Part shown: piece by piece, positions 1 through 64,000 of the stretch
Position numbering within the stretch: the stretch's first letter is position 1
How the letters are laid out: each line of letters opens with the position of its first letter
Origin: a virus
Taxonomy: Duplodnaviria > Caudoviricetes
Length of the DNA stretch: 64,000 nucleotides
Virus record (IMG/VR): IMGVR_UViG_3300045999_004281
Location: 1,819-65,818 of that record
Strand: one strand, 5' to 3'
Translations under genes and position numbers: made by a program
The notes under the pieces: model-generated
What the model was told of the DNA's origin: nothing
What the model saw: only the letters and a program-made list of their open reading frames with translations
Database searches by the model: none

Positions 1-402
1 GTGCCGCAGTCTGTGGGTAAGGAGTTTGTCAAAGCTGACAAAGGTCTGAAGTTTGGCAAGGGGGCTCAGTCCCGTGCGGATCTTCAGAAAATCAACCGCC
101 CTGACACCCGTCACGGCAAGTCTGAACTTTTTGCAAAAGGTGGCGATATGAAAGAGTCCAAAGCAATGATGAAGAAGGAAGTCGGCTTCATGAAGAAGGC
201 CGGTGCTCCCAAGTCCATGATCAAGCATGAGATGAAGGAAGCGAAGATGGCCAACGGTGGCATCACCAAGGCCAAGATGGGCGCTGTGAAGACCGCTGCC
301 CCCAGCCGCGACGGCATCGCTTCCAAAGGCAAGACCAAAGGCACCATGGTCAAGATGGGTGCTGCCAAACCGCTGGGTATGAAAAAAGGCGGCTACTGCT
401 GA
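1..402 (+). CDS. Small basic K/M/G-rich virion-associated protein (probably 5'-partial)
   Basis: Open frame from base 1; FAKGG, MANGG and MKKGG motifs; RDGIASKGKTKG motif shared with next gene. Confidence 0.75.
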   Translation: MPQSVGKEFVKADKGLKFGKGAQSRADLQKINRPDTRHGKSELFAKGGDMKESKAMMKKEVGFMKKAGAPKSMIKHEMKEAKMANGGITKAKMGAVKTAAPSRDGIASKGKTKGTMVKMGAAKPLGMKKGGYC

Positions 403-414
403 TAGGAGTCCACC

Positions 415-654
415 ATGGACCAGAAGATGATGGATCGTATCCGCGAGCTGGAGAAGCGTCGCGCAGCCGGTGAGCGTGTTCCTGAACTGGACGCGCTCTA
501 CGAGCAAGTGGATCGTCGCGAGCAGCGCGGGTATGAATCCGTCAAGCCGCCGGTGCGCCCTGCGTCCGCTGCCAAACCGATGGCCAAGGGTGGCTACGTC
601 AAGGCCGCTGATGGCTGCGCTAAGCGTGGCAAGACCAAAGGTCGGATGGTGTAA
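415..654 (+). CDS. Small basic virion-associated protein
   Basis: TAGGAG RBS; MAKGG motif; C-terminal ADGCAKRGKTKGRMV. Confidence 0.8.
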   Translation: MDQKMMDRIRELEKRRAAGERVPELDALYEQVDRREQRGYESVKPPVRPASAAKPMAKGGYVKAADGCAKRGKTKGRMV

Positions 655-656
655 CC

Positions 657-935
657 ATGATGGCCAGCCGTGGCATGGGGGCCATTAATCCCAGCAAGAT
701 GCCCGAGAAGAAGGTCATTCGCCGCAAGGATGACCCGAACAACGTGGACATGTATGCCGACGGTGGCAAGGTGAACGCGGCTGGCAACTACACCAAGCCG
801 GGTCTGCGCAAGCGGATTGTGGCGCAGGTGAAGGCGGCTGCCACCCATGGGACGAAGGCTGGTCAGTGGTCTGCGCGTAAGGCGCAGCTCGTTGCCAAGA
901 AGTACAAGGCAGCGGGCGGGGGGTATCGGGATTGA
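657..935 (+). CDS. Small basic protein, resembles N-terminal half of DUF5872-type proteins
   Basis: YADGG motif followed by YTKPGLR...GQWSARKAQLVAKKYKAAGGGY. Confidence 0.75.
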   Translation: MMASRGMGAINPSKMPEKKVIRRKDDPNNVDMYADGGKVNAAGNYTKPGLRKRIVAQVKAAATHGTKAGQWSARKAQLVAKKYKAAGGGYRD

Positions 936-1165
936 AAGCGCCGCAGCAATCGCTCAAGGCTTGGGGGGACCAGAAGTGGCGGACCAAGTCCGGCAAGCCG
1001 TCTTCAAAGACGGGTGAGCGATACCTGCCCGAGGCCGCCATCAAGGCGCTGTCTCCTGCGGAGTACGCGGCGACGACCAAGGCTAAGCGTGCTGGCAAGA
1101 AGGCTGGCAAGCAGTTTGTGAAGCAGCCGCCCAAGGTGGCCGCCAAGACAGCGAGGTACCGGTGA
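932..1165 (+). CDS. Small basic protein, resembles C-terminal half of DUF5872-type proteins
   Basis: QQSLKAWGDQKWRTKSGK...ERYLPEAAIKALS...GKQFV; TTG start overlaps upstream stop. Confidence 0.75.
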   Translation: MKAPQQSLKAWGDQKWRTKSGKPSSKTGERYLPEAAIKALSPAEYAATTKAKRAGKKAGKQFVKQPPKVAAKTARYR

Positions 1166-1578
1166 TGGAGCCGTCTGAACTCAGGTTGTTCAAGGCGCAG
1201 GCGCAGGCTGAGCTGAATCGGCTTGAAGCGCAGGCGACTGCCAAGGATGTCGCGGGCAAAGCCATCGGCAAACATGGTCTTGCCTATATCACAGCGATCG
1301 TTTTGGTCGGTGTTATAGCCAGCCTATTCTTGGAGGAGTCCAAGATCGCGGCCGTGATCGGTCTGGTGTCTGCGGCTTTGACGGCGCTGATCGCCATGAT
1401 CAACGGGATCGCGGGTGCGTCCCCGAAGCAGGAGAAGCCTGAGTTCGAGATCATGAAGCAGCTCATCGACAAGCTGGATAAACTCGACCGGCAGGAAATG
1501 CCCATGCGGGTCGACGTAGAAGGTGAGAAGGTCACCGTGCGCAAGGGCGACGATGTGATCACCGCCAAGAAGGAATAA
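1162..1578 (+). CDS. Two-TM membrane protein
   Basis: Two hydrophobic helices (LAYITAIVLVGVIASLFL; IAAVIGLVSAALTALIAMI); start overlaps upstream stop. Confidence 0.7.
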   Translation: MMEPSELRLFKAQAQAELNRLEAQATAKDVAGKAIGKHGLAYITAIVLVGVIASLFLEESKIAAVIGLVSAALTALIAMINGIAGASPKQEKPEFEIMKQLIDKLDKLDRQEMPMRVDVEGEKVTVRKGDDVITAKKE

Positions 1579-1579
1579 C

Positions 1580-2509
1580 ATGGCCACTACCTCCGGAGTC
1601 TCCGCGTTTAACCTCGACCTCACTGAGCTGGTCGAAGAGGCGTTTGAGCGCGCCGGTTCGGAGTTGCGCAGTGGCTATGACTTGCGCACGGCTCGTCGCA
1701 GTCTGAACATCATGTTCGCTGACTGGGCCAACCGTGGCATCAACATGTGGACGATCGAGCAGGGCGTCATTGACTTCGTGCAGGGGCAGAATACCTACGC
1801 GCTGCCTAACGATACGGTTGACCTACTTGAGCACATGATTCGCACGGGTGGCAACGTTGCCGCCACGCAGGCGGACCTGACCATCACCCGGATCAGTGTT
1901 TCTACCTACGCCACGATCCCCAACAAGCTGACGCAGGCCCGACCCATTCAGGTCTGGATCCAGCGTTACAACGGCCAGAACTCCCCGGTTGCCGCCACGC
2001 TGGTGGGCACCATTAACGCCTCGGTCACCACGATCACGCTGAGCAACACTGATGGCCTCCCTGCCGCTGGCTTCGTCAAGATCGACAACGAGATCATCAA
2101 CTACGGGTATATCGAAGGCAACGTCCTGTACAACTGCTTCCGTGCGCAGCAGAACACGACGGCGGCCTCTCACACCAACGGCGCGACGGTCTACTGGGCG
2201 CAGGTCCCGGCCGTCACGGTCTGGCCCACTCCCGATGGCTCGCAGACCTATCAGTTCGTCTACTGGCGCTTGCGCCGTACGCAGGACGCTGGTGGCGGTG
2301 TTAACGTCATGGACGTGCCCTTCCGGTTCATTCCCTGCATGGCTGCAGGGCTGGCCTACTACGTCGCGAGCAAGGTGCCGGGCGGCATGGAGCGCCTACC
2401 CATCCTGAAGGCTCAGTACGACGAGGCTTGGGAGCTGGCGGCGTATGAAGACCACGAGAAGGCCGCGCTGAGGCTGGTGCCCCGGCAGATGTATATCGGG
2501 AGAGGCTGA
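1580..2509 (+). CDS. Head-tail connector/adaptor-like virion protein with inserted beta domain
   Basis: AAGGAA RBS; EEAFERAG...ARRSLN...WANRG N-terminus and DVPFRFIPCMAAGLAYY C-terminus typical of phage adaptor proteins; position after head genes. Confidence 0.65.
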   Translation: MATTSGVSAFNLDLTELVEEAFERAGSELRSGYDLRTARRSLNIMFADWANRGINMWTIEQGVIDFVQGQNTYALPNDTVDLLEHMIRTGGNVAATQADLTITRISVSTYATIPNKLTQARPIQVWIQRYNGQNSPVAATLVGTINASVTTITLSNTDGLPAAGFVKIDNEIINYGYIEGNVLYNCFRAQQNTTAASHTNGATVYWAQVPAVTVWPTPDGSQTYQFVYWRLRRTQDAGGGVNVMDVPFRFIPCMAAGLAYYVASKVPGGMERLPILKAQYDEAWELAAYEDHEKAALRLVPRQMYIGRG

Positions 2510-2937
2510 TGCCCAATCGCTTTGCCTCTGGTAAGTGGGCGATTGCGCAGTGCGACCGTTGCGACCAGCGGTTTAAGCTAAAAGTCCTCAAACGAGAGAT
2601 CATCAAGGGTAAGAACTACGACCTGTTGGTCTGCCCGGAGTGCTGGGATCCAGATCAGCCGCAGTTGCATCTGGGTGAGACGCCGGTTGAAGACCCGCAG
2701 GCCCTGCGTAATCCGCGTCCGGACCGCAGCTACAAGATCTCGGGGCTGTCCGGCCTGCAGGTGCAGGAGACGACGAGCCCCAACCCGCTTGCCCAAGGTA
2801 CGTTGGAGATGGGTAGCAGGATCATCCAGTGGGGGTGGAACCCAGTTGGCGGTGCGAGTCTGAATGATTACGGGCTCACACCTAATAACTTGGTGATCAC
2901 AGTGGAACTTGGTACAGTAACGGTAGCTACGACGTAA
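2509..2937 (+). CDS. Hypothetical morphogenesis protein with CxxC...CxxC
   Basis: CDRC...CPECWD...HL...DPQALRNPRPD; TGATG coupling. Confidence 0.75.
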   Translation: MPNRFASGKWAIAQCDRCDQRFKLKVLKREIIKGKNYDLLVCPECWDPDQPQLHLGETPVEDPQALRNPRPDRSYKISGLSGLQVQETTSPNPLAQGTLEMGSRIIQWGWNPVGGASLNDYGLTPNNLVITVELGTVTVATT

Positions 2938-2947
2938 GGAGTCGAAC

Positions 2948-3124
2948 ATGGACGCAAAGAAAGTCGCCGCCACTGCGGTGCACAAGCACGAGAAGGCTAT
3001 GCACCCGGGCAAGCCCATGACCAAAATGAAAGCAGGCGGCAAGACCAACGCCGACATGCTCAAGTACGGTCGCAACATGGCCAAGGTGATGAACCAGCGC
3101 AGCCCCGGCCGCAAGGGAGCCTGA
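2948..3124 (+). CDS. 58-aa basic peptide (not in ORF track)
   Basis: TAAGGAG RBS; translated by hand MDAKKVAATAVHKHEKAMHPGKPMTKMKAGGKTN...; fills gap exactly. Confidence 0.75.
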   Translation: MDAKKVAATAVHKHEKAMHPGKPMTKMKAGGKTNADMLKYGRNMAKVMNQRSPGRKGA

Positions 3125-3125
3125 T

Positions 3126-3377
3126 ATGCACAGCCAAGACGAGTTCAAGTACTTCCCGGCGGATACCAAAGATCCGATCGGCAAGTACGTCCAACCCAAG
3201 GTTTACGCGTCTGTCACGGTGGGCGAGGAGCCTGCCAAAGAGACCATGCGCAAGGCCAACGTGAGCGTGGCTAACGTTCGCAGTCAAGATTACGCCCCGA
3301 CCAAGACCAGTGGTACGCAAATGCGTGGCGCAGGCGCGGCTACGAAGGGCAAGATGTCTCGCGGTCCGCTGGCCTGA
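3126..3377 (+). CDS. Small basic virion-associated protein
   Basis: C-terminal MRGAGAATKG motif related to neighbouring peptides. Confidence 0.75.
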   Translation: MHSQDEFKYFPADTKDPIGKYVQPKVYASVTVGEEPAKETMRKANVSVANVRSQDYAPTKTSGTQMRGAGAATKGKMSRGPLA

Positions 3378-3378
3378 T

Positions 3379-4080
3379 ATGAACTACACCGAGTTGAGCA
3401 ACGCCATTCAGGCGTATACGCAGAACTACGAACAGGACTTCGTAGACAACATCCCTGTCTTCGTTCGGCAGGCTGAGCAGCGTATCTACAACTCGGTGCA
3501 GTTCCCGTCGCTTCGTAAGAACGTGACGGGCATCACCACGGCCGCCAATAAGTACTTGTCTGCCCCCACTGACTTTCTCGCGGTTTATTCGCTGGCGGTT
3601 GTGGACGGCACGGGCAACTACGAGTACCTGCTCAACAAGGACGTGAACTTCATCCGGCAGGCATACCCCAGCCCGTCGGATCAGGCACTGCCCAAGTACT
3701 ACGCCCTGTTTGGCCCCACGACCACGGGTAGCCCAAACCCTGTGTTGACCGACGAGCTGTCGTTCATCCTCGGCCCGACGCCTGACGCGCAGTACACGGT
3801 TGAGCTTCACTACTTCTTCTACCCCGAGTCGATTACTGTGGCCGCTGACGGTCAGACTTGGCTGGGTGACAACTTCGACTCCGTGCTGCTCTATGGCTCG
3901 CTGGTCGAGGCGTACACGTTCATGAAGGGTGAGACCGACATGCTTACGCTGTACAACACCAAGTACAACGAAGCGCTGGGTCTGGCCAAACGTCTGGGTG
4001 ATGGGCTCGAGCGTAGCGACGCTTACCGTAACGGGCAGTTCCGTGCGCCGCCCTTGCCACAGACTAACGGAGTGGCCTGA
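3379..4080 (+). CDS. Tail adaptor / tail tubular protein A-like
   Basis: MNYTEL..AIQAY...FVRQAEQRI...GPTPD...LLYGSLVEAY pattern; start reassigned to ATG 3379. Confidence 0.7.
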   Translation: MNYTELSNAIQAYTQNYEQDFVDNIPVFVRQAEQRIYNSVQFPSLRKNVTGITTAANKYLSAPTDFLAVYSLAVVDGTGNYEYLLNKDVNFIRQAYPSPSDQALPKYYALFGPTTTGSPNPVLTDELSFILGPTPDAQYTVELHYFFYPESITVAADGQTWLGDNFDSVLLYGSLVEAYTFMKGETDMLTLYNTKYNEALGLAKRLGDGLERSDAYRNGQFRAPPLPQTNGVA

Positions 4081-4505
4081 TGGCGTTTACTGGCAACTAC
4101 TCCTGCAACACGCTTCGCTCGGGGCTTGCCAACGGGACGATCAACTTCGCTTCAGATACGTTCTATCTGGCGTTGTACACCAATGCGGCCACGCTTAATG
4201 ATCTGACCACGGCATACACGACCACGGGCGAGGCTACCGGTGGCAACTATGTCGCGGGTGGGCAGATCGTCACTGCCACTATCACTTCGCAGGCAGATAA
4301 CGCGGGCGGTAGCACGACCTTCATCAATTTTTCCTCTCCGGCTTGGACTGGTGTGATCACGGCGCGCGGCGCGTTGATCTACACGCCGGGGGACAACGGG
4401 GCAGTGTGCGTGCTGGACTTCGGCGCGGACAAAACTTCGGCCACTTCCTTCACTGTGCAGATGCCCGCTAACACAAGCACTTCTGCGCTCATCCGGCTTG
4501 TTTAA
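4080..4505 (+). CDS. Tail/virion structural protein
   Basis: FYLALYT...GGNYVAGG...ARGALIY...VLDFG pattern; coupled start. Confidence 0.7.
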   Translation: MAFTGNYSCNTLRSGLANGTINFASDTFYLALYTNAATLNDLTTAYTTTGEATGGNYVAGGQIVTATITSQADNAGGSTTFINFSSPAWTGVITARGALIYTPGDNGAVCVLDFGADKTSATSFTVQMPANTSTSALIRLV

Positions 4506-4514
4506 GGAGCGAAC

Positions 4515-5036
4515 ATGTTCAACGAAAAAGTTAAAGCTGGCGGCGTCTTCACCGTGCAGTGTTTCGACAAAGAAGGTAACCTGAAGTGGTCTGAAGAGAA
4601 CCACAACCTCGTAGTGAACGAGGGTCTTCAGGACATGAACAACAAGTACTTCACCGGTAGTGGGTACACGGCCGCTTGGTACATCGGCCTGTATGGCGCG
4701 GCTTCTTCCAACAACCCCGCCGCTGGCGACACGATGGCGTCTCATGCGGGCTGGACTGAAGTGACGGCGTATAGCCAAGCCACTCGCCCGGCCGCTACGT
4801 TTGCCGCTGCGTCTCTGGCTGACCCCTCCGTCATCACGAACACTGCTTCTCCGGCCACGTTCAGCATCAACGGTACGACTGTTGTGGGCGGCGCGTTCCT
4901 CACCAGCAACAACACCAAGGGCGGCACGACCGGTATCTTGTTCTCCGCCTCGGACTTTCAGTCCCCCGGCGACCGTTCGGTGGTCAGTGGCGACACGTTG
5001 ACTGTGACCTACACCTTCAGCCTTGACGCTGCTTAA
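4515..5036 (+). CDS. Tail/virion structural protein
   Basis: TAAGGAG RBS; HNLVVNEG...WYIGL...GDTLTVTY pattern. Confidence 0.7.
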   Translation: MFNEKVKAGGVFTVQCFDKEGNLKWSEENHNLVVNEGLQDMNNKYFTGSGYTAAWYIGLYGAASSNNPAAGDTMASHAGWTEVTAYSQATRPAATFAAASLADPSVITNTASPATFSINGTTVVGGAFLTSNNTKGGTTGILFSASDFQSPGDRSVVSGDTLTVTYTFSLDAA

Positions 5037-5045
5037 GGAGACGCT

Positions 5046-5225
5046 GTGGCTACTCAGTTCCAAAAGGGCGACGTTGTAAAGCTTGCGGTACCCGCGCCTC
5101 AAGGCCCGGTGCTGGCTCTGCGCATGACTGAGGATGGTGTAGTCCAGTACCTCGTGTCTTGGGTGGACGCCAACGGTATCGAGCAACAACGCTGGTTTGA
5201 CGAAGACAAACTGACGGGGGCCTGA
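5046..5225 (+). CDS. 59-aa SH3-like (YodC/DUF2158-like) protein (not in ORF track)
   Basis: TAAGGAG RBS, GTG start; FQKGDVVKL...VSWVD...RWFDEDKL. Confidence 0.65.
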   Translation: MATQFQKGDVVKLAVPAPQGPVLALRMTEDGVVQYLVSWVDANGIEQQRWFDEDKLTGA

Positions 5226-5226
5226 T

Positions 5227-5685
5227 ATGGCCTTCGTACTTGCGGACCGGGTCCGCGAGACCACGACAACGACGGGCACCGGATCGGTGACGTTGGCTGG
5301 GGCTGTCACGGGCTTCCAGACTTTCGCGGCCATCGGTAACGCCAACACCACCTACTACACCATCGCTGGACAAGGTACCAACGAGTGGGAGGTAGGGATC
5401 GGTACGTACACGGCCTCGGGCACCACGTTGTCTCGGGATACTGTACTGGCGTCGAGCAACTCGGGTTCGCTCGTCAACTTCTCCGCTGGCACCAAGGATG
5501 TGTTCTGCGACTACCCCGCAGGGCGAGCCGTGCAGGGCGGTATGGGCTACATCGAGAACGCGGCGACTGTCAGCGTGTCCTCGACCATCAACTCCGGCAA
5601 CAACGCCATCAGCGGAGGCCCCGTGACAATCAATAGCGGTGTCACGGTCACCGTGCCTTCGGGCTCGACTTGGACGGTCGTCTGA
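5227..5685 (+). CDS. Tail fibre-associated structural protein
   Basis: LADRVRETTTTTGTG...EWEVGIGTY...; C-terminal GPVTINSGVTVTVPSGSTW. Confidence 0.7.
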   Translation: MAFVLADRVRETTTTTGTGSVTLAGAVTGFQTFAAIGNANTTYYTIAGQGTNEWEVGIGTYTASGTTLSRDTVLASSNSGSLVNFSAGTKDVFCDYPAGRAVQGGMGYIENAATVSVSSTINSGNNAISGGPVTINSGVTVTVPSGSTWTVV

Positions 5686-6836
5686 TGTTTGGCTTCTACG
5701 CGTTCTCCACCACCGCCATCTCTGCGCTGGCGGGGAACGTGTTCACGGCTGCGGTTATCGAGAGCGCGACTGGGGCTGACCAGATTGCAGCGAAAGCAAC
5801 GTTTCCCACGGCGGTTGCCGAGTCAGCCACAGGGTCAGACACCGCCGCTGCGCGTATCACTTTCGGTTCGTCTGTTTCTGAGACGGCCACAGGGTCTGAC
5901 GCGGTTGCATCTGCTGCCACTTTTGGCGGGGTGATTAACGAGTCTGCGACCGGCACTGATACCGCGTCTGCCGTAGCAACGTTCTTGGGGCTGGTCAATG
6001 AGACGGCCACGGGGTCAGATGCCACCGCGTCCACGCCCACCTACGCCACCAATATCTCCGAGACTGCCACCGGGGCTGACTCTGTGGTTGCAGGTGCTGC
6101 GCTCACCTCTTCCATATCTGAAACCGCGCAAGGTGTTGATTTCACGTTCACTCAGCATGCGCTGTTTGGCGTCGTGGACGAAGGTGCGTCAGGTGTTGAT
6201 ACTGTGGCGGCTAACGCTACATTCCCGACGAGCGTTGCCGAAAGTGCGACTGGGTCTGACGCGATTAGCAGTGTCCCGACGTACTCCACTCAGATAAGTG
6301 AGAGCGCGACTGGGGTTGACGCGGTGTCTTCGTCGCCGGTGTATTCGTCTCAGGTTGCCGAGACGGCGTCTGGTGTTGATGCCACTGCGTCCAGCTTCAC
6401 GTTCTTCGGAAACATCCAAGAGACGGCCACCGCGCAAGACACCGTGGCCGCGCAATCGGCGGTGAACGCAGCAGTTGTTGAGCAGGCTACTGGGGCGGGC
6501 GTTACAGCCGCAAAAGCTACGTTCCCCGTTTCCGTGTCTGAGGCGGCTACCGCGCAAGATATTGTGGCAGCGGCTGCTGTTTTTAGGGCGATCATTCTCG
6601 AGAACTCCAACATCTCGGACACGCTGTTGGCGCGACTGCTTTGGGAGTTGATCGTCGACGCGCAGACTGCAGACTGGGTGAACGTGAATGACGCGAACAC
6701 TCCGGGCTGGCAAAATATTGATGCGGCTGCGCCGAGTAGCTGGACCGTTGTTCAGGCCACTGCAAACCCCGGCTGGGGTAACGTAGACGACTCGGAAGAC
6801 CCGGGCTGGCAAAACGTCAACACCAAGCAGCCGTAA
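5685..6836 (+). CDS. Repetitive fibrous virion protein
   Basis: About 15 x 20-aa E[ST]ATGxD repeats, then 6 x 11-aa Trp repeats; TGATG coupling. Confidence 0.8.
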   Translation: MFGFYAFSTTAISALAGNVFTAAVIESATGADQIAAKATFPTAVAESATGSDTAAARITFGSSVSETATGSDAVASAATFGGVINESATGTDTASAVATFLGLVNETATGSDATASTPTYATNISETATGADSVVAGAALTSSISETAQGVDFTFTQHALFGVVDEGASGVDTVAANATFPTSVAESATGSDAISSVPTYSTQISESATGVDAVSSSPVYSSQVAETASGVDATASSFTFFGNIQETATAQDTVAAQSAVNAAVVEQATGAGVTAAKATFPVSVSEAATAQDIVAAAAVFRAIILENSNISDTLLARLLWELIVDAQTADWVNVNDANTPGWQNIDAAAPSSWTVVQATANPGWGNVDDSEDPGWQNVNTKQP

Positions 6837-6845
6837 GGAAAGAAC

Positions 6846-7391
6846 ATGCCACTTGTCTTTAACGGCTCTGGAACTATTGGAGGGCTCTCCGTCGGAGGGC
6901 TACCTGACGCTACGGTCACTGCGGCTGATTTGGCGTCGGGCGCAGCACGCACCAATTTTGGCGCGGGCGCGCTGTTGCAGGTTGTGCAAACTGCCACTAC
7001 GTCTACAGCCTCCACTACGAGTGGCTCTTACGTTGATTTGACGGGCCTGTCTGTCTCCATAACACCGTCCAGTACCAGCAACAAAATTTTGGTTGCGTAC
7101 GCCATAAACTGTTCTAACGATACCGACACAGGTATTTTTGTCGAAATTCAACGGGGGTCTACCAGCATCGCAACAAACTGGGCTTACTACGGCCAACCGG
7201 CTAACTTTACGTTTTCGGGTTACCCAATCACTTGTGTGTATCTTGATTCCCCGTCAACGACTTCTTCCACGACGTACAAGCTACGTTGGCGCGCTGACGT
7301 AGGAGGTCAGGCCGTATATCTCAACCGCAGCGAAAACGGAGCGCAGACTGGCTTTATGTCTAGCATCACTGTCATGGAGATCGCAGGGTGA
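6846..7391 (+). CDS. Tail fibre / receptor-binding protein
   Basis: TAAGGA RBS; LQVVQT...LSVSITPSSTSNKILV...LDSPSTTSSTTYK...ITVMEIAG fibre-tip pattern. Confidence 0.7.
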   Translation: MPLVFNGSGTIGGLSVGGLPDATVTAADLASGAARTNFGAGALLQVVQTATTSTASTTSGSYVDLTGLSVSITPSSTSNKILVAYAINCSNDTDTGIFVEIQRGSTSIATNWAYYGQPANFTFSGYPITCVYLDSPSTTSSTTYKLRWRADVGGQAVYLNRSENGAQTGFMSSITVMEIAG

Positions 7392-7681
7392 CAACTAAAT
7401 CTGCAGCCCTTGTCTCTCTTCGCCCCGGTGCTCAGTGGTCGCTGGTGGGTGACAGCCTCGCATGGCTCGACACCGAACAGACTCGTCCGACTGACGCTGA
7501 GATTGACGCGGAAGTTGCTCGTCTTAAGGCTGAATACGCAGCCAAGGAGTACCAACGCCAGCGCGCAGCCGAGTACCCATCTATCGTTGATCAGTTTGAT
7601 CTGCTGTACCACGGCGGCTACGATGCTTGGCGCGAAGCGATTCAGGCTGTGAAGGATAAGTATCCGAAGGAGCAGCCGTGA
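7388..7681 (+). CDS. Tail fibre chaperone-like protein
   Basis: LRPGAQW...YQRQRAAEYPSIVDQFDLLYH...VKDKYPK; directly follows fibre gene. Confidence 0.65.
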   Translation: MTTKSAALVSLRPGAQWSLVGDSLAWLDTEQTRPTDAEIDAEVARLKAEYAAKEYQRQRAAEYPSIVDQFDLLYHGGYDAWREAIQAVKDKYPKEQP

Positions 7682-8262
7682 GTTCCGTAAAAGTACAGGG
7701 CAACGTAAGCGGCACCGGCATCTTCACGGTCGCCGCACCCAACAGCAACAGCGACCGGACACTGACGCTCCCAAATGCCTCCGGTACGTTGGACGCCATT
7801 CCATCCGGAACGGCGATGATGTTCGTGCAGACCTCCGCGCCGACAGGTTGGACTAAGAGCACTACGCACAACGACAAGGCGCTTCGAGTTGTATCTGGGA
7901 GCGCAAGTTCCGGCGGCTCTGTTGCATTCACAACCGCGTTTACATCGCAGGGTGTCAGCGGTACTGTTGGAGCAACCACGCTTTCCACCAGCCAAATTCC
8001 CGGCCACACGCACATCGTCACGACGCTCGGTTTTGCGGGAGACCTCGGGTTTCAACCCGCCCAAGGCGGAGGCGACGGTAGCTGGTACGGTTTTTCAGAT
8101 ACCCCCGAGGGTACGCATAACGAGGGTGGCCCCGGCGGTGCAACATCTGCGGCGTACGCTCGGTCTACTGGTGGTGGCGGCTCTCACAACCATTCGTTCT
8201 CTGGAACGGCGATTAATTTGGCCGTGCAATACGTCGATGTAATTATTGCAACAAAAGACTGA
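7678..8262 (+). CDS. Tail fibre/collar-domain protein
   Basis: IPSGTAMMFVQTSAPTGW...TLSTSQIPGHTH...GGGGSHNH. Confidence 0.7.
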   Translation: MSSVKVQGNVSGTGIFTVAAPNSNSDRTLTLPNASGTLDAIPSGTAMMFVQTSAPTGWTKSTTHNDKALRVVSGSASSGGSVAFTTAFTSQGVSGTVGATTLSTSQIPGHTHIVTTLGFAGDLGFQPAQGGGDGSWYGFSDTPEGTHNEGGPGGATSAAYARSTGGGGSHNHSFSGTAINLAVQYVDVIIATKD

Positions 8263-8822
8263 TGTTTAACCTCGAGCATTTCATCCGCGTAGAACACAAC
8301 GTCTTGCCCGACGCTGTGTGCCGCGCTCTGCTTGAGGAGTACGCGGGTTCTTCTGAGTGGGTCCCGGCAAAGACAATAGCGGGGGTAAACCCCAACATCC
8401 GTAATTGCGACACCATCAAGATGTCAACGGTTGAATCGCTGGCGGTTAACCGCCCGACGCGTGTAGAGCTGGACAATAAAATACTGGGGTCGTTGTATCT
8501 GGCAGCAAAAAGTTACTTCGAACAGTTCCCCCGCGCTACCTGTAAACAAGACTCTGGGTACGAGCTACTACGATATCGTGAAGGTGGGTTTTTTAAGGAG
8601 CACGTGGACTACAACGCTGCGGTTACCCAGCGACAGGTCTCGTTCAGTTTTGCGTTGAATGACGACTACGAGGGAGGAGAATTCAAATTTGCGGGTAGCG
8701 ATAGACTGTATCGGATACCCAAAGGCGCGTGTCTTGCCTTCCCCTCGAACTTCGTGTTCCCGCACCAGATTCTCCCCGTAACATCTGGTACCCGCTACTC
8801 TGTCGTTACTTGGATGTACTAA
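8262..8822 (+). CDS. 2OG-Fe(II) oxygenase (prolyl-4-hydroxylase-like)
   Basis: LRY..GGFFKEHVD (HxD), LNDDYEGGEF, FPSN..FPH, GTRYS. Confidence 0.9.
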   Translation: MFNLEHFIRVEHNVLPDAVCRALLEEYAGSSEWVPAKTIAGVNPNIRNCDTIKMSTVESLAVNRPTRVELDNKILGSLYLAAKSYFEQFPRATCKQDSGYELLRYREGGFFKEHVDYNAAVTQRQVSFSFALNDDYEGGEFKFAGSDRLYRIPKGACLAFPSNFVFPHQILPVTSGTRYSVVTWMY

Positions 8823-9112
8823 TGCAGATCGAACCCAAAGCCAACTGCCCGCTGAACAAGTTTGAACCTTGTAAGCAGCTTGAGTGCGCTTGGTTCACGA
8901 AGATCGTCGGACACAACCCGAACACCGGCGCACAAGTCGATGAGTGGGGCTGCGCGGTCGTGTGGCTACCCATCCTCCTCATCGAGAACAGCCAGCAGCA
9001 GCGTCAAACGGGGGCGGCGGTTGAGTCATTTCGTAATGCTATGGTGGCGGACAATGCTCGCCTGCTGTCTGGCGCACACGCGCACAAAGCGCTTGCTGGG
9101 GGAGAACAATGA
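8822..9112 (+). CDS. Cys-rich hypothetical protein
   Basis: CPL...C...CAW...GHNPNTG...WGCAV...GAAVESFRN; coupled start. Confidence 0.75.
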   Translation: MQIEPKANCPLNKFEPCKQLECAWFTKIVGHNPNTGAQVDEWGCAVVWLPILLIENSQQQRQTGAAVESFRNAMVADNARLLSGAHAHKALAGGEQ

Positions 9113-9564
9113 AACTATCGATTATTGTTCCAGACGCTGCTGTTTATAAGGACGGCGTTGGCACGTTTCCCCTCACTTGGCAAGGAACACCCGATGATGT
9201 TCACGCGTTGCAGTGGTATGACGTAGTCGGAAACATCGAGTACGTTGGCGAGCGCCTGAACGAGGAGATTACTGAGCTGCCGGTGTGGGCGCAGAACGCG
9301 CTTGCCGCTTGGGAAGAAGCCAACGCCCCCAAGCCTCCCCCTGTGCCTACTGCAGCGGCAAACGGGGCCAAGGCTGCTTCTTTGCTCAGGGCAACCGATT
9401 GGGTTAACGAGCCTGATGTGTACGATCCTCTTGTGAACCCGCACTTAATGAACCGCGAAGAGTTTTTGGTTTATAGGAGCCAGATTCGGGACATTGCGAT
9501 TGACCCCCCTGCGGGTGATCTTGTTTGGCCCCCGATGCCCACGCCTGTTTGGAGCGCCGCATGA
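9109..9564 (+). CDS. Tail fibre assembly chaperone-like protein
   Basis: VHALQW...; C-terminal LLRATDW...YRSQIRDI...WP. Confidence 0.65.
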   Translation: MKLSIIVPDAAVYKDGVGTFPLTWQGTPDDVHALQWYDVVGNIEYVGERLNEEITELPVWAQNALAAWEEANAPKPPPVPTAAANGAKAASLLRATDWVNEPDVYDPLVNPHLMNREEFLVYRSQIRDIAIDPPAGDLVWPPMPTPVWSAA

Positions 9565-10706
9565 GCCTCGTAAAAGTAAACAGCATTCAGGACGCGTCTG
9601 GCGGTAGTAACGCTATTTTGTACGGGGCCGCTTCACCTGTCGGGTCGATGGGGTTCAGAAATCGGCTGATCAACGGCGGAATGGTTTTTGACCAGCGAAA
9701 GGTCGGGGCCAGTATTGCTTTCCCCGCAGGTGATGGAAATTATTGTCTGGACCGGTGGCGTTTACAGCGGCAAGGGGCCGCTACGGGCACGATTCAACGT
9801 GTCACCACAGCGCCTACGGGGTTCACTCACTCTCTAAAAGTGACGGTGTCTAGCGGTGCTTCGCCTAGCGCGACTGATTTTTTCACCGTCGGGCAAATCA
9901 TTGAAGGGCTTAACTGCGCGGACTTGGCGTGGGGCACTGCGTCTGCGGTAGCCGTCACGATCGGCTTTTGGATCAATTCCAGTATCACGGGTACGTATGC
10001 CGCCAGTGTCTACAACTGGGGTGGTGGTAGCGACGCGTACCCGGCGACATTCACGGTTAATGCCGCCAACACGTGGGAGTTCAAGACCGTCAACATCCCG
10101 GGAGCCACTGCGGGCACGTGGGCGGTTAACAACACCGGCAGTATCTACTTTCGGATTGATCTTGGTTCTGGCTCCAATTTCAACGGTACGGCGAATGCGT
10201 GGAATTCGTCTGGTGGGTTCCGCACCAGTAGTTCAGCCAACTTGATGGCTAACACTGGGGCGACTTTATATTTGACCGGGGTACAGTTTGAAGCGGGTAC
10301 TTTTACTACTGCCCCCGCTTTCGAACGACGAGACATTGGACGTGAGTTGATTTTGTGCCAGCGCTACTTTGAAAAGACCTACAGCCAAGCGTTTGCTCCC
10401 GGCGATACTTCAGGCTACGCGGGCGGCGCGTACCAAGGCGCGTTGTTCACCCTAAAGGGGAACACGGCTGGGGTGAATGAAGCAGGGGTTACTTGGCAGT
10501 ACAAAGTGGTTAAACGCGCGGTACCAATCATAACTTTTTACGCCCCTAATAATGGGGCAGCCGGAAATTTTACAGCGGGTTCAACTGCCAATGCTGCGGG
10601 TATCAACGGCCCTATCATCGGTGACAGCAACTCGCTGGCGTATGGAACGGCAGCGGCTGGCGGTAATGACTGCTATTTCCACATGACCGCAGAGTCGGAG
10701 CTTTGA
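9561..10706 (+). CDS. Tail fibre / receptor-binding protein with carbohydrate-binding-like domain
   Basis: [13 protein letters not shown]...LDRW...LTGVQFEAG...FERR...[11 protein letters not shown]. Confidence 0.75.
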
Positions 10707-10888
10707 GCATGTACAAACTTGTCCCTAATCGTTTTGGCGGGGAGCCGGTTATGGTTCAACGTCTTTCTGATACTGCGTATATTCCGTTTGACCTCGCCAA
10801 CACCGACTACCAGAAGTATCTAGCGTGGCTAGCCGAAGGCAACACGCCGCTGCCACCTGATGAACCAAACCAAGGAGCCTCGCAATGA
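10703..10888 (+). CDS. Small tail fibre chaperone
   Basis: [25 protein letters not shown] motif downstream of fibre gene. Confidence 0.75.
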
Positions 10889-11988
10889 GCACCTACTCGC
10901 CTAGCCTCCGCATCCAACTGATCGCCACGGGTGATCAGGCTGGTACGTGGGGCAACACCACCAACACGAACCTCGGTACGTTGATCGAGGCGGGCGTCGC
11001 GGGCTACGTGTCCGTGTCCGTCACCTCGGCCAACCAAGCGTTCACGGCGCTGGATGGCGCTGCTGACCAAGCGCGCAACATGACGATCGCGCTGACGACC
11101 ACTACGGGCGCGGCGTTCAACGTCTACGCGCCGCCGGTGGAAAAGACCTACGTCATCTACAACGCAAGTCTTTATGACGCCACAATCTACAACTCTACAA
11201 TCATCGGCAACACTACGGCCGCTGGGGTGGGGGTGACGATTCCAGCGGGTAAGGTGATGACGGTGTGGACCGAGGGCACCAATTTCGCTGTCCAGAACAG
11301 CCATATCATCGGCACGGTGGTGGGCAACGTCACCGGCAACGTTACGGGGCAGCTCGACGGTTCTATTTCTTCTGCCACGACTGCGACCACGCAATCTCCG
11401 GGCACGAACACCACGCAGGTTGCTACTACGGCGTTTGTTGGCGCGGCTGTCACCGCCGCTACTGGCTCACTGGGCACGATGTCCACGCAGAACGCCAACA
11501 ACGTGAACATCACGGGTGGCACCATCACCGGCTCTTACGGACTGACCGCTGCAAACGCTACGAACGCGACGACTGCGACCAACCAGTCTGGGGGTACGGT
11601 TTCCGCCACCACCGGCAACTTCTCCAACGTCGTAAACATCAACACCGGGAGCGCCACGGGGGGCGCTGCGTTAGTTATCCAAAATGGTGGTGATTTACAA
11701 ATCAACAGCGCCGGTAACGCTTCGTCATGTATTTTGTACAGCGATGCTGATAACCGACTTTACGTTGGTACCAGCGCGTCTGGCATTATTTACGCCAGTG
11801 GACTAATCGGGCAGTTCTCGGGTACCACTGGCAATATTGGCGCGACCTTCTTTGACGCTTCGCAGCCCAATTACGGTAACGTCGGTGATACCGTGTCTGG
11901 TAGCAACTTCGGCCAGCCCGGCTCGTGGCTAATTTTGAACAAGGACACGGTCAACGCATACTTGTACTTTTTGGTGAGGACCTCGTGA
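10885..11988 (+). CDS. Tail fibre protein with N-terminal anchor
   Basis: [29 protein letters not shown]; ATTAFV and LGTMSTQNA fibre motifs. Confidence 0.75.
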
Positions 11989-12371
11989 TGCACAACTTTG
12001 TAGAAATTAAGTCGCCCCAGTGGGCCAATGTCGAGCAGACGATGCTTGATCTTCAAGTGCGCGTCGAAGGTTCGGATGTGTTCGTTCCGTACTGCGCCAT
12101 GATGTGCGAAGAAGCCGTGCCCAAGGCTCTATTCGAGCAGGCGGTGGCTGGCGGGTTTGGCGCGATTGCCCCGGTATCTAGTGCTCGATACGCAGATAAG
12201 GCCCGAGGCCAGCGTGATCTGCTGCTCAAGAATTCTGACTGGACGCAGCTTCCCGACGTGCCACAAGCAACCAAAGACGCGTGGGCGGTTTACCGCCAAG
12301 CGCTGCGAGATGTGCCTGCGCAGTCTGGCTTCCCTTTCAACATCGTCTGGCCGACGGCACCTCGTGCGTAA
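11988..12371 (+). CDS. Tail fibre assembly chaperone
   Basis: RDLLLKNSDWTQLPDVP...WAVYRQALRDVPAQSGFP...WP. Confidence 0.85.
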   Translation: MHNFVEIKSPQWANVEQTMLDLQVRVEGSDVFVPYCAMMCEEAVPKALFEQAVAGGFGAIAPVSSARYADKARGQRDLLLKNSDWTQLPDVPQATKDAWAVYRQALRDVPAQSGFPFNIVWPTAPRA

Positions 12372-12380
12372 GGAGTCCCC

Positions 12381-12875
12381 ATGGAATGGCTCAAGCAAAT
12401 CGCCCCGACTGTTGCAACTGCGTTGGGCGGCCCTCTTGCGGGCATGGCGGTCTCTGCCATTTCCAAAGCTATCGGCGTGGACGAAAAAGAAGTCGGGGAT
12501 CTGATCAACAACAATAAGCTGACAGCCGACCAAATCGCGCAAATCAAAGTCGCTGAGATTGAGCTGCAAAAACAGGCGCAAGAGCTCGGGCTGAACTTTG
12601 AGAAGCTGGCGGTGGACGACCGCAAAAGCGCCCGGGATATGCAGATGGCGACCCGTTCTTGGGTTCCGCCTCTGCTCGCGGCGTCGGTGACCGTGGGCTT
12701 CTTCGCCATCCTTGGCGGCATGATGTTTGGCAAGATGAGCGTGGCCGACAACACGGCGCTCACCATGATGCTCGGCTCCCTCGGCACCGCGTGGACCGGC
12801 ATCATTGCCTACTACTTTGGTTCGTCTGCTGGGTCGCAAGCTAAAACTGAGATGCTGTCCAAGGGTGCCAAATGA
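12381..12875 (+). CDS. Holin-like membrane protein
   Basis: APTVATALGGPLAG...DRKSARDM...two TM helices...YYFGSS; immediately upstream of endolysin. Confidence 0.65.
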   Translation: MEWLKQIAPTVATALGGPLAGMAVSAISKAIGVDEKEVGDLINNNKLTADQIAQIKVAEIELQKQAQELGLNFEKLAVDDRKSARDMQMATRSWVPPLLAASVTVGFFAILGGMMFGKMSVADNTALTMMLGSLGTAWTGIIAYYFGSSAGSQAKTEMLSKGAK

Positions 12876-13387
12876 AAGAGAACTTCCTCGACGCTCTAGC
12901 TGCCGTACTTCACCATGAGGGCGGGTTCGTCAACCACCCGAAAGACCCCGGGGGGATGACCAATCTAGGGGTCACCAAACGGGTCTGGGAAGAGTGGGTT
13001 GGCCACGAGGTCGATGAGAAAACCATGCGAGGGTTAACCCCCGAACTGGTCGCCCCGATGTACAAGACCAAGTACTGGGACCGCATCCGGGGTGACGATC
13101 TGCCTGATGGTGTCGACTATGCCGTGTTCGACGCCGCCATCAACTCTGGCCCCGGGCGTGCGGCCAAGTGGTTGCAACAGGTAGTCGGAGCAGTGCCGGA
13201 TGGGGCTATCGGCGCGGGCACCTTGGGCAAGGTAACAGCTATGCCTGCGAAAGAGATTGTGGAAAAATACCAGCAAACCCGTCTGGATTTTCTTGAGTCG
13301 CTTCCCACTTGGGACACCTTCGGCAAAGGCTGGGGTCGACGGGTCCAAGAAGTCCAAGTCGCCGCCCTTGAGATGGTGACCGCATAA
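12872..13387 (+). CDS. Endolysin, glycoside hydrolase family 108 with C-terminal PG-binding domain
   Basis: HEGGFVNHPKDPGGMTNLGVT, FDAAINSGPGRA, FGKGWGRR. Confidence 0.92.
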   Translation: MKENFLDALAAVLHHEGGFVNHPKDPGGMTNLGVTKRVWEEWVGHEVDEKTMRGLTPELVAPMYKTKYWDRIRGDDLPDGVDYAVFDAAINSGPGRAAKWLQQVVGAVPDGAIGAGTLGKVTAMPAKEIVEKYQQTRLDFLESLPTWDTFGKGWGRRVQEVQVAALEMVTA

Positions 13388-13396
13388 GGAGGCACC

Positions 13397-15361
13397 GTGC
13401 CTTTACAAAAGCTCCAGCTACGCCCCGGCATTAACCGCGAATCCACCTCTCTCGCCAACGAAGGCACTTGGTTCGAGATGGACAAGGTGCGCTTTCGCTC
13501 GGGCTATCCGGAGAAGGTTGGCGGGTGGACGCTCGACACTGGCACGCAGGCTTCCGGCCTCATGCCCCCGACCGGTTCGTTCTGGGGGGTGTGCCGCGCC
13601 CTTTTTAACTGGGTGACGATCGCGGGCTTCAACCTCATGGGGTTGGGGACAAACCTGAAGTACTACATTCAGCAGACTGCTGGCGGTAACTTTTACGATG
13701 TCACGCCGTTGCGTGATGTCAACGTCGTCGCGGCCAACGCCTTCACGACAACCAATGGCTCTACCACGGTCGTCGTGAACGACGCGGGTTATGGTGCGCA
13801 AGACGGCGACTTCGTCACGATTTCCGGTGTCGTCGGCGCAGTCAACGGTATCCCTGCCGCTGCGCTGAACCAAGAGTTCCGCATCACCTACATTGACACA
13901 AACACCTACAGCATCACGGTCTCGTCACCCGCTACATCTACTGGTACCACCGGTGCCGCAACATTCTCATATCAGATTGAGACTGGCGGTGAGGTGTACA
14001 CGGTTGGTGTGGGGTGGGGCGCGGGTGGCTGGGGTGGCGTGACGACAGGCTTCCCGTCCACTGGTTGGGGCTCTGCGTCCGCTGGTGGTGTGGGTGTCGG
14101 CGTTCAGCTTCGCCTGTGGAGCCAAGACAACTTCGGCGATTATTTGGTGATGAACCCCCGGGGCGGGGCCATTTATTTGTGGGTGCCGTCCGCTACACCG
14201 ACGGTGTACAACCGCGCGCAGGTACTGTCACCCACCAACGTCAACACACAGGACGGCATCGCGTACTGGACGACCGATGCGGATTGCCCCACGGTGGCTA
14301 ACATGGTCGCCACGTCGGATACCTCGCGCTTTGTGATTGCGTTTGGCTGCAACGAACCCGGCTCGACTGTGTTGGATCCGCTGCTGATCCGCTGGTCCGA
14401 TCAAGAGGACTACAAGGTCTGGGCTCCGGCGGCTACCAATCAAGCAGGTAGCTATCGCCTGAACATCGGCTCGTCCATCGTGGCGGAGTTGCAGTCTCGT
14501 CAGGAGATCTTGGTCTGGACCGACGCAGCGCTGTACTCCATGCAGTACCTCGGCCCTCCGTATGTGTGGGGCTTCCAGATTCTGGCGGACAACATCTCCA
14601 TCATCAGCCCGAACGCTCGGGCCACGGCGGCCAACGTCACGTACTGGATGGGCTTTGACAAGTTTTACATGTACTCCGGTCGTGTTGAGACCTTGTACTG
14701 CCCCCTGCGCCAGTACATCTTCGGCAACATCAACCTAGAACAGCAATACCAGTTTTTCGCTAGCACCAACGAGGGATTCAACGAAGTCTGGTGGTTCTAC
14801 TGTTCTGCGGGATCAACGGTGATTGACCGTTACGTCATCTACAACCATCTGGAGAAGATCTGGTCGTACGGCAATTTGTCGCGTACCGCGTGGGTGGATA
14901 GCCCCCTGCGTGAAAGCCCGAGCGCTGCGGGCTACAACGGTCAACTGATCTACCACGAGGATGGCGTAGACGACGGTACGACCAACCCTCCTAGCCCCAT
15001 CAGCGCGTACATTCAATCAGCCGATTTCAACCTTGGAGACGGGCATAACTACGGATTTGCGTGGCGCATGATCCCGGACATCACGTTTGACGGGTCTACC
15101 GTCAACAACCCGCAGGTCACGTTCACGTTGCGCCCCCGCCAGAACCCCGGTTCCAACTATGGGGTTGGGGATACCCCAGCGGTGATCAGCGCGCAGAACT
15201 ACCAAGCCCAGCGCAACTACACCGTGCAGGAGTTCACCCAAATCGTGTACACCCGCATCCGTGGTCGGCAGATGGCGTTTAAGGTCAGCTCGGACGGACT
15301 GGGCGTGCAGTGGCAGCTTGGTGTTCCGTCTATCGATGTCCGCCCCGACGGCCGCAGGTAA
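13397..15361 (+). CDS. Tail nozzle / DNA-stabilisation protein
   Basis: 654 aa, beta-rich; DKVRFRSGYPEKVGGW, IRWSDQED; position just before ejection genes as in podoviruses. Confidence 0.7.
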   Translation: MPLQKLQLRPGINRESTSLANEGTWFEMDKVRFRSGYPEKVGGWTLDTGTQASGLMPPTGSFWGVCRALFNWVTIAGFNLMGLGTNLKYYIQQTAGGNFYDVTPLRDVNVVAANAFTTTNGSTTVVVNDAGYGAQDGDFVTISGVVGAVNGIPAAALNQEFRITYIDTNTYSITVSSPATSTGTTGAATFSYQIETGGEVYTVGVGWGAGGWGGVTTGFPSTGWGSASAGGVGVGVQLRLWSQDNFGDYLVMNPRGGAIYLWVPSATPTVYNRAQVLSPTNVNTQDGIAYWTTDADCPTVANMVATSDTSRFVIAFGCNEPGSTVLDPLLIRWSDQEDYKVWAPAATNQAGSYRLNIGSSIVAELQSRQEILVWTDAALYSMQYLGPPYVWGFQILADNISIISPNARATAANVTYWMGFDKFYMYSGRVETLYCPLRQYIFGNINLEQQYQFFASTNEGFNEVWWFYCSAGSTVIDRYVIYNHLEKIWSYGNLSRTAWVDSPLRESPSAAGYNGQLIYHEDGVDDGTTNPPSPISAYIQSADFNLGDGHNYGFAWRMIPDITFDGSTVNNPQVTFTLRPRQNPGSNYGVGDTPAVISAQNYQAQRNYTVQEFTQIVYTRIRGRQMAFKVSSDGLGVQWQLGVPSIDVRPDGRR

Positions 15362-15364
15362 TCC

Positions 15365-16234
15365 ATGGCTCGCTTAATTAATGCGGTCCCGCCTCGGCTG
15401 CTGAACGCTCCGACGGCGTACGAGACCCGGTACCACGACCAGAACAACGACGTTCTGCGGCTGTACTTCAACCAGCTCGCGGGCAATTTGGGTGCGTTGC
15501 TGGGTGACAGAGGTGGCAAGTGGTTGGACATTCCGTATGGGGCGTTCCAAGATGACACGGATCAGACTGATGGCTCGACCGCTGTGGCGTACTACATGCG
15601 GTTCAACACCACGGACTTCAGTAACGGCGTTACCGTAGTGAGCCATTCGGCGGTGGTTACCGGCAGTATCGCGCTGACCACGCTCACGGTGTCCGCTGTG
15701 ACTTCTGGGTCGATATATCCGTCGATGCAATTCACGGGAACTGGGGTGACGGCGGGCACCCGGATCGTGGCGCAGCTTACGGGCACCCCGGGTGGAATCG
15801 GCACGTACACGGTCAACATCTCCCAAACAGTGGCGTCCACCACGCTCACTGGCTCGTTGCCGTCCAAGCTTACTGTTGCGCAGCCCGGTATTTACAACCT
15901 TCAGTTTAGCGCGCAGTTCATTAATACAACCAATGACGTGCAAGAAATCAGTATTTGGTTCCGGGTCAACGGTGTGGATGTCCCGGGGTCAAACAGCGAG
16001 TTTGGCATCGCCCAGCGCAAAAGTACCGGAACTCCGAGCCGTTTAATTGCGACGTTGAATTATTTCGTCTCTCTTGAAGCTGACGACTACGTGGAGATCA
16101 TGTGGCGCGTCAGTGATTCGGGGGTTTCCTTGGAGCACTTCCCAGCGGTGGTCGCCAGCGGTTCTACACCCGCTATTCCGGCCACACCCTCAATCATTGC
16201 GACACTTTCGTTTGTGTCTAACCTACCCCCATGA
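15365..16234 (+). CDS. Tail needle/plug-like structural protein
   Basis: N-terminal LRLYFNQL helix; C-terminal beta domain ([10 protein letters not shown]...DDYVEIMW). Confidence 0.6.
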
Positions 16235-16268
16235 TAGACTTAATCAACCCCCTTTCCGCGAGGCGCTC

Positions 16269-18389
16269 ATGAGCCTGCAACTTGCCGCACAACACCTTGC
16301 CGCCAAGGGCCGAGGCCCGGATACCACGCTCGTTCACATGTCCCCCGGCGAGGTCGCAAGCCTGCAATCGCTGGCGCGCGCAAACGGCGGTACGCTGACT
16401 GTCAACCCCGACACTGGCCTACCTGAAGCTGGGTTTCTCTCCGCAATTCTTCCGATCGTTGCTGGCGCAGCACTTGGCCCTGCGGGGCTTGGTCTGACCG
16501 CGATGCAGGCAGGTCTTGCTGCGGGCGCTGTCGGAACGCTCGCCACCGGCAGCCTACGCAAGGGTCTGATGGCCGGTCTTGGCGCTTATGGTGGCGCGGG
16601 CTTGATGGGCTCCGTCACGGGCGCGGGCAACGCGGCCGCCTCGGGCATGGCCTCCGCTGAAGCTGCGGCCGCTGGTGAAGCCGCTGCTCGTCAAGCGCTG
16701 GTTCCGTCTGGTATCCCTGCGGCACCCGTCGCTCCCGTCGCCACTCCGGCCGCCGCTGTTCCGGCAGAGTACGCCGGGTTCGGCCCGACTGCTACTCAAT
16801 ACGGTGCGTTTGGCGAGGCTCCGCTCGGCGTGGCCCCCGCACCCGTTGCACCGGTGGCCACCGCCACCCCTGCCCCTTCGCTCGAAACCGCTGTGGTCCG
16901 CGCACCCGGTACGGCTCCCACCTACGAACAAATGCGTGCTGCTGGTTTCTCTGACGCGGACATTGCTCAGAACGCCCGGGAACATGCAGCGAACCTCAAG
17001 GGCACCGCGCAGGATCCGTTCTCCCAAGCTACGCGTGACGCGATGGCCAGCCCCGCCAAGACTGGTCTGTCTGCAGTGATGAAGGATCCGAAGCAGCTCT
17101 TCACCAAAGCGAACATGCAGTATGGGTTGGCTGCGCTTGCCCCGCTCATGTTGCAAGAGCAGAAGAACGAAGCCCCTGCTGGTAGCGGCCCCAACCCGTA
17201 TCAGTACGCGTACAACCCGGGCCGCGTTGCAAACCCGCAGCGTACCGGCGGTGTTGGCGAATATGAGTACTTCCGCCCGTCTTACACGCGTCTGGCGGCT
17301 GGTGGTCCGGTTGAGGCCATGTCTGACCGCAACATGCAAGAAACCTTTGTCACCAACGGCGGCCGGTTCTTTGCTGAGGGTGGAGCCACTGACGTGCCGA
17401 AGTACGTTTATGACCCGGTCACCCAAACATACAAGGACACGACCAACGTACAGCCTGTACAGACGGTGACGCGGATGCCGGGCGCGCCGGGTGCTTATGA
17501 CTCCAGCATGGGCGGTGCAGAGCCAAACAACCCGGGTTGGTCGCAATTGACCCCTTCGCAGCAGGCGGCTTTCTACGCAGCGAACCCAACATTTAGCGCG
17601 GTCACACAGTTCGGCCAAGGTTTGTTCGGTCTGACTGCGCTGGGACAACTGCAAAACGCGCTTGTGCCTAACTTTGTGCAGCAACAACAGATGATTGCCA
17701 AAGGCATTGACCCTAACGGCATGGCGGGGCTGTCTCCACAACAGCAGGCCAACGTCAACGCCGCACTCAGCGGGTATCTTGAAAGCTCTATGAACCAAGC
17801 AGGCCCTGCTGTAACCGGTGGGTACGACGCTGGTGGTTTTGGTGCTTACGGCGAGAACGTTGCTCCCGGCGGTGGTGGTGTTGAGGTCGGCGGCCCGATT
17901 AGCTCGGGTGATGTAACCGGTGTCGACATCGGGTCTATCGGCGGGGCTTCGATTGGCGATGCTGTTGCGGGTATCTCCGCAGCCGACGTTTCGGCCGCTG
18001 CTGACGCGGCCGCCGCTGCGGATGGTGGTGGCGGTGGCGGTGGTGGAGACGGCGCGGACTACGCACGTGGCGGTCTGTCCGCTGCCTACGCTCGTGGCGG
18101 CTATCACCTCGGCGACTACTCCGATGGTGGCCGACTGCTGCGCGGCCCCGGCGATGGTGTGAGCGACTCGATCCCAGCCACCATCGCTGGCAAGCGCCCG
18201 GCTCGGTTGGCCGACGGCGAGTTCGTGGTGCCTGCTCGCATCGTCTCGGAGTTGGGCAACGGTTCGACCGAAGCCGGTGCACGCAAGCTGTACGCGATGA
18301 TGGATCGTATCCAGAAGGCGCGCCGCAAGTCTGTCGGCAAGGGGAAAGTTGCCGTGAACAGCCGCGCCGATAAGCTGCTTCCGGCATGA
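16269..18389 (+). CDS. Ejection (internal virion) protein 1
   Basis: G/A-rich with hydrophobic segments; N-terminal GRGPDT..H.SPGE...NPDTGLPE domain; C-terminal GPGDGVSDSIPA...DGEFVVP domain; start at ATG 16269 after GAGG. Confidence 0.7.
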   Translation: MSLQLAAQHLAAKGRGPDTTLVHMSPGEVASLQSLARANGGTLTVNPDTGLPEAGFLSAILPIVAGAALGPAGLGLTAMQAGLAAGAVGTLATGSLRKGLMAGLGAYGGAGLMGSVTGAGNAAASGMASAEAAAAGEAAARQALVPSGIPAAPVAPVATPAAAVPAEYAGFGPTATQYGAFGEAPLGVAPAPVAPVATATPAPSLETAVVRAPGTAPTYEQMRAAGFSDADIAQNAREHAANLKGTAQDPFSQATRDAMASPAKTGLSAVMKDPKQLFTKANMQYGLAALAPLMLQEQKNEAPAGSGPNPYQYAYNPGRVANPQRTGGVGEYEYFRPSYTRLAAGGPVEAMSDRNMQETFVTNGGRFFAEGGATDVPKYVYDPVTQTYKDTTNVQPVQTVTRMPGAPGAYDSSMGGAEPNNPGWSQLTPSQQAAFYAANPTFSAVTQFGQGLFGLTALGQLQNALVPNFVQQQQMIAKGIDPNGMAGLSPQQQANVNAALSGYLESSMNQAGPAVTGGYDAGGFGAYGENVAPGGGGVEVGGPISSGDVTGVDIGSIGGASIGDAVAGISAADVSAAADAAAAADGGGGGGGGDGADYARGGLSAAYARGGYHLGDYSDGGRLLRGPGDGVSDSIPATIAGKRPARLADGEFVVPARIVSELGNGSTEAGARKLYAMMDRIQKARRKSVGKGKVAVNSRADKLLPA

Positions 18390-18850
18390 CAGTTCAGTAC
18401 GTCGTAGAGGACCCAGCGACTTTCATCGAGGAGATGAAAGCCATACTGCCCCTCCACTACGACGAACTGTGTGTAACTAAGGACTTCCCGCTGATGCCTG
18501 ACTACGAGGCGTACGGGAAGTTGTACATGGCAGGGATGCTTCGGTGCATCACCGCCAGAGATGAAGAAGGATTGGTGGGGTACGTCATCTTCATCGTGCA
18601 GCCGCATCTGCACTACATGACGTGCAAGACAGCTTTTGAGGACATCTACTTCCTCAAGAAAGAACATCGACTGGGGCGTACCGGCATTCGGCTCTTCCAG
18701 TTTGCAGAAGAGGCACTTCGTGCTGATGGTGTGAACCGCATCATCTTCCACACGAAGGTGCATTTGGATAATTCGCGGCTATTCGAGTACTTGGGCTACA
18801 AGCACACGGACAAGCTGTACACGAAGATTTTGAGTACGGAGTCGGTATGA
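18386..18850 (+). CDS. GNAT-family acetyltransferase
   Basis: LVGY...EDIYFLKKEHRLGRTGIRL (motif A)...LFEYLGY (motif B). Confidence 0.85.
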   Translation: MTVQYVVEDPATFIEEMKAILPLHYDELCVTKDFPLMPDYEAYGKLYMAGMLRCITARDEEGLVGYVIFIVQPHLHYMTCKTAFEDIYFLKKEHRLGRTGIRLFQFAEEALRADGVNRIIFHTKVHLDNSRLFEYLGYKHTDKLYTKILSTESV

Positions 18851-21336
18851 ACTACTCACGGCGACAACTGGAAGCGTTTGGCGAGCCGCTGGGCGAAAGC
18901 GTCACCCGTAAAGAGGGTGGCCGCATCGTTTATGGTGGCGGCGGTGGCGGTTCTCCCCCGGCAACGCAAACGAGTGTTTCTGACCTGCCTGAGTGGGCAC
19001 GTCCCACTGCGCAACGCACGATAGGTAAAGCTGAGGCTATTACCGACGTTTCGCAGAACCCATACCAAAGCTACGATAAATCGCGTGTCGCCGGGTTTAA
19101 GCCGCTCCAAGAACAAGCATTTACCGGTGCTGAACAGCTTGGCCCTTCTGCGCTGGGGGCACAAGCTGGGCAGTTTGCTGGTGCCGCCACATTGGGCGCA
19201 CTCGGTACTGGATACGACCCGTATCAGATGGGCCAGTTCACTGGTCAGGCTGTCGGCCAGTACATGAACCCGTATCTTGAGCAGGCGATGGCCCCGCAAC
19301 TGCGCGAGGCTCAACGTGCTTCCGAGATCCAGCGCAACGCCGACCAAGCACGCGCTGTCGGCGCGGGCGCGTTCGGTGGCTCGCGTCAGGCCATCGTCGA
19401 GGCTGAACGCCAACGCAATCTGGGTCAGCAGCTTGGTGACATCCGCGCACGCGGCTACATGACGGCTTTCGATCAGGCCCAGCAACAGTTTGGCCGGGAG
19501 CAGCAGCTCCGTGAGCAGTCCCGCCAGTACGGCGCAGGTTTGGGTATGCAGGGTCTGCAGACTGCTTTGCAAGGTGCAGGCATGATGGGCCAGCTTGGGG
19601 GGCAGCAGTTTGGGCAGCAGAAGGACATCATCGGACTGCAGAGCACGCTGGGCGCTCAGCAACAAGCGCTTGAACAGCAGAAGCTTACGACCGACTACCA
19701 AGACTTCTTGAACCAGCAGCGCTACCCGTACCAGCAGCTCGAGTTCATGTCGAACATCCTGCGTGGTACGCCCATGGGTACCGTCAACACGCTGTACGGC
19801 GCGGCGCCCACCACTGGTCAGCAGGTCGGCGCACTCGGTATGGGCGCGTATGGTCTGAGCCAGTTGTTTGGTAAGGCCGACGGTGGCATGGTGTCTAGCT
19901 ACGCTGACGGCGGCTCGGTCACTGATGAGCAGAACGTTGAAGACATCATCAGCAAACTCAGCGACGCCCAGTTGCGTCAGGCTCGCCAGATCGCGCTCAA
20001 CCAGCGGGACATGAAGCGCGTCGAGCTGATCGACAGTGAGCTGGCTGAGCGGGCATCGATGACTCAAGGGCTCGGAGGCGCATTCAACATGCTGCCCCAA
20101 GACCAACAGGACAACGTGCTGCAGGCCGCCAACGGCGGCATCATCGCTTTTGCCGACGGTGGCTACAACCCGCCCAGCCCCGACCCGCTGTATGCAGAGG
20201 CGAGCCGTTTGTCGAGCGAGCTGCCCGGCACCATGTACACCGCCCCCACGCAGGAAGAGACGGCTGCGGGCATCCGCGCTCAGCGCGGGCTCGTGCAAGA
20301 GATGATGGGCGCTGACAAGCTGACCCCGTTCATGGAGGAGCTGGCCGCCCAACGCAAGCAGTTGAAAGACGGCAGCTCCCGTGATCGGGGCTTCGCCGCG
20401 TTGGCCGCCATCGCCCCCATGCTGGAGGGTCGCGGCATCGCCAGTATCGGTCGCGGGGTTTCGAAGTTCGGTGCTGAGCTTGGTCGCCTCGAGAAAGAAA
20501 ACCGCGACGCCGATCGTCTGCTGTTGTCTGCCCAGACGCAGCTCGCCTCCGCGCAGCAGGCCCGTGCCGATGGTCAGTTCGACAAGGCCAGCCAGCTCTT
20601 CCGCAGCGGCGAAGATCTGCGCGTCAAGGCGCTGGATGCCAAGCGCGATGTGCTGGGCCGTCAGGCCAATCTGCAGGCCACGATGGCTGGTCAAGCACTC
20701 TCGGCTCAAGGCCAGAAATACGGTGTTGACACGCAGGCTGCTACTTCCCGCGAGGTCGCCAACATCAACGCTCGCACCCAGCGTGAAACGGCCAACCGCC
20801 CGGGCGAGACCGAGCGGATCATGGCGCGCATCGACAGCATCCTCTCCGGGAAAGAGTCGTTCGCGGGCAAGACGGGCGAAGAGGGCGTCAAGCTCTTCAA
20901 GCAGTCGCTCGGCGAAGTGGGCGCAGCTCGGTACGGTGTCACCCCCGGCGGCGAGCGTCCGGCCACCGCGCCCAACGCCGCCGCAATCGAGAACGCCATC
21001 TCCCAAGCTGTGCGCGCTGATCCCCGCAGCAAGCCGGTTGCCGATGCGCTGGCTATGGCTCAGCTTCGGGTCGACTCCTACACCCGCAAGGGTCAGGAGG
21101 TTCCTCCCGAGGTTCAGCAACGGCTGGACGCGGCGCAGGCTGCGGCCACCGCACTGCGGCAGGAGCATGCAGCCCGGATTCGTGGCGCAGGCCCCGCAGG
21201 TGGCGCGGCGGCCACCCCCGGCGCACTTCCGATGCCTTCCAGCCAAGCTGAACTGGTTGACGGGAAGGTTTACCAAACCGCCCGTGGTGCGGCAAAATGG
21301 GACGCTAGCAGGAATCAATTCATCCCGGTGCAGTAA
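18847..21336 (+). CDS. Ejection / DNA-transfer protein 2
   Basis: Poly-Gly near N-terminus; QYMNPY...GAFGGSRQAI Q-rich coiled region; KADGG, YADGG, AANGG, FADGG. Confidence 0.72.
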   Translation: MNYSRRQLEAFGEPLGESVTRKEGGRIVYGGGGGGSPPATQTSVSDLPEWARPTAQRTIGKAEAITDVSQNPYQSYDKSRVAGFKPLQEQAFTGAEQLGPSALGAQAGQFAGAATLGALGTGYDPYQMGQFTGQAVGQYMNPYLEQAMAPQLREAQRASEIQRNADQARAVGAGAFGGSRQAIVEAERQRNLGQQLGDIRARGYMTAFDQAQQQFGREQQLREQSRQYGAGLGMQGLQTALQGAGMMGQLGGQQFGQQKDIIGLQSTLGAQQQALEQQKLTTDYQDFLNQQRYPYQQLEFMSNILRGTPMGTVNTLYGAAPTTGQQVGALGMGAYGLSQLFGKADGGMVSSYADGGSVTDEQNVEDIISKLSDAQLRQARQIALNQRDMKRVELIDSELAERASMTQGLGGAFNMLPQDQQDNVLQAANGGIIAFADGGYNPPSPDPLYAEASRLSSELPGTMYTAPTQEETAAGIRAQRGLVQEMMGADKLTPFMEELAAQRKQLKDGSSRDRGFAALAAIAPMLEGRGIASIGRGVSKFGAELGRLEKENRDADRLLLSAQTQLASAQQARADGQFDKASQLFRSGEDLRVKALDAKRDVLGRQANLQATMAGQALSAQGQKYGVDTQAATSREVANINARTQRETANRPGETERIMARIDSILSGKESFAGKTGEEGVKLFKQSLGEVGAARYGVTPGGERPATAPNAAAIENAISQAVRADPRSKPVADALAMAQLRVDSYTRKGQEVPPEVQQRLDAAQAAATALRQEHAARIRGAGPAGGAAATPGALPMPSSQAELVDGKVYQTARGAAKWDASRNQFIPVQ

Positions 21337-21338
21337 CT

Positions 21339-24300
21339 ATGGCCCAAGGCTTCTCGTTCGCCGACGCGCTTCAACCCCCACCCCCGGCAAAGCGAGAGGA
21401 GCCTGCCGGGGGCTTTTCGTTTACGGAGGCTCTGCAGCCGCCAGTAAAACCTGAACAGCCCGTTGGGGGGTTCTCGTTTGCTGAGGCGGCACGGCCGGTA
21501 GACGAGGCGGCTCGCCGCGACGAACTCGCGATGGGGCAAGAGTTTGTGACCGGCGTCAAGCGCGCGGCCACTGTGGATCTCCCATCTTTATGGGAGAACG
21601 CCAAGGTTCTGAAGGATGCTGGTGCGGCGGCTACCGTTGCTCAGCGCATGGAGCTGTTTGGTCGGATTGACTCAGGCGAGATCACCTCCATGGATCAGCT
21701 CCGTGGGTTGGATCTCACCACGAGCCAAGCTCGTTCGTATCTTGCCGCGTCGCCGGAGATGCGGACTAAGCTGAAAGAACGCCTGACCCGCGAGTTAGGT
21801 AGCCGCAAAGATCTAATCAATGCTTCCTTGGAGACGCTGAAAGCGTATCAGGAAGCGGGTGGCAAGCTGCGGTCTCGCGTGGACAAGTTCACGTCCATCG
21901 AGGACCCGACCGACTTCGCCAACTGGTTGGCCAGCAACGTAGGTTCCGGTGCGGTCAACTTGGCCCCGATCATCTTGGCGGCTGCCACGACCGGTCCGGC
22001 GGGCCTGCTCGCGACCGGTGCGGCCATGGGCACTGCGGAGTCCGTGGGCAACCGACTGGAAGCACTCCAGAAGACGCTTGCAGAGACGCCACCGGAGAAG
22101 CGCGCGCAGGTAGTGGCCGACCGCCTCAAGGAGACCGGCGGCGTCGATCTCGCCGTGGGTATCACCTCCGGTGCGCTGGACTCCGTACTGGGCCCGGCGG
22201 CCAAGGCGGCCAAGTTCACCGCGCAGGAAGTGCTGCGACAGGGCCGCACGCAGGCGGCCAAAACCGCGCTCAAAGAGCTGCCCAAAGATGTGGCGTCGGA
22301 GTTTGTGACGGGTGGAGCGCAATCTCTCGTCCAAACCGCTGGTAAGGTGGGTGTCGGTGAGCAGGAAAAGTTCCTGACTCGGCAGACGTTCGTCGATGCG
22401 CTTAACGACGCAGCGGCTGAAGCCGCCGGTGCTTCGTCTGGTACGGCGTTCAACGCGGCCCGGGCGGCGTTGGCAGCGGGCAAGACACCGCAGGAGGCTC
22501 GTCGGATTGCAACTGAGCCTACCCTGCTAGATTCACTTTCGGAGGGCGAGGATGTTGCAGGATTTGACCAAACCGCAGATCGAGCAGGCGCTGGCGTGGC
22601 TGGCGTGCCCGGAGCCCCTGTCGGTGCCGAACGAACTCAAAGAGCTGAGCCAAGTGGAGTGGTTCCTGCTGAACCAGTTGCTGGAGAACCTGCTGGAAGA
22701 GAAGCAGCACAGCCCTCTGCAGTAAGCCCGCTCGCGGACTTCCGCCGCCAGTACAACGACCTGCGCGGTGAGATGCTCGAGCTGATGAACATCACCAGCC
22801 CGACGCAGGCGGACACCAACCGCATGAAGCTGGTGCAGCGGGACCTCAACCAACTGCTGACCGATAACTCGGAAACCCTGAGCGCGTTCTCTCGTGACCC
22901 GGAGCTGCTGAACCGTCTGTCGAACCCGGTGTTCGACGGCAACCGGCTGCTCGCGGATATGGAGACCGCAGCCGAGGTTTCGACGGGCCGGGCCCGAGCT
23001 GCGACCGGCGACATGTTCGGCAAGCGCGACACGCTCGACCTGCCCAACCGGGCGTTGGCGATTGCGGGTCAGGACCCGGCCAAGGCCACGGCGTACCTGC
23101 AAGGCTTGCTGCAGCGCACCAAGGAGCGACTACCCACCATCTCTGCGGACAGCAACTGGGGCCGCATGATGGCCCCGACCGTGGGTATGACCGCCCGGGA
23201 AGGATTTGACGATCCGGCTAAGGTCGCGCAGCTCTACATCCAGCGGCAGGAGCAGGCCGTTGCAGATGCGATCTCCCGCATCACACCTGCTCAGGGCCAA
23301 GCCCGGGCCCAGCAGGGCGACCTGTTTGGTGAGGGTAAACCCGAAGCTGACATCAACGCCGCCGTCGACAAGCTGGAGGCGCTGTTCGCGCCCAAGCCCC
23401 GCACGGCCACCGAAGAGTTCGGTGCCGAGGTGCCCGGTGAGGAAGCCCCGGCCCCCACCGCCGCTGAGGCTCAGCAAGCTGCTGAGCAGGAACAGCGCCG
23501 CCGCGAAGCCAAGGAAACCGTTGTCGCCCCGGAGGTCAGCACCGAGCGCGTGCTCGAGACCCCGGCGGGCAAGACCATCAAGCGGTTCTTTGACCTGCTG
23601 CGCCCGGCCAACCAGTCGCAGTCGGAGGTGTCCAAGCACCAAGCCTCCAAGAACTCGGCGGCCAACACGCTGTTGGAGTACGACATCGCCCGGCCGGGTC
23701 AGCAAGACCTGCCGGGGCTCCAGCGCGCGCTGGACTACCTTGCCAAGAAGGTCGGCGGCATCGAGAAGCTCAACGCGCTGATTGAATCGCTGGATGGCGC
23801 GTCTTCGGCGGAGCAGGCTGCACTCCTGCGTAAGGCGGGCCTGCCCGACCTGACCTCTCGTCGCGGTATCGACTCGTTCCGTGACACGGTGCAGCGCGAA
23901 GTTCAGGAGCTGACCATCAAGGGTGAAGGCGTGAAGCTACCCTCAAGGTCCACGCCATCCAAGATCACGGGCACCCCGATCCCCTACAAGGAGGAGTTGA
24001 CTGCCGGAACTTCGCGGGCGGTGGCCCCCGGGCCGTTTGCGGATGGGACTCCACGCAAGCCGTACAAAGAGCAGGAGACGCGGCAGTTCTTTATTTCAGA
24101 CACCAAACTGCGCGCAGCAGTTCGCGTACTGAAGCAACTGGTGCAGTCAAAGCTACCGATTACTAAAGAGGGTGCTGCAGCAGTCACATACCTGACCAAC
24201 CCCCTCCGTGAATCATTCGGGGCGGCGTTGAACGCTCTGGCGTTTGACCTCGCGATGTACGAAGTCGACCCGGACGGATACGGTGCAAACGCGCTCCATC

Positions 24301-27300
24301 CCGGCGAAGGTGGCAAGTACGCGCAGCTATTCCAAGAATGGATTAAGACCAACCTCGACCAGAACACGGTCGATGTGCTCAACGACCTGATTGAGATGCA
24401 TCGGCAGAGTGCCCGTGAGGACATAAAGTACGACGCGGCCAGAACCGCTTACAACAGGGCACAGGACGCCTACGCTGAGAAGGCTCGGCAGCAAGCGGAG
24501 AAGAACACCGGCGTCAAACTGCCCAAGGCACCCAAGCGAGTGAGTGAGCGCGTGCCTGAGACGGAAGCTGGTGAACAGGAAGCTGAGCCGGAAGCGCCTA
24601 AAGTTCCGGCAAAAAATCTGCCACGCCGTCAAGAGTTGTTCCGTGTTCACCCGGATATTGAACGCGTATTGACGACGGGCAATACCCGCAAGGCGCTGGA
24701 GCTGATCGCCAAGTCCAAGGGCAACCCGTACTACGCGGTGCTGGCCGATCGGCTGCTGGCCGCCAACGTCACCGCCAAGACGACGTTCATCGACCAGAAC
24801 GACATGCAGGCGCTGACCGAGCCGGACAACACCGTGCTCGACAGCTACCTCCGCGCCATGAGTGACATGGTGACGGAAACGTATTCGCCAGAGCAGCAAG
24901 CCACACTGATCCCGATGCTGCAGTCGGGCCGTCTGCAGGATGTGGTGGCGGCGCTGACCGAGATGCGGGCGACGCTGGCGAGCACCAAAGCCACGCAGGG
25001 TCAGATCGACGCCTTCAACGAGGTCGTCGCCTACGTCAACAAGCAGTACGGCTGGGTTGCCAAGTACGACCCGAACACCGACACCATCGTGATGCGCCGT
25101 GGTTCGGGCATGACCAATGCCACGTTCCTGCACGAGGTGCTGCACGCCGCCACTTCCATCTATCTGGACAACCCCGAGTCGCTGACCGGTATCCAGAAGC
25201 AGGGCTACGACCAGCTCATGGAGCTGTACAACTACGCCAAGGGCATGCTGTCGGCGCAAGGGTTTGCGGTGGAGCACATTTACGCGCTCAGCGACCCCGA
25301 CCCCAAACAGGGACTGCACGAGTTCGTGTCGGAGGCACTGACCAACCCCGAGTTCCAAGCGCAACTACGCGCTCTGCGATACAAGGCATCACCCTTCTCG
25401 CTGGCCAACTGGTTTACGGACGCGATCCGTAAGCTCTTCAACATCAAGAAGGGCTACGAGAGCAACGTACTGAACGAGGTCATCTTCGCCAGCGACGCGA
25501 TGATGCTGGGCACGACCCAAGGCAAGGATCGTCTGGTGGCTACCACCGGTGCCAAGGCCGCACCGGGGCCCAAGATCCCCACGGTTCCCAAGGGCCGCGC
25601 CAACATGCCGGGTGTGAACCGGGCCATGTTCAACGCCCTGCTCAAACCGAAGAACTGGAGCCAGATCCGCCCGCTGTGGCCCACGTTCTACGCCAACCTC
25701 AAGTCGGACGTGCGCCCGGCGTATCTGGGGGCGCTGACGCTGGATCAGCTTGCTGACCTAGTCAACAAGCGCCTACCGCAGCTCGACAACTTCATCCGGG
25801 TCACCGGCGAGTTCCTCTCTCGCAAGAATGCCATCCTCACCGAGGCGTCCGACATCTCCAAGCGCTGGGAGCAGTTGCAGTCCCGTGATGCCGACATGTC
25901 TCGGGATCTGGGTGCGGTCATGCACGCCGCCACCATCCGCGAGTTCGATCCCGACCCGCTGGTGGCGAGCACTCCGGCTGAGCGGGCAAAGAACGCCGAC
26001 ATCCTCAATATGTGGAGGAAGCTCAACCCGGAGGCCAAGGCCATCTACCGGGAGGTGCGCAACTTCTACGAGCGCCGCTACTCCGAGTACCGCCGTACGC
26101 TCAACCGCCGCCTGATGGCGATGAAGGCGTACGGGGTGTCCGATGTCACGATCAACGAGATCCGTGCGGAGTTCGACAAGGCCAAGCGCAAGGGGCCGTA
26201 CTTCCCGCTGATGCGTCACGGCCGGTTCGCCTACGAGATCGGCAGTGGCCGCAGCCGCGAGTACTACATGTTCGAGTCGTTGGGCGAGATGGAGATGCAC
26301 ATGCAGGAGCGTCTGGCAGCAGACCCGCACCTGCGCAGCACCGTCCAGCCGTTCTACGACTACAAGGAGTCCATGGACGCGCATGCTCGGGAGTCCAACT
26401 TCCTGCGCACGACGTTCGAGGCGATCGACTCAGCCCCCGTCACCGCCGCTGGCATCGACAAGCAGGCGCTCAAGGACGAGGTGTATCAGACGTGGCTGGC
26501 GAACCAGCCTGAGAGCAGCTTCCGCAACCGGTTCGTGCACCGCACCAACGTGGAAGGCTTCTCGCAGGACGCACTGCGCAACTTCGCCACGTCGTCGTTC
26601 CACATGGCCTACCAGCTCTCGCGGTTCGAGTACTCGCCTGAGATGTTCTCGCAGATGCAAGCCGCCAAGCAGCAGCTCAAGGCGCGTATCGACCCCGCCA
26701 ACCCGGCTGATCCGGAGGTGATCCGTGAGAACACCGAGCTGAGCGACTACGTCAAGGAAGCTGAGCGGCGTCTGGATTTGACACTGAACCCAACGGACGT
26801 GGGCACCTTCCCGTCGACGCTGTCGAACATCGGCTTCATCTGGTACTTGTCGTCGTTTGGTTCTGCTGCCGCCAACATTCTGGGCGGCATGATCATCGGC
26901 CTGCCTACGCTCGTGGGCCAGCATGTGCGCGCCAACCCCCGGCTGTCGTACACCAAGGCGACGCTGGACGCGCTGGGCCAGATGAAGAACGCCTTCGGGC
27001 AGATCATGATGACCGGTTTCGACTACGAGACCGGACCCCGTGTGCGTGACTTCTCGCTGAAGTCTCCGTCGCTCCAGCGCTCCGGCACGCTCAGCCGTGT
27101 GGATCAGGCCGCGTACAACCGCTTCGTGGCCGATGGCGTGATCGACATCACCGGCACCTACGATATGTCGGGCCTTGCTGCGACCCCCACCGAGTACTAC
27201 TCTGGGGTGCGCAACAAGACGATGCAGGTGCTGACCTACCTGTTCCACAACGCCGAACGCTTCAACCGCGAGATCATCGCGATGTCTGCGTTCCGTCTGG

Positions 27301-28415
27301 CGATGGAGAAGCGCGCGGGCATGGCGAACCGGCAGCAGGCGTTCACCGAGTCGATCCAAGAAGCCAAGAACACGACGAACGCGTCGATGTTCAACTACTC
27401 GTCGACCAACAAGCCGCGCTACTTCCAGCATCCGGTCGCTCGGGTTGTGCTGCAGTTCAAGCAGTTCCCGCAGCAGATGACGTGGTTCCTGAGCCGCAGC
27501 CTGTGGAAGTCCTTCGCAGCGGCGGACCCTGAGGTCCGTCGGGAGGCCCGTGCCCGCTTCGTGGGCACCATGGGTATGACCGCTATCTTCTCCGGTGCCA
27601 CCGGTTTGTGGGGCTTCAGCACCGTGGCCTCGATCATCAACGCCTGCGCGGCGCTGTTCGGGGGCGACGACGAAGAGCCGTTTGACTTTGAGCTTGAGTT
27701 CAAGAACTGGATCGTCAGCACCTTCGGCAAAAACCTTGGCACTGCGATCACCAGCGGTGCGTTCAACGCTGCGGGCGTCGACCTCGGTAGCCGCGTGAAG
27801 CTCGACGACATGTGGTTCCGCGACAGCCGAAAGAACCAAGACGAGGTGGAAGCAATTAAGACTTTCATTGTCGACATGTTGGGCCCGACTGTTGGTATAG
27901 GTGTCAACGTGTTCGAGGCCGTGAAGCTATGGAACGAAGGGCACCCCGACCGTGCTCTGGAGACCATCGCCCCGGCGTTCATCAAGAACCCGATGGTCGC
28001 CTACCGATACGGCAAAGAGGGTGTGAACACTTTATCCGGTGACCCGCTCATGGAAGACATGGGTCCGTTCCTGCTGATGATGCAGTCCCTTGGCATTCGG
28101 TCGGCAGAGCTGGCCGAGCGCCAGTACTACAACATCACGAAGAAGGGTCAGGAGGTCGAGATCCTCAAGCGCCGCACCAACCTGCTCAACGGCTTCGCGA
28201 TCACATTCATGTCCAACGACCCGGAAGGGTTCGACAAGGCTCTGGACAAGATCATGGAGTTCAACGAGAAGTATCCCTCGGTGCGCATCCCCATGAGTTC
28301 GCTCACCCGGTCGATCAAAGAGCGCATGGAGAAGTCTTCGCAGACTGACCACGGCCTGTTCATCGATCCGCGCCTGCGCGAGCAGCTCCTCAACGAGACC
28401 TACATGGACGAGTAA
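21339..28415 (+). CDS. Giant (2358 aa) ejection protein 3 / large polyvalent protein with zincin-like peptidase domain
   Basis: HEVLH at 25131-25145 then HEFVSEALTNPEFQ; YFPLMRHG and QFKQFP motifs in the C-terminal half; last gene of late operon. Confidence 0.75.
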   Translation: MAQGFSFADALQPPPPAKREEPAGGFSFTEALQPPVKPEQPVGGFSFAEAARPVDEAARRDELAMGQEFVTGVKRAATVDLPSLWENAKVLKDAGAAATVAQRMELFGRIDSGEITSMDQLRGLDLTTSQARSYLAASPEMRTKLKERLTRELGSRKDLINASLETLKAYQEAGGKLRSRVDKFTSIEDPTDFANWLASNVGSGAVNLAPIILAAATTGPAGLLATGAAMGTAESVGNRLEALQKTLAETPPEKRAQVVADRLKETGGVDLAVGITSGALDSVLGPAAKAAKFTAQEVLRQGRTQAAKTALKELPKDVASEFVTGGAQSLVQTAGKVGVGEQEKFLTRQTFVDALNDAAAEAAGASSGTAFNAARAALAAGKTPQEARRIATEPTLLDSLSEGEDVAGFDQTADRAGAGVAGVPGAPVGAERTQRAEPSGVVPAEPVAGEPAGREAAQPSAVSPLADFRRQYNDLRGEMLELMNITSPTQADTNRMKLVQRDLNQLLTDNSETLSAFSRDPELLNRLSNPVFDGNRLLADMETAAEVSTGRARAATGDMFGKRDTLDLPNRALAIAGQDPAKATAYLQGLLQRTKERLPTISADSNWGRMMAPTVGMTAREGFDDPAKVAQLYIQRQEQAVADAISRITPAQGQARAQQGDLFGEGKPEADINAAVDKLEALFAPKPRTATEEFGAEVPGEEAPAPTAAEAQQAAEQEQRRREAKETVVAPEVSTERVLETPAGKTIKRFFDLLRPANQSQSEVSKHQASKNSAANTLLEYDIARPGQQDLPGLQRALDYLAKKVGGIEKLNALIESLDGASSAEQAALLRKAGLPDLTSRRGIDSFRDTVQREVQELTIKGEGVKLPSRSTPSKITGTPIPYKEELTAGTSRAVAPGPFADGTPRKPYKEQETRQFFISDTKLRAAVRVLKQLVQSKLPITKEGAAAVTYLTNPLRESFGAALNALAFDLAMYEVDPDGYGANALHPGEGGKYAQLFQEWIKTNLDQNTVDVLNDLIEMHRQSAREDIKYDAARTAYNRAQDAYAEKARQQAEKNTGVKLPKAPKRVSERVPETEAGEQEAEPEAPKVPAKNLPRRQELFRVHPDIERVLTTGNTRKALELIAKSKGNPYYAVLADRLLAANVTAKTTFIDQNDMQALTEPDNTVLDSYLRAMSDMVTETYSPEQQATLIPMLQSGRLQDVVAALTEMRATLASTKATQGQIDAFNEVVAYVNKQYGWVAKYDPNTDTIVMRRGSGMTNATFLHEVLHAATSIYLDNPESLTGIQKQGYDQLMELYNYAKGMLSAQGFAVEHIYALSDPDPKQGLHEFVSEALTNPEFQAQLRALRYKASPFSLANWFTDAIRKLFNIKKGYESNVLNEVIFASDAMMLGTTQGKDRLVATTGAKAAPGPKIPTVPKGRANMPGVNRAMFNALLKPKNWSQIRPLWPTFYANLKSDVRPAYLGALTLDQLADLVNKRLPQLDNFIRVTGEFLSRKNAILTEASDISKRWEQLQSRDADMSRDLGAVMHAATIREFDPDPLVASTPAERAKNADILNMWRKLNPEAKAIYREVRNFYERRYSEYRRTLNRRLMAMKAYGVSDVTINEIRAEFDKAKRKGPYFPLMRHGRFAYEIGSGRSREYYMFESLGEMEMHMQERLAADPHLRSTVQPFYDYKESMDAHARESNFLRTTFEAIDSAPVTAAGIDKQALKDEVYQTWLANQPESSFRNRFVHRTNVEGFSQDALRNFATSSFHMAYQLSRFEYSPEMFSQMQAAKQQLKARIDPANPADPEVIRENTELSDYVKEAERRLDLTLNPTDVGTFPSTLSNIGFIWYLSSFGSAAANILGGMIIGLPTLVGQHVRANPRLSYTKATLDALGQMKNAFGQIMMTGFDYETGPRVRDFSLKSPSLQRSGTLSRVDQAAYNRFVADGVIDITGTYDMSGLAATPTEYYSGVRNKTMQVLTYLFHNAERFNREIIAMSAFRLAMEKRAGMANRQQAFTESIQEAKNTTNASMFNYSSTNKPRYFQHPVARVVLQFKQFPQQMTWFLSRSLWKSFAAADPEVRREARARFVGTMGMTAIFSGATGLWGFSTVASIINACAALFGGDDEEPFDFELEFKNWIVSTFGKNLGTAITSGAFNAAGVDLGSRVKLDDMWFRDSRKNQDEVEAIKTFIVDMLGPTVGIGVNVFEAVKLWNEGHPDRALETIAPAFIKNPMVAYRYGKEGVNTLSGDPLMEDMGPFLLMMQSLGIRSAELAERQYYNITKKGQEVEILKRRTNLLNGFAITFMSNDPEGFDKALDKIMEFNEKYPSVRIPMSSLTRSIKERMEKSSQTDHGLFIDPRLREQLLNETYMDE

Positions 28416-28443
28416 AAAAGCCCCGCCGGGTGAGGGCGGGGCT
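28414..28443 (-). terminator. Rho-independent terminator
   Basis: 9-bp stem AGCCCCGCC/GGCGGGGCT with A6 on + strand (U-tract on - strand). Confidence 0.88.
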
Positions 28444-28481
28444 GTGAGGTCACTAGGAGGAGAAAGCAAATGTCAACTTGC
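28414..28481 (-). ncRNA. Candidate trans-acting anti-RBS small RNA (~68 nt)
   Basis: Between a TTGCGC-18-TACAAT promoter and a terminator; contains CAUUUGCUUUCUCCU complementary to RBS+AUG of several phage genes. Confidence 0.55.
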
Positions 28482-28691
28482 GAGCCGATTGTAGCGGTTC
28501 GTTCGCCAGACGCGCAATCCTCGTATCCCGTCCTCGATTACTACTTTAATGATCACGCGGTAGCCCAGCCGCCGCATCTTGGCCTCGATGCGGGCGCGGC
28601 CCTCCTCGTCATGGATACACGGCACGAAGAAGGAGCTGCCCACGGTGAACTCGGGCCAGTTGATCTGGTAGGTGATCCCGTCAATCACCAT
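28473..28691 (-). CDS. Small hypothetical protein
   Basis: INWPEFTVGSSFFVPC...GIRGLRVWR; start overlaps primase end. Confidence 0.7.
   Translation of the reverse strand: MVIDGITYQINWPEFTVGSSFFVPCIHDEEGRARIEAKMRRLGYRVIIKVVIEDGIRGLRVWRTNRYNRLAS
28488..28517 (-). promoter_or_regulatory. Sigma70-type promoter for candidate sRNA
   Basis: TTGCGC (28517-28512), 18 nt, TACAAT (28493-28488). Confidence 0.55.
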
Positions 28692-31539
28692 TTCCCGCCG
28701 GGGCAGCCGGGGCCACGCCCAGCAGGTCCGCATCAAACTCAAGGGCCACAACCGGCGGCGCATTGATCTCAGTGCCCACATCCAGCCGGGTGCGGACTTC
28801 GCCGAGGAACGCCCCGGTCTTGTTGAGCGCGGCCAGCAGGTCGATGAACGTGACCTGCTTGGTCACACAGTACTCCTTAAGTACCTGCCTGATGATGTAC
28901 AGCCGCTTGGTGTCCGGCTCGTAGCGCACGATCAGCGGGCCACGCGGCAGGACGATCGGAGCGGCGGCGATGTTGTTACGTGATGTGCTGTGCTTGTTTA
29001 CGACGAGGATGTTCAGGTTGTGTTGCAGCAAGAACTCGCCGACGATGGTGGCGTAGTCCTCGATACTCAGGCGGACCGCGCCTTGCATCGTTTTGACTTC
29101 TTCGACCACCCAATCAAATACGCGTTTGGTATTAATACCGTGTAGCCCGAGCTGCTTGCCAGCGATCAAGCTGCCCGCGATGTTGGCCGCCACGGTGGCT
29201 GACCAGAACCGCTCCCGCGTCTCGATGTTGACCGCCTCGTCGAACTTCTTCTGGACGCGCATGCAGTTGTCGATGCACTCCTCGAGGTTCTGGACGAGGT
29301 ACTGTGCGTAGGGCTGCCCGGCCAGTCCGTAGTTACTCTGCAATCTGCCGAAGATCCGCTTGGCCTCGCGCTTGTCGAGGTTCTGGGTCGGGTCGATCTT
29401 GTACTGCATCAGGCGCATCAGCTCGCCCTCGGACGTGGCCTTGAGCGCTTCGAGCTTGTCGGTCATGCTGGCGTTGGCGGTGCACACCATGATGGTGGCC
29501 CAGAACCCCTGCACATCCCGCTCCTCGTTGGCCGACGCCTTCATCCGGCGGCGCGGTGTGCCCTGTGTCACGCTATAGGCCAGATCCGAGAACTCGTCCC
29601 CGGTCATCTTGGTGATCTCGTCCACGCCCAGCGGCAGGTTGTTCATGACCGCCATCCGGTGCAGCTTCACGTTCAGGGTGTCGCGCCACTGGAGCATCAG
29701 CTCATCGGGGTGCCCCCAGACGCTGTTCATCACCTGCAGGATCGTGGACTTGCCGGTACCCGAGCGGTTATTGATCAGGTTGATGATGCTGCCCTTGATC
29801 CCCATGAACTTGAGCAGCGGCGCACCGAAGGCCGAGAATACCGCGAACGCGTGGGGCTCGAACCCCGGCATGTTGTAGGTGTTGATGATGTCCCGCCACT
29901 CATCCAAGCTGCCGGTCGGGCGCAGCGCCGAGGCTACGCTCTGGGTGGCCTTGGACGGAGGGCTGTAGCGAATGAAACTCGGGCCGATCTCGCGATCACC
30001 CAGAATGAAGCGGCTGTCCTCGTCGGCCCAGCCAAACTGAACCCGCATCATTTCTAACTCCTGTTCGACCTGCAGTTCCTTGGCGCAGGCGACCAAGTAG
30101 TTCAGGATCAGATTCATCTGTGCTGGCAGGGCGATCACACCGTGGAAGGACAGCACCTTGCGTAGCTCGTCCTTGCTTAGCGCGTCGACCAGCGTCAGCG
30201 AGAACTCTTTGACTTTATCTTTGGGCAGCGACAGGCGGATCAAGACCGTCTCGCCGTGCGACGGGTCGTACAGCCGCTTGGTGATGAAGAGGTCGTACTC
30301 GTAGACCAGCGCGAAGCCGGTGCCCTCGGTATCCTCTTCGCTCTCGGCCTTGACGGTCATATAGATGCCGCCCTTCTTGCCGCGAAAGTACCGCCCCGGG
30401 AGCTTGGGTACGACGAAGGTGTTGTCGGCCGTGGGGTCGGCGACCTCAAAGTTCGTCACGCCCGCCGGAGCGGCTACGACCTCCCCCGGCTCAGACCTCG
30501 CGATCTCGTGTCCGAGCACGATGGGGGACTTGATCTTGCCCCAGTGCGGGCAGTTCGGGCAGATGCCCGGCGAGAACTCATCGAAGGTGTCGCAGGTGTA
30601 GGGCCCCTTGATCGCAGCGGCCTTCTTCTCGGTAGCGGCTGCGTCGTACCCGGGGTGCTTGCTGGAGATGAAGTGGACCGCTTTCTCCCTGTCCACGCAG
30701 TGCTGAGCGATGGACAGCCCCGCCCGCCACATCGGCTCGTCGGCCTTGTGCTGGTTGGTGATGATGTACTTGAGCTGCTCGCACCCGGTGCCCTTCTCGG
30801 TCTTGAGAAGGATGGTCTTGAACCGAGACTGCTTGTTGCCCATCAGCGCCTTGGTGAAGCTGTCGAGCTGGCTGGTCGCGTTGGGCTTTTTGCGTGGCTG
30901 CAGCGGGCCCAGCTTGGCGACGAAGTCGTCGTAGCTCATGGGCTCGGCGCGGTGCATGAGCACCACGTCGTGCGGTGGGTTGTCTTTGAAGTTCTTGGTT
31001 CCCGGGATGCGCAGCACTCGTGCCGCGTCAGCGGGAACATCAGGGTCGATGTGGAAGCCATGGCTCATGCACTGAGCCTTGAACGTGTGCGCAGCGTCGA
31101 GCCACTTCTCGCGCTCGATCGGCTCGGTCAGCGGCCAGTAGACGTGCCAGCCTCGGCCGGAGTTCACGATGGTTGGGCGTGGCAGCGACAACGCCTTGCA
31201 CAACTCCTTGAGTGCCGCGAACCCAGTGGGCTGATCGATGTAGCCCTTGATCCGCCCACGCTCATCAGGCTCAGCCTTGGTCGGGCCGCAGTCGATGTCG
31301 AGGAAGAAGGACTGCATCCAGCCGCAGTTGTCGGCGGTGCGGTTCTCATCGGTCTTGAACTTGCCCACGGCGAAGAACGCGTCTTGCCCGGCTGCAACAA
31401 TCTTGTCTGCGGCTGCTTCGACTTCTTCAAGAGTCTTGTAGTGTGATTGTGATTTGATCTTCCCCTTGTACAGGGCGACCACGCAATACCATCCCTCCAC
31501 CGATGGCACTACGTCACGAAGCAATTGGATGTCCGCCAT
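28681..31539 (-). CDS. Primase-helicase (N-terminal prim-pol-type primase, DUF927-like region, P-loop helicase)
   Basis: FFLDIDCG, SGRGWHVYW, RVLRIPGT; CPNCPH; Walker A RSGTGKST; Walker B LGVDEIT. Confidence 0.88.
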   Translation of the reverse strand: MADIQLLRDVVPSVEGWYCVVALYKGKIKSQSHYKTLEEVEAAADKIVAAGQDAFFAVGKFKTDENRTADNCGWMQSFFLDIDCGPTKAEPDERGRIKGYIDQPTGFAALKELCKALSLPRPTIVNSGRGWHVYWPLTEPIEREKWLDAAHTFKAQCMSHGFHIDPDVPADAARVLRIPGTKNFKDNPPHDVVLMHRAEPMSYDDFVAKLGPLQPRKKPNATSQLDSFTKALMGNKQSRFKTILLKTEKGTGCEQLKYIITNQHKADEPMWRAGLSIAQHCVDREKAVHFISSKHPGYDAAATEKKAAAIKGPYTCDTFDEFSPGICPNCPHWGKIKSPIVLGHEIARSEPGEVVAAPAGVTNFEVADPTADNTFVVPKLPGRYFRGKKGGIYMTVKAESEEDTEGTGFALVYEYDLFITKRLYDPSHGETVLIRLSLPKDKVKEFSLTLVDALSKDELRKVLSFHGVIALPAQMNLILNYLVACAKELQVEQELEMMRVQFGWADEDSRFILGDREIGPSFIRYSPPSKATQSVASALRPTGSLDEWRDIINTYNMPGFEPHAFAVFSAFGAPLLKFMGIKGSIINLINNRSGTGKSTILQVMNSVWGHPDELMLQWRDTLNVKLHRMAVMNNLPLGVDEITKMTGDEFSDLAYSVTQGTPRRRMKASANEERDVQGFWATIMVCTANASMTDKLEALKATSEGELMRLMQYKIDPTQNLDKREAKRIFGRLQSNYGLAGQPYAQYLVQNLEECIDNCMRVQKKFDEAVNIETRERFWSATVAANIAGSLIAGKQLGLHGINTKRVFDWVVEEVKTMQGAVRLSIEDYATIVGEFLLQHNLNILVVNKHSTSRNNIAAAPIVLPRGPLIVRYEPDTKRLYIIRQVLKEYCVTKQVTFIDLLAALNKTGAFLGEVRTRLDVGTEINAPPVVALEFDADLLGVAPAAPAGNGD

Positions 31540-31563
31540 TTTTATCCAGAAACGTCAAGAAGA

Positions 31564-31620
31564 AGGGGGTGACAGGGGCCGACGGTTGCCCCTTTCGCTC
31601 CGTCGAGCTAGTCACCCCCT
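31564..31620 (-). ncRNA. Candidate structured cis-regulatory RNA (three-way junction with kissing loops) in primase leader
   Basis: Perfect 10-bp P1, 6-bp P3, 3-4-bp P2, and 6-nt loop-loop complementarity CGACGG/CCGTCG. Confidence 0.6.
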
Positions 31621-31626
31621 AAACCG

Positions 31627-31851
31627 TCACAAGCCGGGGAAGTTCTGCTCAATCAACCTGCGGTGTGTCGGGCCCGGCTCATTCACACCGGCGAACCAGT
31701 TGTAAACAGCTTGCCTCGACACGCCCAGCAGCTCAACGACTTGAGCCACCGGCACGCCCTGACGGATGCAGTACCTCCCCAACCGTACACCCAGCTTGCG
31801 CTTGTCCGCTTGGCGGTTGCGCTGCTGGAGGTGGAGGGTGTAACCGATCAT
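31627..31851 (-). CDS. Cro/HTH DNA-binding protein
   Basis: VAQVVELLGVSRQAVYNWF helix-turn-helix. Confidence 0.8.
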   Translation of the reverse strand: MIGYTLHLQQRNRQADKRKLGVRLGRYCIRQGVPVAQVVELLGVSRQAVYNWFAGVNEPGPTHRRLIEQNFPGL

Positions 31852-32762
31852 TAGTCGTCACCCCACTCATCCACCAGCGTGCTCAGACCCGAGGCTTTCT
31901 TGGGCTCGGCCGCAGGCTTGGCGGCTTTGGGCTTCTCAACAGGCGTGAACTCTTGGACTGGCTCTTCCACCTGCTTGACCAGCTTGGCGGCAGCGGACCC
32001 GGCAGGGGCCACCAGCTTGGGCATCGCGGGCACAGCCGTCGCTGCGGTGTCTTTCTTCTTGAAGTTCAACTTGCCCGCGTTGACCGCGATGGGCGACTGG
32101 CCCTGATCAACGGCGATCTGGTAGGTGTCGGTGTCGAGGAACTCCAGATTGCTGAAGAACAGCTTGGGCACGTCGCTGTCCAGATCGAACGACATGCGGG
32201 TGGCCAGCATGTTCAGGTTGAAGCCGGAGTTGCCAACGAAGCGGGCGTACTGCAGGAAGGGCATGTGCTCCATGTCACCAGAGCCGAAGATCGACTTGGA
32301 GGGCAGCACCAGTTGGTAGATGTCGCCGCTGGGGTTGTTGGTCAGCACCACGGCCAGACGCATGGAGAAGCGGCACTGGGCCTTGCTGCCACCGCCGGAG
32401 CCCTTGATGGCGCGCGGGCAGTCCTTGCAGTTGTGAGCCTGCGGGTCCTCCACGTCGGCATCCGGGCGCTCACCGTCGCTCGACCAGCAGTCCGGGGTAG
32501 AGGTCTCGTCAGCGTTGTAGTCGCTCTTGTAGAACGTCTTCTGCACGGTGGTCGAACCGTTGACCACGATCACGTCCAGATGCGGGTCGGTGTTCTTGGC
32601 GATCTCCTTGCCGCCGTCGACGAGGCGGAAGACACGCCCGCGAAGCGAGATGCGCTTGACGCTGCCGCCGCTGCTGGTGAACGCCTTGGTGAAGTCGTCC
32701 AGCTTGACGTGCTGCAGATGGGCGGGCAGGTTGCCCTTGAAGGTTTGGATCTCGGTGGACAT
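31851..32762 (-). CDS. Single-stranded DNA-binding protein (phage type)
   Basis: RISLRG..F; PDCWS.DG..PD; C..CP...GSG...CRF; acidic C-terminus DEWGDD; replication module context. Confidence 0.7.
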   Translation of the reverse strand: MSTEIQTFKGNLPAHLQHVKLDDFTKAFTSSGGSVKRISLRGRVFRLVDGGKEIAKNTDPHLDVIVVNGSTTVQKTFYKSDYNADETSTPDCWSSDGERPDADVEDPQAHNCKDCPRAIKGSGGGSKAQCRFSMRLAVVLTNNPSGDIYQLVLPSKSIFGSGDMEHMPFLQYARFVGNSGFNLNMLATRMSFDLDSDVPKLFFSNLEFLDTDTYQIAVDQGQSPIAVNAGKLNFKKKDTAATAVPAMPKLVAPAGSAAAKLVKQVEEPVQEFTPVEKPKAAKPAAEPKKASGLSTLVDEWGDD

Positions 32763-32765
32763 TGC

Positions 32766-33170
32766 TTACTCTCCTTGGTTTTTGCGGCGTACCGTCACCG
32801 CGTAGCGACTATCGACATTCAGCCCGGCAGGGTACTCGTCGGGGTGTTCTTCCAGAAAATCTTTCATGTTGCCGTTGTGGATGCGCTTCTCGAGCAGGCC
32901 GTACGCCTTGTGCTTCTCGATCAGCTTGTACACGGCGTCCCAGTTCGAGGGGTTGTAGCGCTTGCGCACGCTGCGCATGATGACCGCGTTGTCGGTACTC
33001 ATGCTGTTGCTGTTGACCTCGTTGAGGGTGGTGAGCAGTTGGGCCTCGATCTCGGCCATGGCCTTCTCGAGTTCGCCGTCTTCGGCGGTGAATCGCTCTT
33101 TGAGTAGCTCGCGCTTCTGGCGAAGGCGAAGGTATTGCTGGGACAGGTCGTCCATGTCTGACATTTGCAT
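32766..33170 (-). CDS. Conserved replication-module protein
   Basis: Coiled-coil N-terminus; NWDAVYKLI...LLEKRI...PAGLN; AGGAG RBS (start may be 33164). Confidence 0.75.
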   Translation of the reverse strand: MQMSDMDDLSQQYLRLRQKRELLKERFTAEDGELEKAMAEIEAQLLTTLNEVNSNSMSTDNAVIMRSVRKRYNPSNWDAVYKLIEKHKAYGLLEKRIHNGNMKDFLEEHPDEYPAGLNVDSRYAVTVRRKNQGE

Positions 33171-33191
33171 CTCCTAGTGTGAGAGGGTGTA

Positions 33192-33220
33192 ATTGTGTGA
33201 GTCTGTCTGGACTTTGTCAA
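33192..33220 (-). promoter_or_regulatory. Sigma70-type promoter with overlapping dyad
   Basis: TTGACA-17-CACAAT; CTTGACAAAGTCCAG imperfect palindrome over the -35. Confidence 0.6.
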
Positions 33221-34782
33221 GTACCCAGCAGCTCTTTTTTGTAGAGATCGACGAGTTTTTCGTGTGCGTCGATATTGCCCTGCAGCATTGCGTACAGCCG
33301 GTTCTCAACGGGGCTGCCTTGAATGTGCACCACCGTCATGGCGTTGCGCTGACCGGGGCGGTTGATGCGGGCGTTGGCCTGCAGATACGTCTCGGTGGAC
33401 GTGACAGGAGCGTACCAGATCACCGTGTTCGCGGCGGTCAGGGTAACCCCGTGCGCAGCGGACGACGGCTGGATCACAAGAACCCGAGGGTCCGGCTTCT
33501 CTTGGAACTGCTTGAATACTTCCGTGCGCTTTCTCACCGGCACGTCGCCGTGGATCACGTCGTTGGTGATGCCCGCCTTGGTCAGGTGAGCCGCCAGCAG
33601 CTCGATGGTGTGCCGGAACGGCACGAACACCAGCACCTTATGGCTGGCCTCGCTGATGACCTCCTCCACCACGCGCAGCCGCTCGGACACGTCGAAGTGG
33701 ATCACGGTGCCAGTGTCCGTGTACACCGCACCGCCAGAGATCTGCAGCAGCTTGTTCATCTTGGCCGCTGCGTTGACCGCGCTGACTTCCTCGCCACCTG
33801 TCTCGAGTAGTAGTTCGTCTTTCAGCTCTTTGTAGTACTTGCGCTGCTCGGGCGTCATGGCCGCGATGCGCGTCATGTGCGTCACCTCCGGCAGATCCAG
33901 ACACTGCTCCTTGGTGAAGCGGATGGCAGGCTGGAGCATGTCGAAGACGATCTTCTCGGCTTCGGGGCGCGGCTCCCACCGATACATCCCGAACTGCTGC
34001 ATGACCGACTCGCGGAAGTCACCGAAGAATCGAGGGCAGCGGTTGGGGACGCACAGCCTGCCCAGCCCGAACGCATCCACCGGCGACTGGGCGGCGGGGG
34101 TGCCGGTCAGCATCCACAGCCACTTGTCGTCGGTGACCAGCTTGCGCATCAGCTTCCAGCGCTTGGTCTGCACGTTCTTGTATGCGTTGGCCTCGTCGAT
34201 GACGATGAGGTCAAAGCCCCCCTTCTCGATGCTCTCGGAGATGGCGGGAATACCGTCGTAGTTCACGATGACAAACTCGGCCGGGCCACGGACGATCTTG
34301 TTGCGCTTGTCTGCGGTGCCATACGCCACATCGACGGAGCGGTGCACGGCGAACTTAAAGAGGTCCGCCTGCCACGCCGACTGCATGATGGACAGCGGAC
34401 AGACGATCAACGCCCGCTTGATGACGCCCATCTTCATCAGGTAGTCAGCCGCCCAGATGACGCTGGCGGTTTTGCCCGTACCCTGTTCGTTGAAACAGAA
34501 CGCGCGCTTCTGCAGAGTCAGGAACGCCGCCGTCTCCTTCTGGTGATCGAACGGGTTGATGCCCAGCGGGCGCGGCCACTTGTAGTCCCGCGTGATGGTG
34601 GACGGCACGTTCTTGATGTTCAGCTTGCTGAGGATCAGGCTCTCCTGAATCCCCCAGTTGACCGACACCTCGTACCGACCGTCACCGTAGTTGTTGACGA
34701 CCTTGCTCTCCGGGATCGTCTCGATGATCCGGGCAGGGTTGCGGGTTCTTACAACAAGCGTCTTGTTCGCCAGTACTTGCAT
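33217..34782 (-). CDS. SNF2-family (SF2) helicase
   Basis: EQGTGKT, IVIDEAN, LTGTP, HGVTLT, QANARINRPGQ. Confidence 0.92.
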   Translation of the reverse strand: MQVLANKTLVVRTRNPARIIETIPESKVVNNYGDGRYEVSVNWGIQESLILSKLNIKNVPSTITRDYKWPRPLGINPFDHQKETAAFLTLQKRAFCFNEQGTGKTASVIWAADYLMKMGVIKRALIVCPLSIMQSAWQADLFKFAVHRSVDVAYGTADKRNKIVRGPAEFVIVNYDGIPAISESIEKGGFDLIVIDEANAYKNVQTKRWKLMRKLVTDDKWLWMLTGTPAAQSPVDAFGLGRLCVPNRCPRFFGDFRESVMQQFGMYRWEPRPEAEKIVFDMLQPAIRFTKEQCLDLPEVTHMTRIAAMTPEQRKYYKELKDELLLETGGEEVSAVNAAAKMNKLLQISGGAVYTDTGTVIHFDVSERLRVVEEVISEASHKVLVFVPFRHTIELLAAHLTKAGITNDVIHGDVPVRKRTEVFKQFQEKPDPRVLVIQPSSAAHGVTLTAANTVIWYAPVTSTETYLQANARINRPGQRNAMTVVHIQGSPVENRLYAMLQGNIDAHEKLVDLYKKELLGT

Positions 34783-35036
34783 TACTTCATAGACCCATCC
34801 GGGTTCCGTTTGAAGGAGCGGTTCTTGGACGGAGCCTGCAACCGCACACCATCTTTGTTCGAGCCACCTTTGCTCAGCGCCTTGACGTGAGCGACATCTT
34901 TGCCAGTGCGGTCGATGCCCTTAGCGTCCAGCTTGCGGCGGGCGCGCTGGCGCTCCAGCTTGGCGGGGATGTCCCCGCGCTCAAGTTGCTGTTGGTACTC
35001 TTTCTTATACGGGCGGGGTTTGTTGACGTAGGGCAT
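34782..35036 (-). CDS. Small HNH-like endonuclease
   Basis: KDVAHVKALSKGGSN...KNRS. Confidence 0.65.
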   Translation of the reverse strand: MPYVNKPRPYKKEYQQQLERGDIPAKLERQRARRKLDAKGIDRTGKDVAHVKALSKGGSNKDGVRLQAPSKNRSFKRNPDGSMK

Positions 35037-35214
35037 GTTGGTCCTTCATGTGCGCGATGGCGTGGTAGGTAAGACGGGCCTCGGCTGCGGCTTCGAGCGC
35101 GAGCTTCATGGCCTCGTCGTATTTTCCTTCCAGCACCGCGTTGTGTAAATCCCGCAGGGCCTTCTCGGCGGCCATGCACGGGGCGGCGTAGTCAATCAGA
35201 GTGTCTTGCTTCAT
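35005..35214 (-). CDS. Hypothetical protein
   Basis: Operon packing; LIDYAAPCMAAEKALRDLHNA. Confidence 0.65.
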   Translation of the reverse strand: MKQDTLIDYAAPCMAAEKALRDLHNAVLEGKYDEAMKLALEAAAEARLTYHAIAHMKDQHALRQQTPPV

Positions 35215-35468
35215 AGGATTTGTCCTGCTCGTGAGTAAACGGTGAATTGTTTGACGCTGATAAGGCGTTGGGCGTGCGACTTCTTGGACAAGCCCGCCAC
35301 GTGGCTGATGTCGCGACCGTTAATTCGCTCCCGCTCGATGTGTGCGGTCTGCTTGATCGAGTTGTTCAGGGAGTTCTCCAGCTTGGCCGTAACGAAGATC
35401 GACGGGCGGTCATCGTCCTTCCAGTGGAACGGGCTGCCCGGAGGGCATTTGCATTTAGGTTTTGTCAT
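35211..35468 (-). CDS. Hypothetical protein
   Basis: Coupled start (ATGA) at 35468. Confidence 0.55.
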   Translation of the reverse strand: MTKPKCKCPPGSPFHWKDDDRPSIFVTAKLENSLNNSIKQTAHIERERINGRDISHVAGLSKKSHAQRLISVKQFTVYSRAGQIL

Positions 35469-35650
35469 TTCTTCTCGGTAACGGTGGTGCTGGTGTTGGT
35501 GGGGAGTATGCGCGGGCAAATGTCGTTGCCCAGCTTCCGGACTGCTTCTGACATCTCACGTTGCATCTTCATGGTTATATCCGTCAGATCATGACTGTCG
35601 TACACCGCCACCCAGAACCGCACATTTACTTCGTACTCTTTAAGTTCCAT
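35465..35650 (-). CDS. Hypothetical protein
   Basis: GAGGA RBS; start 35650. Confidence 0.55.
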   Translation of the reverse strand: MELKEYEVNVRFWVAVYDSHDLTDITMKMQREMSEAVRKLGNDICPRILPTNTSTTVTEKK

Positions 35651-35987
35651 TTCGTTTTGTCCTCTTCGTCGATATGTTGTTCCGCATCGCAATCGTGCTG
35701 ACCATGTTGTCACTCAGTCCGAAGTCGATCGCGATGGTCGCGTGTTTCTCTCCGGTCTTCAGGCGCTCGATGATCTTTTCGTTTCTCTGTGTCAGCGCCA
35801 CCCGCTTCGCCACCGCCTTCATGTGGGGCGCCATGTGTTTTTTGATCGTCTTCAGGCACCCGTCATCCATTTCGTATGTGGAGAAGCGGTGCTTACAGTG
35901 GGTGCACTCCCTTCTGCGCCTCAGCATCGTCTCTACCATTCGGGTATCCAGCACTGCGGTCTCCCGCCCACATCTCACACAGTTCAT
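35640..35987 (-). CDS. NrdR-like N-terminal Zn-ribbon protein with C-terminal HTH
   Basis: CVRCG..TAVLDTR...RRRRECTHCKHRFSTYE; HATIAIDFGLSDNMVSTI. Confidence 0.75.
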   Translation of the reverse strand: MNCVRCGRETAVLDTRMVETMLRRRRECTHCKHRFSTYEMDDGCLKTIKKHMAPHMKAVAKRVALTQRNEKIIERLKTGEKHATIAIDFGLSDNMVSTIAMRNNISTKRTKRNGT

Positions 35988-36135
35988 CCTCTAGGTTCCC
36001 CATGCACTCGGCCCAACCCAGCAGCATGTACCAGACGTAGTCATTGCGCGGGGTACGTTCAAAACAGAAATGTGCCATCGCCAGATAGTTGTCGGCTGCG
36101 GCCCACCAGCGGCTGCGTTCGTAGTCAGGATGCAT
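35893..36135 (-). CDS. Hypothetical protein
   Basis: GGAGG RBS; overlaps downstream gene by ~95 nt. Confidence 0.4.
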   Translation of the reverse strand: MHPDYERSRWWAAADNYLAMAHFCFERTPRNDYVWYMLLGWAECMGNLEDELCEMWAGDRSAGYPNGRDDAEAQKGVHPL

Positions 36136-36346
36136 CCACCACCTCCAGCAGTTGTTTCTTGCACCGCTCAAGCAGCCACAGAGCCGTGCCACCATCGGCG
36201 TAGGTTGAGGCAAAGAACTCGTCGCCCTCTGGTGTAAGACCCACGATCACAAAACCTTCAAACTTGCCCTTGAGGTTCTCAAGGATGATGTCCGGGTCAA
36301 GGTCTAACCTAGTGATGCCACCGAACGGAATGATCTTGGCTGTCAT
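36125..36346 (-). CDS. Hypothetical protein
   Basis: Coupled start; ITRLDLDPD...FFASTYADGGTALWLLERCK. Confidence 0.7.
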   Translation of the reverse strand: MTAKIIPFGGITRLDLDPDIILENLKGKFEGFVIVGLTPEGDEFFASTYADGGTALWLLERCKKQLLEVVDAS

Positions 36347-36519
36347 GCTTCACTCCCCGCATGAATCCATTTCTTTGGCGAGTAGGCCGCCGCTGACGCA
36401 ACCACCGCCAGCGCAAACCACCAGCCACTGTGGCCCAGCGCGAACACCGCGTAGCCAGTGCCGCCCCAGATCAACGTCTCGTATAACACGATGTAGATTA
36501 GATAGGTCACGTAACTCAC
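36343..36519 (-). CDS. 58-aa membrane protein (not in ORF track)
   Basis: GTG start overlapping upstream stop; two hydrophobic segments (YLIYIVLYETLIWGGTGYAVFAL; WWFALAVVASAAA). Confidence 0.6.
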   Translation of the reverse strand: MSYVTYLIYIVLYETLIWGGTGYAVFALGHSGWWFALAVVASAAAYSPKKWIHAGSEA

Positions 36520-36815
36520 GCTCCCTCCTTCGCGGCTTTGGTGGCGGCGTTCTTCTCAAGCAATTTGTTATTGGCCCACACCATTCCCTTGATGAAAAAA
36601 TCATGGTCGTACATGGGGTCCGCGCCATCCGGCATGTCGTCTTTTTCTAGTCCAGCCCACGCTATCGGTTCCTCGACCTGCTCGGCGCAAACCTGAAGAA
36701 TCCACTGCTTCAGCGCCTCGAACTCGTCCGCCCCCACCCATGAGTGCCGATACTGCTGACAGACCTCGTAGAAGTCTTGCGAGTCGAGCGCCTGCTTCAC
36801 GGCCTCAATGTTCAT
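36516..36815 (-). CDS. Hypothetical protein
   Basis: GGAGG RBS; coupled to neighbours. Confidence 0.6.
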   Translation of the reverse strand: MNIEAVKQALDSQDFYEVCQQYRHSWVGADEFEALKQWILQVCAEQVEEPIAWAGLEKDDMPDGADPMYDHDFFIKGMVWANNKLLEKNAATKAAKEGA

Positions 36816-37135
36816 AGCGTCCTCCCACCACTACTGCTCGCGCACGGCCACGCACGGCGCAGCACCAACCCCACGAGGCGGTCGGCGGTGTTGTGACGGT
36901 TGTCCGGGTTGGCCTCCAAGTAGTTCCTGACCATGTCGGTGACTTGGCCCGCAGTGACGTTGCCCGGAGGGCAGTGCGTGACGCCTTGCAGCGTGTCGTA
37001 GACGCCCGTGATGTAGCCGATGGCGTGGATGTAGTCGGTTGTGTCCCCGCGTAGCTGCGACAACAGTTGGTTGCCAGTCTTGAACTCAGCGTGAGCGGAG
37101 CCGCAGAGGAGAAGCAGGGCGAGTGCGCGTTTCAT
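36812..37135 (-). CDS. Secreted Rap1a/Tai-like immunity-family protein
   Basis: Signal peptide (AHA); TGNQLL...GYITGVYD...CPP...GQVTDMV..YL..NP..RH..A...L..AWPC. Confidence 0.75.
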   Translation of the reverse strand: MKRALALLLLCGSAHAEFKTGNQLLSQLRGDTTDYIHAIGYITGVYDTLQGVTHCPPGNVTAGQVTDMVRNYLEANPDNRHNTADRLVGLVLRRAWPCASSSGGRTL

Positions 37136-37251
37136 TTCTCGCCCATCTCCGCTTCGTCTTTGGCCAGTACGTAATCAAGGTACTCGTGCACTGCGTGCAT
37201 CGCGAGACACCCAATAGCCAGACCGATAGCTAGTCCAAGAACAAAGCTCAT
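37132..37251 (-). CDS. 39-aa membrane peptide (not in ORF track)
   Basis: MSFVLGLAIGLAIGCLAM...; ATGA coupling at both ends. Confidence 0.55.
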   Translation of the reverse strand: MSFVLGLAIGLAIGCLAMHAVHEYLDYVLAKDEAEMGEK

Positions 37252-37433
37252 TTCAAGCACTCCCAGTATTTGAAGTTCCACACAGCCTTGCCGCCCGTGG
37301 ATTCACAGGCCAGCTTGAAAGCCGCCTCCGTCTGCCGAGTACTCTCGTTTGCCGTCCGGACCAAAGTGACGAACCCGAGGGTGAGCGCGACCACAACGCC
37401 CGCTGCTACACCGGTGAAAATCGGAATCTTCAT
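37248..37433 (-). CDS. Small membrane-anchored protein
   Basis: N-terminal TM; C-terminal CESTGGKAVWN...ECL. Confidence 0.6.
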   Translation of the reverse strand: MKIPIFTGVAAGVVVALTLGFVTLVRTANESTRQTEAAFKLACESTGGKAVWNFKYWECLK

Positions 37434-37612
37434 TTCACCCTCCGCACCGGCTGCTCCCACTCGTGATAGATCTTCTCCGGAGGCGGGGCGGGACGGCCCT
37501 CACTGGGCGGCACCCAGCCAAACCTGCGCCACGTGGCCTGCACGTCAGCGCCACGCTGATAGCTGAACTTGATGTCGGTCACGGGGACCGAAGGCATGGT
37601 CTTCTTGATCAT
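37430..37612 (-). CDS. Hypothetical protein
   Basis: AAGGAG RBS; DVQATWRRFGWVPPSE. Confidence 0.65.
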   Translation of the reverse strand: MIKKTMPSVPVTDIKFSYQRGADVQATWRRFGWVPPSEGRPAPPPEKIYHEWEQPVRRVK

Positions 37613-38013
37613 TTCATGCTCCTTTCCGCCAGCGCGGCTTTGGTCTGAGCTACGGCCAGATTCATTTCCTCTCTGTACATATCGGTGAGTGTGACGCTGT
37701 TGGCTGTGATAGCGCCACCCATCTGTATCTTCGTTGCGTACTGCTCATGCGAGTACTCATGTTTAAGAGGAGGTGCCGTCATAACCTCCAGCACCTTGGC
37801 TGTGAAGACCAGACGCGTGGCTTCTTTGAGGGCAGCGGCAACTGCGGCTTGCTCCTCAGCGGTAAATACGTCGTTGCTAGCAGCGTACTCTGCGAGGTTG
37901 CGCCATGAATCACTGTTCATGACATACAAATTCTTTGCGCTGAACCCGGGTGGTGCAAAGTCCTCGGGGTTCGTCTTCATCCGCTCGATCAGGATAAGAA
38001 CTCCGTCATTCAT
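37609..38013 (-). CDS. Hypothetical protein
   Basis: AGGAGAAG RBS; MNDGVLILIERMKTNPEDF. Confidence 0.7.
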   Translation of the reverse strand: MNDGVLILIERMKTNPEDFAPPGFSAKNLYVMNSDSWRNLAEYAASNDVFTAEEQAAVAAALKEATRLVFTAKVLEVMTAPPLKHEYSHEQYATKIQMGGAITANSVTLTDMYREEMNLAVAQTKAALAERSMK

Positions 38014-38032
38014 CTGCTTCTCCTAGTTGGGT

Positions 38033-38100
38033 GGGGCCTACTCGCTGCGTCTGGTGCTCAGTGCACATGGGGCGTACCCGCAGCATCCGCTTTCGGCCCC
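38033..38100 (-). ncRNA. Candidate structured intergenic RNA with loop-E (GAA/AGUA) motif
   Basis: GGGGCC/GGCCCC stem closing GAAA...GAGUA; inner GCUGCG/CGCAGC stem. Confidence 0.45.
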
Positions 38101-38104
38101 GAAA

Positions 38105-38572
38105 TCAAACCTCTTTGCCTTCCAGCCGGTCAGCAACCAGCTTGGCGTAGCCCGCGATGTCGATCCACGAATCCGCATAGTCCGGGTCACCGTTGACGAT
38201 GCGCCCGAGCTTGTGACAGATCATGTCCATCGCCTCGGCTTGGTCATAGGCAAAAGTTCTGCCATGCTTCTCGGCGTGGGCGCGTAGAACGTTCTTGAGT
38301 TTGTACGTGACTTCGGCGTGGCCCTTGAACGTGCCGTACCGCTTGCCGCGCTCGATCAGGGTTGCATCTACATTGGTAGTTGCGGGTGGGGCGGCCTTCC
38401 TCACCTCGTCGGCAACCTCGTCAAGCGACTTGTTGTTCAGCTCCTTGTTCAGCTTCCCCCGCACAATGTAGACGTACGCCTTGGAAGTCTTGAACTTGTT
38501 GGCAACCTCTTCGGCCTTGGCGCTCGGGTGGGCGAGCATGTAGTTACGGATCTTGGCTGCTGTCGATTTCAT
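38105..38572 (-). CDS. DUF6378-like protein with N-terminal HTH
   Basis: LIERGKRYGTF...DMICHKLGRIVNGDPDYADSWIDIAGYAKL. Confidence 0.75.
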   Translation of the reverse strand: MKSTAAKIRNYMLAHPSAKAEEVANKFKTSKAYVYIVRGKLNKELNNKSLDEVADEVRKAAPPATTNVDATLIERGKRYGTFKGHAEVTYKLKNVLRAHAEKHGRTFAYDQAEAMDMICHKLGRIVNGDPDYADSWIDIAGYAKLVADRLEGKEV

Positions 38573-38581
38573 TTCTTTCTC

Positions 38582-38740
38582 CTAGAAAGGTGCTTCTTCA
38601 AGCGGAAGTTGTGGTTTGGGTGCGCGACGCTTCCGCATGTACCGCCGCGCCATCTCTTCGGGCATACGCTCGAATGGATTCCATTTGTTCCAGTCAAACT
38701 CTTTCGGTTTGCTCAGTTTCTTGTTTGGTGGTGTGTGCAT
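38582..38740 (-). CDS. Hypothetical protein
   Basis: WNPFER...EEAPF; fills gap. Confidence 0.55.
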   Translation of the reverse strand: MHTPPNKKLSKPKEFDWNKWNPFERMPEEMARRYMRKRRAPKPQLPLEEAPF

Positions 38741-39384
38741 GACGTGACCGGGCAAAAGCCCCGGCAGGTGAAGTTGGGCTTGGCATTCCACACGTTGTTC
38801 TTGACCGTGGCCTCAAGCTGGCCCACGTCAGACAGCCACGACACCCACAGCTCCTGCTGGTCATCGGCCGAGTATTCGGTGCGCACGAAGTCTTCGGCGA
38901 ACAGGAACATCAAGCCCGCCTTGACCTTCTTCACATGGGGGAAGTGTTTGAAGATGGCCAGCGATAGGATCTCAAGCTGCTTGAGGTCTGCGTACTGGCT
39001 CTTCTTGCCCGTCTTGTAGTCCACGGTGAACGCCTTGTCATCCTGCAGGATGATCAGGTCGGCGATGCCACGCCACCACACGTTCTTGTCGAAGAACCCG
39101 CAGGGCTTGAGGTCAGCGGTCAGACCCAGCTTGTTCTCGCACAGCTTCTGGCCGGGGATGGCGTTGAGCTTGTCGAGCGCCTCCTGCATCTCGGCACGGT
39201 ACTTCTCGGGGATCGGCTTACCGTTCTCGATGTACTCCTGCGCGATCTTGTGGATCTCGTTGCCGAACGTGAGCGCCTCCGAAGACTCCTCCTTCACGTC
39301 CTTGGCGACGCGCAGGTGGTAGTACTTCTTGGGGCACTGCTGGAACAGGCTCAAGTTACTGTATGACCAAGTGATGGGCTTCAT
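38713..39384 (-). CDS. PD-(D/E)XK exonuclease, Cas4/RecB-like
   Basis: WSYS...CPKK, GNEIH, GIADL, VDYKTG, QL; C-terminal CRGFCPVTSC (four Cys in total, Fe-S staple-like). Confidence 0.88.
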   Translation of the reverse strand: MKPITWSYSNLSLFQQCPKKYYHLRVAKDVKEESSEALTFGNEIHKIAQEYIENGKPIPEKYRAEMQEALDKLNAIPGQKLCENKLGLTADLKPCGFFDKNVWWRGIADLIILQDDKAFTVDYKTGKKSQYADLKQLEILSLAIFKHFPHVKKVKAGLMFLFAEDFVRTEYSADDQQELWVSWLSDVGQLEATVKNNVWNAKPNFTCRGFCPVTSCTHHQTRN

Positions 39385-39614
39385 TCTTCTACTTTCTCGT
39401 AGGTTGCTTCAAAGATGTCGGGCTTGCAGGCGTAGTGCTCGCCTTTCACGCCGGTGATGACCCAGTCGCCGGGGGTCACACAAAGGATGCCCTCCAAGGT
39501 ATGGATCCTGCCAATCACGGGATCCGCAGGGTGCATGTACACCACGGGGTGGTCGCCGTCTTTGAACCACTGCGTGGCCTCGATGACGATGGGCTTCTTT
39601 CTAAATTTCATCAC
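39381..39614 (-). CDS. PGDYG-like phage protein
   Basis: FRKKPIVIEA.QW...TLEG...PGDWVITGVKGE.Y.CKPDIFEATYE. Confidence 0.8.
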   Translation of the reverse strand: MMKFRKKPIVIEATQWFKDGDHPVVYMHPADPVIGRIHTLEGILCVTPGDWVITGVKGEHYACKPDIFEATYEKVEE

Positions 39615-40213
39615 GCCTCTTTCTCTTTGTAATACTTAAACCGGTCCGTCATGTACGTGGACTGCATCGACAACGGCGCAACAGACTTCATGTGGCAGCC
39701 CCGGCACAGCAAGTACGCGCTGTCGCCATCGGCACAGGCGAGGCCATCTTCTACCCAAGTCTTTATGCCCCGCACAACCCAAGGGCCGCTGGTTGTTTTG
39801 CAGGTGGTGCATACCGCGTTCTTCTTCAGCCGCGTGGTAATCGCCGAGTAGTCCGGAGAGGAGTGAAGGTTGGCGTTACTCACCACCCTGCGCTTGCGCG
39901 AACACGTGTAAGAGCATGCGGAAACACGTTTGTAATGGGTGGGCGTCAGCAGCATCTCGGACCCGCAGACAACGCAGGGCTTCGGGATACGTACCACTTT
40001 CGCCGCAGACGCACAGGCCCGCCCACAGTAGTGGTGCGCGTTTCGTTTCGCCCAGCAAGCGTAGGTTTCAAACGGAAGCCCGCAGTAGTCGCAGTTGAAC
40101 CCCAGCTTGGCCTTGTTCCTCTGTATAGAGGTCAACTGCCCACGCTGATAGCCCATCCCATCTTTCGGAGGCGGGATGTTCTTGTAGTGATGCTCGTAGC
40201 CGTTGCCCTTCAT
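39611..40213 (-). CDS. Multi-Zn-finger protein, degenerate HNH-endonuclease-like
   Basis: CDYC..YCGRAC, CVVC..CSYTC, CTTC, LLCRGCH; TGATG coupling to polymerase. Confidence 0.65.
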   Translation of the reverse strand: MKGNGYEHHYKNIPPPKDGMGYQRGQLTSIQRNKAKLGFNCDYCGLPFETYACWAKRNAHHYCGRACASAAKVVRIPKPCVVCGSEMLLTPTHYKRVSACSYTCSRKRRVVSNANLHSSPDYSAITTRLKKNAVCTTCKTTSGPWVVRGIKTWVEDGLACADGDSAYLLCRGCHMKSVAPLSMQSTYMTDRFKYYKEKEA

Positions 40214-42030
40214 CAGCAGTCTCCATACGTGAAAGCCATGCCCGACTCGCAGTTGAGCGGCAGTCCCTCGGCCCACTTAGGTGCCGTGCGCATGCAGTCC
40301 TCGATGAACGCCTGCGCTTCCCCGGCTTGCGACTCCGGCACCACACAGGCGATGGCGTCATGCACAGTCAGCACCACGCGCAGCTCCTTGGCGATCATCA
40401 GCATCTGCTCACCGATCACGCAGCGGGCCACCGCTTGACACAGGTTCTCGGCCACCTTGCCGCCGTAGATACGGTTGCGCCCCTGCCGGGTCATGTAGCT
40501 GTAGCCACCCACGGGCTCTCGGCGCAGCTCCGGGTAGTTGATGAACATGCCGTTGGGCAGCTCGATGCCGGTGAAGGGGGACACCGACAGCACGCCCCGG
40601 GCGTCGACGTTGTCGCCCGCCTTGTTCGCCATCATCCAGTCCAGCACTTGGTTCAGGTGGGTCCACCAGTGTGAGATGCGCGTGTTGGCATAGCGGTACT
40701 GCTTGATGATGTGCTTGCAGGTGTCGAGATCCAGCTTGTGGCCCATGTTCTGGAGCTGCGTCTGGAACTTGACCGACCCCATGCCGTAACCCGCGCCGAG
40801 CACCGTGGTCTTGCCGATGAACCGCTCGTGGTCAGTGACCGCCGACTCGGGCTTGCCGTAGATGCTGGAGGCCATGTACTTGTACACGTCCTGCTTGAGC
40901 GAGAACTTGGTCAGCACGTCGTCCTGCCCCGCCAGCCACGCCAGCACCCGGGCCTCGATCTGGGAGGAGTCGCAGTCGATGATGACGTGACCCTTGGGCG
41001 CAGTGATACACCGCTTGAGCTTGTTCTTCTGCTCGCCCCGGCTGGGCAGGTTCTGCAGGTTCACAGCGTCCGAGCCGCCCCAGCGGCCGGTGTGCGCGGC
41101 GTAGTACTTGAGCGGGATCGGCAGCTTGTGGTCAGGGGTGCGGCTGGCGATGTCGATAAACCGCTGGGTGCGGGACTCCTCCAGCGTGGACTTGGCTCCG
41201 ATCCGTGCGGCGACGATCGCTTGCACCCGCTCATCAGGGTGGTCGAGCAGCCGCAGAAAGTCCTCGTCGCTCTTTGCGAACGCATAGGTCTCTTTGTCGG
41301 TGGTCGGGCTGATCTTCATCGGGGGCACGACCCCGAACGATTCGAGCAGTGCCGCAAACTTCTTGTTGCTGTTGAGGATCTCGGGCGTGATGTTGGCCTC
41401 GGTGAACAGCTTGCGCTTGCGCTCCTGCACATCCTGCAGGTGGGCCTTGAGTCGCTCCTCGTCCAGCTCCAGCACCGGGTCGCTGAACATGCGGATGGTC
41501 AGGTCAATGAGCCGCTTCTCCTTGACGGGGAAGTTGGTGTCCAGCTCCTTGAACAGGCGGTAGGTCAACTCAACGTCGTTCACGCAGTAGCTGGCGTACT
41601 GGGCGAGGTGCTGCGGGGTGAAGTCCGCACGGCGGTAGCCCTTGGCGTCCTCAACCTCATGCCCTTTCTGGCCTATCCCGAAGTGCTCGACCAGCTTTGC
41701 CAGCGAGACGCTAGCCGTCGGGCCCAGCACCGCCCGCGCCATAGACAGCGTATCGAGCCACGCCTTTGGCCGGATGCCGAAGCGCCACGTGAGGATGGCC
41801 GCGTCGAACACGGCGTTGTGGGCTAGCACGAAGTGGTCGCCCCAGTTGAACTGCTGGAGCCATATAAGCGTCTGCACGTAGTCGCCGCTGAACCACTCGG
41901 TCTGCTCGTCGTTGACTTTGACCGCTACGCCGATCACCTCGAACCGGTCATCGCGCACGTACTCCTCGGTCGTCAGCTTGCTCAAGCTGAAGTCCTTGTC
42001 GTAAAAAGTTTCGAAGTCGATCGTGATCAC
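40213..42030 (-). CDS. DNA polymerase family A with 3'-5' exonuclease
   Basis: Exo IDFET, HNAVFD, YCVND; pol HTGRW, NLQNLP, DSSQIEAR, RFIGKTTVLGAGYG, TVHD. Confidence 0.95.
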   Translation of the reverse strand: MITIDFETFYDKDFSLSKLTTEEYVRDDRFEVIGVAVKVNDEQTEWFSGDYVQTLIWLQQFNWGDHFVLAHNAVFDAAILTWRFGIRPKAWLDTLSMARAVLGPTASVSLAKLVEHFGIGQKGHEVEDAKGYRRADFTPQHLAQYASYCVNDVELTYRLFKELDTNFPVKEKRLIDLTIRMFSDPVLELDEERLKAHLQDVQERKRKLFTEANITPEILNSNKKFAALLESFGVVPPMKISPTTDKETYAFAKSDEDFLRLLDHPDERVQAIVAARIGAKSTLEESRTQRFIDIASRTPDHKLPIPLKYYAAHTGRWGGSDAVNLQNLPSRGEQKNKLKRCITAPKGHVIIDCDSSQIEARVLAWLAGQDDVLTKFSLKQDVYKYMASSIYGKPESAVTDHERFIGKTTVLGAGYGMGSVKFQTQLQNMGHKLDLDTCKHIIKQYRYANTRISHWWTHLNQVLDWMMANKAGDNVDARGVLSVSPFTGIELPNGMFINYPELRREPVGGYSYMTRQGRNRIYGGKVAENLCQAVARCVIGEQMLMIAKELRVVLTVHDAIACVVPESQAGEAQAFIEDCMRTAPKWAEGLPLNCESGMAFTYGDC

Positions 42031-42332
42031 GCCGCCCCCTCTTGGGAACTACTATCGCCCCGGGCGCGGATGGCGTCGGCGCACCATTGACTCGCAACCC
42101 GCTCCGCTATATCAGCAGGCCAAGCGTACTTGGCGTTAATATCTTCACACACCCGCGCACACGCCTCGCGCTCGGCTGCGGCGACAAGAGTGGCGAAGCG
42201 TTGCATCTCATCAAGGTCGATGTGCGCGAGGCCCATCGGTAAGGGGGAACCGATGAGCGTGAGACCGGAGAGGTTCTCCCCTACTTTCAGCCCAGCCTCC
42301 CGCGCCATGCGGATCACATCATCTCGGGTCAT
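42027..42332 (-). CDS. Hypothetical protein
   Basis: MTRDDVIRMAREAG...AAEREACARVC...CADAIRARG, a common phage motif. Confidence 0.7.
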   Translation of the reverse strand: MTRDDVIRMAREAGLKVGENLSGLTLIGSPLPMGLAHIDLDEMQRFATLVAAAEREACARVCEDINAKYAWPADIAERVASQWCADAIRARGDSSSQEGAA

Positions 42333-42646
42333 GCTTGCTTCTGCTCGCTGTAGAGGAACATCAACTGGAGCACGGGGTGCAGGGCCTGCACGTTGCCCTC
42401 GTTGATGACCATGGCAGTGCCGCCAGCGCTGCGGATACGCTGGAGTTCTTTGTCTTGGAGTTTGGTGGTGGTTCCCCCGCCCGCCTTGCATTCGATCGCG
42501 AGGAACGAACCCCACGCGCAGACGATGATGTCGGGGATGCCCGCGCGGCCCAGCCCGTTGGCTGCGGGGAAGAAGTAGTAAACGTCGTACTCCTTGAGGA
42601 GGTTCACTACTTGCTGCTTGACTTTACGCTCCGGAGTGAGAGCCAT
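42329..42646 (-). CDS. VRR-NUC domain nuclease
   Basis: PE..VK, GIPDII, FLAIECKAG, LQ. Confidence 0.88.
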   Translation of the reverse strand: MALTPERKVKQQVVNLLKEYDVYYFFPAANGLGRAGIPDIIVCAWGSFLAIECKAGGGTTTKLQDKELQRIRSAGGTAMVINEGNVQALHPVLQLMFLYSEQKQA

Positions 42647-42678
42647 GTGGATCCTGCTTTAACGCTGCGGGAGGATCC

Positions 42679-42706
42679 ACTCTACCGGAAAACTGGAGGA
42701 TGTCAA
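42679..42706 (-). promoter_or_regulatory. Sigma70-type promoter of replication operon
   Basis: TTGACA-16-TAGAGT upstream of VRR-NUC gene. Confidence 0.65.
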
Positions 42707-42736
42707 GAAAATTTTATGGGGGTAAATACTACCCCT

Positions 42737-42763
42737 AACAAAGCGACAGGCTGTCGGTTTGTT
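42737..42763. promoter_or_regulatory. Palindromic repeat, copy 1
   Basis: AACAAA-GCGAC-aggct-GTCGG-TTTGTT. Confidence 0.65.
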
Positions 42764-42778
42764 GCCCACAGTATAGGC

Positions 42779-42803
42779 AAAAAAAGACCCGCCGAAGCGG
42801 GTC
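42779..42803 (-). terminator. Rho-independent terminator ending early operon
   Basis: GACCCGC-TTCG-GCGGGTC followed by U7 on - strand. Confidence 0.9.
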
Positions 42804-42824
42804 AGGTGCACAGGGCATGAAGAC

Positions 42825-43532
42825 TTAAGCGTCTACGACAAAGCCGGAGTTGTCACGTTTGGCTAAGCCTTTGGCATACAGCCCAACGACGACGCCCGGC
42901 TGCTCGAGATGCCGCAGGTCGCTGTCGTCTCCGTCAACCACTGGGCTATCAAGGAACCTGTCAGGAATCCTATCACGCTCACGGAACACCACAGCGACGC
43001 GATGCCCCTGCTCCACCGCACGGATGACATGCGGCTGGAACGCATCCACGCCCGAGTATGAGAACGTCAGGTCATAGTTGGGTATGTCCCCGATGTGGCG
43101 CTCCGGGTGCTTGGTGTAGTCATAGAACTGCAAGTGCGGGAACGCCCGAAAGATGTTCGGGTAGTACTCACCGCCGTAGGTGAAGTCCACGTTCTCCCAC
43201 TTGATATCCGACGTGCCGTTGAGGCGGCACAGGGGGACTAGCCCGCGCCGCTGCGCCGTGCGGATGAGGGTGCGGATCGACGGTATCAGCTTGGCGAAGA
43301 AGGCTGTCCTGTCCTCGAAGAACAGTTTGGTCTTCCTGATCCTCGCCTGCTGTACGCTCTTGAACGCGCCTCGCCCGGCCGTGTTCAGGCACGGGCCGTG
43401 GCACTGCGCGATCTCGGCCATCGCACACACGTTGTGGCCCGACAGCTTGTAGGGTGCCAAGTACAGCACCCCCGTGAGAAAGCCGTACGCCTGCCCCTTC
43501 ACCGTCTTGGCGTTGGTGTCAATGCTGAGCAT
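42825..43532 (-). CDS. GP88-like (radical-SAM-related) protein
   Basis: Cx7Cx3C, AGRG, RLNGTSDI, FYDYTK, NYDLTFS, DGDDSDLR, GLYAKG. Confidence 0.7.
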   Translation of the reverse strand: MLSIDTNAKTVKGQAYGFLTGVLYLAPYKLSGHNVCAMAEIAQCHGPCLNTAGRGAFKSVQQARIRKTKLFFEDRTAFFAKLIPSIRTLIRTAQRRGLVPLCRLNGTSDIKWENVDFTYGGEYYPNIFRAFPHLQFYDYTKHPERHIGDIPNYDLTFSYSGVDAFQPHVIRAVEQGHRVAVVFRERDRIPDRFLDSPVVDGDDSDLRHLEQPGVVVGLYAKGLAKRDNSGFVVDA

Positions 43533-43535
43533 CCG

Positions 43536-44447
43536 TTACTCCACAATCAGGAAGGTTGACTCGTTGAACCGATAGCCCACGTCCAGCACCAGCTCGGTGT
43601 CCTTCATGAGCTGGAGCACGGCGATCTTGTCCTGCCACGCCTGCGGCAGCTCCTCGAACGAACAGGAGCGCACCTCGCCCTTGGTCACCTCGTCCTTCTC
43701 ATCGAAGGGGTGGGTGGGGGCCGGGCCACCAGTGGTCTCGGACCACGTGCGATGCAGGTACACGTAGTGCCCCCGGAACATCATGACCCCCTTTAAGGTA
43801 TGCGCCGACATGTGCCGGGCCAGCTCAAAGTTGGCTAGTGCCGTCTCGAACCGCTCCGACAGGAACGCGTTGCGGATCTCGTCCTCGTGGAATGGCACAC
43901 CCTTGAGCAGGTTGTACAGCGCGATCTGCATGGCGGCACCCGACGGCGCGTACTGCGCCCGCTCGATGGGCCTAGTCAGATCCCGCATCGTGTTCTGTAG
44001 GCTATCCCGTGCACCGTGCATCGCCTCGTACAGCATCTCGGGCAGAGACTGCGCGAGGAAGTACCGCGACGCCGTGCGCACCGCCACGTTCGGATCCCGC
44101 GTCGACTGCATGTTGCCCTTGCGCCCATTGTCGATACGCTGGGAGCGCAGCACGTAGTGCCAGTTCTGGTCGGACCGGCGCGCGTAGTTTTGATTGACGA
44201 AGATCCTGCCCGCGAAGATGCCATCCTGTAAGACGTTAACCCCACGGGTGTAGCGAGCATCCTCGGGCAAGGCTTCCCCGCCCGCGATGCAGCGGTGATA
44301 CGACTCGTTGTCGCTATAAGCGGTGCCACCAATGACCGCCTTGCTCTGGAACGTCCAGCTCGGGTGCTTGAGGGCGAGCTTCTCCACCACCTCAGCGAGC
44401 TTGGGGTCGAGCTGGATGCCCGGGTTCAGATGAATATTTGCCAGCAT
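43536..44447 (-). CDS. Hypothetical protein of AAA/vWA module
   Basis: AAGGAG RBS, start 44447; C-terminal ELPQAWQDKIAVL...DVGYR. Confidence 0.75.
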   Translation of the reverse strand: MLANIHLNPGIQLDPKLAEVVEKLALKHPSWTFQSKAVIGGTAYSDNESYHRCIAGGEALPEDARYTRGVNVLQDGIFAGRIFVNQNYARRSDQNWHYVLRSQRIDNGRKGNMQSTRDPNVAVRTASRYFLAQSLPEMLYEAMHGARDSLQNTMRDLTRPIERAQYAPSGAAMQIALYNLLKGVPFHEDEIRNAFLSERFETALANFELARHMSAHTLKGVMMFRGHYVYLHRTWSETTGGPAPTHPFDEKDEVTKGEVRSCSFEELPQAWQDKIAVLQLMKDTELVLDVGYRFNESTFLIVE

Positions 44448-44457
44448 TTCTATCTCC

Positions 44458-45327
44458 TTACCACTTGAACTTGTTGATGATCTCGTCAACCGACGACTTG
44501 AGTTCGGCCCGGGCCGACGGGAGTTTGCGCAGGTCCTCCGGGTCAACACCAACCAAGGCTTTCTCAAGCATGCGTCGGGCATCTTCGAGCTGCGGGTCCT
44601 TGGTCACGTTGAGCTTGGACAACAGCGCGCACAACTCCAGCGGCTTGTTCACGATCGAGTCGCGGAAGATGTTGCGCGTGCCATCGGGCGCGTCGGTCAG
44701 CCGCTCGACCATGTGCGACAGCATGGCGTGCAGCCGCTCCCACGGTTCGCGCATGGCCTCGGCCACCTTCTGGTTGAACATCTTGTCGTACTGCTCGGCC
44801 AAGTCTTGGCGCACTCGGTCCTCGCACTGGATACGGAAGTCACCCTTCTCCGGCACAGGCAGGAAGTTGAACTCGAACTTGAAGCGCCGGGGCAGCGTCT
44901 CCACGTCGGGGAACTCCTCGGCCACGAAGTAGTCGCCGAGCTTGAACGCTTGCGCGCTAACCAGTGATGGGTAGATCTTGATGAAGTCCTCGACCAGCGC
45001 GTTGAAGTTGGCCTCCATCGTGCCGAGCTGATCCCGATACGCGAAGAAGTTCTCCATCGGCAGCAGGCCCACGCCCTTCATCCACGGGAGGGTTTGCTGG
45101 TTGTTCCAAGCACGACACTTAGCAGCGTACTTGTTGATCTTGGACAGGTGATCGCTGCCCGCCATCAGGTACTTGTAGACCGCGCCCGCCTCGGAGTCGG
45201 CGTTCTTGGACTTGTTGACCTCGTCGGTCGTGTCGTTGTCACGCTTGCGCGCAGTCCACGTGCTGATACGCAGCTCGACCAGCATGGCCATGGATGACAA
45301 AGAAAGGGTAGGCGTTTCAAAGTTCAT
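44458..45327 (-). CDS. DUF3150-like protein
   Basis: LVELRISTWTARKRD...TLPW...LLP...FP; GGAGAA RBS, start 45327. Confidence 0.65.
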   Translation of the reverse strand: MNFETPTLSLSSMAMLVELRISTWTARKRDNDTTDEVNKSKNADSEAGAVYKYLMAGSDHLSKINKYAAKCRAWNNQQTLPWMKGVGLLPMENFFAYRDQLGTMEANFNALVEDFIKIYPSLVSAQAFKLGDYFVAEEFPDVETLPRRFKFEFNFLPVPEKGDFRIQCEDRVRQDLAEQYDKMFNQKVAEAMREPWERLHAMLSHMVERLTDAPDGTRNIFRDSIVNKPLELCALLSKLNVTKDPQLEDARRMLEKALVGVDPEDLRKLPSARAELKSSVDEIINKFKW

Positions 45328-45485
45328 TTCGTTTCTCCAAAGTAGGATGCGAGAAGGTGGCGGACCACCTGACCATTGGTGGGCATGAAGCCCAGTGTTG
45401 CGACTAGATCGTCGCGAACCTTCATCAGCAGCAGCCACGTCTCGTGGTTCACGCGGATGCTGTAGTTCATGTCGTCGTTCTTCAT
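45324..45485 (-). CDS. 53-aa ribbon-helix-helix-like protein (not in ORF track)
   Basis: MKNDDMNYSIRVNHETWLLLMKVRDDLVATLGFMPTNGQVVRHLLASY; AGGAG RBS; ATGA coupling at both ends. Confidence 0.65.
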   Translation of the reverse strand: MKNDDMNYSIRVNHETWLLLMKVRDDLVATLGFMPTNGQVVRHLLASYFGETK

Positions 45486-45970
45486 TTGCTATCTCCTGTG
45501 ATCCCGTGCTTGCGCTCGATGGCGCGAGTGCGCTCGTCCCTGCTCAAGTAAGTGCGCCATATCTCGTCAATCTCCTCCTCCGTCAGCGGCTGGCGCTGGG
45601 GCGGGGCGGTGTAGAGGGGCATGCATGTCCACCCCTCCGGCAAGTTACCTTTTGGGTCTTCGTAATGGATGTCATCTTCTTCGCCGTACGCGTCGATGGT
45701 CATCCACGCCACCGGCTGCTGCTTCTCCCGCTCCAGCGCTGCTCGCGCCTGCTTCGTGATGCGCTCAGCATCTTCCTCATTGGTCTTGGCCTTGATTGGG
45801 CTATACGGGGACTTGTGGTTGCAGTTCGGGCAGACAAGCCACTCGGTGTGAGGCTCCTGCTTCTCGGCCTGCTCAATGGCGGCGCGGAGTTTGCCAATTG
45901 TTTCTTCACGCCATGGACTGTCCTTCTCCAGCGCCTCCAGCGCCTGCTTCATCGTCTCAACGTAGTTCAT
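45482..45970 (-). CDS. Hypothetical protein
   Basis: MKQALEALE...QPVAW...PLYTAPPQRQPLTEEEI...RAIERKHGI; CPNC. Confidence 0.7.
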   Translation of the reverse strand: MNYVETMKQALEALEKDSPWREETIGKLRAAIEQAEKQEPHTEWLVCPNCNHKSPYSPIKAKTNEEDAERITKQARAALEREKQQPVAWMTIDAYGEEDDIHYEDPKGNLPEGWTCMPLYTAPPQRQPLTEEEIDEIWRTYLSRDERTRAIERKHGITGDSK

Positions 45971-46212
45971 TTGCTATCCCCCATCAGCTTCATGTTCGAG
46001 TCGATCTCGATCTGCATAAGCGCAGTCATCGGGATCACCGCCGCTGCCTTGTACGACGGCGGCTTGATGATGTGCGACTTCTCGCTGGGCACGTCTTTGA
46101 TCCACGCCCGCTCGACCACCGACGCGGAGTTCAGCGTCTTGGCTATGTCCATCGCTTCGTCGATCGACAGGAGAAACTTGGTCTCCCCGATCATCAGCAT
46201 GACCTCACCCAT
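45967..46212 (-). CDS. Hypothetical protein
   Basis: AAGGAG RBS; operon packing. Confidence 0.65.
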   Translation of the reverse strand: MGEVMLMIGETKFLLSIDEAMDIAKTLNSASVVERAWIKDVPSEKSHIIKPPSYKAAAVIPMTALMQIEIDSNMKLMGDSK

Positions 46213-47479
46213 GGTTGTTCTCCTTCACGTTGACCTTCTGGCCCTTGGGCACGCGGAATGACTCACTACCAATGACACACCACAGGATGGGTTTGTCCAC
46301 GCCCGCCCACCGATCCGGGTTCGATGACATGTACCCATCCGTCAGGATGATGTACGCGTCGGGGTTCAGCCCCTTCTTCGCAAAGTACGGGGGCAGGCAG
46401 TCCGGGTTGGTGCCACCGCCGCCCTTGGGCTTGGCCTTGTGCACCACGTCCTTCATGTCCTTGGCCGTGTAGGTCTCGTGCCCAGCCACCTCGGTGTCCC
46501 AGTACAGAACATCGAGCACACCGGGCGAGGCAACCTTGATCGCCTTGTTGAGTTCACCCATGAACAGCTCCAGCATCTCGCCTTCGATAGAACCGGATGT
46601 GTCCATCGCCACGACCAACGACTTCATCCTCTTGCCCATGATCGAGGGCAGGATGATGTCTTGCCACAGGAAGTTGCGGTGCGCGCGCCGCCAGCTCGGG
46701 CTATCCCGATCCTTGAGGGACACGCGGATGAATGTGCGCAGCACCTCACGCCAGTCCACCTTGGGCTCGAGCATGCGCTTGACCGAGCGCAGCATGTCGC
46801 CGCCGATGTTGCCCGCGTAGACACCGCCTTGACGCAGGGCACCCTCCACGTCCTGAGCGAGCTGCTTCTGCTCCTCGGTGCTCATGGTCTTGGCACCTTC
46901 CCAATCGTGGTCGTCCATGCCAGCACTCGAACTTTCCGACTGACCGTCGGTTTGTTCGTCGCCCGTGCCGTCGCCGGGTTCGCCTTGCCCGCCCTGCTTC
47001 TTCTCTTCCTCCTGCTCCTTGGAGAGAATGTCGAACACCTGCTTGGTGTCCATGCCACGGAAGCGCACGTCGATCAGACCGATCGGCTTGCGGGTCTTCT
47101 TGTCCATGGGCATCTGGATAGTCGTGCCCTCGGGATCCATGTCTTGCAACTGGATGTTGATCACGTAATCGCACGCGTAGTTCGCCAGCCTGCGATTGCG
47201 CTCGTACAGGTGACGCCACGTGGTGAGGTGGCGGTAGCACTTGTGCATGTTCTCGTGCAGCACAAGGAAGGCCAGCTCTTTGTCGGACAGCTCATCGACA
47301 AAGGCTCGGCCGTACATGGCGTCGCGACCATTGGTCGCCGCCGTGATGGGGGCATCGAGGACCGAGGTCTTGCCCACCATGAACAGGCCCGCGAAGAACG
47401 CGAACCGCTTGTCACGCATCAGAGACACGTGCACCAACTCCAGCCGACGCTCGGCTGCTAGCTTCTTGACTGCCAACAT
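46205..47479 (-). CDS. DUF2201-type metallopeptidase-vWA protein
   Basis: TAATNG, LHENMH (HExxH), NYACDYVIN; MIDAS DTSGS, GGGGT, LTDGY. Confidence 0.88.
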   Translation of the reverse strand: MLAVKKLAAERRLELVHVSLMRDKRFAFFAGLFMVGKTSVLDAPITAATNGRDAMYGRAFVDELSDKELAFLVLHENMHKCYRHLTTWRHLYERNRRLANYACDYVINIQLQDMDPEGTTIQMPMDKKTRKPIGLIDVRFRGMDTKQVFDILSKEQEEEKKQGGQGEPGDGTGDEQTDGQSESSSAGMDDHDWEGAKTMSTEEQKQLAQDVEGALRQGGVYAGNIGGDMLRSVKRMLEPKVDWREVLRTFIRVSLKDRDSPSWRRAHRNFLWQDIILPSIMGKRMKSLVVAMDTSGSIEGEMLELFMGELNKAIKVASPGVLDVLYWDTEVAGHETYTAKDMKDVVHKAKPKGGGGTNPDCLPPYFAKKGLNPDAYIILTDGYMSSNPDRWAGVDKPILWCVIGSESFRVPKGQKVNVKENNHG

Positions 47480-47565
47480 TAGGGCCTCCATACAAAAACG
47501 TCCAATAGGACAACAATGATTGCAAGCAGGAACACCACCCGCTCGACTTTCTCAACACGACTCAT
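47479..47565 (-). CDS. 28-aa membrane peptide
   Basis: AAGGAGG RBS; VVFLLAIIVVLLDVFVWRP. Confidence 0.6.
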   Translation of the reverse strand: MSRVEKVERVVFLLAIIVVLLDVFVWRP

Positions 47566-47858
47566 CTCACCTCCTTCGCTGCGGCGATGGCGGCGCGGGC
47601 TTTGTCGCCCCACGGGTTGCCTTGTCTGAAGTGATACGAATAGTCCCTGACGATTTCCTCCAACGCCTCCAGCAGTTGCGCGTTCACGCTGTGCAGGCGT
47701 TTGCGCTCCTGCTCCAGTTCGTTGGCGTAGCGCCACCCTTCGCGCTCGGATTGGTGCAGGCGGCGCAGTTCGGCGGCAAACTCAGCGCACCCTTCCATAT
47801 CCTTCCAAGCGGTCTCCAGTTCATCAGCCAGCCGCAAGGCTTCGGGTTGTTGATCCAT
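47562..47858 (-). CDS. Hypothetical protein
   Basis: GGAGG RBS; QPEALRLADEL...AAELRRLH...LLEALE...ARAAIA. Confidence 0.7.
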   Translation of the reverse strand: MDQQPEALRLADELETAWKDMEGCAEFAAELRRLHQSEREGWRYANELEQERKRLHSVNAQLLEALEEIVRDYSYHFRQGNPWGDKARAAIAAAKEVR

Positions 47859-47860
47859 GA

Positions 47861-48034
47861 TTACCTCCGATCAAAGTCTTCGAGTCGCCGGGCATGCTCC
47901 AGCCGCTCGTACTCTTCAACAATCGCACGGTCACGCGCCTCCTCGTTCGCTTGCTCGGCGAGATCCCAGAGCCGGGCCTCGGCCTCCTCCCACGTGTCGC
48001 CGTCTTCCATGATTTCGCGAATGGTTCTCTTCAT
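47861..48034 (-). CDS. Small acidic hypothetical protein
   Basis: GGAG RBS; TGATG coupling at 48034. Confidence 0.6.
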   Translation of the reverse strand: MKRTIREIMEDGDTWEEAEARLWDLAEQANEEARDRAIVEEYERLEHARRLEDFDRR

Positions 48035-48210
48035 CACATCATCTCCAAAGTAATAAGTTGCCACTGCACCATCGAGTGGGTGCTGACCAGCGTCAGCATC
48101 TTCTCGGCCAGCTCCCTGTCTTCGAATGCGTACGGGCCAACGCCATGCCCGCTGTGATCAACGTGCCACCAGTGCAGCACGTAGACCAGCTTTGGCTCCA
48201 TGCGGCTCAT
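48034..48210 (-). CDS. 58-aa hypothetical protein (not in ORF track)
   Basis: MSRMEPKLVYVLHWWHVDHSG...; coupled at both ends. Confidence 0.55.
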   Translation of the reverse strand: MSRMEPKLVYVLHWWHVDHSGHGVGPYAFEDRELAEKMLTLVSTHSMVQWQLITLEMM

Positions 48211-48407
48211 CGCGTCATGCTCCCGATCAGTTCATTGACGGACTTGGCCGACGCCTTGATCTCGTAGCCCAGCTTCTTGATCTGCACCAACGTGTCGTCG
48301 GTCAGGGTCTTTGTGCCCGCGATGGCCGCGAACGCTTTGGCCTTGTCGCACGCCGGGTAGTACACCCACTTGCCGTACTTCGGCTCGATGATTACTTCGA
48401 TGTTCAT
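48207..48407 (-). CDS. Hypothetical protein
   Basis: AAGGAGAAAGCAAATG; YG...YPACDKAKAFAAIAGTKTLT...IKKLGY. Confidence 0.75.
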   Translation of the reverse strand: MNIEVIIEPKYGKWVYYPACDKAKAFAAIAGTKTLTDDTLVQIKKLGYEIKASAKSVNELIGSMTR

Positions 48408-48706
48408 TTGCTTTCTCCTTCCAAGTTACAGATACGCTCCAGAAGTTCTTCAACCTCCAGCCACTCAAGGCGACCCTCTACATCGCTCGTGATCGGCGTG
48501 TCGTAGGTCAGGTCGTAGTCATCAATGCCCGCATCAGTCTCCGCGTTCCACTTGATCACGGCCAGCTCCCACTGACCCTCGGGCCCGCCGTAGCTGAACG
48601 CTGTGCGGATCACGCTCGCGCCGTACCCGTTGGGGAACCGGTACAACTTCTGCACACCACCCATCCCAGCGGGGTGGCTGCGCTCCTCGACTTGATACTC
48701 ATCCAT
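48404..48706 (-). CDS. Hypothetical protein
   Basis: FPNGYGASV...SYGG...ELAV...YDTPITSDVEG.L. Confidence 0.75.
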   Translation of the reverse strand: MDEYQVEERSHPAGMGGVQKLYRFPNGYGASVIRTAFSYGGPEGQWELAVIKWNAETDAGIDDYDLTYDTPITSDVEGRLEWLEVEELLERICNLEGESK

Positions 48707-48725
48707 TGCTTTCTCCTTAAACAAT

Positions 48726-48740
48726 CCGACACGCTGTCGG
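48726..48740. promoter_or_regulatory. Palindromic repeat, copy 2
   Basis: CCGACA-cgc-TGTCGG between AAA stop and next RBS. Confidence 0.65.
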
Positions 48741-49817
48741 TTAGTCCTTCAGCCCCGCGAACATGTACTGGTTCTCGCGAGCCCACGTCACGAACGACGG
48801 GTGCGTGAGCAGCCATGCCTTCTTGTCTTTGATCTCGAGCGCCGAGTTGATGAACACGGCTTGCGTCTCCTTGGGCATGCGACGGACATACCGCATCCAA
48901 GTGGCGAAGTTCTCACGCGTGATGACCCGCACCGCCTTGAACACCAGAATGCACTGGGCCGCAGGCGAAGTGGGCACGATGGCCGAGTCCGGCGAGGTCT
49001 CGATGGATTCACGGGTCGGCAGTTGATCGGCCAGCTCGATGTAGCTCTGCAGGTCACGGCTTGCAGAGAACCCGATGGTGCCGTCGAGTGCGCCGATGAA
49101 CGCGTTCTCGGTCAGCTTGTCACGCCGGGCCACCCAATGCGACGCCTTGACCAGCGAACGGGGCGAGACGAACGCAGTCTGCGACGCGTCGTTGGGGTTG
49201 AAGATGTAGGGGTTCTTCTCTTGGCCCGGATCCATGTACGACGCCATGCAGTACTCGGTCTCGTGGACCCACGCGATCACCTCCTCGGCCACGCCCGCGT
49301 TGTTCGCCCACGCACACCACTCCATGGCGGTCGGCTTCATGTAGTTGATCCACGTCTGGCGGTTGCGGGTATGGGCCTTGGCGCTGTCGCCCACGCCGTC
49401 CGTGACCATGTTGCCCGTGGTGAACACGATGGTGTCCGGGTGCAGGTTGAAGCTACCGAGGCGGCGCTCGTGCAGCAGCGGGTGCAGAGTGTTGCGCACG
49501 TAGTCGTCAGTCTTCGTCCACTCGTCGATCATGATGACCAGCGGCTCACCGGTGTGCAGCCCATAGGATGCAGCCGGATAGAAGTCCAGCGTGCGCGTCT
49601 CGTGGTTCGGGATGGGCATACCCGACTGGCCCACGTCGGTGTTGGGGCCGTCGATGTACACGCCCTTGAACCCGGTGCGAGCGATGATCTCCTTGTGCAT
49701 GGCGGTCTTGCCGACACCGGGCTCACCCATGAGGTGCACGGCGTTGTCGCCCGCGTTGAGCAGCAGGTCAACGGACTCGGCGAAGTTGAGGCGACGGGAC
49801 AGATTCAGATCAGACAT
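48741..49817 (-). CDS. MoxR-like AAA+ ATPase
   Basis: Walker A GEPGVGKT, Walker B IMIDE, TGN sensor, arginine finger NR, SPRS. Confidence 0.88.
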   Translation of the reverse strand: MSDLNLSRRLNFAESVDLLLNAGDNAVHLMGEPGVGKTAMHKEIIARTGFKGVYIDGPNTDVGQSGMPIPNHETRTLDFYPAASYGLHTGEPLVIMIDEWTKTDDYVRNTLHPLLHERRLGSFNLHPDTIVFTTGNMVTDGVGDSAKAHTRNRQTWINYMKPTAMEWCAWANNAGVAEEVIAWVHETEYCMASYMDPGQEKNPYIFNPNDASQTAFVSPRSLVKASHWVARRDKLTENAFIGALDGTIGFSASRDLQSYIELADQLPTRESIETSPDSAIVPTSPAAQCILVFKAVRVITRENFATWMRYVRRMPKETQAVFINSALEIKDKKAWLLTHPSFVTWARENQYMFAGLKD

Positions 49818-49844
49818 TTGATTCTCCAAAGGTGGTTTAAGAAA

Positions 49845-49860
49845 CCGACACGGTGGTCGG
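49845..49860. promoter_or_regulatory. Palindromic repeat, copy 3
   Basis: CCGAC-acggtg-GTCGG upstream of AAA gene. Confidence 0.6.
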
Positions 49861-49865
49861 AAAGT

Positions 49866-50069
49866 TCAGGCCACGCGGCCCAGCTTGTCACGCAGGTAAT
49901 CCCACATCAGGTCATGGGCACGTTCGCGCTGGCCGGTGCGCATGAGCTGAAAGATCTCGCGAAGCTCCACGACACCGTCGTGCCCGAACCGGTCGTTGAA
50001 CTCTTCCCGGATCTCGTCGTCATCGAACTCACTGAGATCTACTTCCACGTAGGTGGATATGGATGGCAT
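49866..50069 (-). CDS. Small acidic hypothetical protein
   Basis: GGAGAAAGCAAATG; VEVDLSEFDDDEIREE. Confidence 0.75.
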   Translation of the reverse strand: MPSISTYVEVDLSEFDDDEIREEFNDRFGHDGVVELREIFQLMRTGQRERAHDLMWDYLRDKLGRVA

Positions 50070-50089
50070 TTGCTTTCTCCAAAGTTGGT

Positions 50090-50341
50090 TTACGAACGGG
50101 GACTTTTCTGGTTGGTGTCCATGACGGTCCGGTGTGCGGACGCGCTGGTCACAAACTGATACGGGCCCTTGCCGTACTCCTGCACGACGCACCACGACAG
50201 GCGTGCCTCATGCGCGAGTTGGTCGCCGCAAGCGCGGCATGTGTGGTAGCCAAGCTGCCAACGGGCGATGTGAACATCGTCGCCGCAGAGCTGACAATCA
50301 AAGTATTCGTTGCTAGTGTGATGGTGCACAGTACCCTCCAA
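50090..50341 (-). CDS. DksA/TraR-type C4 zinc-finger protein
   Basis: CQLCGDDVHIARWQLGYHTCRACG; start codon uncertain. Confidence 0.65.
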   Translation of the reverse strand: MEGTVHHHTSNEYFDCQLCGDDVHIARWQLGYHTCRACGDQLAHEARLSWCVVQEYGKGPYQFVTSASAHRTVMDTNQKSPRS

Positions 50342-50347
50342 TAAAGG

Positions 50348-50375
50348 AACAAAGCGACAAGCACGTCGGTTTGTT
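50348..50375. promoter_or_regulatory. Palindromic repeat, copy 4
   Basis: AACAAA-GCGAC-aagcac-GTCGG-TTTGTT. Confidence 0.65.
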
Positions 50376-50429
50376 GGTACCCGGGGACAACGCCCGCTGC
50401 GCTGTCAACCACCCGATGTACCAAGGTAC

Positions 50430-50458
50430 ATCATACCACAAATACTTGACAATGTCAA
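50430..50458 (-). promoter_or_regulatory. Strong sigma70 early promoter with overlapping dyad
   Basis: TTGACA-17-TATGAT with extended TG; CTTGAC-aat-GTCAAG palindrome at 50445-50459. Confidence 0.8.
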
Positions 50459-50465
50459 GACCCCG

Positions 50466-50783
50466 TTAGCGTTTACCGAGCATTGTTTGCATACTTGGGC
50501 CGATGTACGGGTCATGCTTGGGTTCGTTCACATCCCACATCGTCAGCACCGGGAGCGAGCCGTCCTTGGGGTAGTACCAATACACAGGTGTGAACTCGCG
50601 CCCGTCCAGCTCCGCCTGCGCGGTCTCCCGCGTGCACTCCACGCCCGCGTTGTGCTCCATCAGCAGTTGCGAGTACGCCTTGGCGAACGCACCGGTCTTG
50701 CGCATCACCATCGAGGGGTCGAGGAGGGTTACGTTGTAGACGACGCGTGGGTCGTCGCTGCTGTAGACGTATTGCTTGGTCAT
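50466..50783 (-). CDS. Paralogue 3 of tandem GREFT-YW family
   Basis: DGREFTPVYWYYPKDGSLPVLTMWDVNE. Confidence 0.75.
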   Translation of the reverse strand: MTKQYVYSSDDPRVVYNVTLLDPSMVMRKTGAFAKAYSQLLMEHNAGVECTRETAQAELDGREFTPVYWYYPKDGSLPVLTMWDVNEPKHDPYIGPSMQTMLGKR

Positions 50784-51055
50784 AGCTGTGCGTGGATGAA
50801 GTACCGCTTGTTGAGTGCGACTTCGGGCGACTCGTTCATGTCCCAGAGCGTGAGCACAGGCACCCCGTCCTCACCGTACCACCAGTAGATCCTCGTGAAC
50901 TCCCGGCCACCGAACTCGGCCGCCGCCGTCTCGAACACGCACTCGTCGCGGGCAACGGCAGGTAGCCACCTCTCGCGGGGCACGTTGTCCAGCGCCAGCC
51001 GGAGCTGCCGCTCGATGATGCTGGGCCTCCACGGCACCTCGGGGTTATCGATCAT
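50780..51055 (-). CDS. Paralogue 2 of tandem GREFT-YW family
   Basis: GGREFTRIYWWYGEDGVPVLTLWDMNE. Confidence 0.75.
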   Translation of the reverse strand: MIDNPEVPWRPSIIERQLRLALDNVPRERWLPAVARDECVFETAAAEFGGREFTRIYWWYGEDGVPVLTLWDMNESPEVALNKRYFIHAQL

Positions 51056-51305
51056 CGTTCATATCCCAGAGCGTCATGATGGGCGGCTGGCCCGGCTGGC
51101 GGTACCAGTAGATGGGCGTGAACTCCCGTCCATCCCGCTCGGCCCGCCGCTTCTCAAGGTTGGCCATCTCCCGCACGAACCGGGCGAGGTGTTCGAACGG
51201 CACATCCTTCATCCACCCATTGGTCCGCACACCACTGAAGAAGTCCCGCTGCGCCATGCGTTCGCGCATGTCGAAGACTTCCTCCAAGGTCATCAGCTTT
51301 GCCAT
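51045..51305 (-). CDS. Paralogue 1 of tandem GREFT-YW family
   Basis: GGAGGAG RBS; DGREFTPIYWYRQPGQPPIMTLWDMND. Confidence 0.75.
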   Translation of the reverse strand: MAKLMTLEEVFDMRERMAQRDFFSGVRTNGWMKDVPFEHLARFVREMANLEKRRAERDGREFTPIYWYRQPGQPPIMTLWDMNDDR

Positions 51306-51320
51306 AGCTCCTCCAACATT

Positions 51321-51335
51321 CCGACACCGCGTCGG
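51321..51335. promoter_or_regulatory. Palindromic repeat, copy 5
   Basis: CCGAC-accgc-GTCGG between stop codon and next RBS. Confidence 0.65.
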
Positions 51336-52061
51336 TTAGTTCTTGCCCGCCATGGCCGAGCGGCCCCGACGGATCAGGTCGAAGATGTCGTCGCCCGCCT
51401 CGCCCTCGTGCACCGTTTCCGGTTGGGGGTTGTCCGTGCTCTCGTCCACGACCGCAGGCTGCACCGGAGCGGGCAACGCATCCTCGTCCCACAGCTCATC
51501 GTCCTCCGCACCTCCCTGAGCCGGGACGATGCGCGGCTTGATGATCAGCACCGGCACGTCAGGTTCAGCGAACCGGGGCTGCGCCTTGGTTGGTACTTTG
51601 TAGCTACGCGAGTCGTGCATCCCCTTGGCGTCGTACCCGGCCAGAACGGCAGCGTCCAGCAGGATCTTGATGTGAGTCGGGTTCTTGGGTCGCAGGGCGA
51701 TGAGTTCCTCGTCGGGCGGCGCGATCAGGTGGCGGCGCTCTTCCTGCTCGGGCAGCAGTCCGTTGGGATTGGACAGCTCAAGGCGCTTCGCCCGCACGGC
51801 CTTGGACTCGGCGAAGTGGAACGGGTTAACACAGAATGGATTGGAGCACCTGTGGACAAGTCTAGGCCCGGCCGGGACGAACCGGCAGATGGTGAAGAGG
51901 ATCCGCATGACGGAGGTCGTGCCGAACCGCCTCGCCAGCGGCGAGTTGGGGGAGAGCATCGGCATGGGGGTGGAGGACTGGGGCCAGAGGTAGCAGTCGT
52001 CCTTGACCGTGCAGTTGTCGAGGAGGTCGTCGGCGTTTTGGTACTTGATGGGGCGGGGCAT
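51336..52061 (-). CDS. HNH-like (Zn-binding loop) protein with acidic tail
   Basis: DDCYLW...VHRCSNPFCVNPFH; AAGGA RBS. Confidence 0.65.
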   Translation of the reverse strand: MPRPIKYQNADDLLDNCTVKDDCYLWPQSSTPMPMLSPNSPLARRFGTTSVMRILFTICRFVPAGPRLVHRCSNPFCVNPFHFAESKAVRAKRLELSNPNGLLPEQEERRHLIAPPDEELIALRPKNPTHIKILLDAAVLAGYDAKGMHDSRSYKVPTKAQPRFAEPDVPVLIIKPRIVPAQGGAEDDELWDEDALPAPVQPAVVDESTDNPQPETVHEGEAGDDIFDLIRRGRSAMAGKN

Positions 52062-52104
52062 GGGTTTGATATCCTTAACCGTAAAACTGTCTTATGAGGC
52101 CTGA

Positions 52105-52133
52105 AGCATATCTTTCAAAATCAAGAAAGTCAA
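52105..52133 (-). promoter_or_regulatory. Sigma70-type promoter
   Basis: TTGACT-17-TATGCT. Confidence 0.65.
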
Positions 52134-52299
52134 CGTTTATGCGGGTCTGCGAGGGGAAAGATCAAAAATATTTGGTGTTGTTCCTGTCGCGGGGAACTAT
52201 AAAGAGGGGGAAGAGAGCGGGGGCCCAATCATCCAGCAGCTCAAGTTTTTCTGTGTTGAGGCGGGGGGATTCCCGGGACCTCTCACTGTTCGCCAAGTC

Positions 52300-52580
52300 C
52301 TGAACAATACAATATATTATATATCTTATAAGAGAAGAAACAAACAAAATCAACAACTTAGAGAGGGAGGTGCCTACTGGAAAGATATGCCAGCGACGGG
52401 GTTTGGCAATATTACGGAAATCGCCTTGTTAGTTATGAAAACTCGGGGTGTGTAATACTCTGTGGATAAGTGGGTGCGGAGGGGGTCAGAAAACGCGTCC
52501 GTCAGAGGAGAAACGCCCGCGTAGCTGCTTGTGGATAACCTGTGCGCAACGCCCGCTTTTCTGCTTAAAATTTAGGCAGT
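52300..52580. other. Candidate replication origin (AT-rich tract, IHF site, two DnaA boxes, Fis-like site)
   Basis: IHF consensus at 52348-52360; TGTGGATAA at 52461-52469 and 52530-52538; Fis-like 52563-52577. Confidence 0.6.
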
Positions 52581-52689
52581 AAGACAGTTAACAAGAAAAA
52601 AGCATACTTATGGCTGTAACGCTTTCACCGGCTGGGCGGTCTTCTCGGTTACAGTCTTACAAGAAAGTATTCAAAAATCGAAAAACAAC

Positions 52690-52704
52690 CCGACAGCGTG
52701 TCGG
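52690..52704. promoter_or_regulatory. Palindromic repeat, copy 6
   Basis: CCGACA-gcg-TGTCGG, the exact reverse complement of copy 2. Confidence 0.65.
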
Positions 52705-52844
52705 AATGTTGCCCGCCCTGCTATGTCAGCGCGGGCGAGGCGGGCCGGACCATAAACTTTCCATGGCCATCCTATGCTTTGCTATGTCTATGTCGCCACG
52801 CCCGCATGGACTACCCCGTTGCGTGGTACCAACCCCGCCCGCGT

Positions 52845-52988
52845 GGGCTGGCCCGTTCGTTCTCCTCCCGGAACTACTATCCGTGTAGCGCAGCATAGGT
52901 TGTGGCCCGATGAGCTAGCTCAAAACTGACGCGGGGGCTGGCCCGTTCTACGCTATGCCGTTGCTCGAGGCCCGGGAACTACTATCGC
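52845..52988. repeat. Paired direct repeats GGGCTGGCCCGTTC and GGAACTACTATC
   Basis: 52845-52858 and 52935-52948; 52870-52881 and 52975-52986. Confidence 0.75.
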
Positions 52989-53001
52989 GCCCGCCGCGAC
53001 C

Positions 53002-53027
53002 GGGGCGGGTCGGGCGGGTCGGGCGGG
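53002..53027 (+). repeat. GGGCGGGTC tandem repeat, G-quadruplex motif
   Basis: Six G3+ tracts with 1-2 nt loops. Confidence 0.6.
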
Positions 53028-53044
53028 CAGGATCGCGCAGACGC

Positions 53045-53076
53045 AAAAAAGCCCCGACTGCCGAAGCAGCCGGGGC
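53045..53076 (-). terminator. Rho-independent terminator
   Basis: GCCCCGGCTGC-TTCG-GCAGTCGGGGC followed by U6. Confidence 0.9.
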
Positions 53077-53093
53077 GAGCGAAGCGGGCAGGG

Positions 53094-53261
53094 TCAGGCG
53101 TGGCGGGCGTGATCCCACAGGACGGCCATGGCCAGCCCGAAGCAGAGCAGGGCCGCGACCGCGAACCCGAGCGAGACGGTACCGAGGGCAATGCCCGCGA
53201 CGAGGGTGAGCGCGCCGAGGACGACCGACGCGAACACGAACTTTTGCGCGAAGTCAGACAT
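53094..53261 (-). CDS. 55-aa two-TM membrane protein (not in ORF track)
   Basis: GGAGAA RBS; MSDFAQKFVFASVVLGALTLVAGIALGTVSLGFAVAALLCFGLAMAVLWDHARHA; followed by terminator. Confidence 0.75.
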   Translation of the reverse strand: MSDFAQKFVFASVVLGALTLVAGIALGTVSLGFAVAALLCFGLAMAVLWDHARHA

Positions 53262-53277
53262 ACGATTCTCCAGAATA

Positions 53278-53310
53278 GAAAAGCCCGGCCACCGAGCGGG
53301 TGGCGCGGGC
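53278..53310 (-). terminator. Probable terminator/attenuator after first early gene
   Basis: GCCCG-c-GCCACC/GGTGGC-CGGGC stem followed by UUUUCU. Confidence 0.55.
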
Positions 53311-53318
53311 CGGGTTGA

Positions 53319-53966
53319 TTACGACAGGGCGAGCAGGGCAGCCTGCAGCTTGGCGTCGGCATCCGAGGTCTTGGCCTTGGCCAATTCCTTGGCACGCTCG
53401 AGCAGCTTATCGAGCACCGCCTTGCGGGCGACGGCCTCGGCCTCGAGCACCGGCTTTTCGCGCCGGGCCTTCTCTTGCGCCAGCGCCTGCGCCTTGCGCA
53501 GCGACTCGACCGTGCCCGCCTCGACCGCCGCAGTCAGCTCAATCTCGAGCTGGTTATCGGTCTTGGCCTGCAGCTCGGCCAATTGCTTGGCGCGCTTTTC
53601 GGACATGGCCTTGGCCGCCTTGGACTCGGCCTTGGGCCGCTCGAAGCCGCAGGTCTTGACGATGCGATTGACCGCACGCTCCCAGACCTTGGCGGCCGCC
53701 TCGTCGGACGGCGCGCCCTTATCACGGCAGCCAGTGACGTAAGCCGAGCGAATCGCCATGAAGGTCAGGTAATCGCGGCCCTTGACCAGATCGAACAGGG
53801 ACACGTCGCACTGGCCGAGGGACCGCTCGGCGCGGGCCTTGGCATCCTCGGCGACCCAGTAGTCGCGGCCGAGTTGCTCGATCGTCTCCATCTCGCTCGG
53901 ATCGAGCAGGACGGATTGATTGTCAGCGCCGACGGCGGAAACGGAAGCTTGAATGGCTTGAGACAT
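53319..53966 (-). CDS. First early gene, alpha-helical A/K/E-rich protein
   Basis: GGAGAA RBS, start 53966; coiled-coil C-terminus. Confidence 0.75.
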   Translation of the reverse strand: MSQAIQASVSAVGADNQSVLLDPSEMETIEQLGRDYWVAEDAKARAERSLGQCDVSLFDLVKGRDYLTFMAIRSAYVTGCRDKGAPSDEAAAKVWERAVNRIVKTCGFERPKAESKAAKAMSEKRAKQLAELQAKTDNQLEIELTAAVEAGTVESLRKAQALAQEKARREKPVLEAEAVARKAVLDKLLERAKELAKAKTSDADAKLQAALLALS

Positions 53967-54001
53967 GATGTATTCTCCAAAGTAGGTCGGGCACATCGCC
54001 C

Positions 54002-54033
54002 ATAACAAACCGACAGGGTTGTCGCTTTGTTAT
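54002..54033. promoter_or_regulatory. Palindromic repeat, copy 7 (longest)
   Basis: ATAACAAA-CCGAC-agggtt-GTCGC-TTTGTTAT. Confidence 0.7.
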
Positions 54034-54186
54034 CTGGCTGGCGGGCATCACCCCGTCGCCATGTATGTACTATATCAAACCAATAGATAATGGGGCGATA
54101 TTCCACACGCATCGCGGGCAGGGTTAAGTAATGGGGATGACGTGAGCGCATCGCCCGCGCCGCCTATGTATCGCAACGCACCACGC

Positions 54187-54267
54187 GGCCAGAAAAAATC
54201 GCGCCGTCTCGCTCCGGAGAGACCCGGGCAGGGCCAGAAAAAACTCCCCCTCGCTCCGGACAGACCC
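54187..54267. repeat. Degenerate tandem repeat upstream of terS (possible pac/terminus region)
   Basis: GGCCAGAAAAAA...CTCGCTCCGGA.AGACCC at 54187-54225 and 54232-54267. Confidence 0.65.
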
Positions 54268-54515
54268 CCCACCACCCAGATTTCCGTCGAGGGGGACCCC
54301 GCACACATACACAGTGTTTTGCACAGTGGAGGAGAAGAAATAGTACTTTTAACTTCTGCAAAGACCCCCCTCCCCCTTTGTTGTTTGCGGCGGGCGGCGC
54401 GGGCAAAGCTGCCGGGAAACACCCCCCGGGTAGGAGTCCCAACCTCCTTTGCTTGTCCGTTACCATATTTTTCTGTTACCCTCCGCGCATTACTGGAGTG
54501 CTTTGTTCTTCCTCC

Positions 54516-55298
54516 ATGCCACTGAACATTCAACCTGATAAGACTGTCCCCTACCCCGACACGCTTGAGCCTGAACAGGCCACCACGCTGCGGGAGAACA
54601 TGGACATCGCGGGCAACACGGCTGCGCTGCTCAGCGGGCTGCGCGGGCAAGACGTGGCGGGCGACTCCGATGACGGGGTGCCTTCGCTAGACTCCTCCAC
54701 GGACGAAGATCAGGCCAAGGCCGACGAGATCTTCAAAGCCTTTGCAGAGAAGGCCAAGCAACAGTTCGAAGAGGCTCTGTCCTCCGAAGCCGAAACGCCG
54801 GTCAAGCGCGGGCGAGGCAGGCCACGCAAGTACCCGCTGGCAGATAAGACCCCCGTCAATCCTCCGCAGTTGTATCAGGGCAATGTGGCCCAGCGCATCC
54901 GCACGATGCTCGACGAATACAACGCAGAGACAGTGGCCGACGTGGCAGAGCTGCGTCAGGTGATCACCAACAAGCTGCTCGATCTGTCGATGTGCGGTGA
55001 CCCCAAGATCGAGATCAAGGCCACGGAGATGCTGGGCAAGATCAGCGACGTGGGCCTGTTCACAGAGAAGACCGAGATCACGGTCAACTACAACTCCGTG
55101 AGCGACTTGGATCAGGCGATCAAGGACAAGGTGCGCAAGATGCTGACTGCACATGCGGTCGACATCGCTCCGATCGAGCTAGACATCGACAAAGAGCTGG
55201 GGGACACCCCGCTCATCGAGGACATCACGCCCGCCGAGCCCGCGCAGCCCGTCGCAGACAGCGGTCAAGACCAGCCGGACGTGCCCGATGAGAGCTGA
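54516..55298 (+). CDS. Putative terminase small subunit with AT-hook
   Basis: Directly upstream of and overlapping terL; KATEMLGKISDVGLFTEK..ITV; KRGRGRPRK. Confidence 0.7.
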   Translation: MPLNIQPDKTVPYPDTLEPEQATTLRENMDIAGNTAALLSGLRGQDVAGDSDDGVPSLDSSTDEDQAKADEIFKAFAEKAKQQFEEALSSEAETPVKRGRGRPRKYPLADKTPVNPPQLYQGNVAQRIRTMLDEYNAETVADVAELRQVITNKLLDLSMCGDPKIEIKATEMLGKISDVGLFTEKTEITVNYNSVSDLDQAIKDKVRKMLTAHAVDIAPIELDIDKELGDTPLIEDITPAEPAQPVADSGQDQPDVPDES

Positions 55299-56826
55299 GA
55301 AGGCCACCGGTGCACTGGACGCGGAGCTGACTGCGCTTCTTGCGCAGCTCGACAAGCTCCCGGACTCCAAAAAGCTGCAGATCTTGGCCGACTTGGAGCG
55401 CCGCGAGCAGCTCCTTGAGAAGGAGAAGGCCAGAAATACCTTCATGGGCTTCGTAAATAAGGTCTGGCCGGAGTTTATTGGGGGTAGGCACCACTCAATA
55501 ATGGCCAAAGCCTTTGAAAGGGTAGCTAATGGGGAGTGTAAACGGCTGATTATCAACATGCCGCCCCGGCATACCAAGTCGGAGTTCGCCAGTTATCTAC
55601 TTCCGGCGTGGTTTTTGGGGAAATTCCCCAACAAAAAGGTCATTCAAAGCTCAAATACCGGCGAATTGGCGGTTGGATTCGGGCGAAAAGTCCGAAATCT
55701 TGTGGATTCCGAGGTTTACGGGGACATTTTCCCGGATTTGCACCTCCAGCAGGACTCGAAAGCGGCGGGGCGGTGGAACACCAGCGCGGGCGGCGACTAC
55801 TTCGCCATCGGTGTGGGCGGTACGGTCACCGGCAAGGGTGCCAACCTGCTCATCATCGACGATCCACACTCCGAACAGGAGGCGGCGCTGGCGGCGACCA
55901 ACCCGGACGTGTTCGACAAGGTCTACGAGTGGTACACCTCGGGCCCACGGCAGCGTCTGCAGCCGGGCGGGGCCATCGTGATCGTGATGACGCGCTGGGC
56001 GCAGCGGGATTTGACGGGCCAAGTGCTCAAGGCGGCCGCTGCCCGTGGTGGCGAGCAGTGGGAGGTCATCGAGTTTCCGGCCATCATGCCCTCGGGGCGG
56101 CCCCTGTGGCCTGAGTTCTGGTCGATCGGGGAGCTGGAGGCGCTGCGGGCGGAGCTGCCCAACAGCAAGTGGCAGGCCCAGTACCAGCAGAACCCGGTGG
56201 GCAACGAGTCGGCCATCATCAAGCGTGACTGGTGGAAGTGGTGGGAGAACGAGACCCCGCCGCACTGCGAGTACATCCTGCAGACGTGGGACACGGCCTT
56301 CGAGAAGAATCAGCGGGCGGACTACTCGGCGGGCACCACGTGGGGCGTGTTCACCAACGAGGAGGACATGACCAAGAACCTCATTCTTTTGAACACGTAC
56401 AAAAAACGTGTCGAATGGGTGGAGCTGAAACGCGATGTGCTCGAGGAGTACAAGGAGTGGGAGCCCGACGGCCTGCTCATCGAGAAGAAAGCCACTGGTG
56501 CGCCCCTGATCTATGAACTCAGATCCATGGGGATCCCGGTTCAGGAGTTCACTCCAAGTAAGGGGCAGGACAAAATTGCCCGCCTGAACGCGGTCAGCGA
56601 CATAATCGCGTCTGGGAAAGTGTGGGTGCCGCGCACTCGTTGGGCCGAGGAGTTGGTCGATGAGATTGCGGCGTTTCCGTCCGGCGAACACGATGACTTG
56701 GTCGACGCGACGACTTTGGCCCTGATGAGGTTTCGTCAGGGTGGGTTTCTTCGCTTGCCCACAGATGAGCGCGAAGACATCAATTGGTTCAAGGGTTATC
56801 GCCGCGAGCGGCTCTACACAGTTTAA
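55288..56826 (+). CDS. terL: Terminase large subunit
   Basis: INMPPRHTKS (Walker A), LLIIDDPH (Walker B), MTRW, WDTA, IEKKATG, FPSGEHDDLVD. Confidence 0.96.
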   Translation: MRAEKATGALDAELTALLAQLDKLPDSKKLQILADLERREQLLEKEKARNTFMGFVNKVWPEFIGGRHHSIMAKAFERVANGECKRLIINMPPRHTKSEFASYLLPAWFLGKFPNKKVIQSSNTGELAVGFGRKVRNLVDSEVYGDIFPDLHLQQDSKAAGRWNTSAGGDYFAIGVGGTVTGKGANLLIIDDPHSEQEAALAATNPDVFDKVYEWYTSGPRQRLQPGGAIVIVMTRWAQRDLTGQVLKAAAARGGEQWEVIEFPAIMPSGRPLWPEFWSIGELEALRAELPNSKWQAQYQQNPVGNESAIIKRDWWKWWENETPPHCEYILQTWDTAFEKNQRADYSAGTTWGVFTNEEDMTKNLILLNTYKKRVEWVELKRDVLEEYKEWEPDGLLIEKKATGAPLIYELRSMGIPVQEFTPSKGQDKIARLNAVSDIIASGKVWVPRTRWAEELVDEIAAFPSGEHDDLVDATTLALMRFRQGGFLRLPTDEREDINWFKGYRRERLYTV

Positions 56827-56835
56827 GGAATCTCT

Positions 56836-59358
56836 ATGGCCACCAGCTCTATCGACAAATCTCTCTACGCTGCACCCACGGGTCTGGCGGCCGCGCTCCC
56901 TGAGCCGGAGATGGAGATCGAGATCGAGAACCCCGACGAGGTCAACATCGGCATCGGTGATGTCGAGATCAGTTTGACTCCCGACCCCCGCACGGATGAG
57001 ACGGACTTCGACGCCAACCTCGCCGAGTTCATGGATGAGAGTGCGCTGCAGAGTTTGGGGGAGGATCTGGTTGAGGACTTCGAGAAGGATGTCAACGACC
57101 GCAAGGACTGGATCCAGACGTATGTGGATGGCTTGAAGCTCTTGGGCTTGAAGTATGAAGAGCGTACAGAGCCGTGGCTTGGCGCGTGTGGTGTGTTCCA
57201 CCCCATGCTCACTGAGTCGGTGGTGCGCTTCCAGTCCGAAGGCATCACTGAGACGTTCCCGGCTGCTGGGCCCGTCAAGACCGTCATCCTCGGCAAGGAC
57301 ACCCCGCAGAAAGTAGACGCAGCCGCCCGCGTGCAGGCTGACATGAACTACCAGCTCACGGACGTCATGTACGAGTACCGACCTGAGCACGAGAAGATGC
57401 TGTGGAACTTGCCCATCGCGGGCAGCGCGTTCAAGAAGGTCTACTACGACCCGAGCAAGGGGCGGCAGATGGCGGTGTTCATCCCCGCCGAAGACATCGT
57501 CGTGCCCTACGGCGCGTCGAACCTAGAGACCGCTGAGCGTGTGACGCACGTCATGCGCAAGACCAAGAACGACGTGATCAAGTTGATGGAGGCTGGCTTC
57601 TATCGCGACGTTGACTTGGGTGAGCCGACCTATCAGCTCGACGACATCGAGAAGCAGAAGGCCGAAGAGATGGGCATGAGCGCCATCGACGACGATCGGT
57701 TCCGCATGCTCGAGATGCACGTGGACTTGAACCTCAAGGGCTTCGAGCACAAGAACAAGAAGGGTGAGGACACGGAAATCGCGTTGCCTTACGTGGTCAC
57801 GGTGGAGAAGGGCACCCGCAAGATTCTGGCGATTCGCAGGAACTGGTATGACGGCGACAAACTCCACCTCAAACGACAGCACTTCGTACATTACCAATAC
57901 ATTCCCGGGTTTGGTTTCTATGGTTATGGGCTCATCCACCTCATCGGTGGCTACGCCAAGAGCGCGACCATGCTTATCCGCCAGCTTGTTGACGCTGGCA
58001 CTCTGTCTAACCTCCCCGGTGGTCTCAAGTCCCGTGGCCTGCGAATCAAGGGAGATGACACTCCGATCGCTCCGGGAGAGTTCCGAGACGTAGACGTCCC
58101 GTCCGGCTCGATCCGCGACAACATCCTGCCGCTGCCCTACAAGGAGCCGTCGCAGGTTCTGTACTCGCTGTTCGACCGCATCGTCCAAGAGGGCCGCTCG
58201 TTCGCCTCCTCCAACGACATGAAGGTGAGCGACATGTCGGCGCAGGCCCCGGTGGGCACCACGCTGGCCCTGCTGGAGCGCCAGCTCAAGGTGATGGGTG
58301 CCGTGCAGGCGCGCATGCACTTCACGATGAAGCAGGAGTTCAAACTCCTCAAGACCATCATCGCCGACTACACCCCCGAGGACTACGACTACGAGCCGGA
58401 GGAAGGCAGCCGCCGCGCCAAGAAGTCGGACTACGACTCGGTGGACGTGATCCCCGTGAGCGATCCGAACGCCGCCACCATGGCGCAGAAGATCGTCCAG
58501 TACCAAGCCGCGCTGCAGCTTGCGCAGACCGCGCCCCAGCTCTATGACTTGGCGCAGCTCCACCGCCAGATGCTCGAGGTGCTTGGCATCAAGAACGCCA
58601 ACAAGCTCGTGCCGCTGGAGGACGACTTGGTGCCGGTGGACCCTGTGCAGGAGAACCAGAACATTCTGACTGGCAAGCCGGTTAAGGCGTTCATCGAGCA
58701 GAACCACGAGGCACACATCGCGGTGCACATGGCTGCCATCCAGAACCCCAAGATCCAGCAGCTCATGCAGATGAACCCCGCCGCGCAGCAGATCATGGCT
58801 GCCGCGATGGCGCACATCAACGAGCACATTGCCCTTGAGATGCGCAAGCAGATCGAGATGCAGATGGGCATGCCCCTGCCGCCCATGGAGGACGCAGAGG
58901 GCGACAAGGTCTCGCTGCCGCCGCAGATGGCTGATCAGATCGCCATGATGTCCGCGCAGGCTGCGCAGCAGATCCTGCAGCGCGATACCCAGCAGGCTCA
59001 GCAGGCTGCCGCTCAGCAGCAGATGCAGGACCCGGTGGTGCAGATGCAGATGCAGGAGCTCAAGCTCAAGGAAGCTGACCTGCAGCTCAAGGCTCAAAAG
59101 CAGCAGATCGAGGCGGCAGCCAAGGCCGATCAGATCCGTATCGAGGAGGCGCGCATCGCAGCGCAGAAAGAAATCGCGGCTATGCAGGTGGGAGCATCTG
59201 CGGCCGCTGCACGCGACAAGGCTCAGCGACAGCAAGAGACCGAAGGAGCACGTATGGGCATCGACGCGGCCAAACACCGCGCGCAGATGATCATGCAGCA
59301 GGCGCAACGGGCAGCGCAATCTAAACAGCCTAGCAAACCGAAGAAGGGGAATGATTGA
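56836..59358 (+). CDS. Portal protein with long Q-rich C-terminal coiled coil
   Basis: Follows terL; GSAFKKVYYD, HFVHYQYIPGFGFYG, PVGTTLALLE. Confidence 0.9.
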   Translation: MATSSIDKSLYAAPTGLAAALPEPEMEIEIENPDEVNIGIGDVEISLTPDPRTDETDFDANLAEFMDESALQSLGEDLVEDFEKDVNDRKDWIQTYVDGLKLLGLKYEERTEPWLGACGVFHPMLTESVVRFQSEGITETFPAAGPVKTVILGKDTPQKVDAAARVQADMNYQLTDVMYEYRPEHEKMLWNLPIAGSAFKKVYYDPSKGRQMAVFIPAEDIVVPYGASNLETAERVTHVMRKTKNDVIKLMEAGFYRDVDLGEPTYQLDDIEKQKAEEMGMSAIDDDRFRMLEMHVDLNLKGFEHKNKKGEDTEIALPYVVTVEKGTRKILAIRRNWYDGDKLHLKRQHFVHYQYIPGFGFYGYGLIHLIGGYAKSATMLIRQLVDAGTLSNLPGGLKSRGLRIKGDDTPIAPGEFRDVDVPSGSIRDNILPLPYKEPSQVLYSLFDRIVQEGRSFASSNDMKVSDMSAQAPVGTTLALLERQLKVMGAVQARMHFTMKQEFKLLKTIIADYTPEDYDYEPEEGSRRAKKSDYDSVDVIPVSDPNAATMAQKIVQYQAALQLAQTAPQLYDLAQLHRQMLEVLGIKNANKLVPLEDDLVPVDPVQENQNILTGKPVKAFIEQNHEAHIAVHMAAIQNPKIQQLMQMNPAAQQIMAAAMAHINEHIALEMRKQIEMQMGMPLPPMEDAEGDKVSLPPQMADQIAMMSAQAAQQILQRDTQQAQQAAAQQQMQDPVVQMQMQELKLKEADLQLKAQKQQIEAAAKADQIRIEEARIAAQKEIAAMQVGASAAAARDKAQRQQETEGARMGIDAAKHRAQMIMQQAQRAAQSKQPSKPKKGND

Positions 59359-59552
59359 ACGAACTCAAAGTACTGGCCCACGTGGCCAAAGAGATCGCCA
59401 AACTGCGGGAAGAAAACGCCGCGTTTGTAGCTGCGAGCCGCGCGGATAACTTCGCGGAGTACAAGCAAGTCTGCGGGATCATCCGGGGTCTGAACTACGC
59501 AGAGAACATCATTAACGACCTCGTGCAACGAATGGAAAAAGGCAATGACTGA
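59355..59552 (+). CDS. Small head-module protein
   Basis: EYKQVCGIIRGL motif; position after portal. Confidence 0.7.
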   Translation: MNELKVLAHVAKEIAKLREENAAFVAASRADNFAEYKQVCGIIRGLNYAENIINDLVQRMEKGND

Positions 59553-59955
59553 ATTTGATGTGCAGGCGATTGACCTGTCCGGCTTGCTCAACAAGCCTGC
59601 TGAAGAAAAAGCCAAGCAGCTCCCGGACCCCCGGACGTTCCACTTGCTTTGCGTGGTTCCCGAGGCGATGGAGGAGTACGCGGACAGTGACGTGGGCATC
59701 ATCAAGGACGCCAAGACCATGCACTACGAGGAGGTTCTGACCCCCGTGCTGTTTGTGATCAAGGTGGGCCCGGACGCCTACAAAGATACGACTCGGTTCC
59801 CTAGTGGCCCGTCGTGCAAGGAAGGCGATTTCGTTATCGTCCGCCCCAACTCGGGCACCCGCCTGAAGATCCACGGTCGTGAGTTCCGGATCATCAATGA
59901 TGACTCGGTCGAGGCCGTTGTCGAAGACCCGCGTGGGATCACCCGCGCTGCTTAA
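59545..59955 (+). CDS. groES: GroES-like co-chaperonin
   Basis: P...L.V; mobile-loop GII; VIKVGPDAY; CKEGDFV; RIINDDSVEAVV. Confidence 0.85.
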   Translation: MTEFDVQAIDLSGLLNKPAEEKAKQLPDPRTFHLLCVVPEAMEEYADSDVGIIKDAKTMHYEEVLTPVLFVIKVGPDAYKDTTRFPSGPSCKEGDFVIVRPNSGTRLKIHGREFRIINDDSVEAVVEDPRGITRAA

Positions 59956-59964
59956 GGAGTAGAT

Positions 59965-60987
59965 ATGCCACTGCCCAAGTTTGAAGGCGAAGATTTCGAG
60001 TTTCCGGACGAGAAAGAAGCCAAAGAGAAAACCAAGGCCGCCGCTGCCGAAGACGGTGACGACGGTTTCAAGATCGAGATTGAAGACGACACTCCTCCGG
60101 AGGATCGCGGCCGCAAGAGCGCGCCCCCGCCGGACGACCCGTCCGAAGATGAGCTGGCCTCCTACGACGAGAAGGTGCAGGCCCGCATCAAGAAGTTCAC
60201 CCGTGGATACCACGATGAGCGGCGCGCCAAAGAGGCCGCCCTGCGCGAGCGGGAGGCTGCTGAGCAGTACGCCCGACAGGTTCTGGAGGAGAACAAGAAG
60301 CTCCAGAAGCAGCTCGCCAGCGGCAGTCATGTGCTGATCGAGCAGTCGAAGTCAGCCGCAGTGAGCGCGCTTGAAGTAGCTAAGAAGAAGTACAAGGAAG
60401 CCTACGAGGCCGCTGACACCGACGCGATCATCGCCGCGCAAGAAGAGATTGCGAAGGCGACTTGGCGTATGGAGCAGGCCGAGCGCATGAAGCCGATCAA
60501 GGAGGAGGAGTTTGTCGCTCCGGCCGCCCCGGCACCCGCAGCTCAGGATCTCAACCCCCGCACCAAGCAGTGGGTTGAGAGCAACAAGAGCTGGTTTGGT
60601 CAGCGCGGTTACGAAGATATGACTATGATGGCGATGGGGCTTGACAGAAAGCTTCAGCAGCAATATGGTCCCGACTACGTTGGTACGGATGAATACTTCC
60701 GCACCATTGACAAGACGATGCGCAAACGTTTCCCCGAAGCCTTTGAGGACGTAGGGAGCTATGAGGAAGATGAAGACCCTCCTCCTAAAAAGAGGTCTGA
60801 ACCGGCTGACGAGGATGACACCCCGCGCCGTGCAACACGTCCTGCTGCCGTTGTGGCTCCGGCCTCACGCAGCACTCCGCCTAACCGCGTGAAACTGAAG
60901 GCATCTCAAGCGAACATCGCACGTCGACTTGGGGTCCCTTTGGAACAGTACGCCAAACAGGTTGCTTTACTTAATCGAGGTGAATGA
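59965..60987 (+). CDS. Scaffolding protein
   Basis: Acidic N-terminus, coiled coil (VQARIKKFT...ERRAKE), C-terminal IARRLGVPLEQYAK; upstream of capsid genes. Confidence 0.75.
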   Translation: MPLPKFEGEDFEFPDEKEAKEKTKAAAAEDGDDGFKIEIEDDTPPEDRGRKSAPPPDDPSEDELASYDEKVQARIKKFTRGYHDERRAKEAALREREAAEQYARQVLEENKKLQKQLASGSHVLIEQSKSAAVSALEVAKKKYKEAYEAADTDAIIAAQEEIAKATWRMEQAERMKPIKEEEFVAPAAPAPAAQDLNPRTKQWVESNKSWFGQRGYEDMTMMAMGLDRKLQQQYGPDYVGTDEYFRTIDKTMRKRFPEAFEDVGSYEEDEDPPPKKRSEPADEDDTPRRATRPAAVVAPASRSTPPNRVKLKASQANIARRLGVPLEQYAKQVALLNRGE

Positions 60988-61454
60988 TGGAACAGCAGGC
61001 TCAAACTCAAAACCGTACTCGGCGTGATTTGGAGGCCCGCGAGAAGACGCAAATGCGTCCTCAAGCATGGCGTCCGCCGGAGACGCTGCCTACGCCGGAT
61101 GATCGTCCGGGCTGGCGGCATCGCTGGATTCGCCTGAGCACGATGGGCACCGCTGACCCCAGCAACATCTCTTCTAAGCTACGCGAAGGGTACGAACCCT
61201 GCAGAGCAGAGGATTACCCCGAGCTGATGATGCACGCAACCACTGAAGGTCGATTCAAAGGGTCGATTGAAGTGGGTGGACTGTTGCTCTGCCGCATTCC
61301 GACTGAGTTTCTGGAGCAGCGTATGAAATATTACGAGGGCCAGAACTCCGCTCAGATGGATTCGGTGGACAACAACTTCCTTCGTGAAAATGATCCTCGT
61401 ATGCCTCTTTTCTCTGAAAAGAAGACGAAGGTCACTTTCGGTTCAGGTTCTTAA
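60984..61454 (+). CDS. Conserved head-module protein
   Basis: WRPP..LP.P...RWIR...LREGYEP...VGGLLLCRIP. Confidence 0.75.
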   Translation: MMEQQAQTQNRTRRDLEAREKTQMRPQAWRPPETLPTPDDRPGWRHRWIRLSTMGTADPSNISSKLREGYEPCRAEDYPELMMHATTEGRFKGSIEVGGLLLCRIPTEFLEQRMKYYEGQNSAQMDSVDNNFLRENDPRMPLFSEKKTKVTFGSGS

Positions 61455-61468
61455 ATTAGGAGTCTTCA

Positions 61469-62152
61469 ATGGCTTACCCCACCATCGACAAGCCGTATGG
61501 CTTGAAGCCGATCAATCTGATCGGTGGTCAGGTGTTCGCCGGTCAAACTCGCCAATACGTCATCGCTAGCGGATACGGTACTAGTATCTTCAACGGCGAC
61601 GTGGTGAAGATTGTCTCGACGGGCACGATTGAAAAAGACACTGGTCAAGCGACCGCCACCCCTGTCGGCATTTTCATGGGTTGTTCCTATGTCAATGCTC
61701 AGGGTCAGGTGATCTTCGCCCAGTATTTCCCGGCCAGCACCACGGCCCCCACTGGCACTGTTATCACCGCCTACGTGGCTGATGATCCGGACCAACTGTT
61801 CAAGGCTGTGCTGGTTTCTGGCAACACCGAAGACGGCAACGGTCTGACCCCCGCCTTCCTCGGCCGTACCATGATCGGCAGCAACGCTGAACTGGTGCAG
61901 AACACCGGCGTGACCGCCACTGGTGACAGCCGTATCGGTGTTTACACCGCTGCTGGTGCTACCACGACTGCGACTCTGCCGATCCGCATCATTGATGTGG
62001 TGCCCGATACCGCTAACTCGTCTGGTAACTTCTGTGAAGTGATCTGCAAGTGGAACGCGCCTTCCGCCGCAATCACCATTGACTTTACCGCTGAGACCGC
62101 TTCCGTGTCGCTGGCTGGTGGTCATCAGTACCTCAACCCGACTGGCGTTTAA
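61469..62152 (+). CDS. Capsid decoration / minor capsid protein
   Basis: PYGLKP...IFNGDVV...VGIFMGCSY...DDPD; immediately upstream of MCP. Confidence 0.65.
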   Translation: MAYPTIDKPYGLKPINLIGGQVFAGQTRQYVIASGYGTSIFNGDVVKIVSTGTIEKDTGQATATPVGIFMGCSYVNAQGQVIFAQYFPASTTAPTGTVITAYVADDPDQLFKAVLVSGNTEDGNGLTPAFLGRTMIGSNAELVQNTGVTATGDSRIGVYTAAGATTTATLPIRIIDVVPDTANSSGNFCEVICKWNAPSAAITIDFTAETASVSLAGGHQYLNPTGV

Positions 62153-62170
62153 TCGAAGGAGTAATTCAAA

Positions 62171-63082
62171 ATGGCTATTTCACGCGCACAACTGCTGAAA
62201 GAGCTGCTCCCCGGTCTGAACGCCCTGTTCGGCATGGAGTACGCTCGCTACGGCGAAGAGCACAAAGAGATCTACGAAACCGAGACCTCTGAGCGTTCCT
62301 TCGAAGAAGAAACCAAGCTGTCTGGCTTCTCCGCCGCTCCGGTGAAGAACGAAGGCTCTGCGATTGCTTATGACAACGCGCAGGAAGCTTGGTCTACCCG
62401 CTATACGCACGAAACCATCGCTCTGGGTTTCTCGATCACCGAAGAGGCAATCGAAGACAACCTGTACGACAGCCTGTCTGCTCGTTACACCAAAGCGCTG
62501 GCTCGTGCCATGGCCTACACCAAGCAGGTTAAGGCTGCTGCGGTTCTGAACAACGGCTTCTCCGCCACCTACCCCGGTGGTGACGGCGTCTCCCTGTTCA
62601 ACGCGAACCACCCGCTGGTGTCTGGTGGCGTCAACAGCAACACCCCCGCTGTCCAAATCGACCTGAACGAGACTTCTCTGGAAGCCGCCGTTATTCAGAT
62701 CGCCGCTTGGACGGACGAGCGTGGCCTGCTGATCGCTGCCAAGCCCAAGAAGATGATCGTCCCCCCGAGCCTGATGTTCGTTGCCAAGCGTCTGCTTGAC
62801 ACCGAGCTGCGGGTTGCCACTGCTGATAACGACATCAACGCTATCAAGCAGATGGGTGCGATCCCCGAGGGCTACACCGTGAACCACTTCTTGACCGATC
62901 CGAACGCTTGGTTCCTGACCACTGACGTTCCCAACGGCATGAAGCATTTCGTTCGTACCCCGCTGCAGAATTCCATGGACGGGGATTTTGACACCGGAAA
63001 CGTTCGCTACAAGGCCCGTGAGCGTTACTCCTTTGGTTGGAGTGACCCTCTCGGAATGTGGGGCTCTTCGGGCTCTACCTGA
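62171..63082 (+). CDS. Major capsid protein (Mu gpT-like, HK97 fold)
   Basis: MAISRAQLLKELLPGL...K.EG..I.YD...RERYSFGWSD; strongly biased codons; downstream terminator. Confidence 0.92.
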   Translation: MAISRAQLLKELLPGLNALFGMEYARYGEEHKEIYETETSERSFEEETKLSGFSAAPVKNEGSAIAYDNAQEAWSTRYTHETIALGFSITEEAIEDNLYDSLSARYTKALARAMAYTKQVKAAAVLNNGFSATYPGGDGVSLFNANHPLVSGGVNSNTPAVQIDLNETSLEAAVIQIAAWTDERGLLIAAKPKKMIVPPSLMFVAKRLLDTELRVATADNDINAIKQMGAIPEGYTVNHFLTDPNAWFLTTDVPNGMKHFVRTPLQNSMDGDFDTGNVRYKARERYSFGWSDPLGMWGSSGST

Positions 63083-63099
63083 TCCTCAGGTAAACCGTG

Positions 63100-63128
63100 A
63101 AAAAGGGGCCTTGTGCCCCTTTTTCTTT
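63100..63128 (+). terminator. Rho-independent terminator after MCP
   Basis: AAAAAGGGGC-cttgt-GCCCCTTTTTCTTT. Confidence 0.88.
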
Positions 63129-63167
63129 GCGCAAAAATGGCGTAGACTACATAAAAAGGAGATGTTT

Positions 63168-63758
63168 ATGCCATATAAGGTGGATGTGTGCGGGCTGTAT
63201 AAGCTGGTCAACAAAGCCACGGGGCAGTGCTACGTTGGGCAGTCGCAGCGTTGCAGGAAGCGCATAAAAGAGCATTTCCGGCTTTTGCGCGGCAACAAGC
63301 ACACAAATCCTCACCTGCAACACTCATACAACAAGTACGGTGCTGAGAACTTTTACGGAGCTATAGAGGTGGAGTGTCCGGACCTTGAAGAGCTTGACCG
63401 GCTCGAAGAGGCGTTTTTACAGGGGTCCGCGTGGTTTGAGCAGCCGACCGTGTACAACATTGCGGATTTTGCCAAAGCACCCATGCGGGGCAGGTCTCAT
63501 AGTGAAGAGGTACGAGAGCGTATTCGTCTCGGGCGGCGGGCGGCCAGCTTTGATTTTCAGAGTCCTGAGTACCGTAAAACACTGTCTGAGGCGCAAGTGG
63601 CACGCTTCTTTGCGGACCCGAAATTTGTTGCTAAACTCAAGTTCATTATTGAGAATGAAGCCATGTCGTACGCTGAAAGAGCCCGCCGACTTGGTTCGGA
63701 CACAAGCTCGGTTCGGCGTATGGCACTGAAGTATGCCCACCTAAAAGGAGTTCTTTGA
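63168..63758 (+). CDS. Free-standing GIY-YIG homing endonuclease
   Basis: GLYKLVN...YVGQS, RIKEH, LEE, YNI; NUMOD3-like MRGRSHSEEVRERI; AAGGAG RBS; lower GC than neighbours. Confidence 0.88.
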   Translation: MPYKVDVCGLYKLVNKATGQCYVGQSQRCRKRIKEHFRLLRGNKHTNPHLQHSYNKYGAENFYGAIEVECPDLEELDRLEEAFLQGSAWFEQPTVYNIADFAKAPMRGRSHSEEVRERIRLGRRAASFDFQSPEYRKTLSEAQVARFFADPKFVAKLKFIIENEAMSYAERARRLGSDTSSVRRMALKYAHLKGVL

Positions 63759-63986
63759 ATGGCCCAAACTCGATTCAACGGCCCTGTCGCGTCTGACAAC
63801 GGCTTCATCTTCCCGACCGCTACCGCCGCCGTTCTCGGTGACGCTACTGACGCGGTTAACACCGTCAACAAAGTCACCGGCAAGTCCGTCGTGGACATCG
63901 CCACGGGCGTCATCTATACCGCTACCGGCTCTTCCGCCACTAGCGCTTGGAAAGGCTCCAACGCGACTACGGTCACCCCGTCCTAA
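63759..63986 (+). CDS. Small virion structural protein
   Basis: AAGGAG RBS; MAQTRFNGPVASDNGF. Confidence 0.75.
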   Translation: MAQTRFNGPVASDNGFIFPTATAAVLGDATDAVNTVNKVTGKSVVDIATGVIYTATGSSATSAWKGSNATTVTPS

Positions 63987-64000
63987 TAGGAGCCCGTCAT

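Follow-up and report, generated by a model that had tools for sequence, protein, structure and literature searches.

Does this phage encode, where its replication operon ends, a small RNA that acts on the translation starts of the phage's own genes? The window, that is, the whole stretch of 64,000 nucleotides analyzed here, comes from a lake phage, and the element in question sits at the end of its DNA replication genes. The original prediction placed here, on the minus strand, a promoter-like pair (TTGCGC-18-TACAAT), a core antisense to ribosome binding sites (RBS), and a strong terminator. All of these are present by direct reading of minus-strand positions 28414-28517, together with a weak 5' hairpin and a single-stranded CU-rich stretch ahead of the terminator. 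Below, WIN denotes the window's phage, and G and L numbers denote genomes and loci of its relatives, respectively.

Anatomy of the element and the gene that contains it

The minus-strand replication operon consists of p132, p303, an HTH gene, the primase gene, and p72, and is polycistronic (about 4.7 kb). The features at its 3' end are the following.

28473..28691, minus strand: p72, a 72-amino-acid gene (codon model, homologues), last of the replication operon, which holds the candidate promoter
28512..28517, minus strand: -35-like hexamer TTGCGC, within conserved G-L-R codons of the 72-amino-acid protein
28488..28493, minus strand: -10-like hexamer TACAAT, candidate own promoter of the small RNA, with an 18-nt spacer from TTGCGC
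28466..28481, minus strand: 5' hairpin GCAAGU-UGAC-AUUUGC (predicted fold), with the p72 stop codon (28475-28473) in the loop
28444..28472, minus strand: seed, the CU-rich stretch CAUUUGCUUUCUCCUCCUAGUGACCUCAC with the invariant UCUCC anti-Shine-Dalgarno (anti-SD) core, unpaired in the MFE fold
28414..28443, minus strand: intrinsic terminator (terminator scan), stem AGCCCCGCC/GGCGGGGCU and then U6

The terminator stem (28443-28419) has nine pairs, eight of them G-C, and is followed by T6 on the minus strand. On the plus strand no T tract follows the hairpin, and the terminator is thus, by sequence reading, a minus-strand one only. The seed is mostly single-stranded in the MFE fold, with its 5' end falling in the weak hairpin. 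An exposed seed, stable flanking structure, and a Rho-independent terminator were likewise found in the folds of nine family members and by the terminator scan. The promoter-like pair agrees with the consensus at 3/6 (-35) and 5/6 (-10) positions; it lies below the threshold of a simple sigma-70 scan and was not called by it.

Overlooked in the original prediction, the candidate promoter and the first bases of the RNA lie within conserved p72. The p72 gene overlaps the primase stop codon (ATGGTGA), and bases 28473-28517 are coding, comprising the final codons of p72 and its stop codon, TGA, at 28475-28473. Of the 19 relatives examined for p72, 17 carry a homologue (27-88% identity), and the codon model picks p72 over the opposing plus-strand open reading frame (ORF) 28470-28766. 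An AF2 model of p72 has a pLDDT of 88.9 and gave no significant fold match. The C-terminal tails of the protein differ among relatives in length and sequence. In L004, L008, and L072/82/83 the p72 reading frame continues through the seed, so that ribosomes would cover the seed in the long mRNA.

A family of elements in related phages

A covariance model finds the element once per genome, at the equivalent place, in relatives whose primases are 68-95% identical; each of G011-G014 has one copy, while G015 has one strong copy and an extra, weak one. The window, L002, L006, L008, L009, and L010 served to build model R1, whose match in these six source sequences follows from that construction. Outside the building set, L003 and L015 each gave a single R1 hit at E<1e-6. 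It gave 12 matches on the metagenome loci (12/19 loci), and among the 29 pattern-scan loci the element was found in 12 of the 25 searched. Across 22 sequences, 96.3% of the modelled pair cells of the whole element are paired, and the figure for the seven modelled pairs of the terminator is 98.7%. The 5' hairpin takes the form GCAAC-N5/6-GUUGC in relatives, with the variants GAGCAAC/GUUGCUC and AGUGU/ACACU; two of its four modelled pairs change on both sides (11 cells), in an alignment that was itself fitted to the model. The UCUCC core is constant in all elements, and its position relative to hairpin and terminator does not change across a range of 30-95% primase identity. The orientation of the replication module is identical in all relatives, and in L012, where an extra gene precedes the element, the element still lies at the operon terminator.

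A cassette of promoter, anti-RBS core, and terminator had been expected at the equivalent convergence point of related phages; it is conserved there, and the -10 box is kept at the nucleotide level. In 26 elements this box reads TACAAT (18), TAGAAT (6), TAAACT (1), or TACACT (1), i.e., TAnAAT in 24/26. The hexamer occurs at three frame offsets relative to a conserved W codon, so that it encodes Y-N, T-I, or V-Q-Y or contains the stop codon TAG. Such conservation of TAnAAT across frames and stop codons suggests a separate transcription start. In 25 of the 26 elements TTGCGN or TTACGG precedes the -10 box by 17-19 nt, and L076 has TTGCAA-17; because the -35 hexamer falls in conserved codons, its conservation is uninformative. 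A free-standing copy of the element, with TTGCAA-17-TACACT, exists in the divergent region of L076, L080, and L084, phages whose terminase and portal are 51% and 60% identical, respectively, to those of the window.

Complementarity of the seed to early translation starts

Within the window, the matches between the core and the RBS and ATG of early genes that the original prediction reported were reproduced. Gene calls and start sites are those of our own simple caller. The four best matched starts are listed below.

48405..48419, minus strand: RBS and ATG of the 66-amino-acid early gene 48207-48407, 15/15 complementary to the seed
50067..50081, minus strand: RBS and ATG of the 67-amino-acid early gene 49866-50069, 14 contiguous complementary bases
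45483..45497, minus strand: RBS and ATG of the 53-amino-acid early gene 45324-45485, 14/15 complementary
48703..48717, minus strand: RBS and ATG of the 100-amino-acid early gene 48404-48706, 12 contiguous complementary bases

The motif AGGAGAAAGCAAATG has exact matches at 28458-28472 (plus strand) and 48405-48419 (minus strand), minus-strand matches with one mismatch at 45483 and 50067 and with two at 48703 (12 contiguous at 48706-48717), and minus-strand matches with three mismatches at 45325 and 45968. With up to three mismatches allowed, there are nine matches versus 1.27 expected, a number reached in 0/100 shuffles, and all of the minus-strand matches are at predicted gene starts. The AAGGAG/TAGGAG usage ascribed to late plus-strand genes applies to most of them, with differing spacers. 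At least nine contiguous bases complementary to the seed were found in 0/42 late start regions of WIN. Seed pairing in WIN is better for early start regions (median, -17.9) than for late ones (-13.15; P = 1.2e-5), whereas a generic 16S-tail control in WIN showed no difference between early and late (P = 0.54). The non-coding early regions of the window hold other CUCC pyrimidine runs.

The early RBS flavour differs among lineages (GGAGAAAGCAAAUG in WIN, AACCAAGGAG in G003, AUCAAGGAG in G012/G014, and ACUUUAGGAGA in G001), and the flanks of the seed change accordingly. The covarying flank pair of WIN is CAUUUGCUUUCUCC/CUCCUAGUG; in G001, UCUCCUAAAGU pairs with ACUUUAGGAGA; in G003, CUCCUUGGUU pairs with AACCAAGGAG at four genes; and in G012 and G014, CUCCUUGAU pairs with AUCAAGGAG at five and two genes, respectively. 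The element is the sole antisense copy of the flavour motif in four of the five genomes checked, the fifth, G012, having a second copy at 62118. Because the genomes are related, these changes amount to few independent covariation events (about 4 to 6).

For each genome, the own same-strand start regions with at least 10 contiguous bases complementary to the genome's own seed were compared with 300 core-preserving flank shuffles. The scores were 4/47 in WIN (P = 0.003), 5/41 in G003 (0/300 shuffles), 4/34 in G012 (P = 0.007), and 1/15 in G014 (P = 0.04), and in 13/14 genomes not one opposite-strand (late) start region qualified. The multi-gene regulon signal is significant against these shuffles in three of seven near-complete genomes (WIN, G003, and G012) and is not significant in near-complete G002, G008, and G013; G011 passes only at a length of at least 9 nt. 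Own-seed complementarity was not significant in G004, G006, and G013, and extended complementarity of the own seed to start regions is absent in G002 (94% complete), G005, G007, G008, and G015. Among the seven near-complete genomes, only WIN shows a significant energy difference between early and late start regions, G003 being marginal. In L051, the closest relative (95% primase identity), the pairing with p132 lacks the upstream block, and the own seed comes 11th of 15 on the L051 start region. Seed-target complementarity is clear in WIN/G001, G003-type, and G012/G014 phages and, for operon-head genes, in G004/G005. The anticipated covariation of the seed with the early-gene RBS thus appears in several lineages but is weakened in L051 and absent in G002, G007, G008, and G015.

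An ordinary 3' untranslated region (UTR) with a terminator, having no pairing role (its pyrimidine stretch aiding, for instance, just termination or stability) and matching RBSs by chance and through the fit of CUCC to the SD sequence, would suit the genomes without extended complementarity (G002, G005, G007, G008, G013, and G015), the weakness of the candidate promoter by consensus, and the CUCC runs elsewhere in the window's non-coding early regions. We find this account rather unlikely: core-preserving shuffles seldom match the multi-gene hits of WIN, G003, and G012 or the own p132 pairs of WIN, G001, G003, and G005 (see below), lineage-specific flanks and start-region flavour change together, the antisense copy of the flavour motif is otherwise missing from all genomes checked except G012, and the UCUCC core stays invariant and in place over the whole range of relatives.

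The operon leader as predicted target and the competing readings

Two further features lie at the head of the replication operon.

33157..33180, minus strand: leader and start region of p132 (gene 32766-33164, first of the replication unit), the best conserved predicted target
33192..33220, minus strand: sigma-70-like promoter TTGACA-17-CACAAT upstream of p132, 10/12 matches, 0.2 expected in shuffles

The two-part match claimed for the p132 start is real: exact matches of 9 and 10 nt (33157-33180) lie within a predicted duplex of -28.6 kcal/mol with blocks of 11 and 9 pairs, none of 500 core-preserving shuffles is equally good, and p132 ranks second of 89 start regions for seed pairing in WIN. 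An SSB identity for p132 is not supported; the gene gives a weak DUF7307 match (Pfam) and a hit to PHROG 13900. The promoter at 33192..33220 would give a p132 leader of about 20 nt, and relatives have a -10-like box at the equivalent position. Own seed-p132 pairs average -21.0 kcal/mol, versus -16.8 kcal/mol (9 genomes) or -17.6 kcal/mol (15 loci) for foreign pairs (permutation P <= 2e-5, a value inflated by near-duplicates). Against core-kept shuffles, the own pair stands out at P < 0.01 with p132 in WIN, G001, G003, and G005 and with p303 in G004. Genes at the operon head stand near the top of the predicted target rankings (Fisher P = 0.003 for 13 genomes that are not fully independent), and the most consistent predicted target of the seed is the leader of the replication operon's first genes. 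This leader belongs to the element's own operon, and feedback on the operon accounts for such a target no less well than a global early-to-late switch does. The early-to-late regulon switch originally proposed is partly supported: WIN, G003, and G012 have the multi-gene signal, but the other four of the seven near-complete genomes lack it, and the operon head is the more consistent predicted target.

In the icaR mRNA of Staphylococcus aureus, pairing between the 5' and 3' UTRs inhibits translation. PMC3868564 describes a UCCCC anti-SD motif in the 3' UTR that pairs with the mRNA's own SD region. Here, too, a 3'-end anti-SD motif is complementary to the p132 SD region, p132 being the first cistron of what we infer to be one shared transcript. 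It is therefore conceivable that the CU-rich stretch acts in cis only, folding onto the p132 leader and RBS, never as a free RNA, and tuning the translation or decay of its own mRNA alone. Besides the icaR precedent, the p132/p303 start regions as most consistent predicted partners, the promoter directly upstream of p132 (which allows leader and element to share a transcript), and the position of the L012 element all agree with this. However, the retention of TAnAAT across frames and stop codons suggests a separate start, the copy in L076/80/84 is free-standing with its own candidate promoter, multiple distant early genes are matched in WIN, G003, and G012, and the long mRNA could make no use of a seed over which p72 is translated; we consider pairing in cis alone improbable. 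The icaR mRNA is bacterial and monocistronic, with no separate promoter or free-standing copies known, whereas the element belongs to a phage and a polycistronic operon and has further predicted targets elsewhere.

Very improbable is a DNA or protein signal, with the inverted motif copies at 28448-28479 and 33157-33180 serving as recombinase or DNA-binding sites or the plus-strand RNA as a decoy for a RegA-like repressor. The 9+10 nt inverted repeat does bracket a 4.7-kb module containing a small HTH protein, but the module never changes orientation among relatives, the SD and AUG fall within the repeats, whose variation consists of bulges that are tolerated in RNA pairing, and the -10 box, 5' hairpin, and minus-only U tract define a minus-strand RNA. 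Hardly credible at all is the plus-strand AGGAGGAGAAAGCAAATG as a real RBS and start, from which late read-through would yield the 98-amino-acid ORF 28470-28766 or a short peptide: despite a strong SD, a 7-nt spacer, an ATG, 98 open codons, and a hairpin that late transcripts may read through for want of a plus-strand T tract, L002 has ACG for the ATG, L051 has a 10-codon ORF, other relatives have no start at usable spacing, the ORF has no PHROG hit, and the codon model prefers the widely conserved antisense p72, so that neither a conserved start and frame nor coding-type codon usage was found and the ORF is not conserved, a point missed in the original prediction.

On balance, we favor a conserved phage anti-RBS riboregulator that would turn early-gene translation off. 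The conservation, anatomy, complementarity, and covariation of the element are computational results; a discrete RNA species, its intracellular pairing, and the direction and timing of its effect are what we infer. The riboregulator would be about 65-75 nt long, with a 5' hairpin, an exposed CU-rich anti-SD seed, and an intrinsic terminator. It would form the 3' end of every minus-strand replication-operon transcript and probably have a second source, its own transcript from the conserved -10 box within p72. The seed is predicted to pair with the SD, spacer, and AUG of the phage's own early and middle translation initiation regions, most commonly in the roughly 20-nt leader of the operon's first genes and, in WIN, also at small early genes sharing the RBS GGAGAAAGCAAAUG. 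By blocking 30S binding, such pairing would turn target genes down as the RNA builds up, the outcome being either feedback on the replication unit or early-gene shut-off.

The c4 RNA of phages P1 and P7 is cotranscribed with its target, and the two phages carry matched changes in c4 and target. According to PMC12197685, this short RNA of the immI operon blocks ant translation through complementarity to the RBS region, by stretches thought to sit in loops. The riboregulator proposed here would likewise be a short phage RNA complementary to the RBS region of phage genes. The likeness found here is one of mechanism: c4 lies upstream of a single target in a temperate-phage immunity operon and is not a general anti-SD RNA, whereas the element lies at a replication operon 3' end, has a 16S-tail-like UCUCC core, matches many genes in some genomes, and reaches the gathering score of no Rfam family. 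In T4, RegA binds start regions. RegB cuts in GGAG (PMC1702504 and PMC3014915). As a functional analogy, a temporal mRNA class would in each case be shut off through a shared translation-start feature, with proteins as effectors in T4 and an RNA here. A more tentative and less likely extension is that a family of uncultured freshwater phages has an RNA mimic of the 16S tail coevolving with a phage-specific RBS dialect that is confined to early and middle genes. One such RNA would outcompete ribosomes on an entire temporal class of messages and spare late genes; with copies at the replication-operon end and some at the early-region head, it would be an RNA counterpart of RegA/RegB.

To our knowledge, regulatory RNAs with a known target are few outside model temperate phages. 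The phage noncoding RNAs in the available sections of the review PMC12197685 and of a transcriptome paper act on single genes or are candidates only. Those of virulent Pseudomonas phages are, in the accessible text, putative regulatory candidates with no named targets or anti-RBS role given there, whereas the element is predicted to be anti-RBS for the phage's own genes. Here, genome comparison alone yielded a defined RNA family, its seed, and a few predicted targets changing together with it, and a direct test with reporters and compensatory mutations is thus possible. If the reading is true, temporal or feedback control of translation could be encoded in a shared RBS dialect read by one RNA, which would offer a compact, portable repressor that can be programmed; otherwise, the element keeps its value as a well-conserved landmark for the replication operon 3' end.

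Bacterial small RNAs derived from mRNA 3' ends share the mRNA terminator and originate by processing or from an internal promoter (PMC9438474). A search of Rfam 15 listed 11 matches to the element, all under the gathering score, the best being RF00519 (22.6 bits versus 41). The weak resemblances to anti-SD-type bacterial small RNAs, namely mmgR/suhB (RF00519), Betaproteobacteria toxic sRNA (RF02278), and sX13 (RF02232), reach 15-23 bits versus gathering scores of 41-50. These families carry C/U-rich seeds. Though not a member of any of them, the element resembles them as a short predicted RNA with a terminal terminator.

Gene context and anatomy of the candidate RNA

The virus record is complete (65,818 bases, from lake water), 64,000 of these bases being covered by the window, and lake metagenomes are the only known source of the phage. 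Genes were called in 15 genomes or fragments using a self-written codon-model caller. The features surrounding the candidate small RNA (28414-28517, minus strand) are as follows.

Ends at 28415, plus strand: late gene block, closing with a 2358-aa gene
About 53966 down to 28473, minus strand: early/middle gene block
33217-34782, minus strand: SNF2-type helicase, among the last minus-strand genes
32766-33164, minus strand: p132 (132 aa), first gene of the replication operon
After p132, minus strand: p303 (303 aa)
After p303, minus strand: HTH protein (74 aa)
28681-31539, minus strand: DUF927 primase-helicase
28473-28691, minus strand: p72 (72 aa), last gene of the operon, its start overlapping the primase stop

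A megablast search of the phage collection with positions 27000-32000 gave no match, and the only tblastn matches to the primase were in remotely related cultured phages, led by Pseudomonas phage Rollin (29.5%). A 100-aa early protein had no match in the five relatives searched. The primase start (31539-31575, minus strand) is devoid of a Shine-Dalgarno sequence in the window and relatives alike; TTGACG is conserved about 20 nt 5' of its ATG, with a pyrimidine-rich stretch further upstream, and this start may be leaderless or have a structured leader.

The element stretch consists of the last 15 p72 codons, the stop codon, a 29-nt 3' untranslated region, and a strong terminator whose U tract is confined to the minus strand. 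As read from the sequence, its anatomy (a 5' hairpin, here hairpin 1; a CU-rich seed with a UCUCC core; and the terminator) is that of a putative base-pairing small RNA whose seed resembles the 16S rRNA tail. All sequence features of the original prediction, which proposed an RNA antisense to a ribosome binding site (RBS) shared by early genes, were recovered by reading the window and by motif search, and the 15-mer and its relatives occur nine times at up to three mismatches (1.27 expected). The prediction overlooked that its proposed promoter sits within the p72 gene. By our own comparison, this candidate promoter matches the consensus at three of six positions in the -35 and five of six in the -10 hexamer, and a simple sigma-70 scan did not call it.

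A 98-aa plus-strand open reading frame (ORF) opposite p72 was rejected: the genome-trained codon model prefers the antisense p72, homologues of which follow the primase in 17 of the 19 relatives tested. The plus-strand ATG is ACG in one related locus (L002), is followed by only 10 open codons in another (L051), and has no counterpart with usable spacing elsewhere. Judged by these comparisons, the plus-strand ORF does not explain the element.

Conservation and probable separate production of the element

Primase searches returned 16 viral and 19 metagenome loci with 30-95% identity. In all closer relatives, the order downstream of p72 is TTGCGN and, after 17-19 nt, TAnAAT, followed by a small hairpin (mostly GCAAC-N5/6-GUUGC), a pyrimidine stretch in which UCUCC is invariant, and, 8-25 nt further on, a terminator rich in G+C. 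RNAalifold on a MAFFT alignment recovered the terminator alone, hairpin 1 being misaligned; a manually specified structure was used instead, together with a covariance model (R1) built from six element sequences. R1 found one element per genome; of the 19 metagenome loci, 12 were hit, with 12 matches in all. From the 29 stretches returned when viral contigs were scanned for the motif, 25 loci were searched with R1; 12 of them contained the element, and the 13 failures agree with the roughly 30 chance matches that we estimate for the loose motif pattern. Of the modelled pair cells in 22 sequences, 96.3% are paired, and two of the four hairpin 1 pairs change on both sides, which is modest support since the alignment was fitted to R1. 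A candidate promoter-antisense-terminator cassette, which the original prediction proposed looking for in related phages, is conserved at the same convergence point. No Rfam family reached its gathering score on the element. In a distant locus (L012, 37% primase identity), p72 is followed by an additional gene, and the operon still ends with a CU-rich stretch and terminator. When positions 28440-48439 were compared with contigs from four DNA runs (lake or freshwater), no difference in the element occurred among the matches listed. A search for RNA runs containing this stretch listed none.

Among 26 elements, the -10-like hexamer is TACAAT in 18, TAGAAT in 6, TAAACT in 1, and TACACT in 1. It occurs at three frame offsets relative to a conserved W codon, encoding Y-N, T-I, or V-Q-Y or including the stop codon, while the protein tails differ in length and sequence; thus, it is the nucleotides rather than the protein that are conserved. 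(The automated rows for loci L004 and L008 were unreliable, having caught an earlier TGG, and both were read directly.) Furthermore, three loci carry a free-standing element.

L076, 855-926, minus strand: hairpin, CU-rich stretch, and terminator
L080, 2446-2517, minus strand: hairpin, CU-rich stretch, and terminator
L084, 3045-3116, plus strand: hairpin, CU-rich stretch, and terminator

These copies do not follow p72; they are preceded by TTGCAA-17-TACACT and lie in a divergent region ahead of the late genes, with the first early gene on one side and the terminase-portal block on the other. The terminase and portal proteins of this related phage type are 51% and 60% identical, respectively, to those of the window. 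The element is probably also made alone as an RNA, the 5' end of which may be produced by a processing site rather than by a promoter.

Minus-strand pyrimidine runs containing CUCC (e.g., UUUCUUCUCCUCC) occur in the window at 54328-54340, 52360-52370, 52478-52485, and 52504-52513, within two large noncoding early control regions, and no plus-strand gene has any of them as its RBS. The run at 54328-54340 resembles the free-standing seed, is in the equivalent divergent region, and is not followed by a terminator; a sigma-70 scan of that region (53900-54600) found no promoter.

Predicted partners of the seed

A sigma-70-like promoter, TTGACA-17-CACAAT (10/12), is predicted directly 5' of p132 (33192-33220, minus strand), so p132 would head a transcription unit. 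Its leader would be about 20 nt long and, in the predicted duplex, almost entirely paired with the seed. The p132 start region is the most consistent predicted partner of the seed. Duplex energies, computed without target or seed accessibility, average -21.0 kcal/mol for a seed with its own p132 start and -16.8 (9 genomes) or -17.6 (15 loci) for foreign combinations (permutation p <= 2e-5, inflated by near-duplicates). Against shuffles keeping the core, the own p132 pair scored 0/500 in each of WIN (the phage of the window) and the related genome G001, 0.004 in G003, 0.006 in G005, and 0.048 in G006, and the own p303 pair scored 0.004 in G004, 0.016 in G001, and 0.018 in G007. The better of p132 and p303 ranks first to third among all start regions in WIN, G001, G004, G005, G007, G011, and G014 (Fisher p 0.003 over 13 genomes, which are not fully independent). 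Between WIN and G001, the leader reads CACACUAGGAG versus CACUUUAGGAG and the seed flank CUCCUAGUG versus CUCCUAAAGU. Between WIN and L051, a one-base spacer change (GCAAAUG versus GCAAUG) is mirrored in the seed (CAUUUGC versus CAUUGC). As counterevidence, L051 has lost the upstream pairing block, and its own seed ranks 11th of 15 on its own p132 start region; nor was anything beyond the core seen in G002/L004, in G008, or in some of the G010-type group.

Each seed was also compared with all start regions (-25 to +10).

Contiguous complementarity of at least 10 nt between each seed and its own same-strand start regions, with 300 shuffles keeping UCUCC as the control
WIN: 4 of 47 start regions, p 0.003
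G003: 5 of 41, 0/300 shuffles
G012: 4 of 34, p 0.007
G014: 1 of 15, p 0.04
G001: 1 of 20, p 0.08
G013: 1 of 49, p 0.09
G006: 1 of 39, p 0.14
G004: 1 of 42, p 0.19
G002, G005, G007, G008, G011, and G015: 0

At a threshold of at least 9 nt, G011 has three matches (p 0.027). Opposite-strand (late) start regions have no match in 13 of 14 genomes. The matching flank is the spacer plus AUG GGAGAAAGCAAAUG, and also CACUAGGAG, in WIN; ACUUUAGGAGA in G001; AACCAAGGAG in G003 (the G003-type seed being CUCCUUGGUU); and AUCAAGGAG in G012 and G014. Each flank motif recurs in the sense orientation at gene starts, in several copies, and occurs once in antisense, at the element; G012 has one additional antisense copy. 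Foreign seeds seldom match, the off-diagonal of the seed-by-start-region matrix being mostly 0-1. In several lineages, though not in all, the seed appears to be kept complementary to the start regions of its own phage, a covariation that rests on few independent lineages.

We take the element as a candidate anti-RBS riboregulator, which would be present on every replication-operon transcript and would lower expression of the head of its own operon; in some phages, including WIN, it would act likewise on a group of early genes that share the RBS dialect. The main rival is a purely cis action, by analogy with what is described for icaR (PMC3868564), and cis and trans action may coexist. As for the early-to-late switch of the original prediction, early start regions of WIN pair better than late ones (p 1.2e-5), a difference not seen with a generic 16S tail, but it is weak or absent in six other near-complete genomes; a global switch is possible and would exceed these sequence data.

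Elsewhere, the c4 RNA of P1/P7 is described as blocking the ant RBS (PMC12197685), 3'-end-derived sRNAs have been reviewed (PMC9438474), and PMC10914365 describes candidate ncRNAs from virulent phages, in passages that leave their targets unnamed. In T4, RegB cleaves the GGAG of early messages (PMC1702504), and translational repression is reviewed in PMC3014915. Our literature search, covering text outside the supplementary ncRNA tables, found no RNA acting through a shared RBS to repress early or replication genes of the lytic-type phage that encodes it; a similar element could be among the phage ncRNAs given in those tables (PMC10914365, Table S7; PMC12197685, Table S1).

The p72 protein and early-gene junctions

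The AF2 model of p72 is confident (pLDDT 88.9) and comprises a strand, a helix, and two long strands; residues W12, S20, F22, C25, E53, G58, R60, W62, and R63 are invariant. With a possible RNA-chaperone role in view, structural matches to p72 were sought, and none was significant: Foldseek against the PDB gave nothing at E <= 0.001 (best, 0.22), and the best VIA-align Z score was 5.3, in the tool's "common" range. No family match was significant either. In L004 (6834-7085), L008 (6834-7073), and L072 (233-466), the p72 frame continues through the hairpin and CU-rich seed, and in L004 it extends into the terminator loop; the p72 tail can therefore vary even as the RNA motifs are retained.

At four early-block junctions (45324-45339, 45482-45497, 45967-45982, and 48404-48419, minus strand), the upstream gene closes with G-[E/D]-[S/T]-K-stop and overlaps the next gene at ATGA, so that the RBS of the downstream gene (GGAGAnAGCAAATG or a near variant of it) lies within coding sequence. 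These four junctions are a repeated coupling module.
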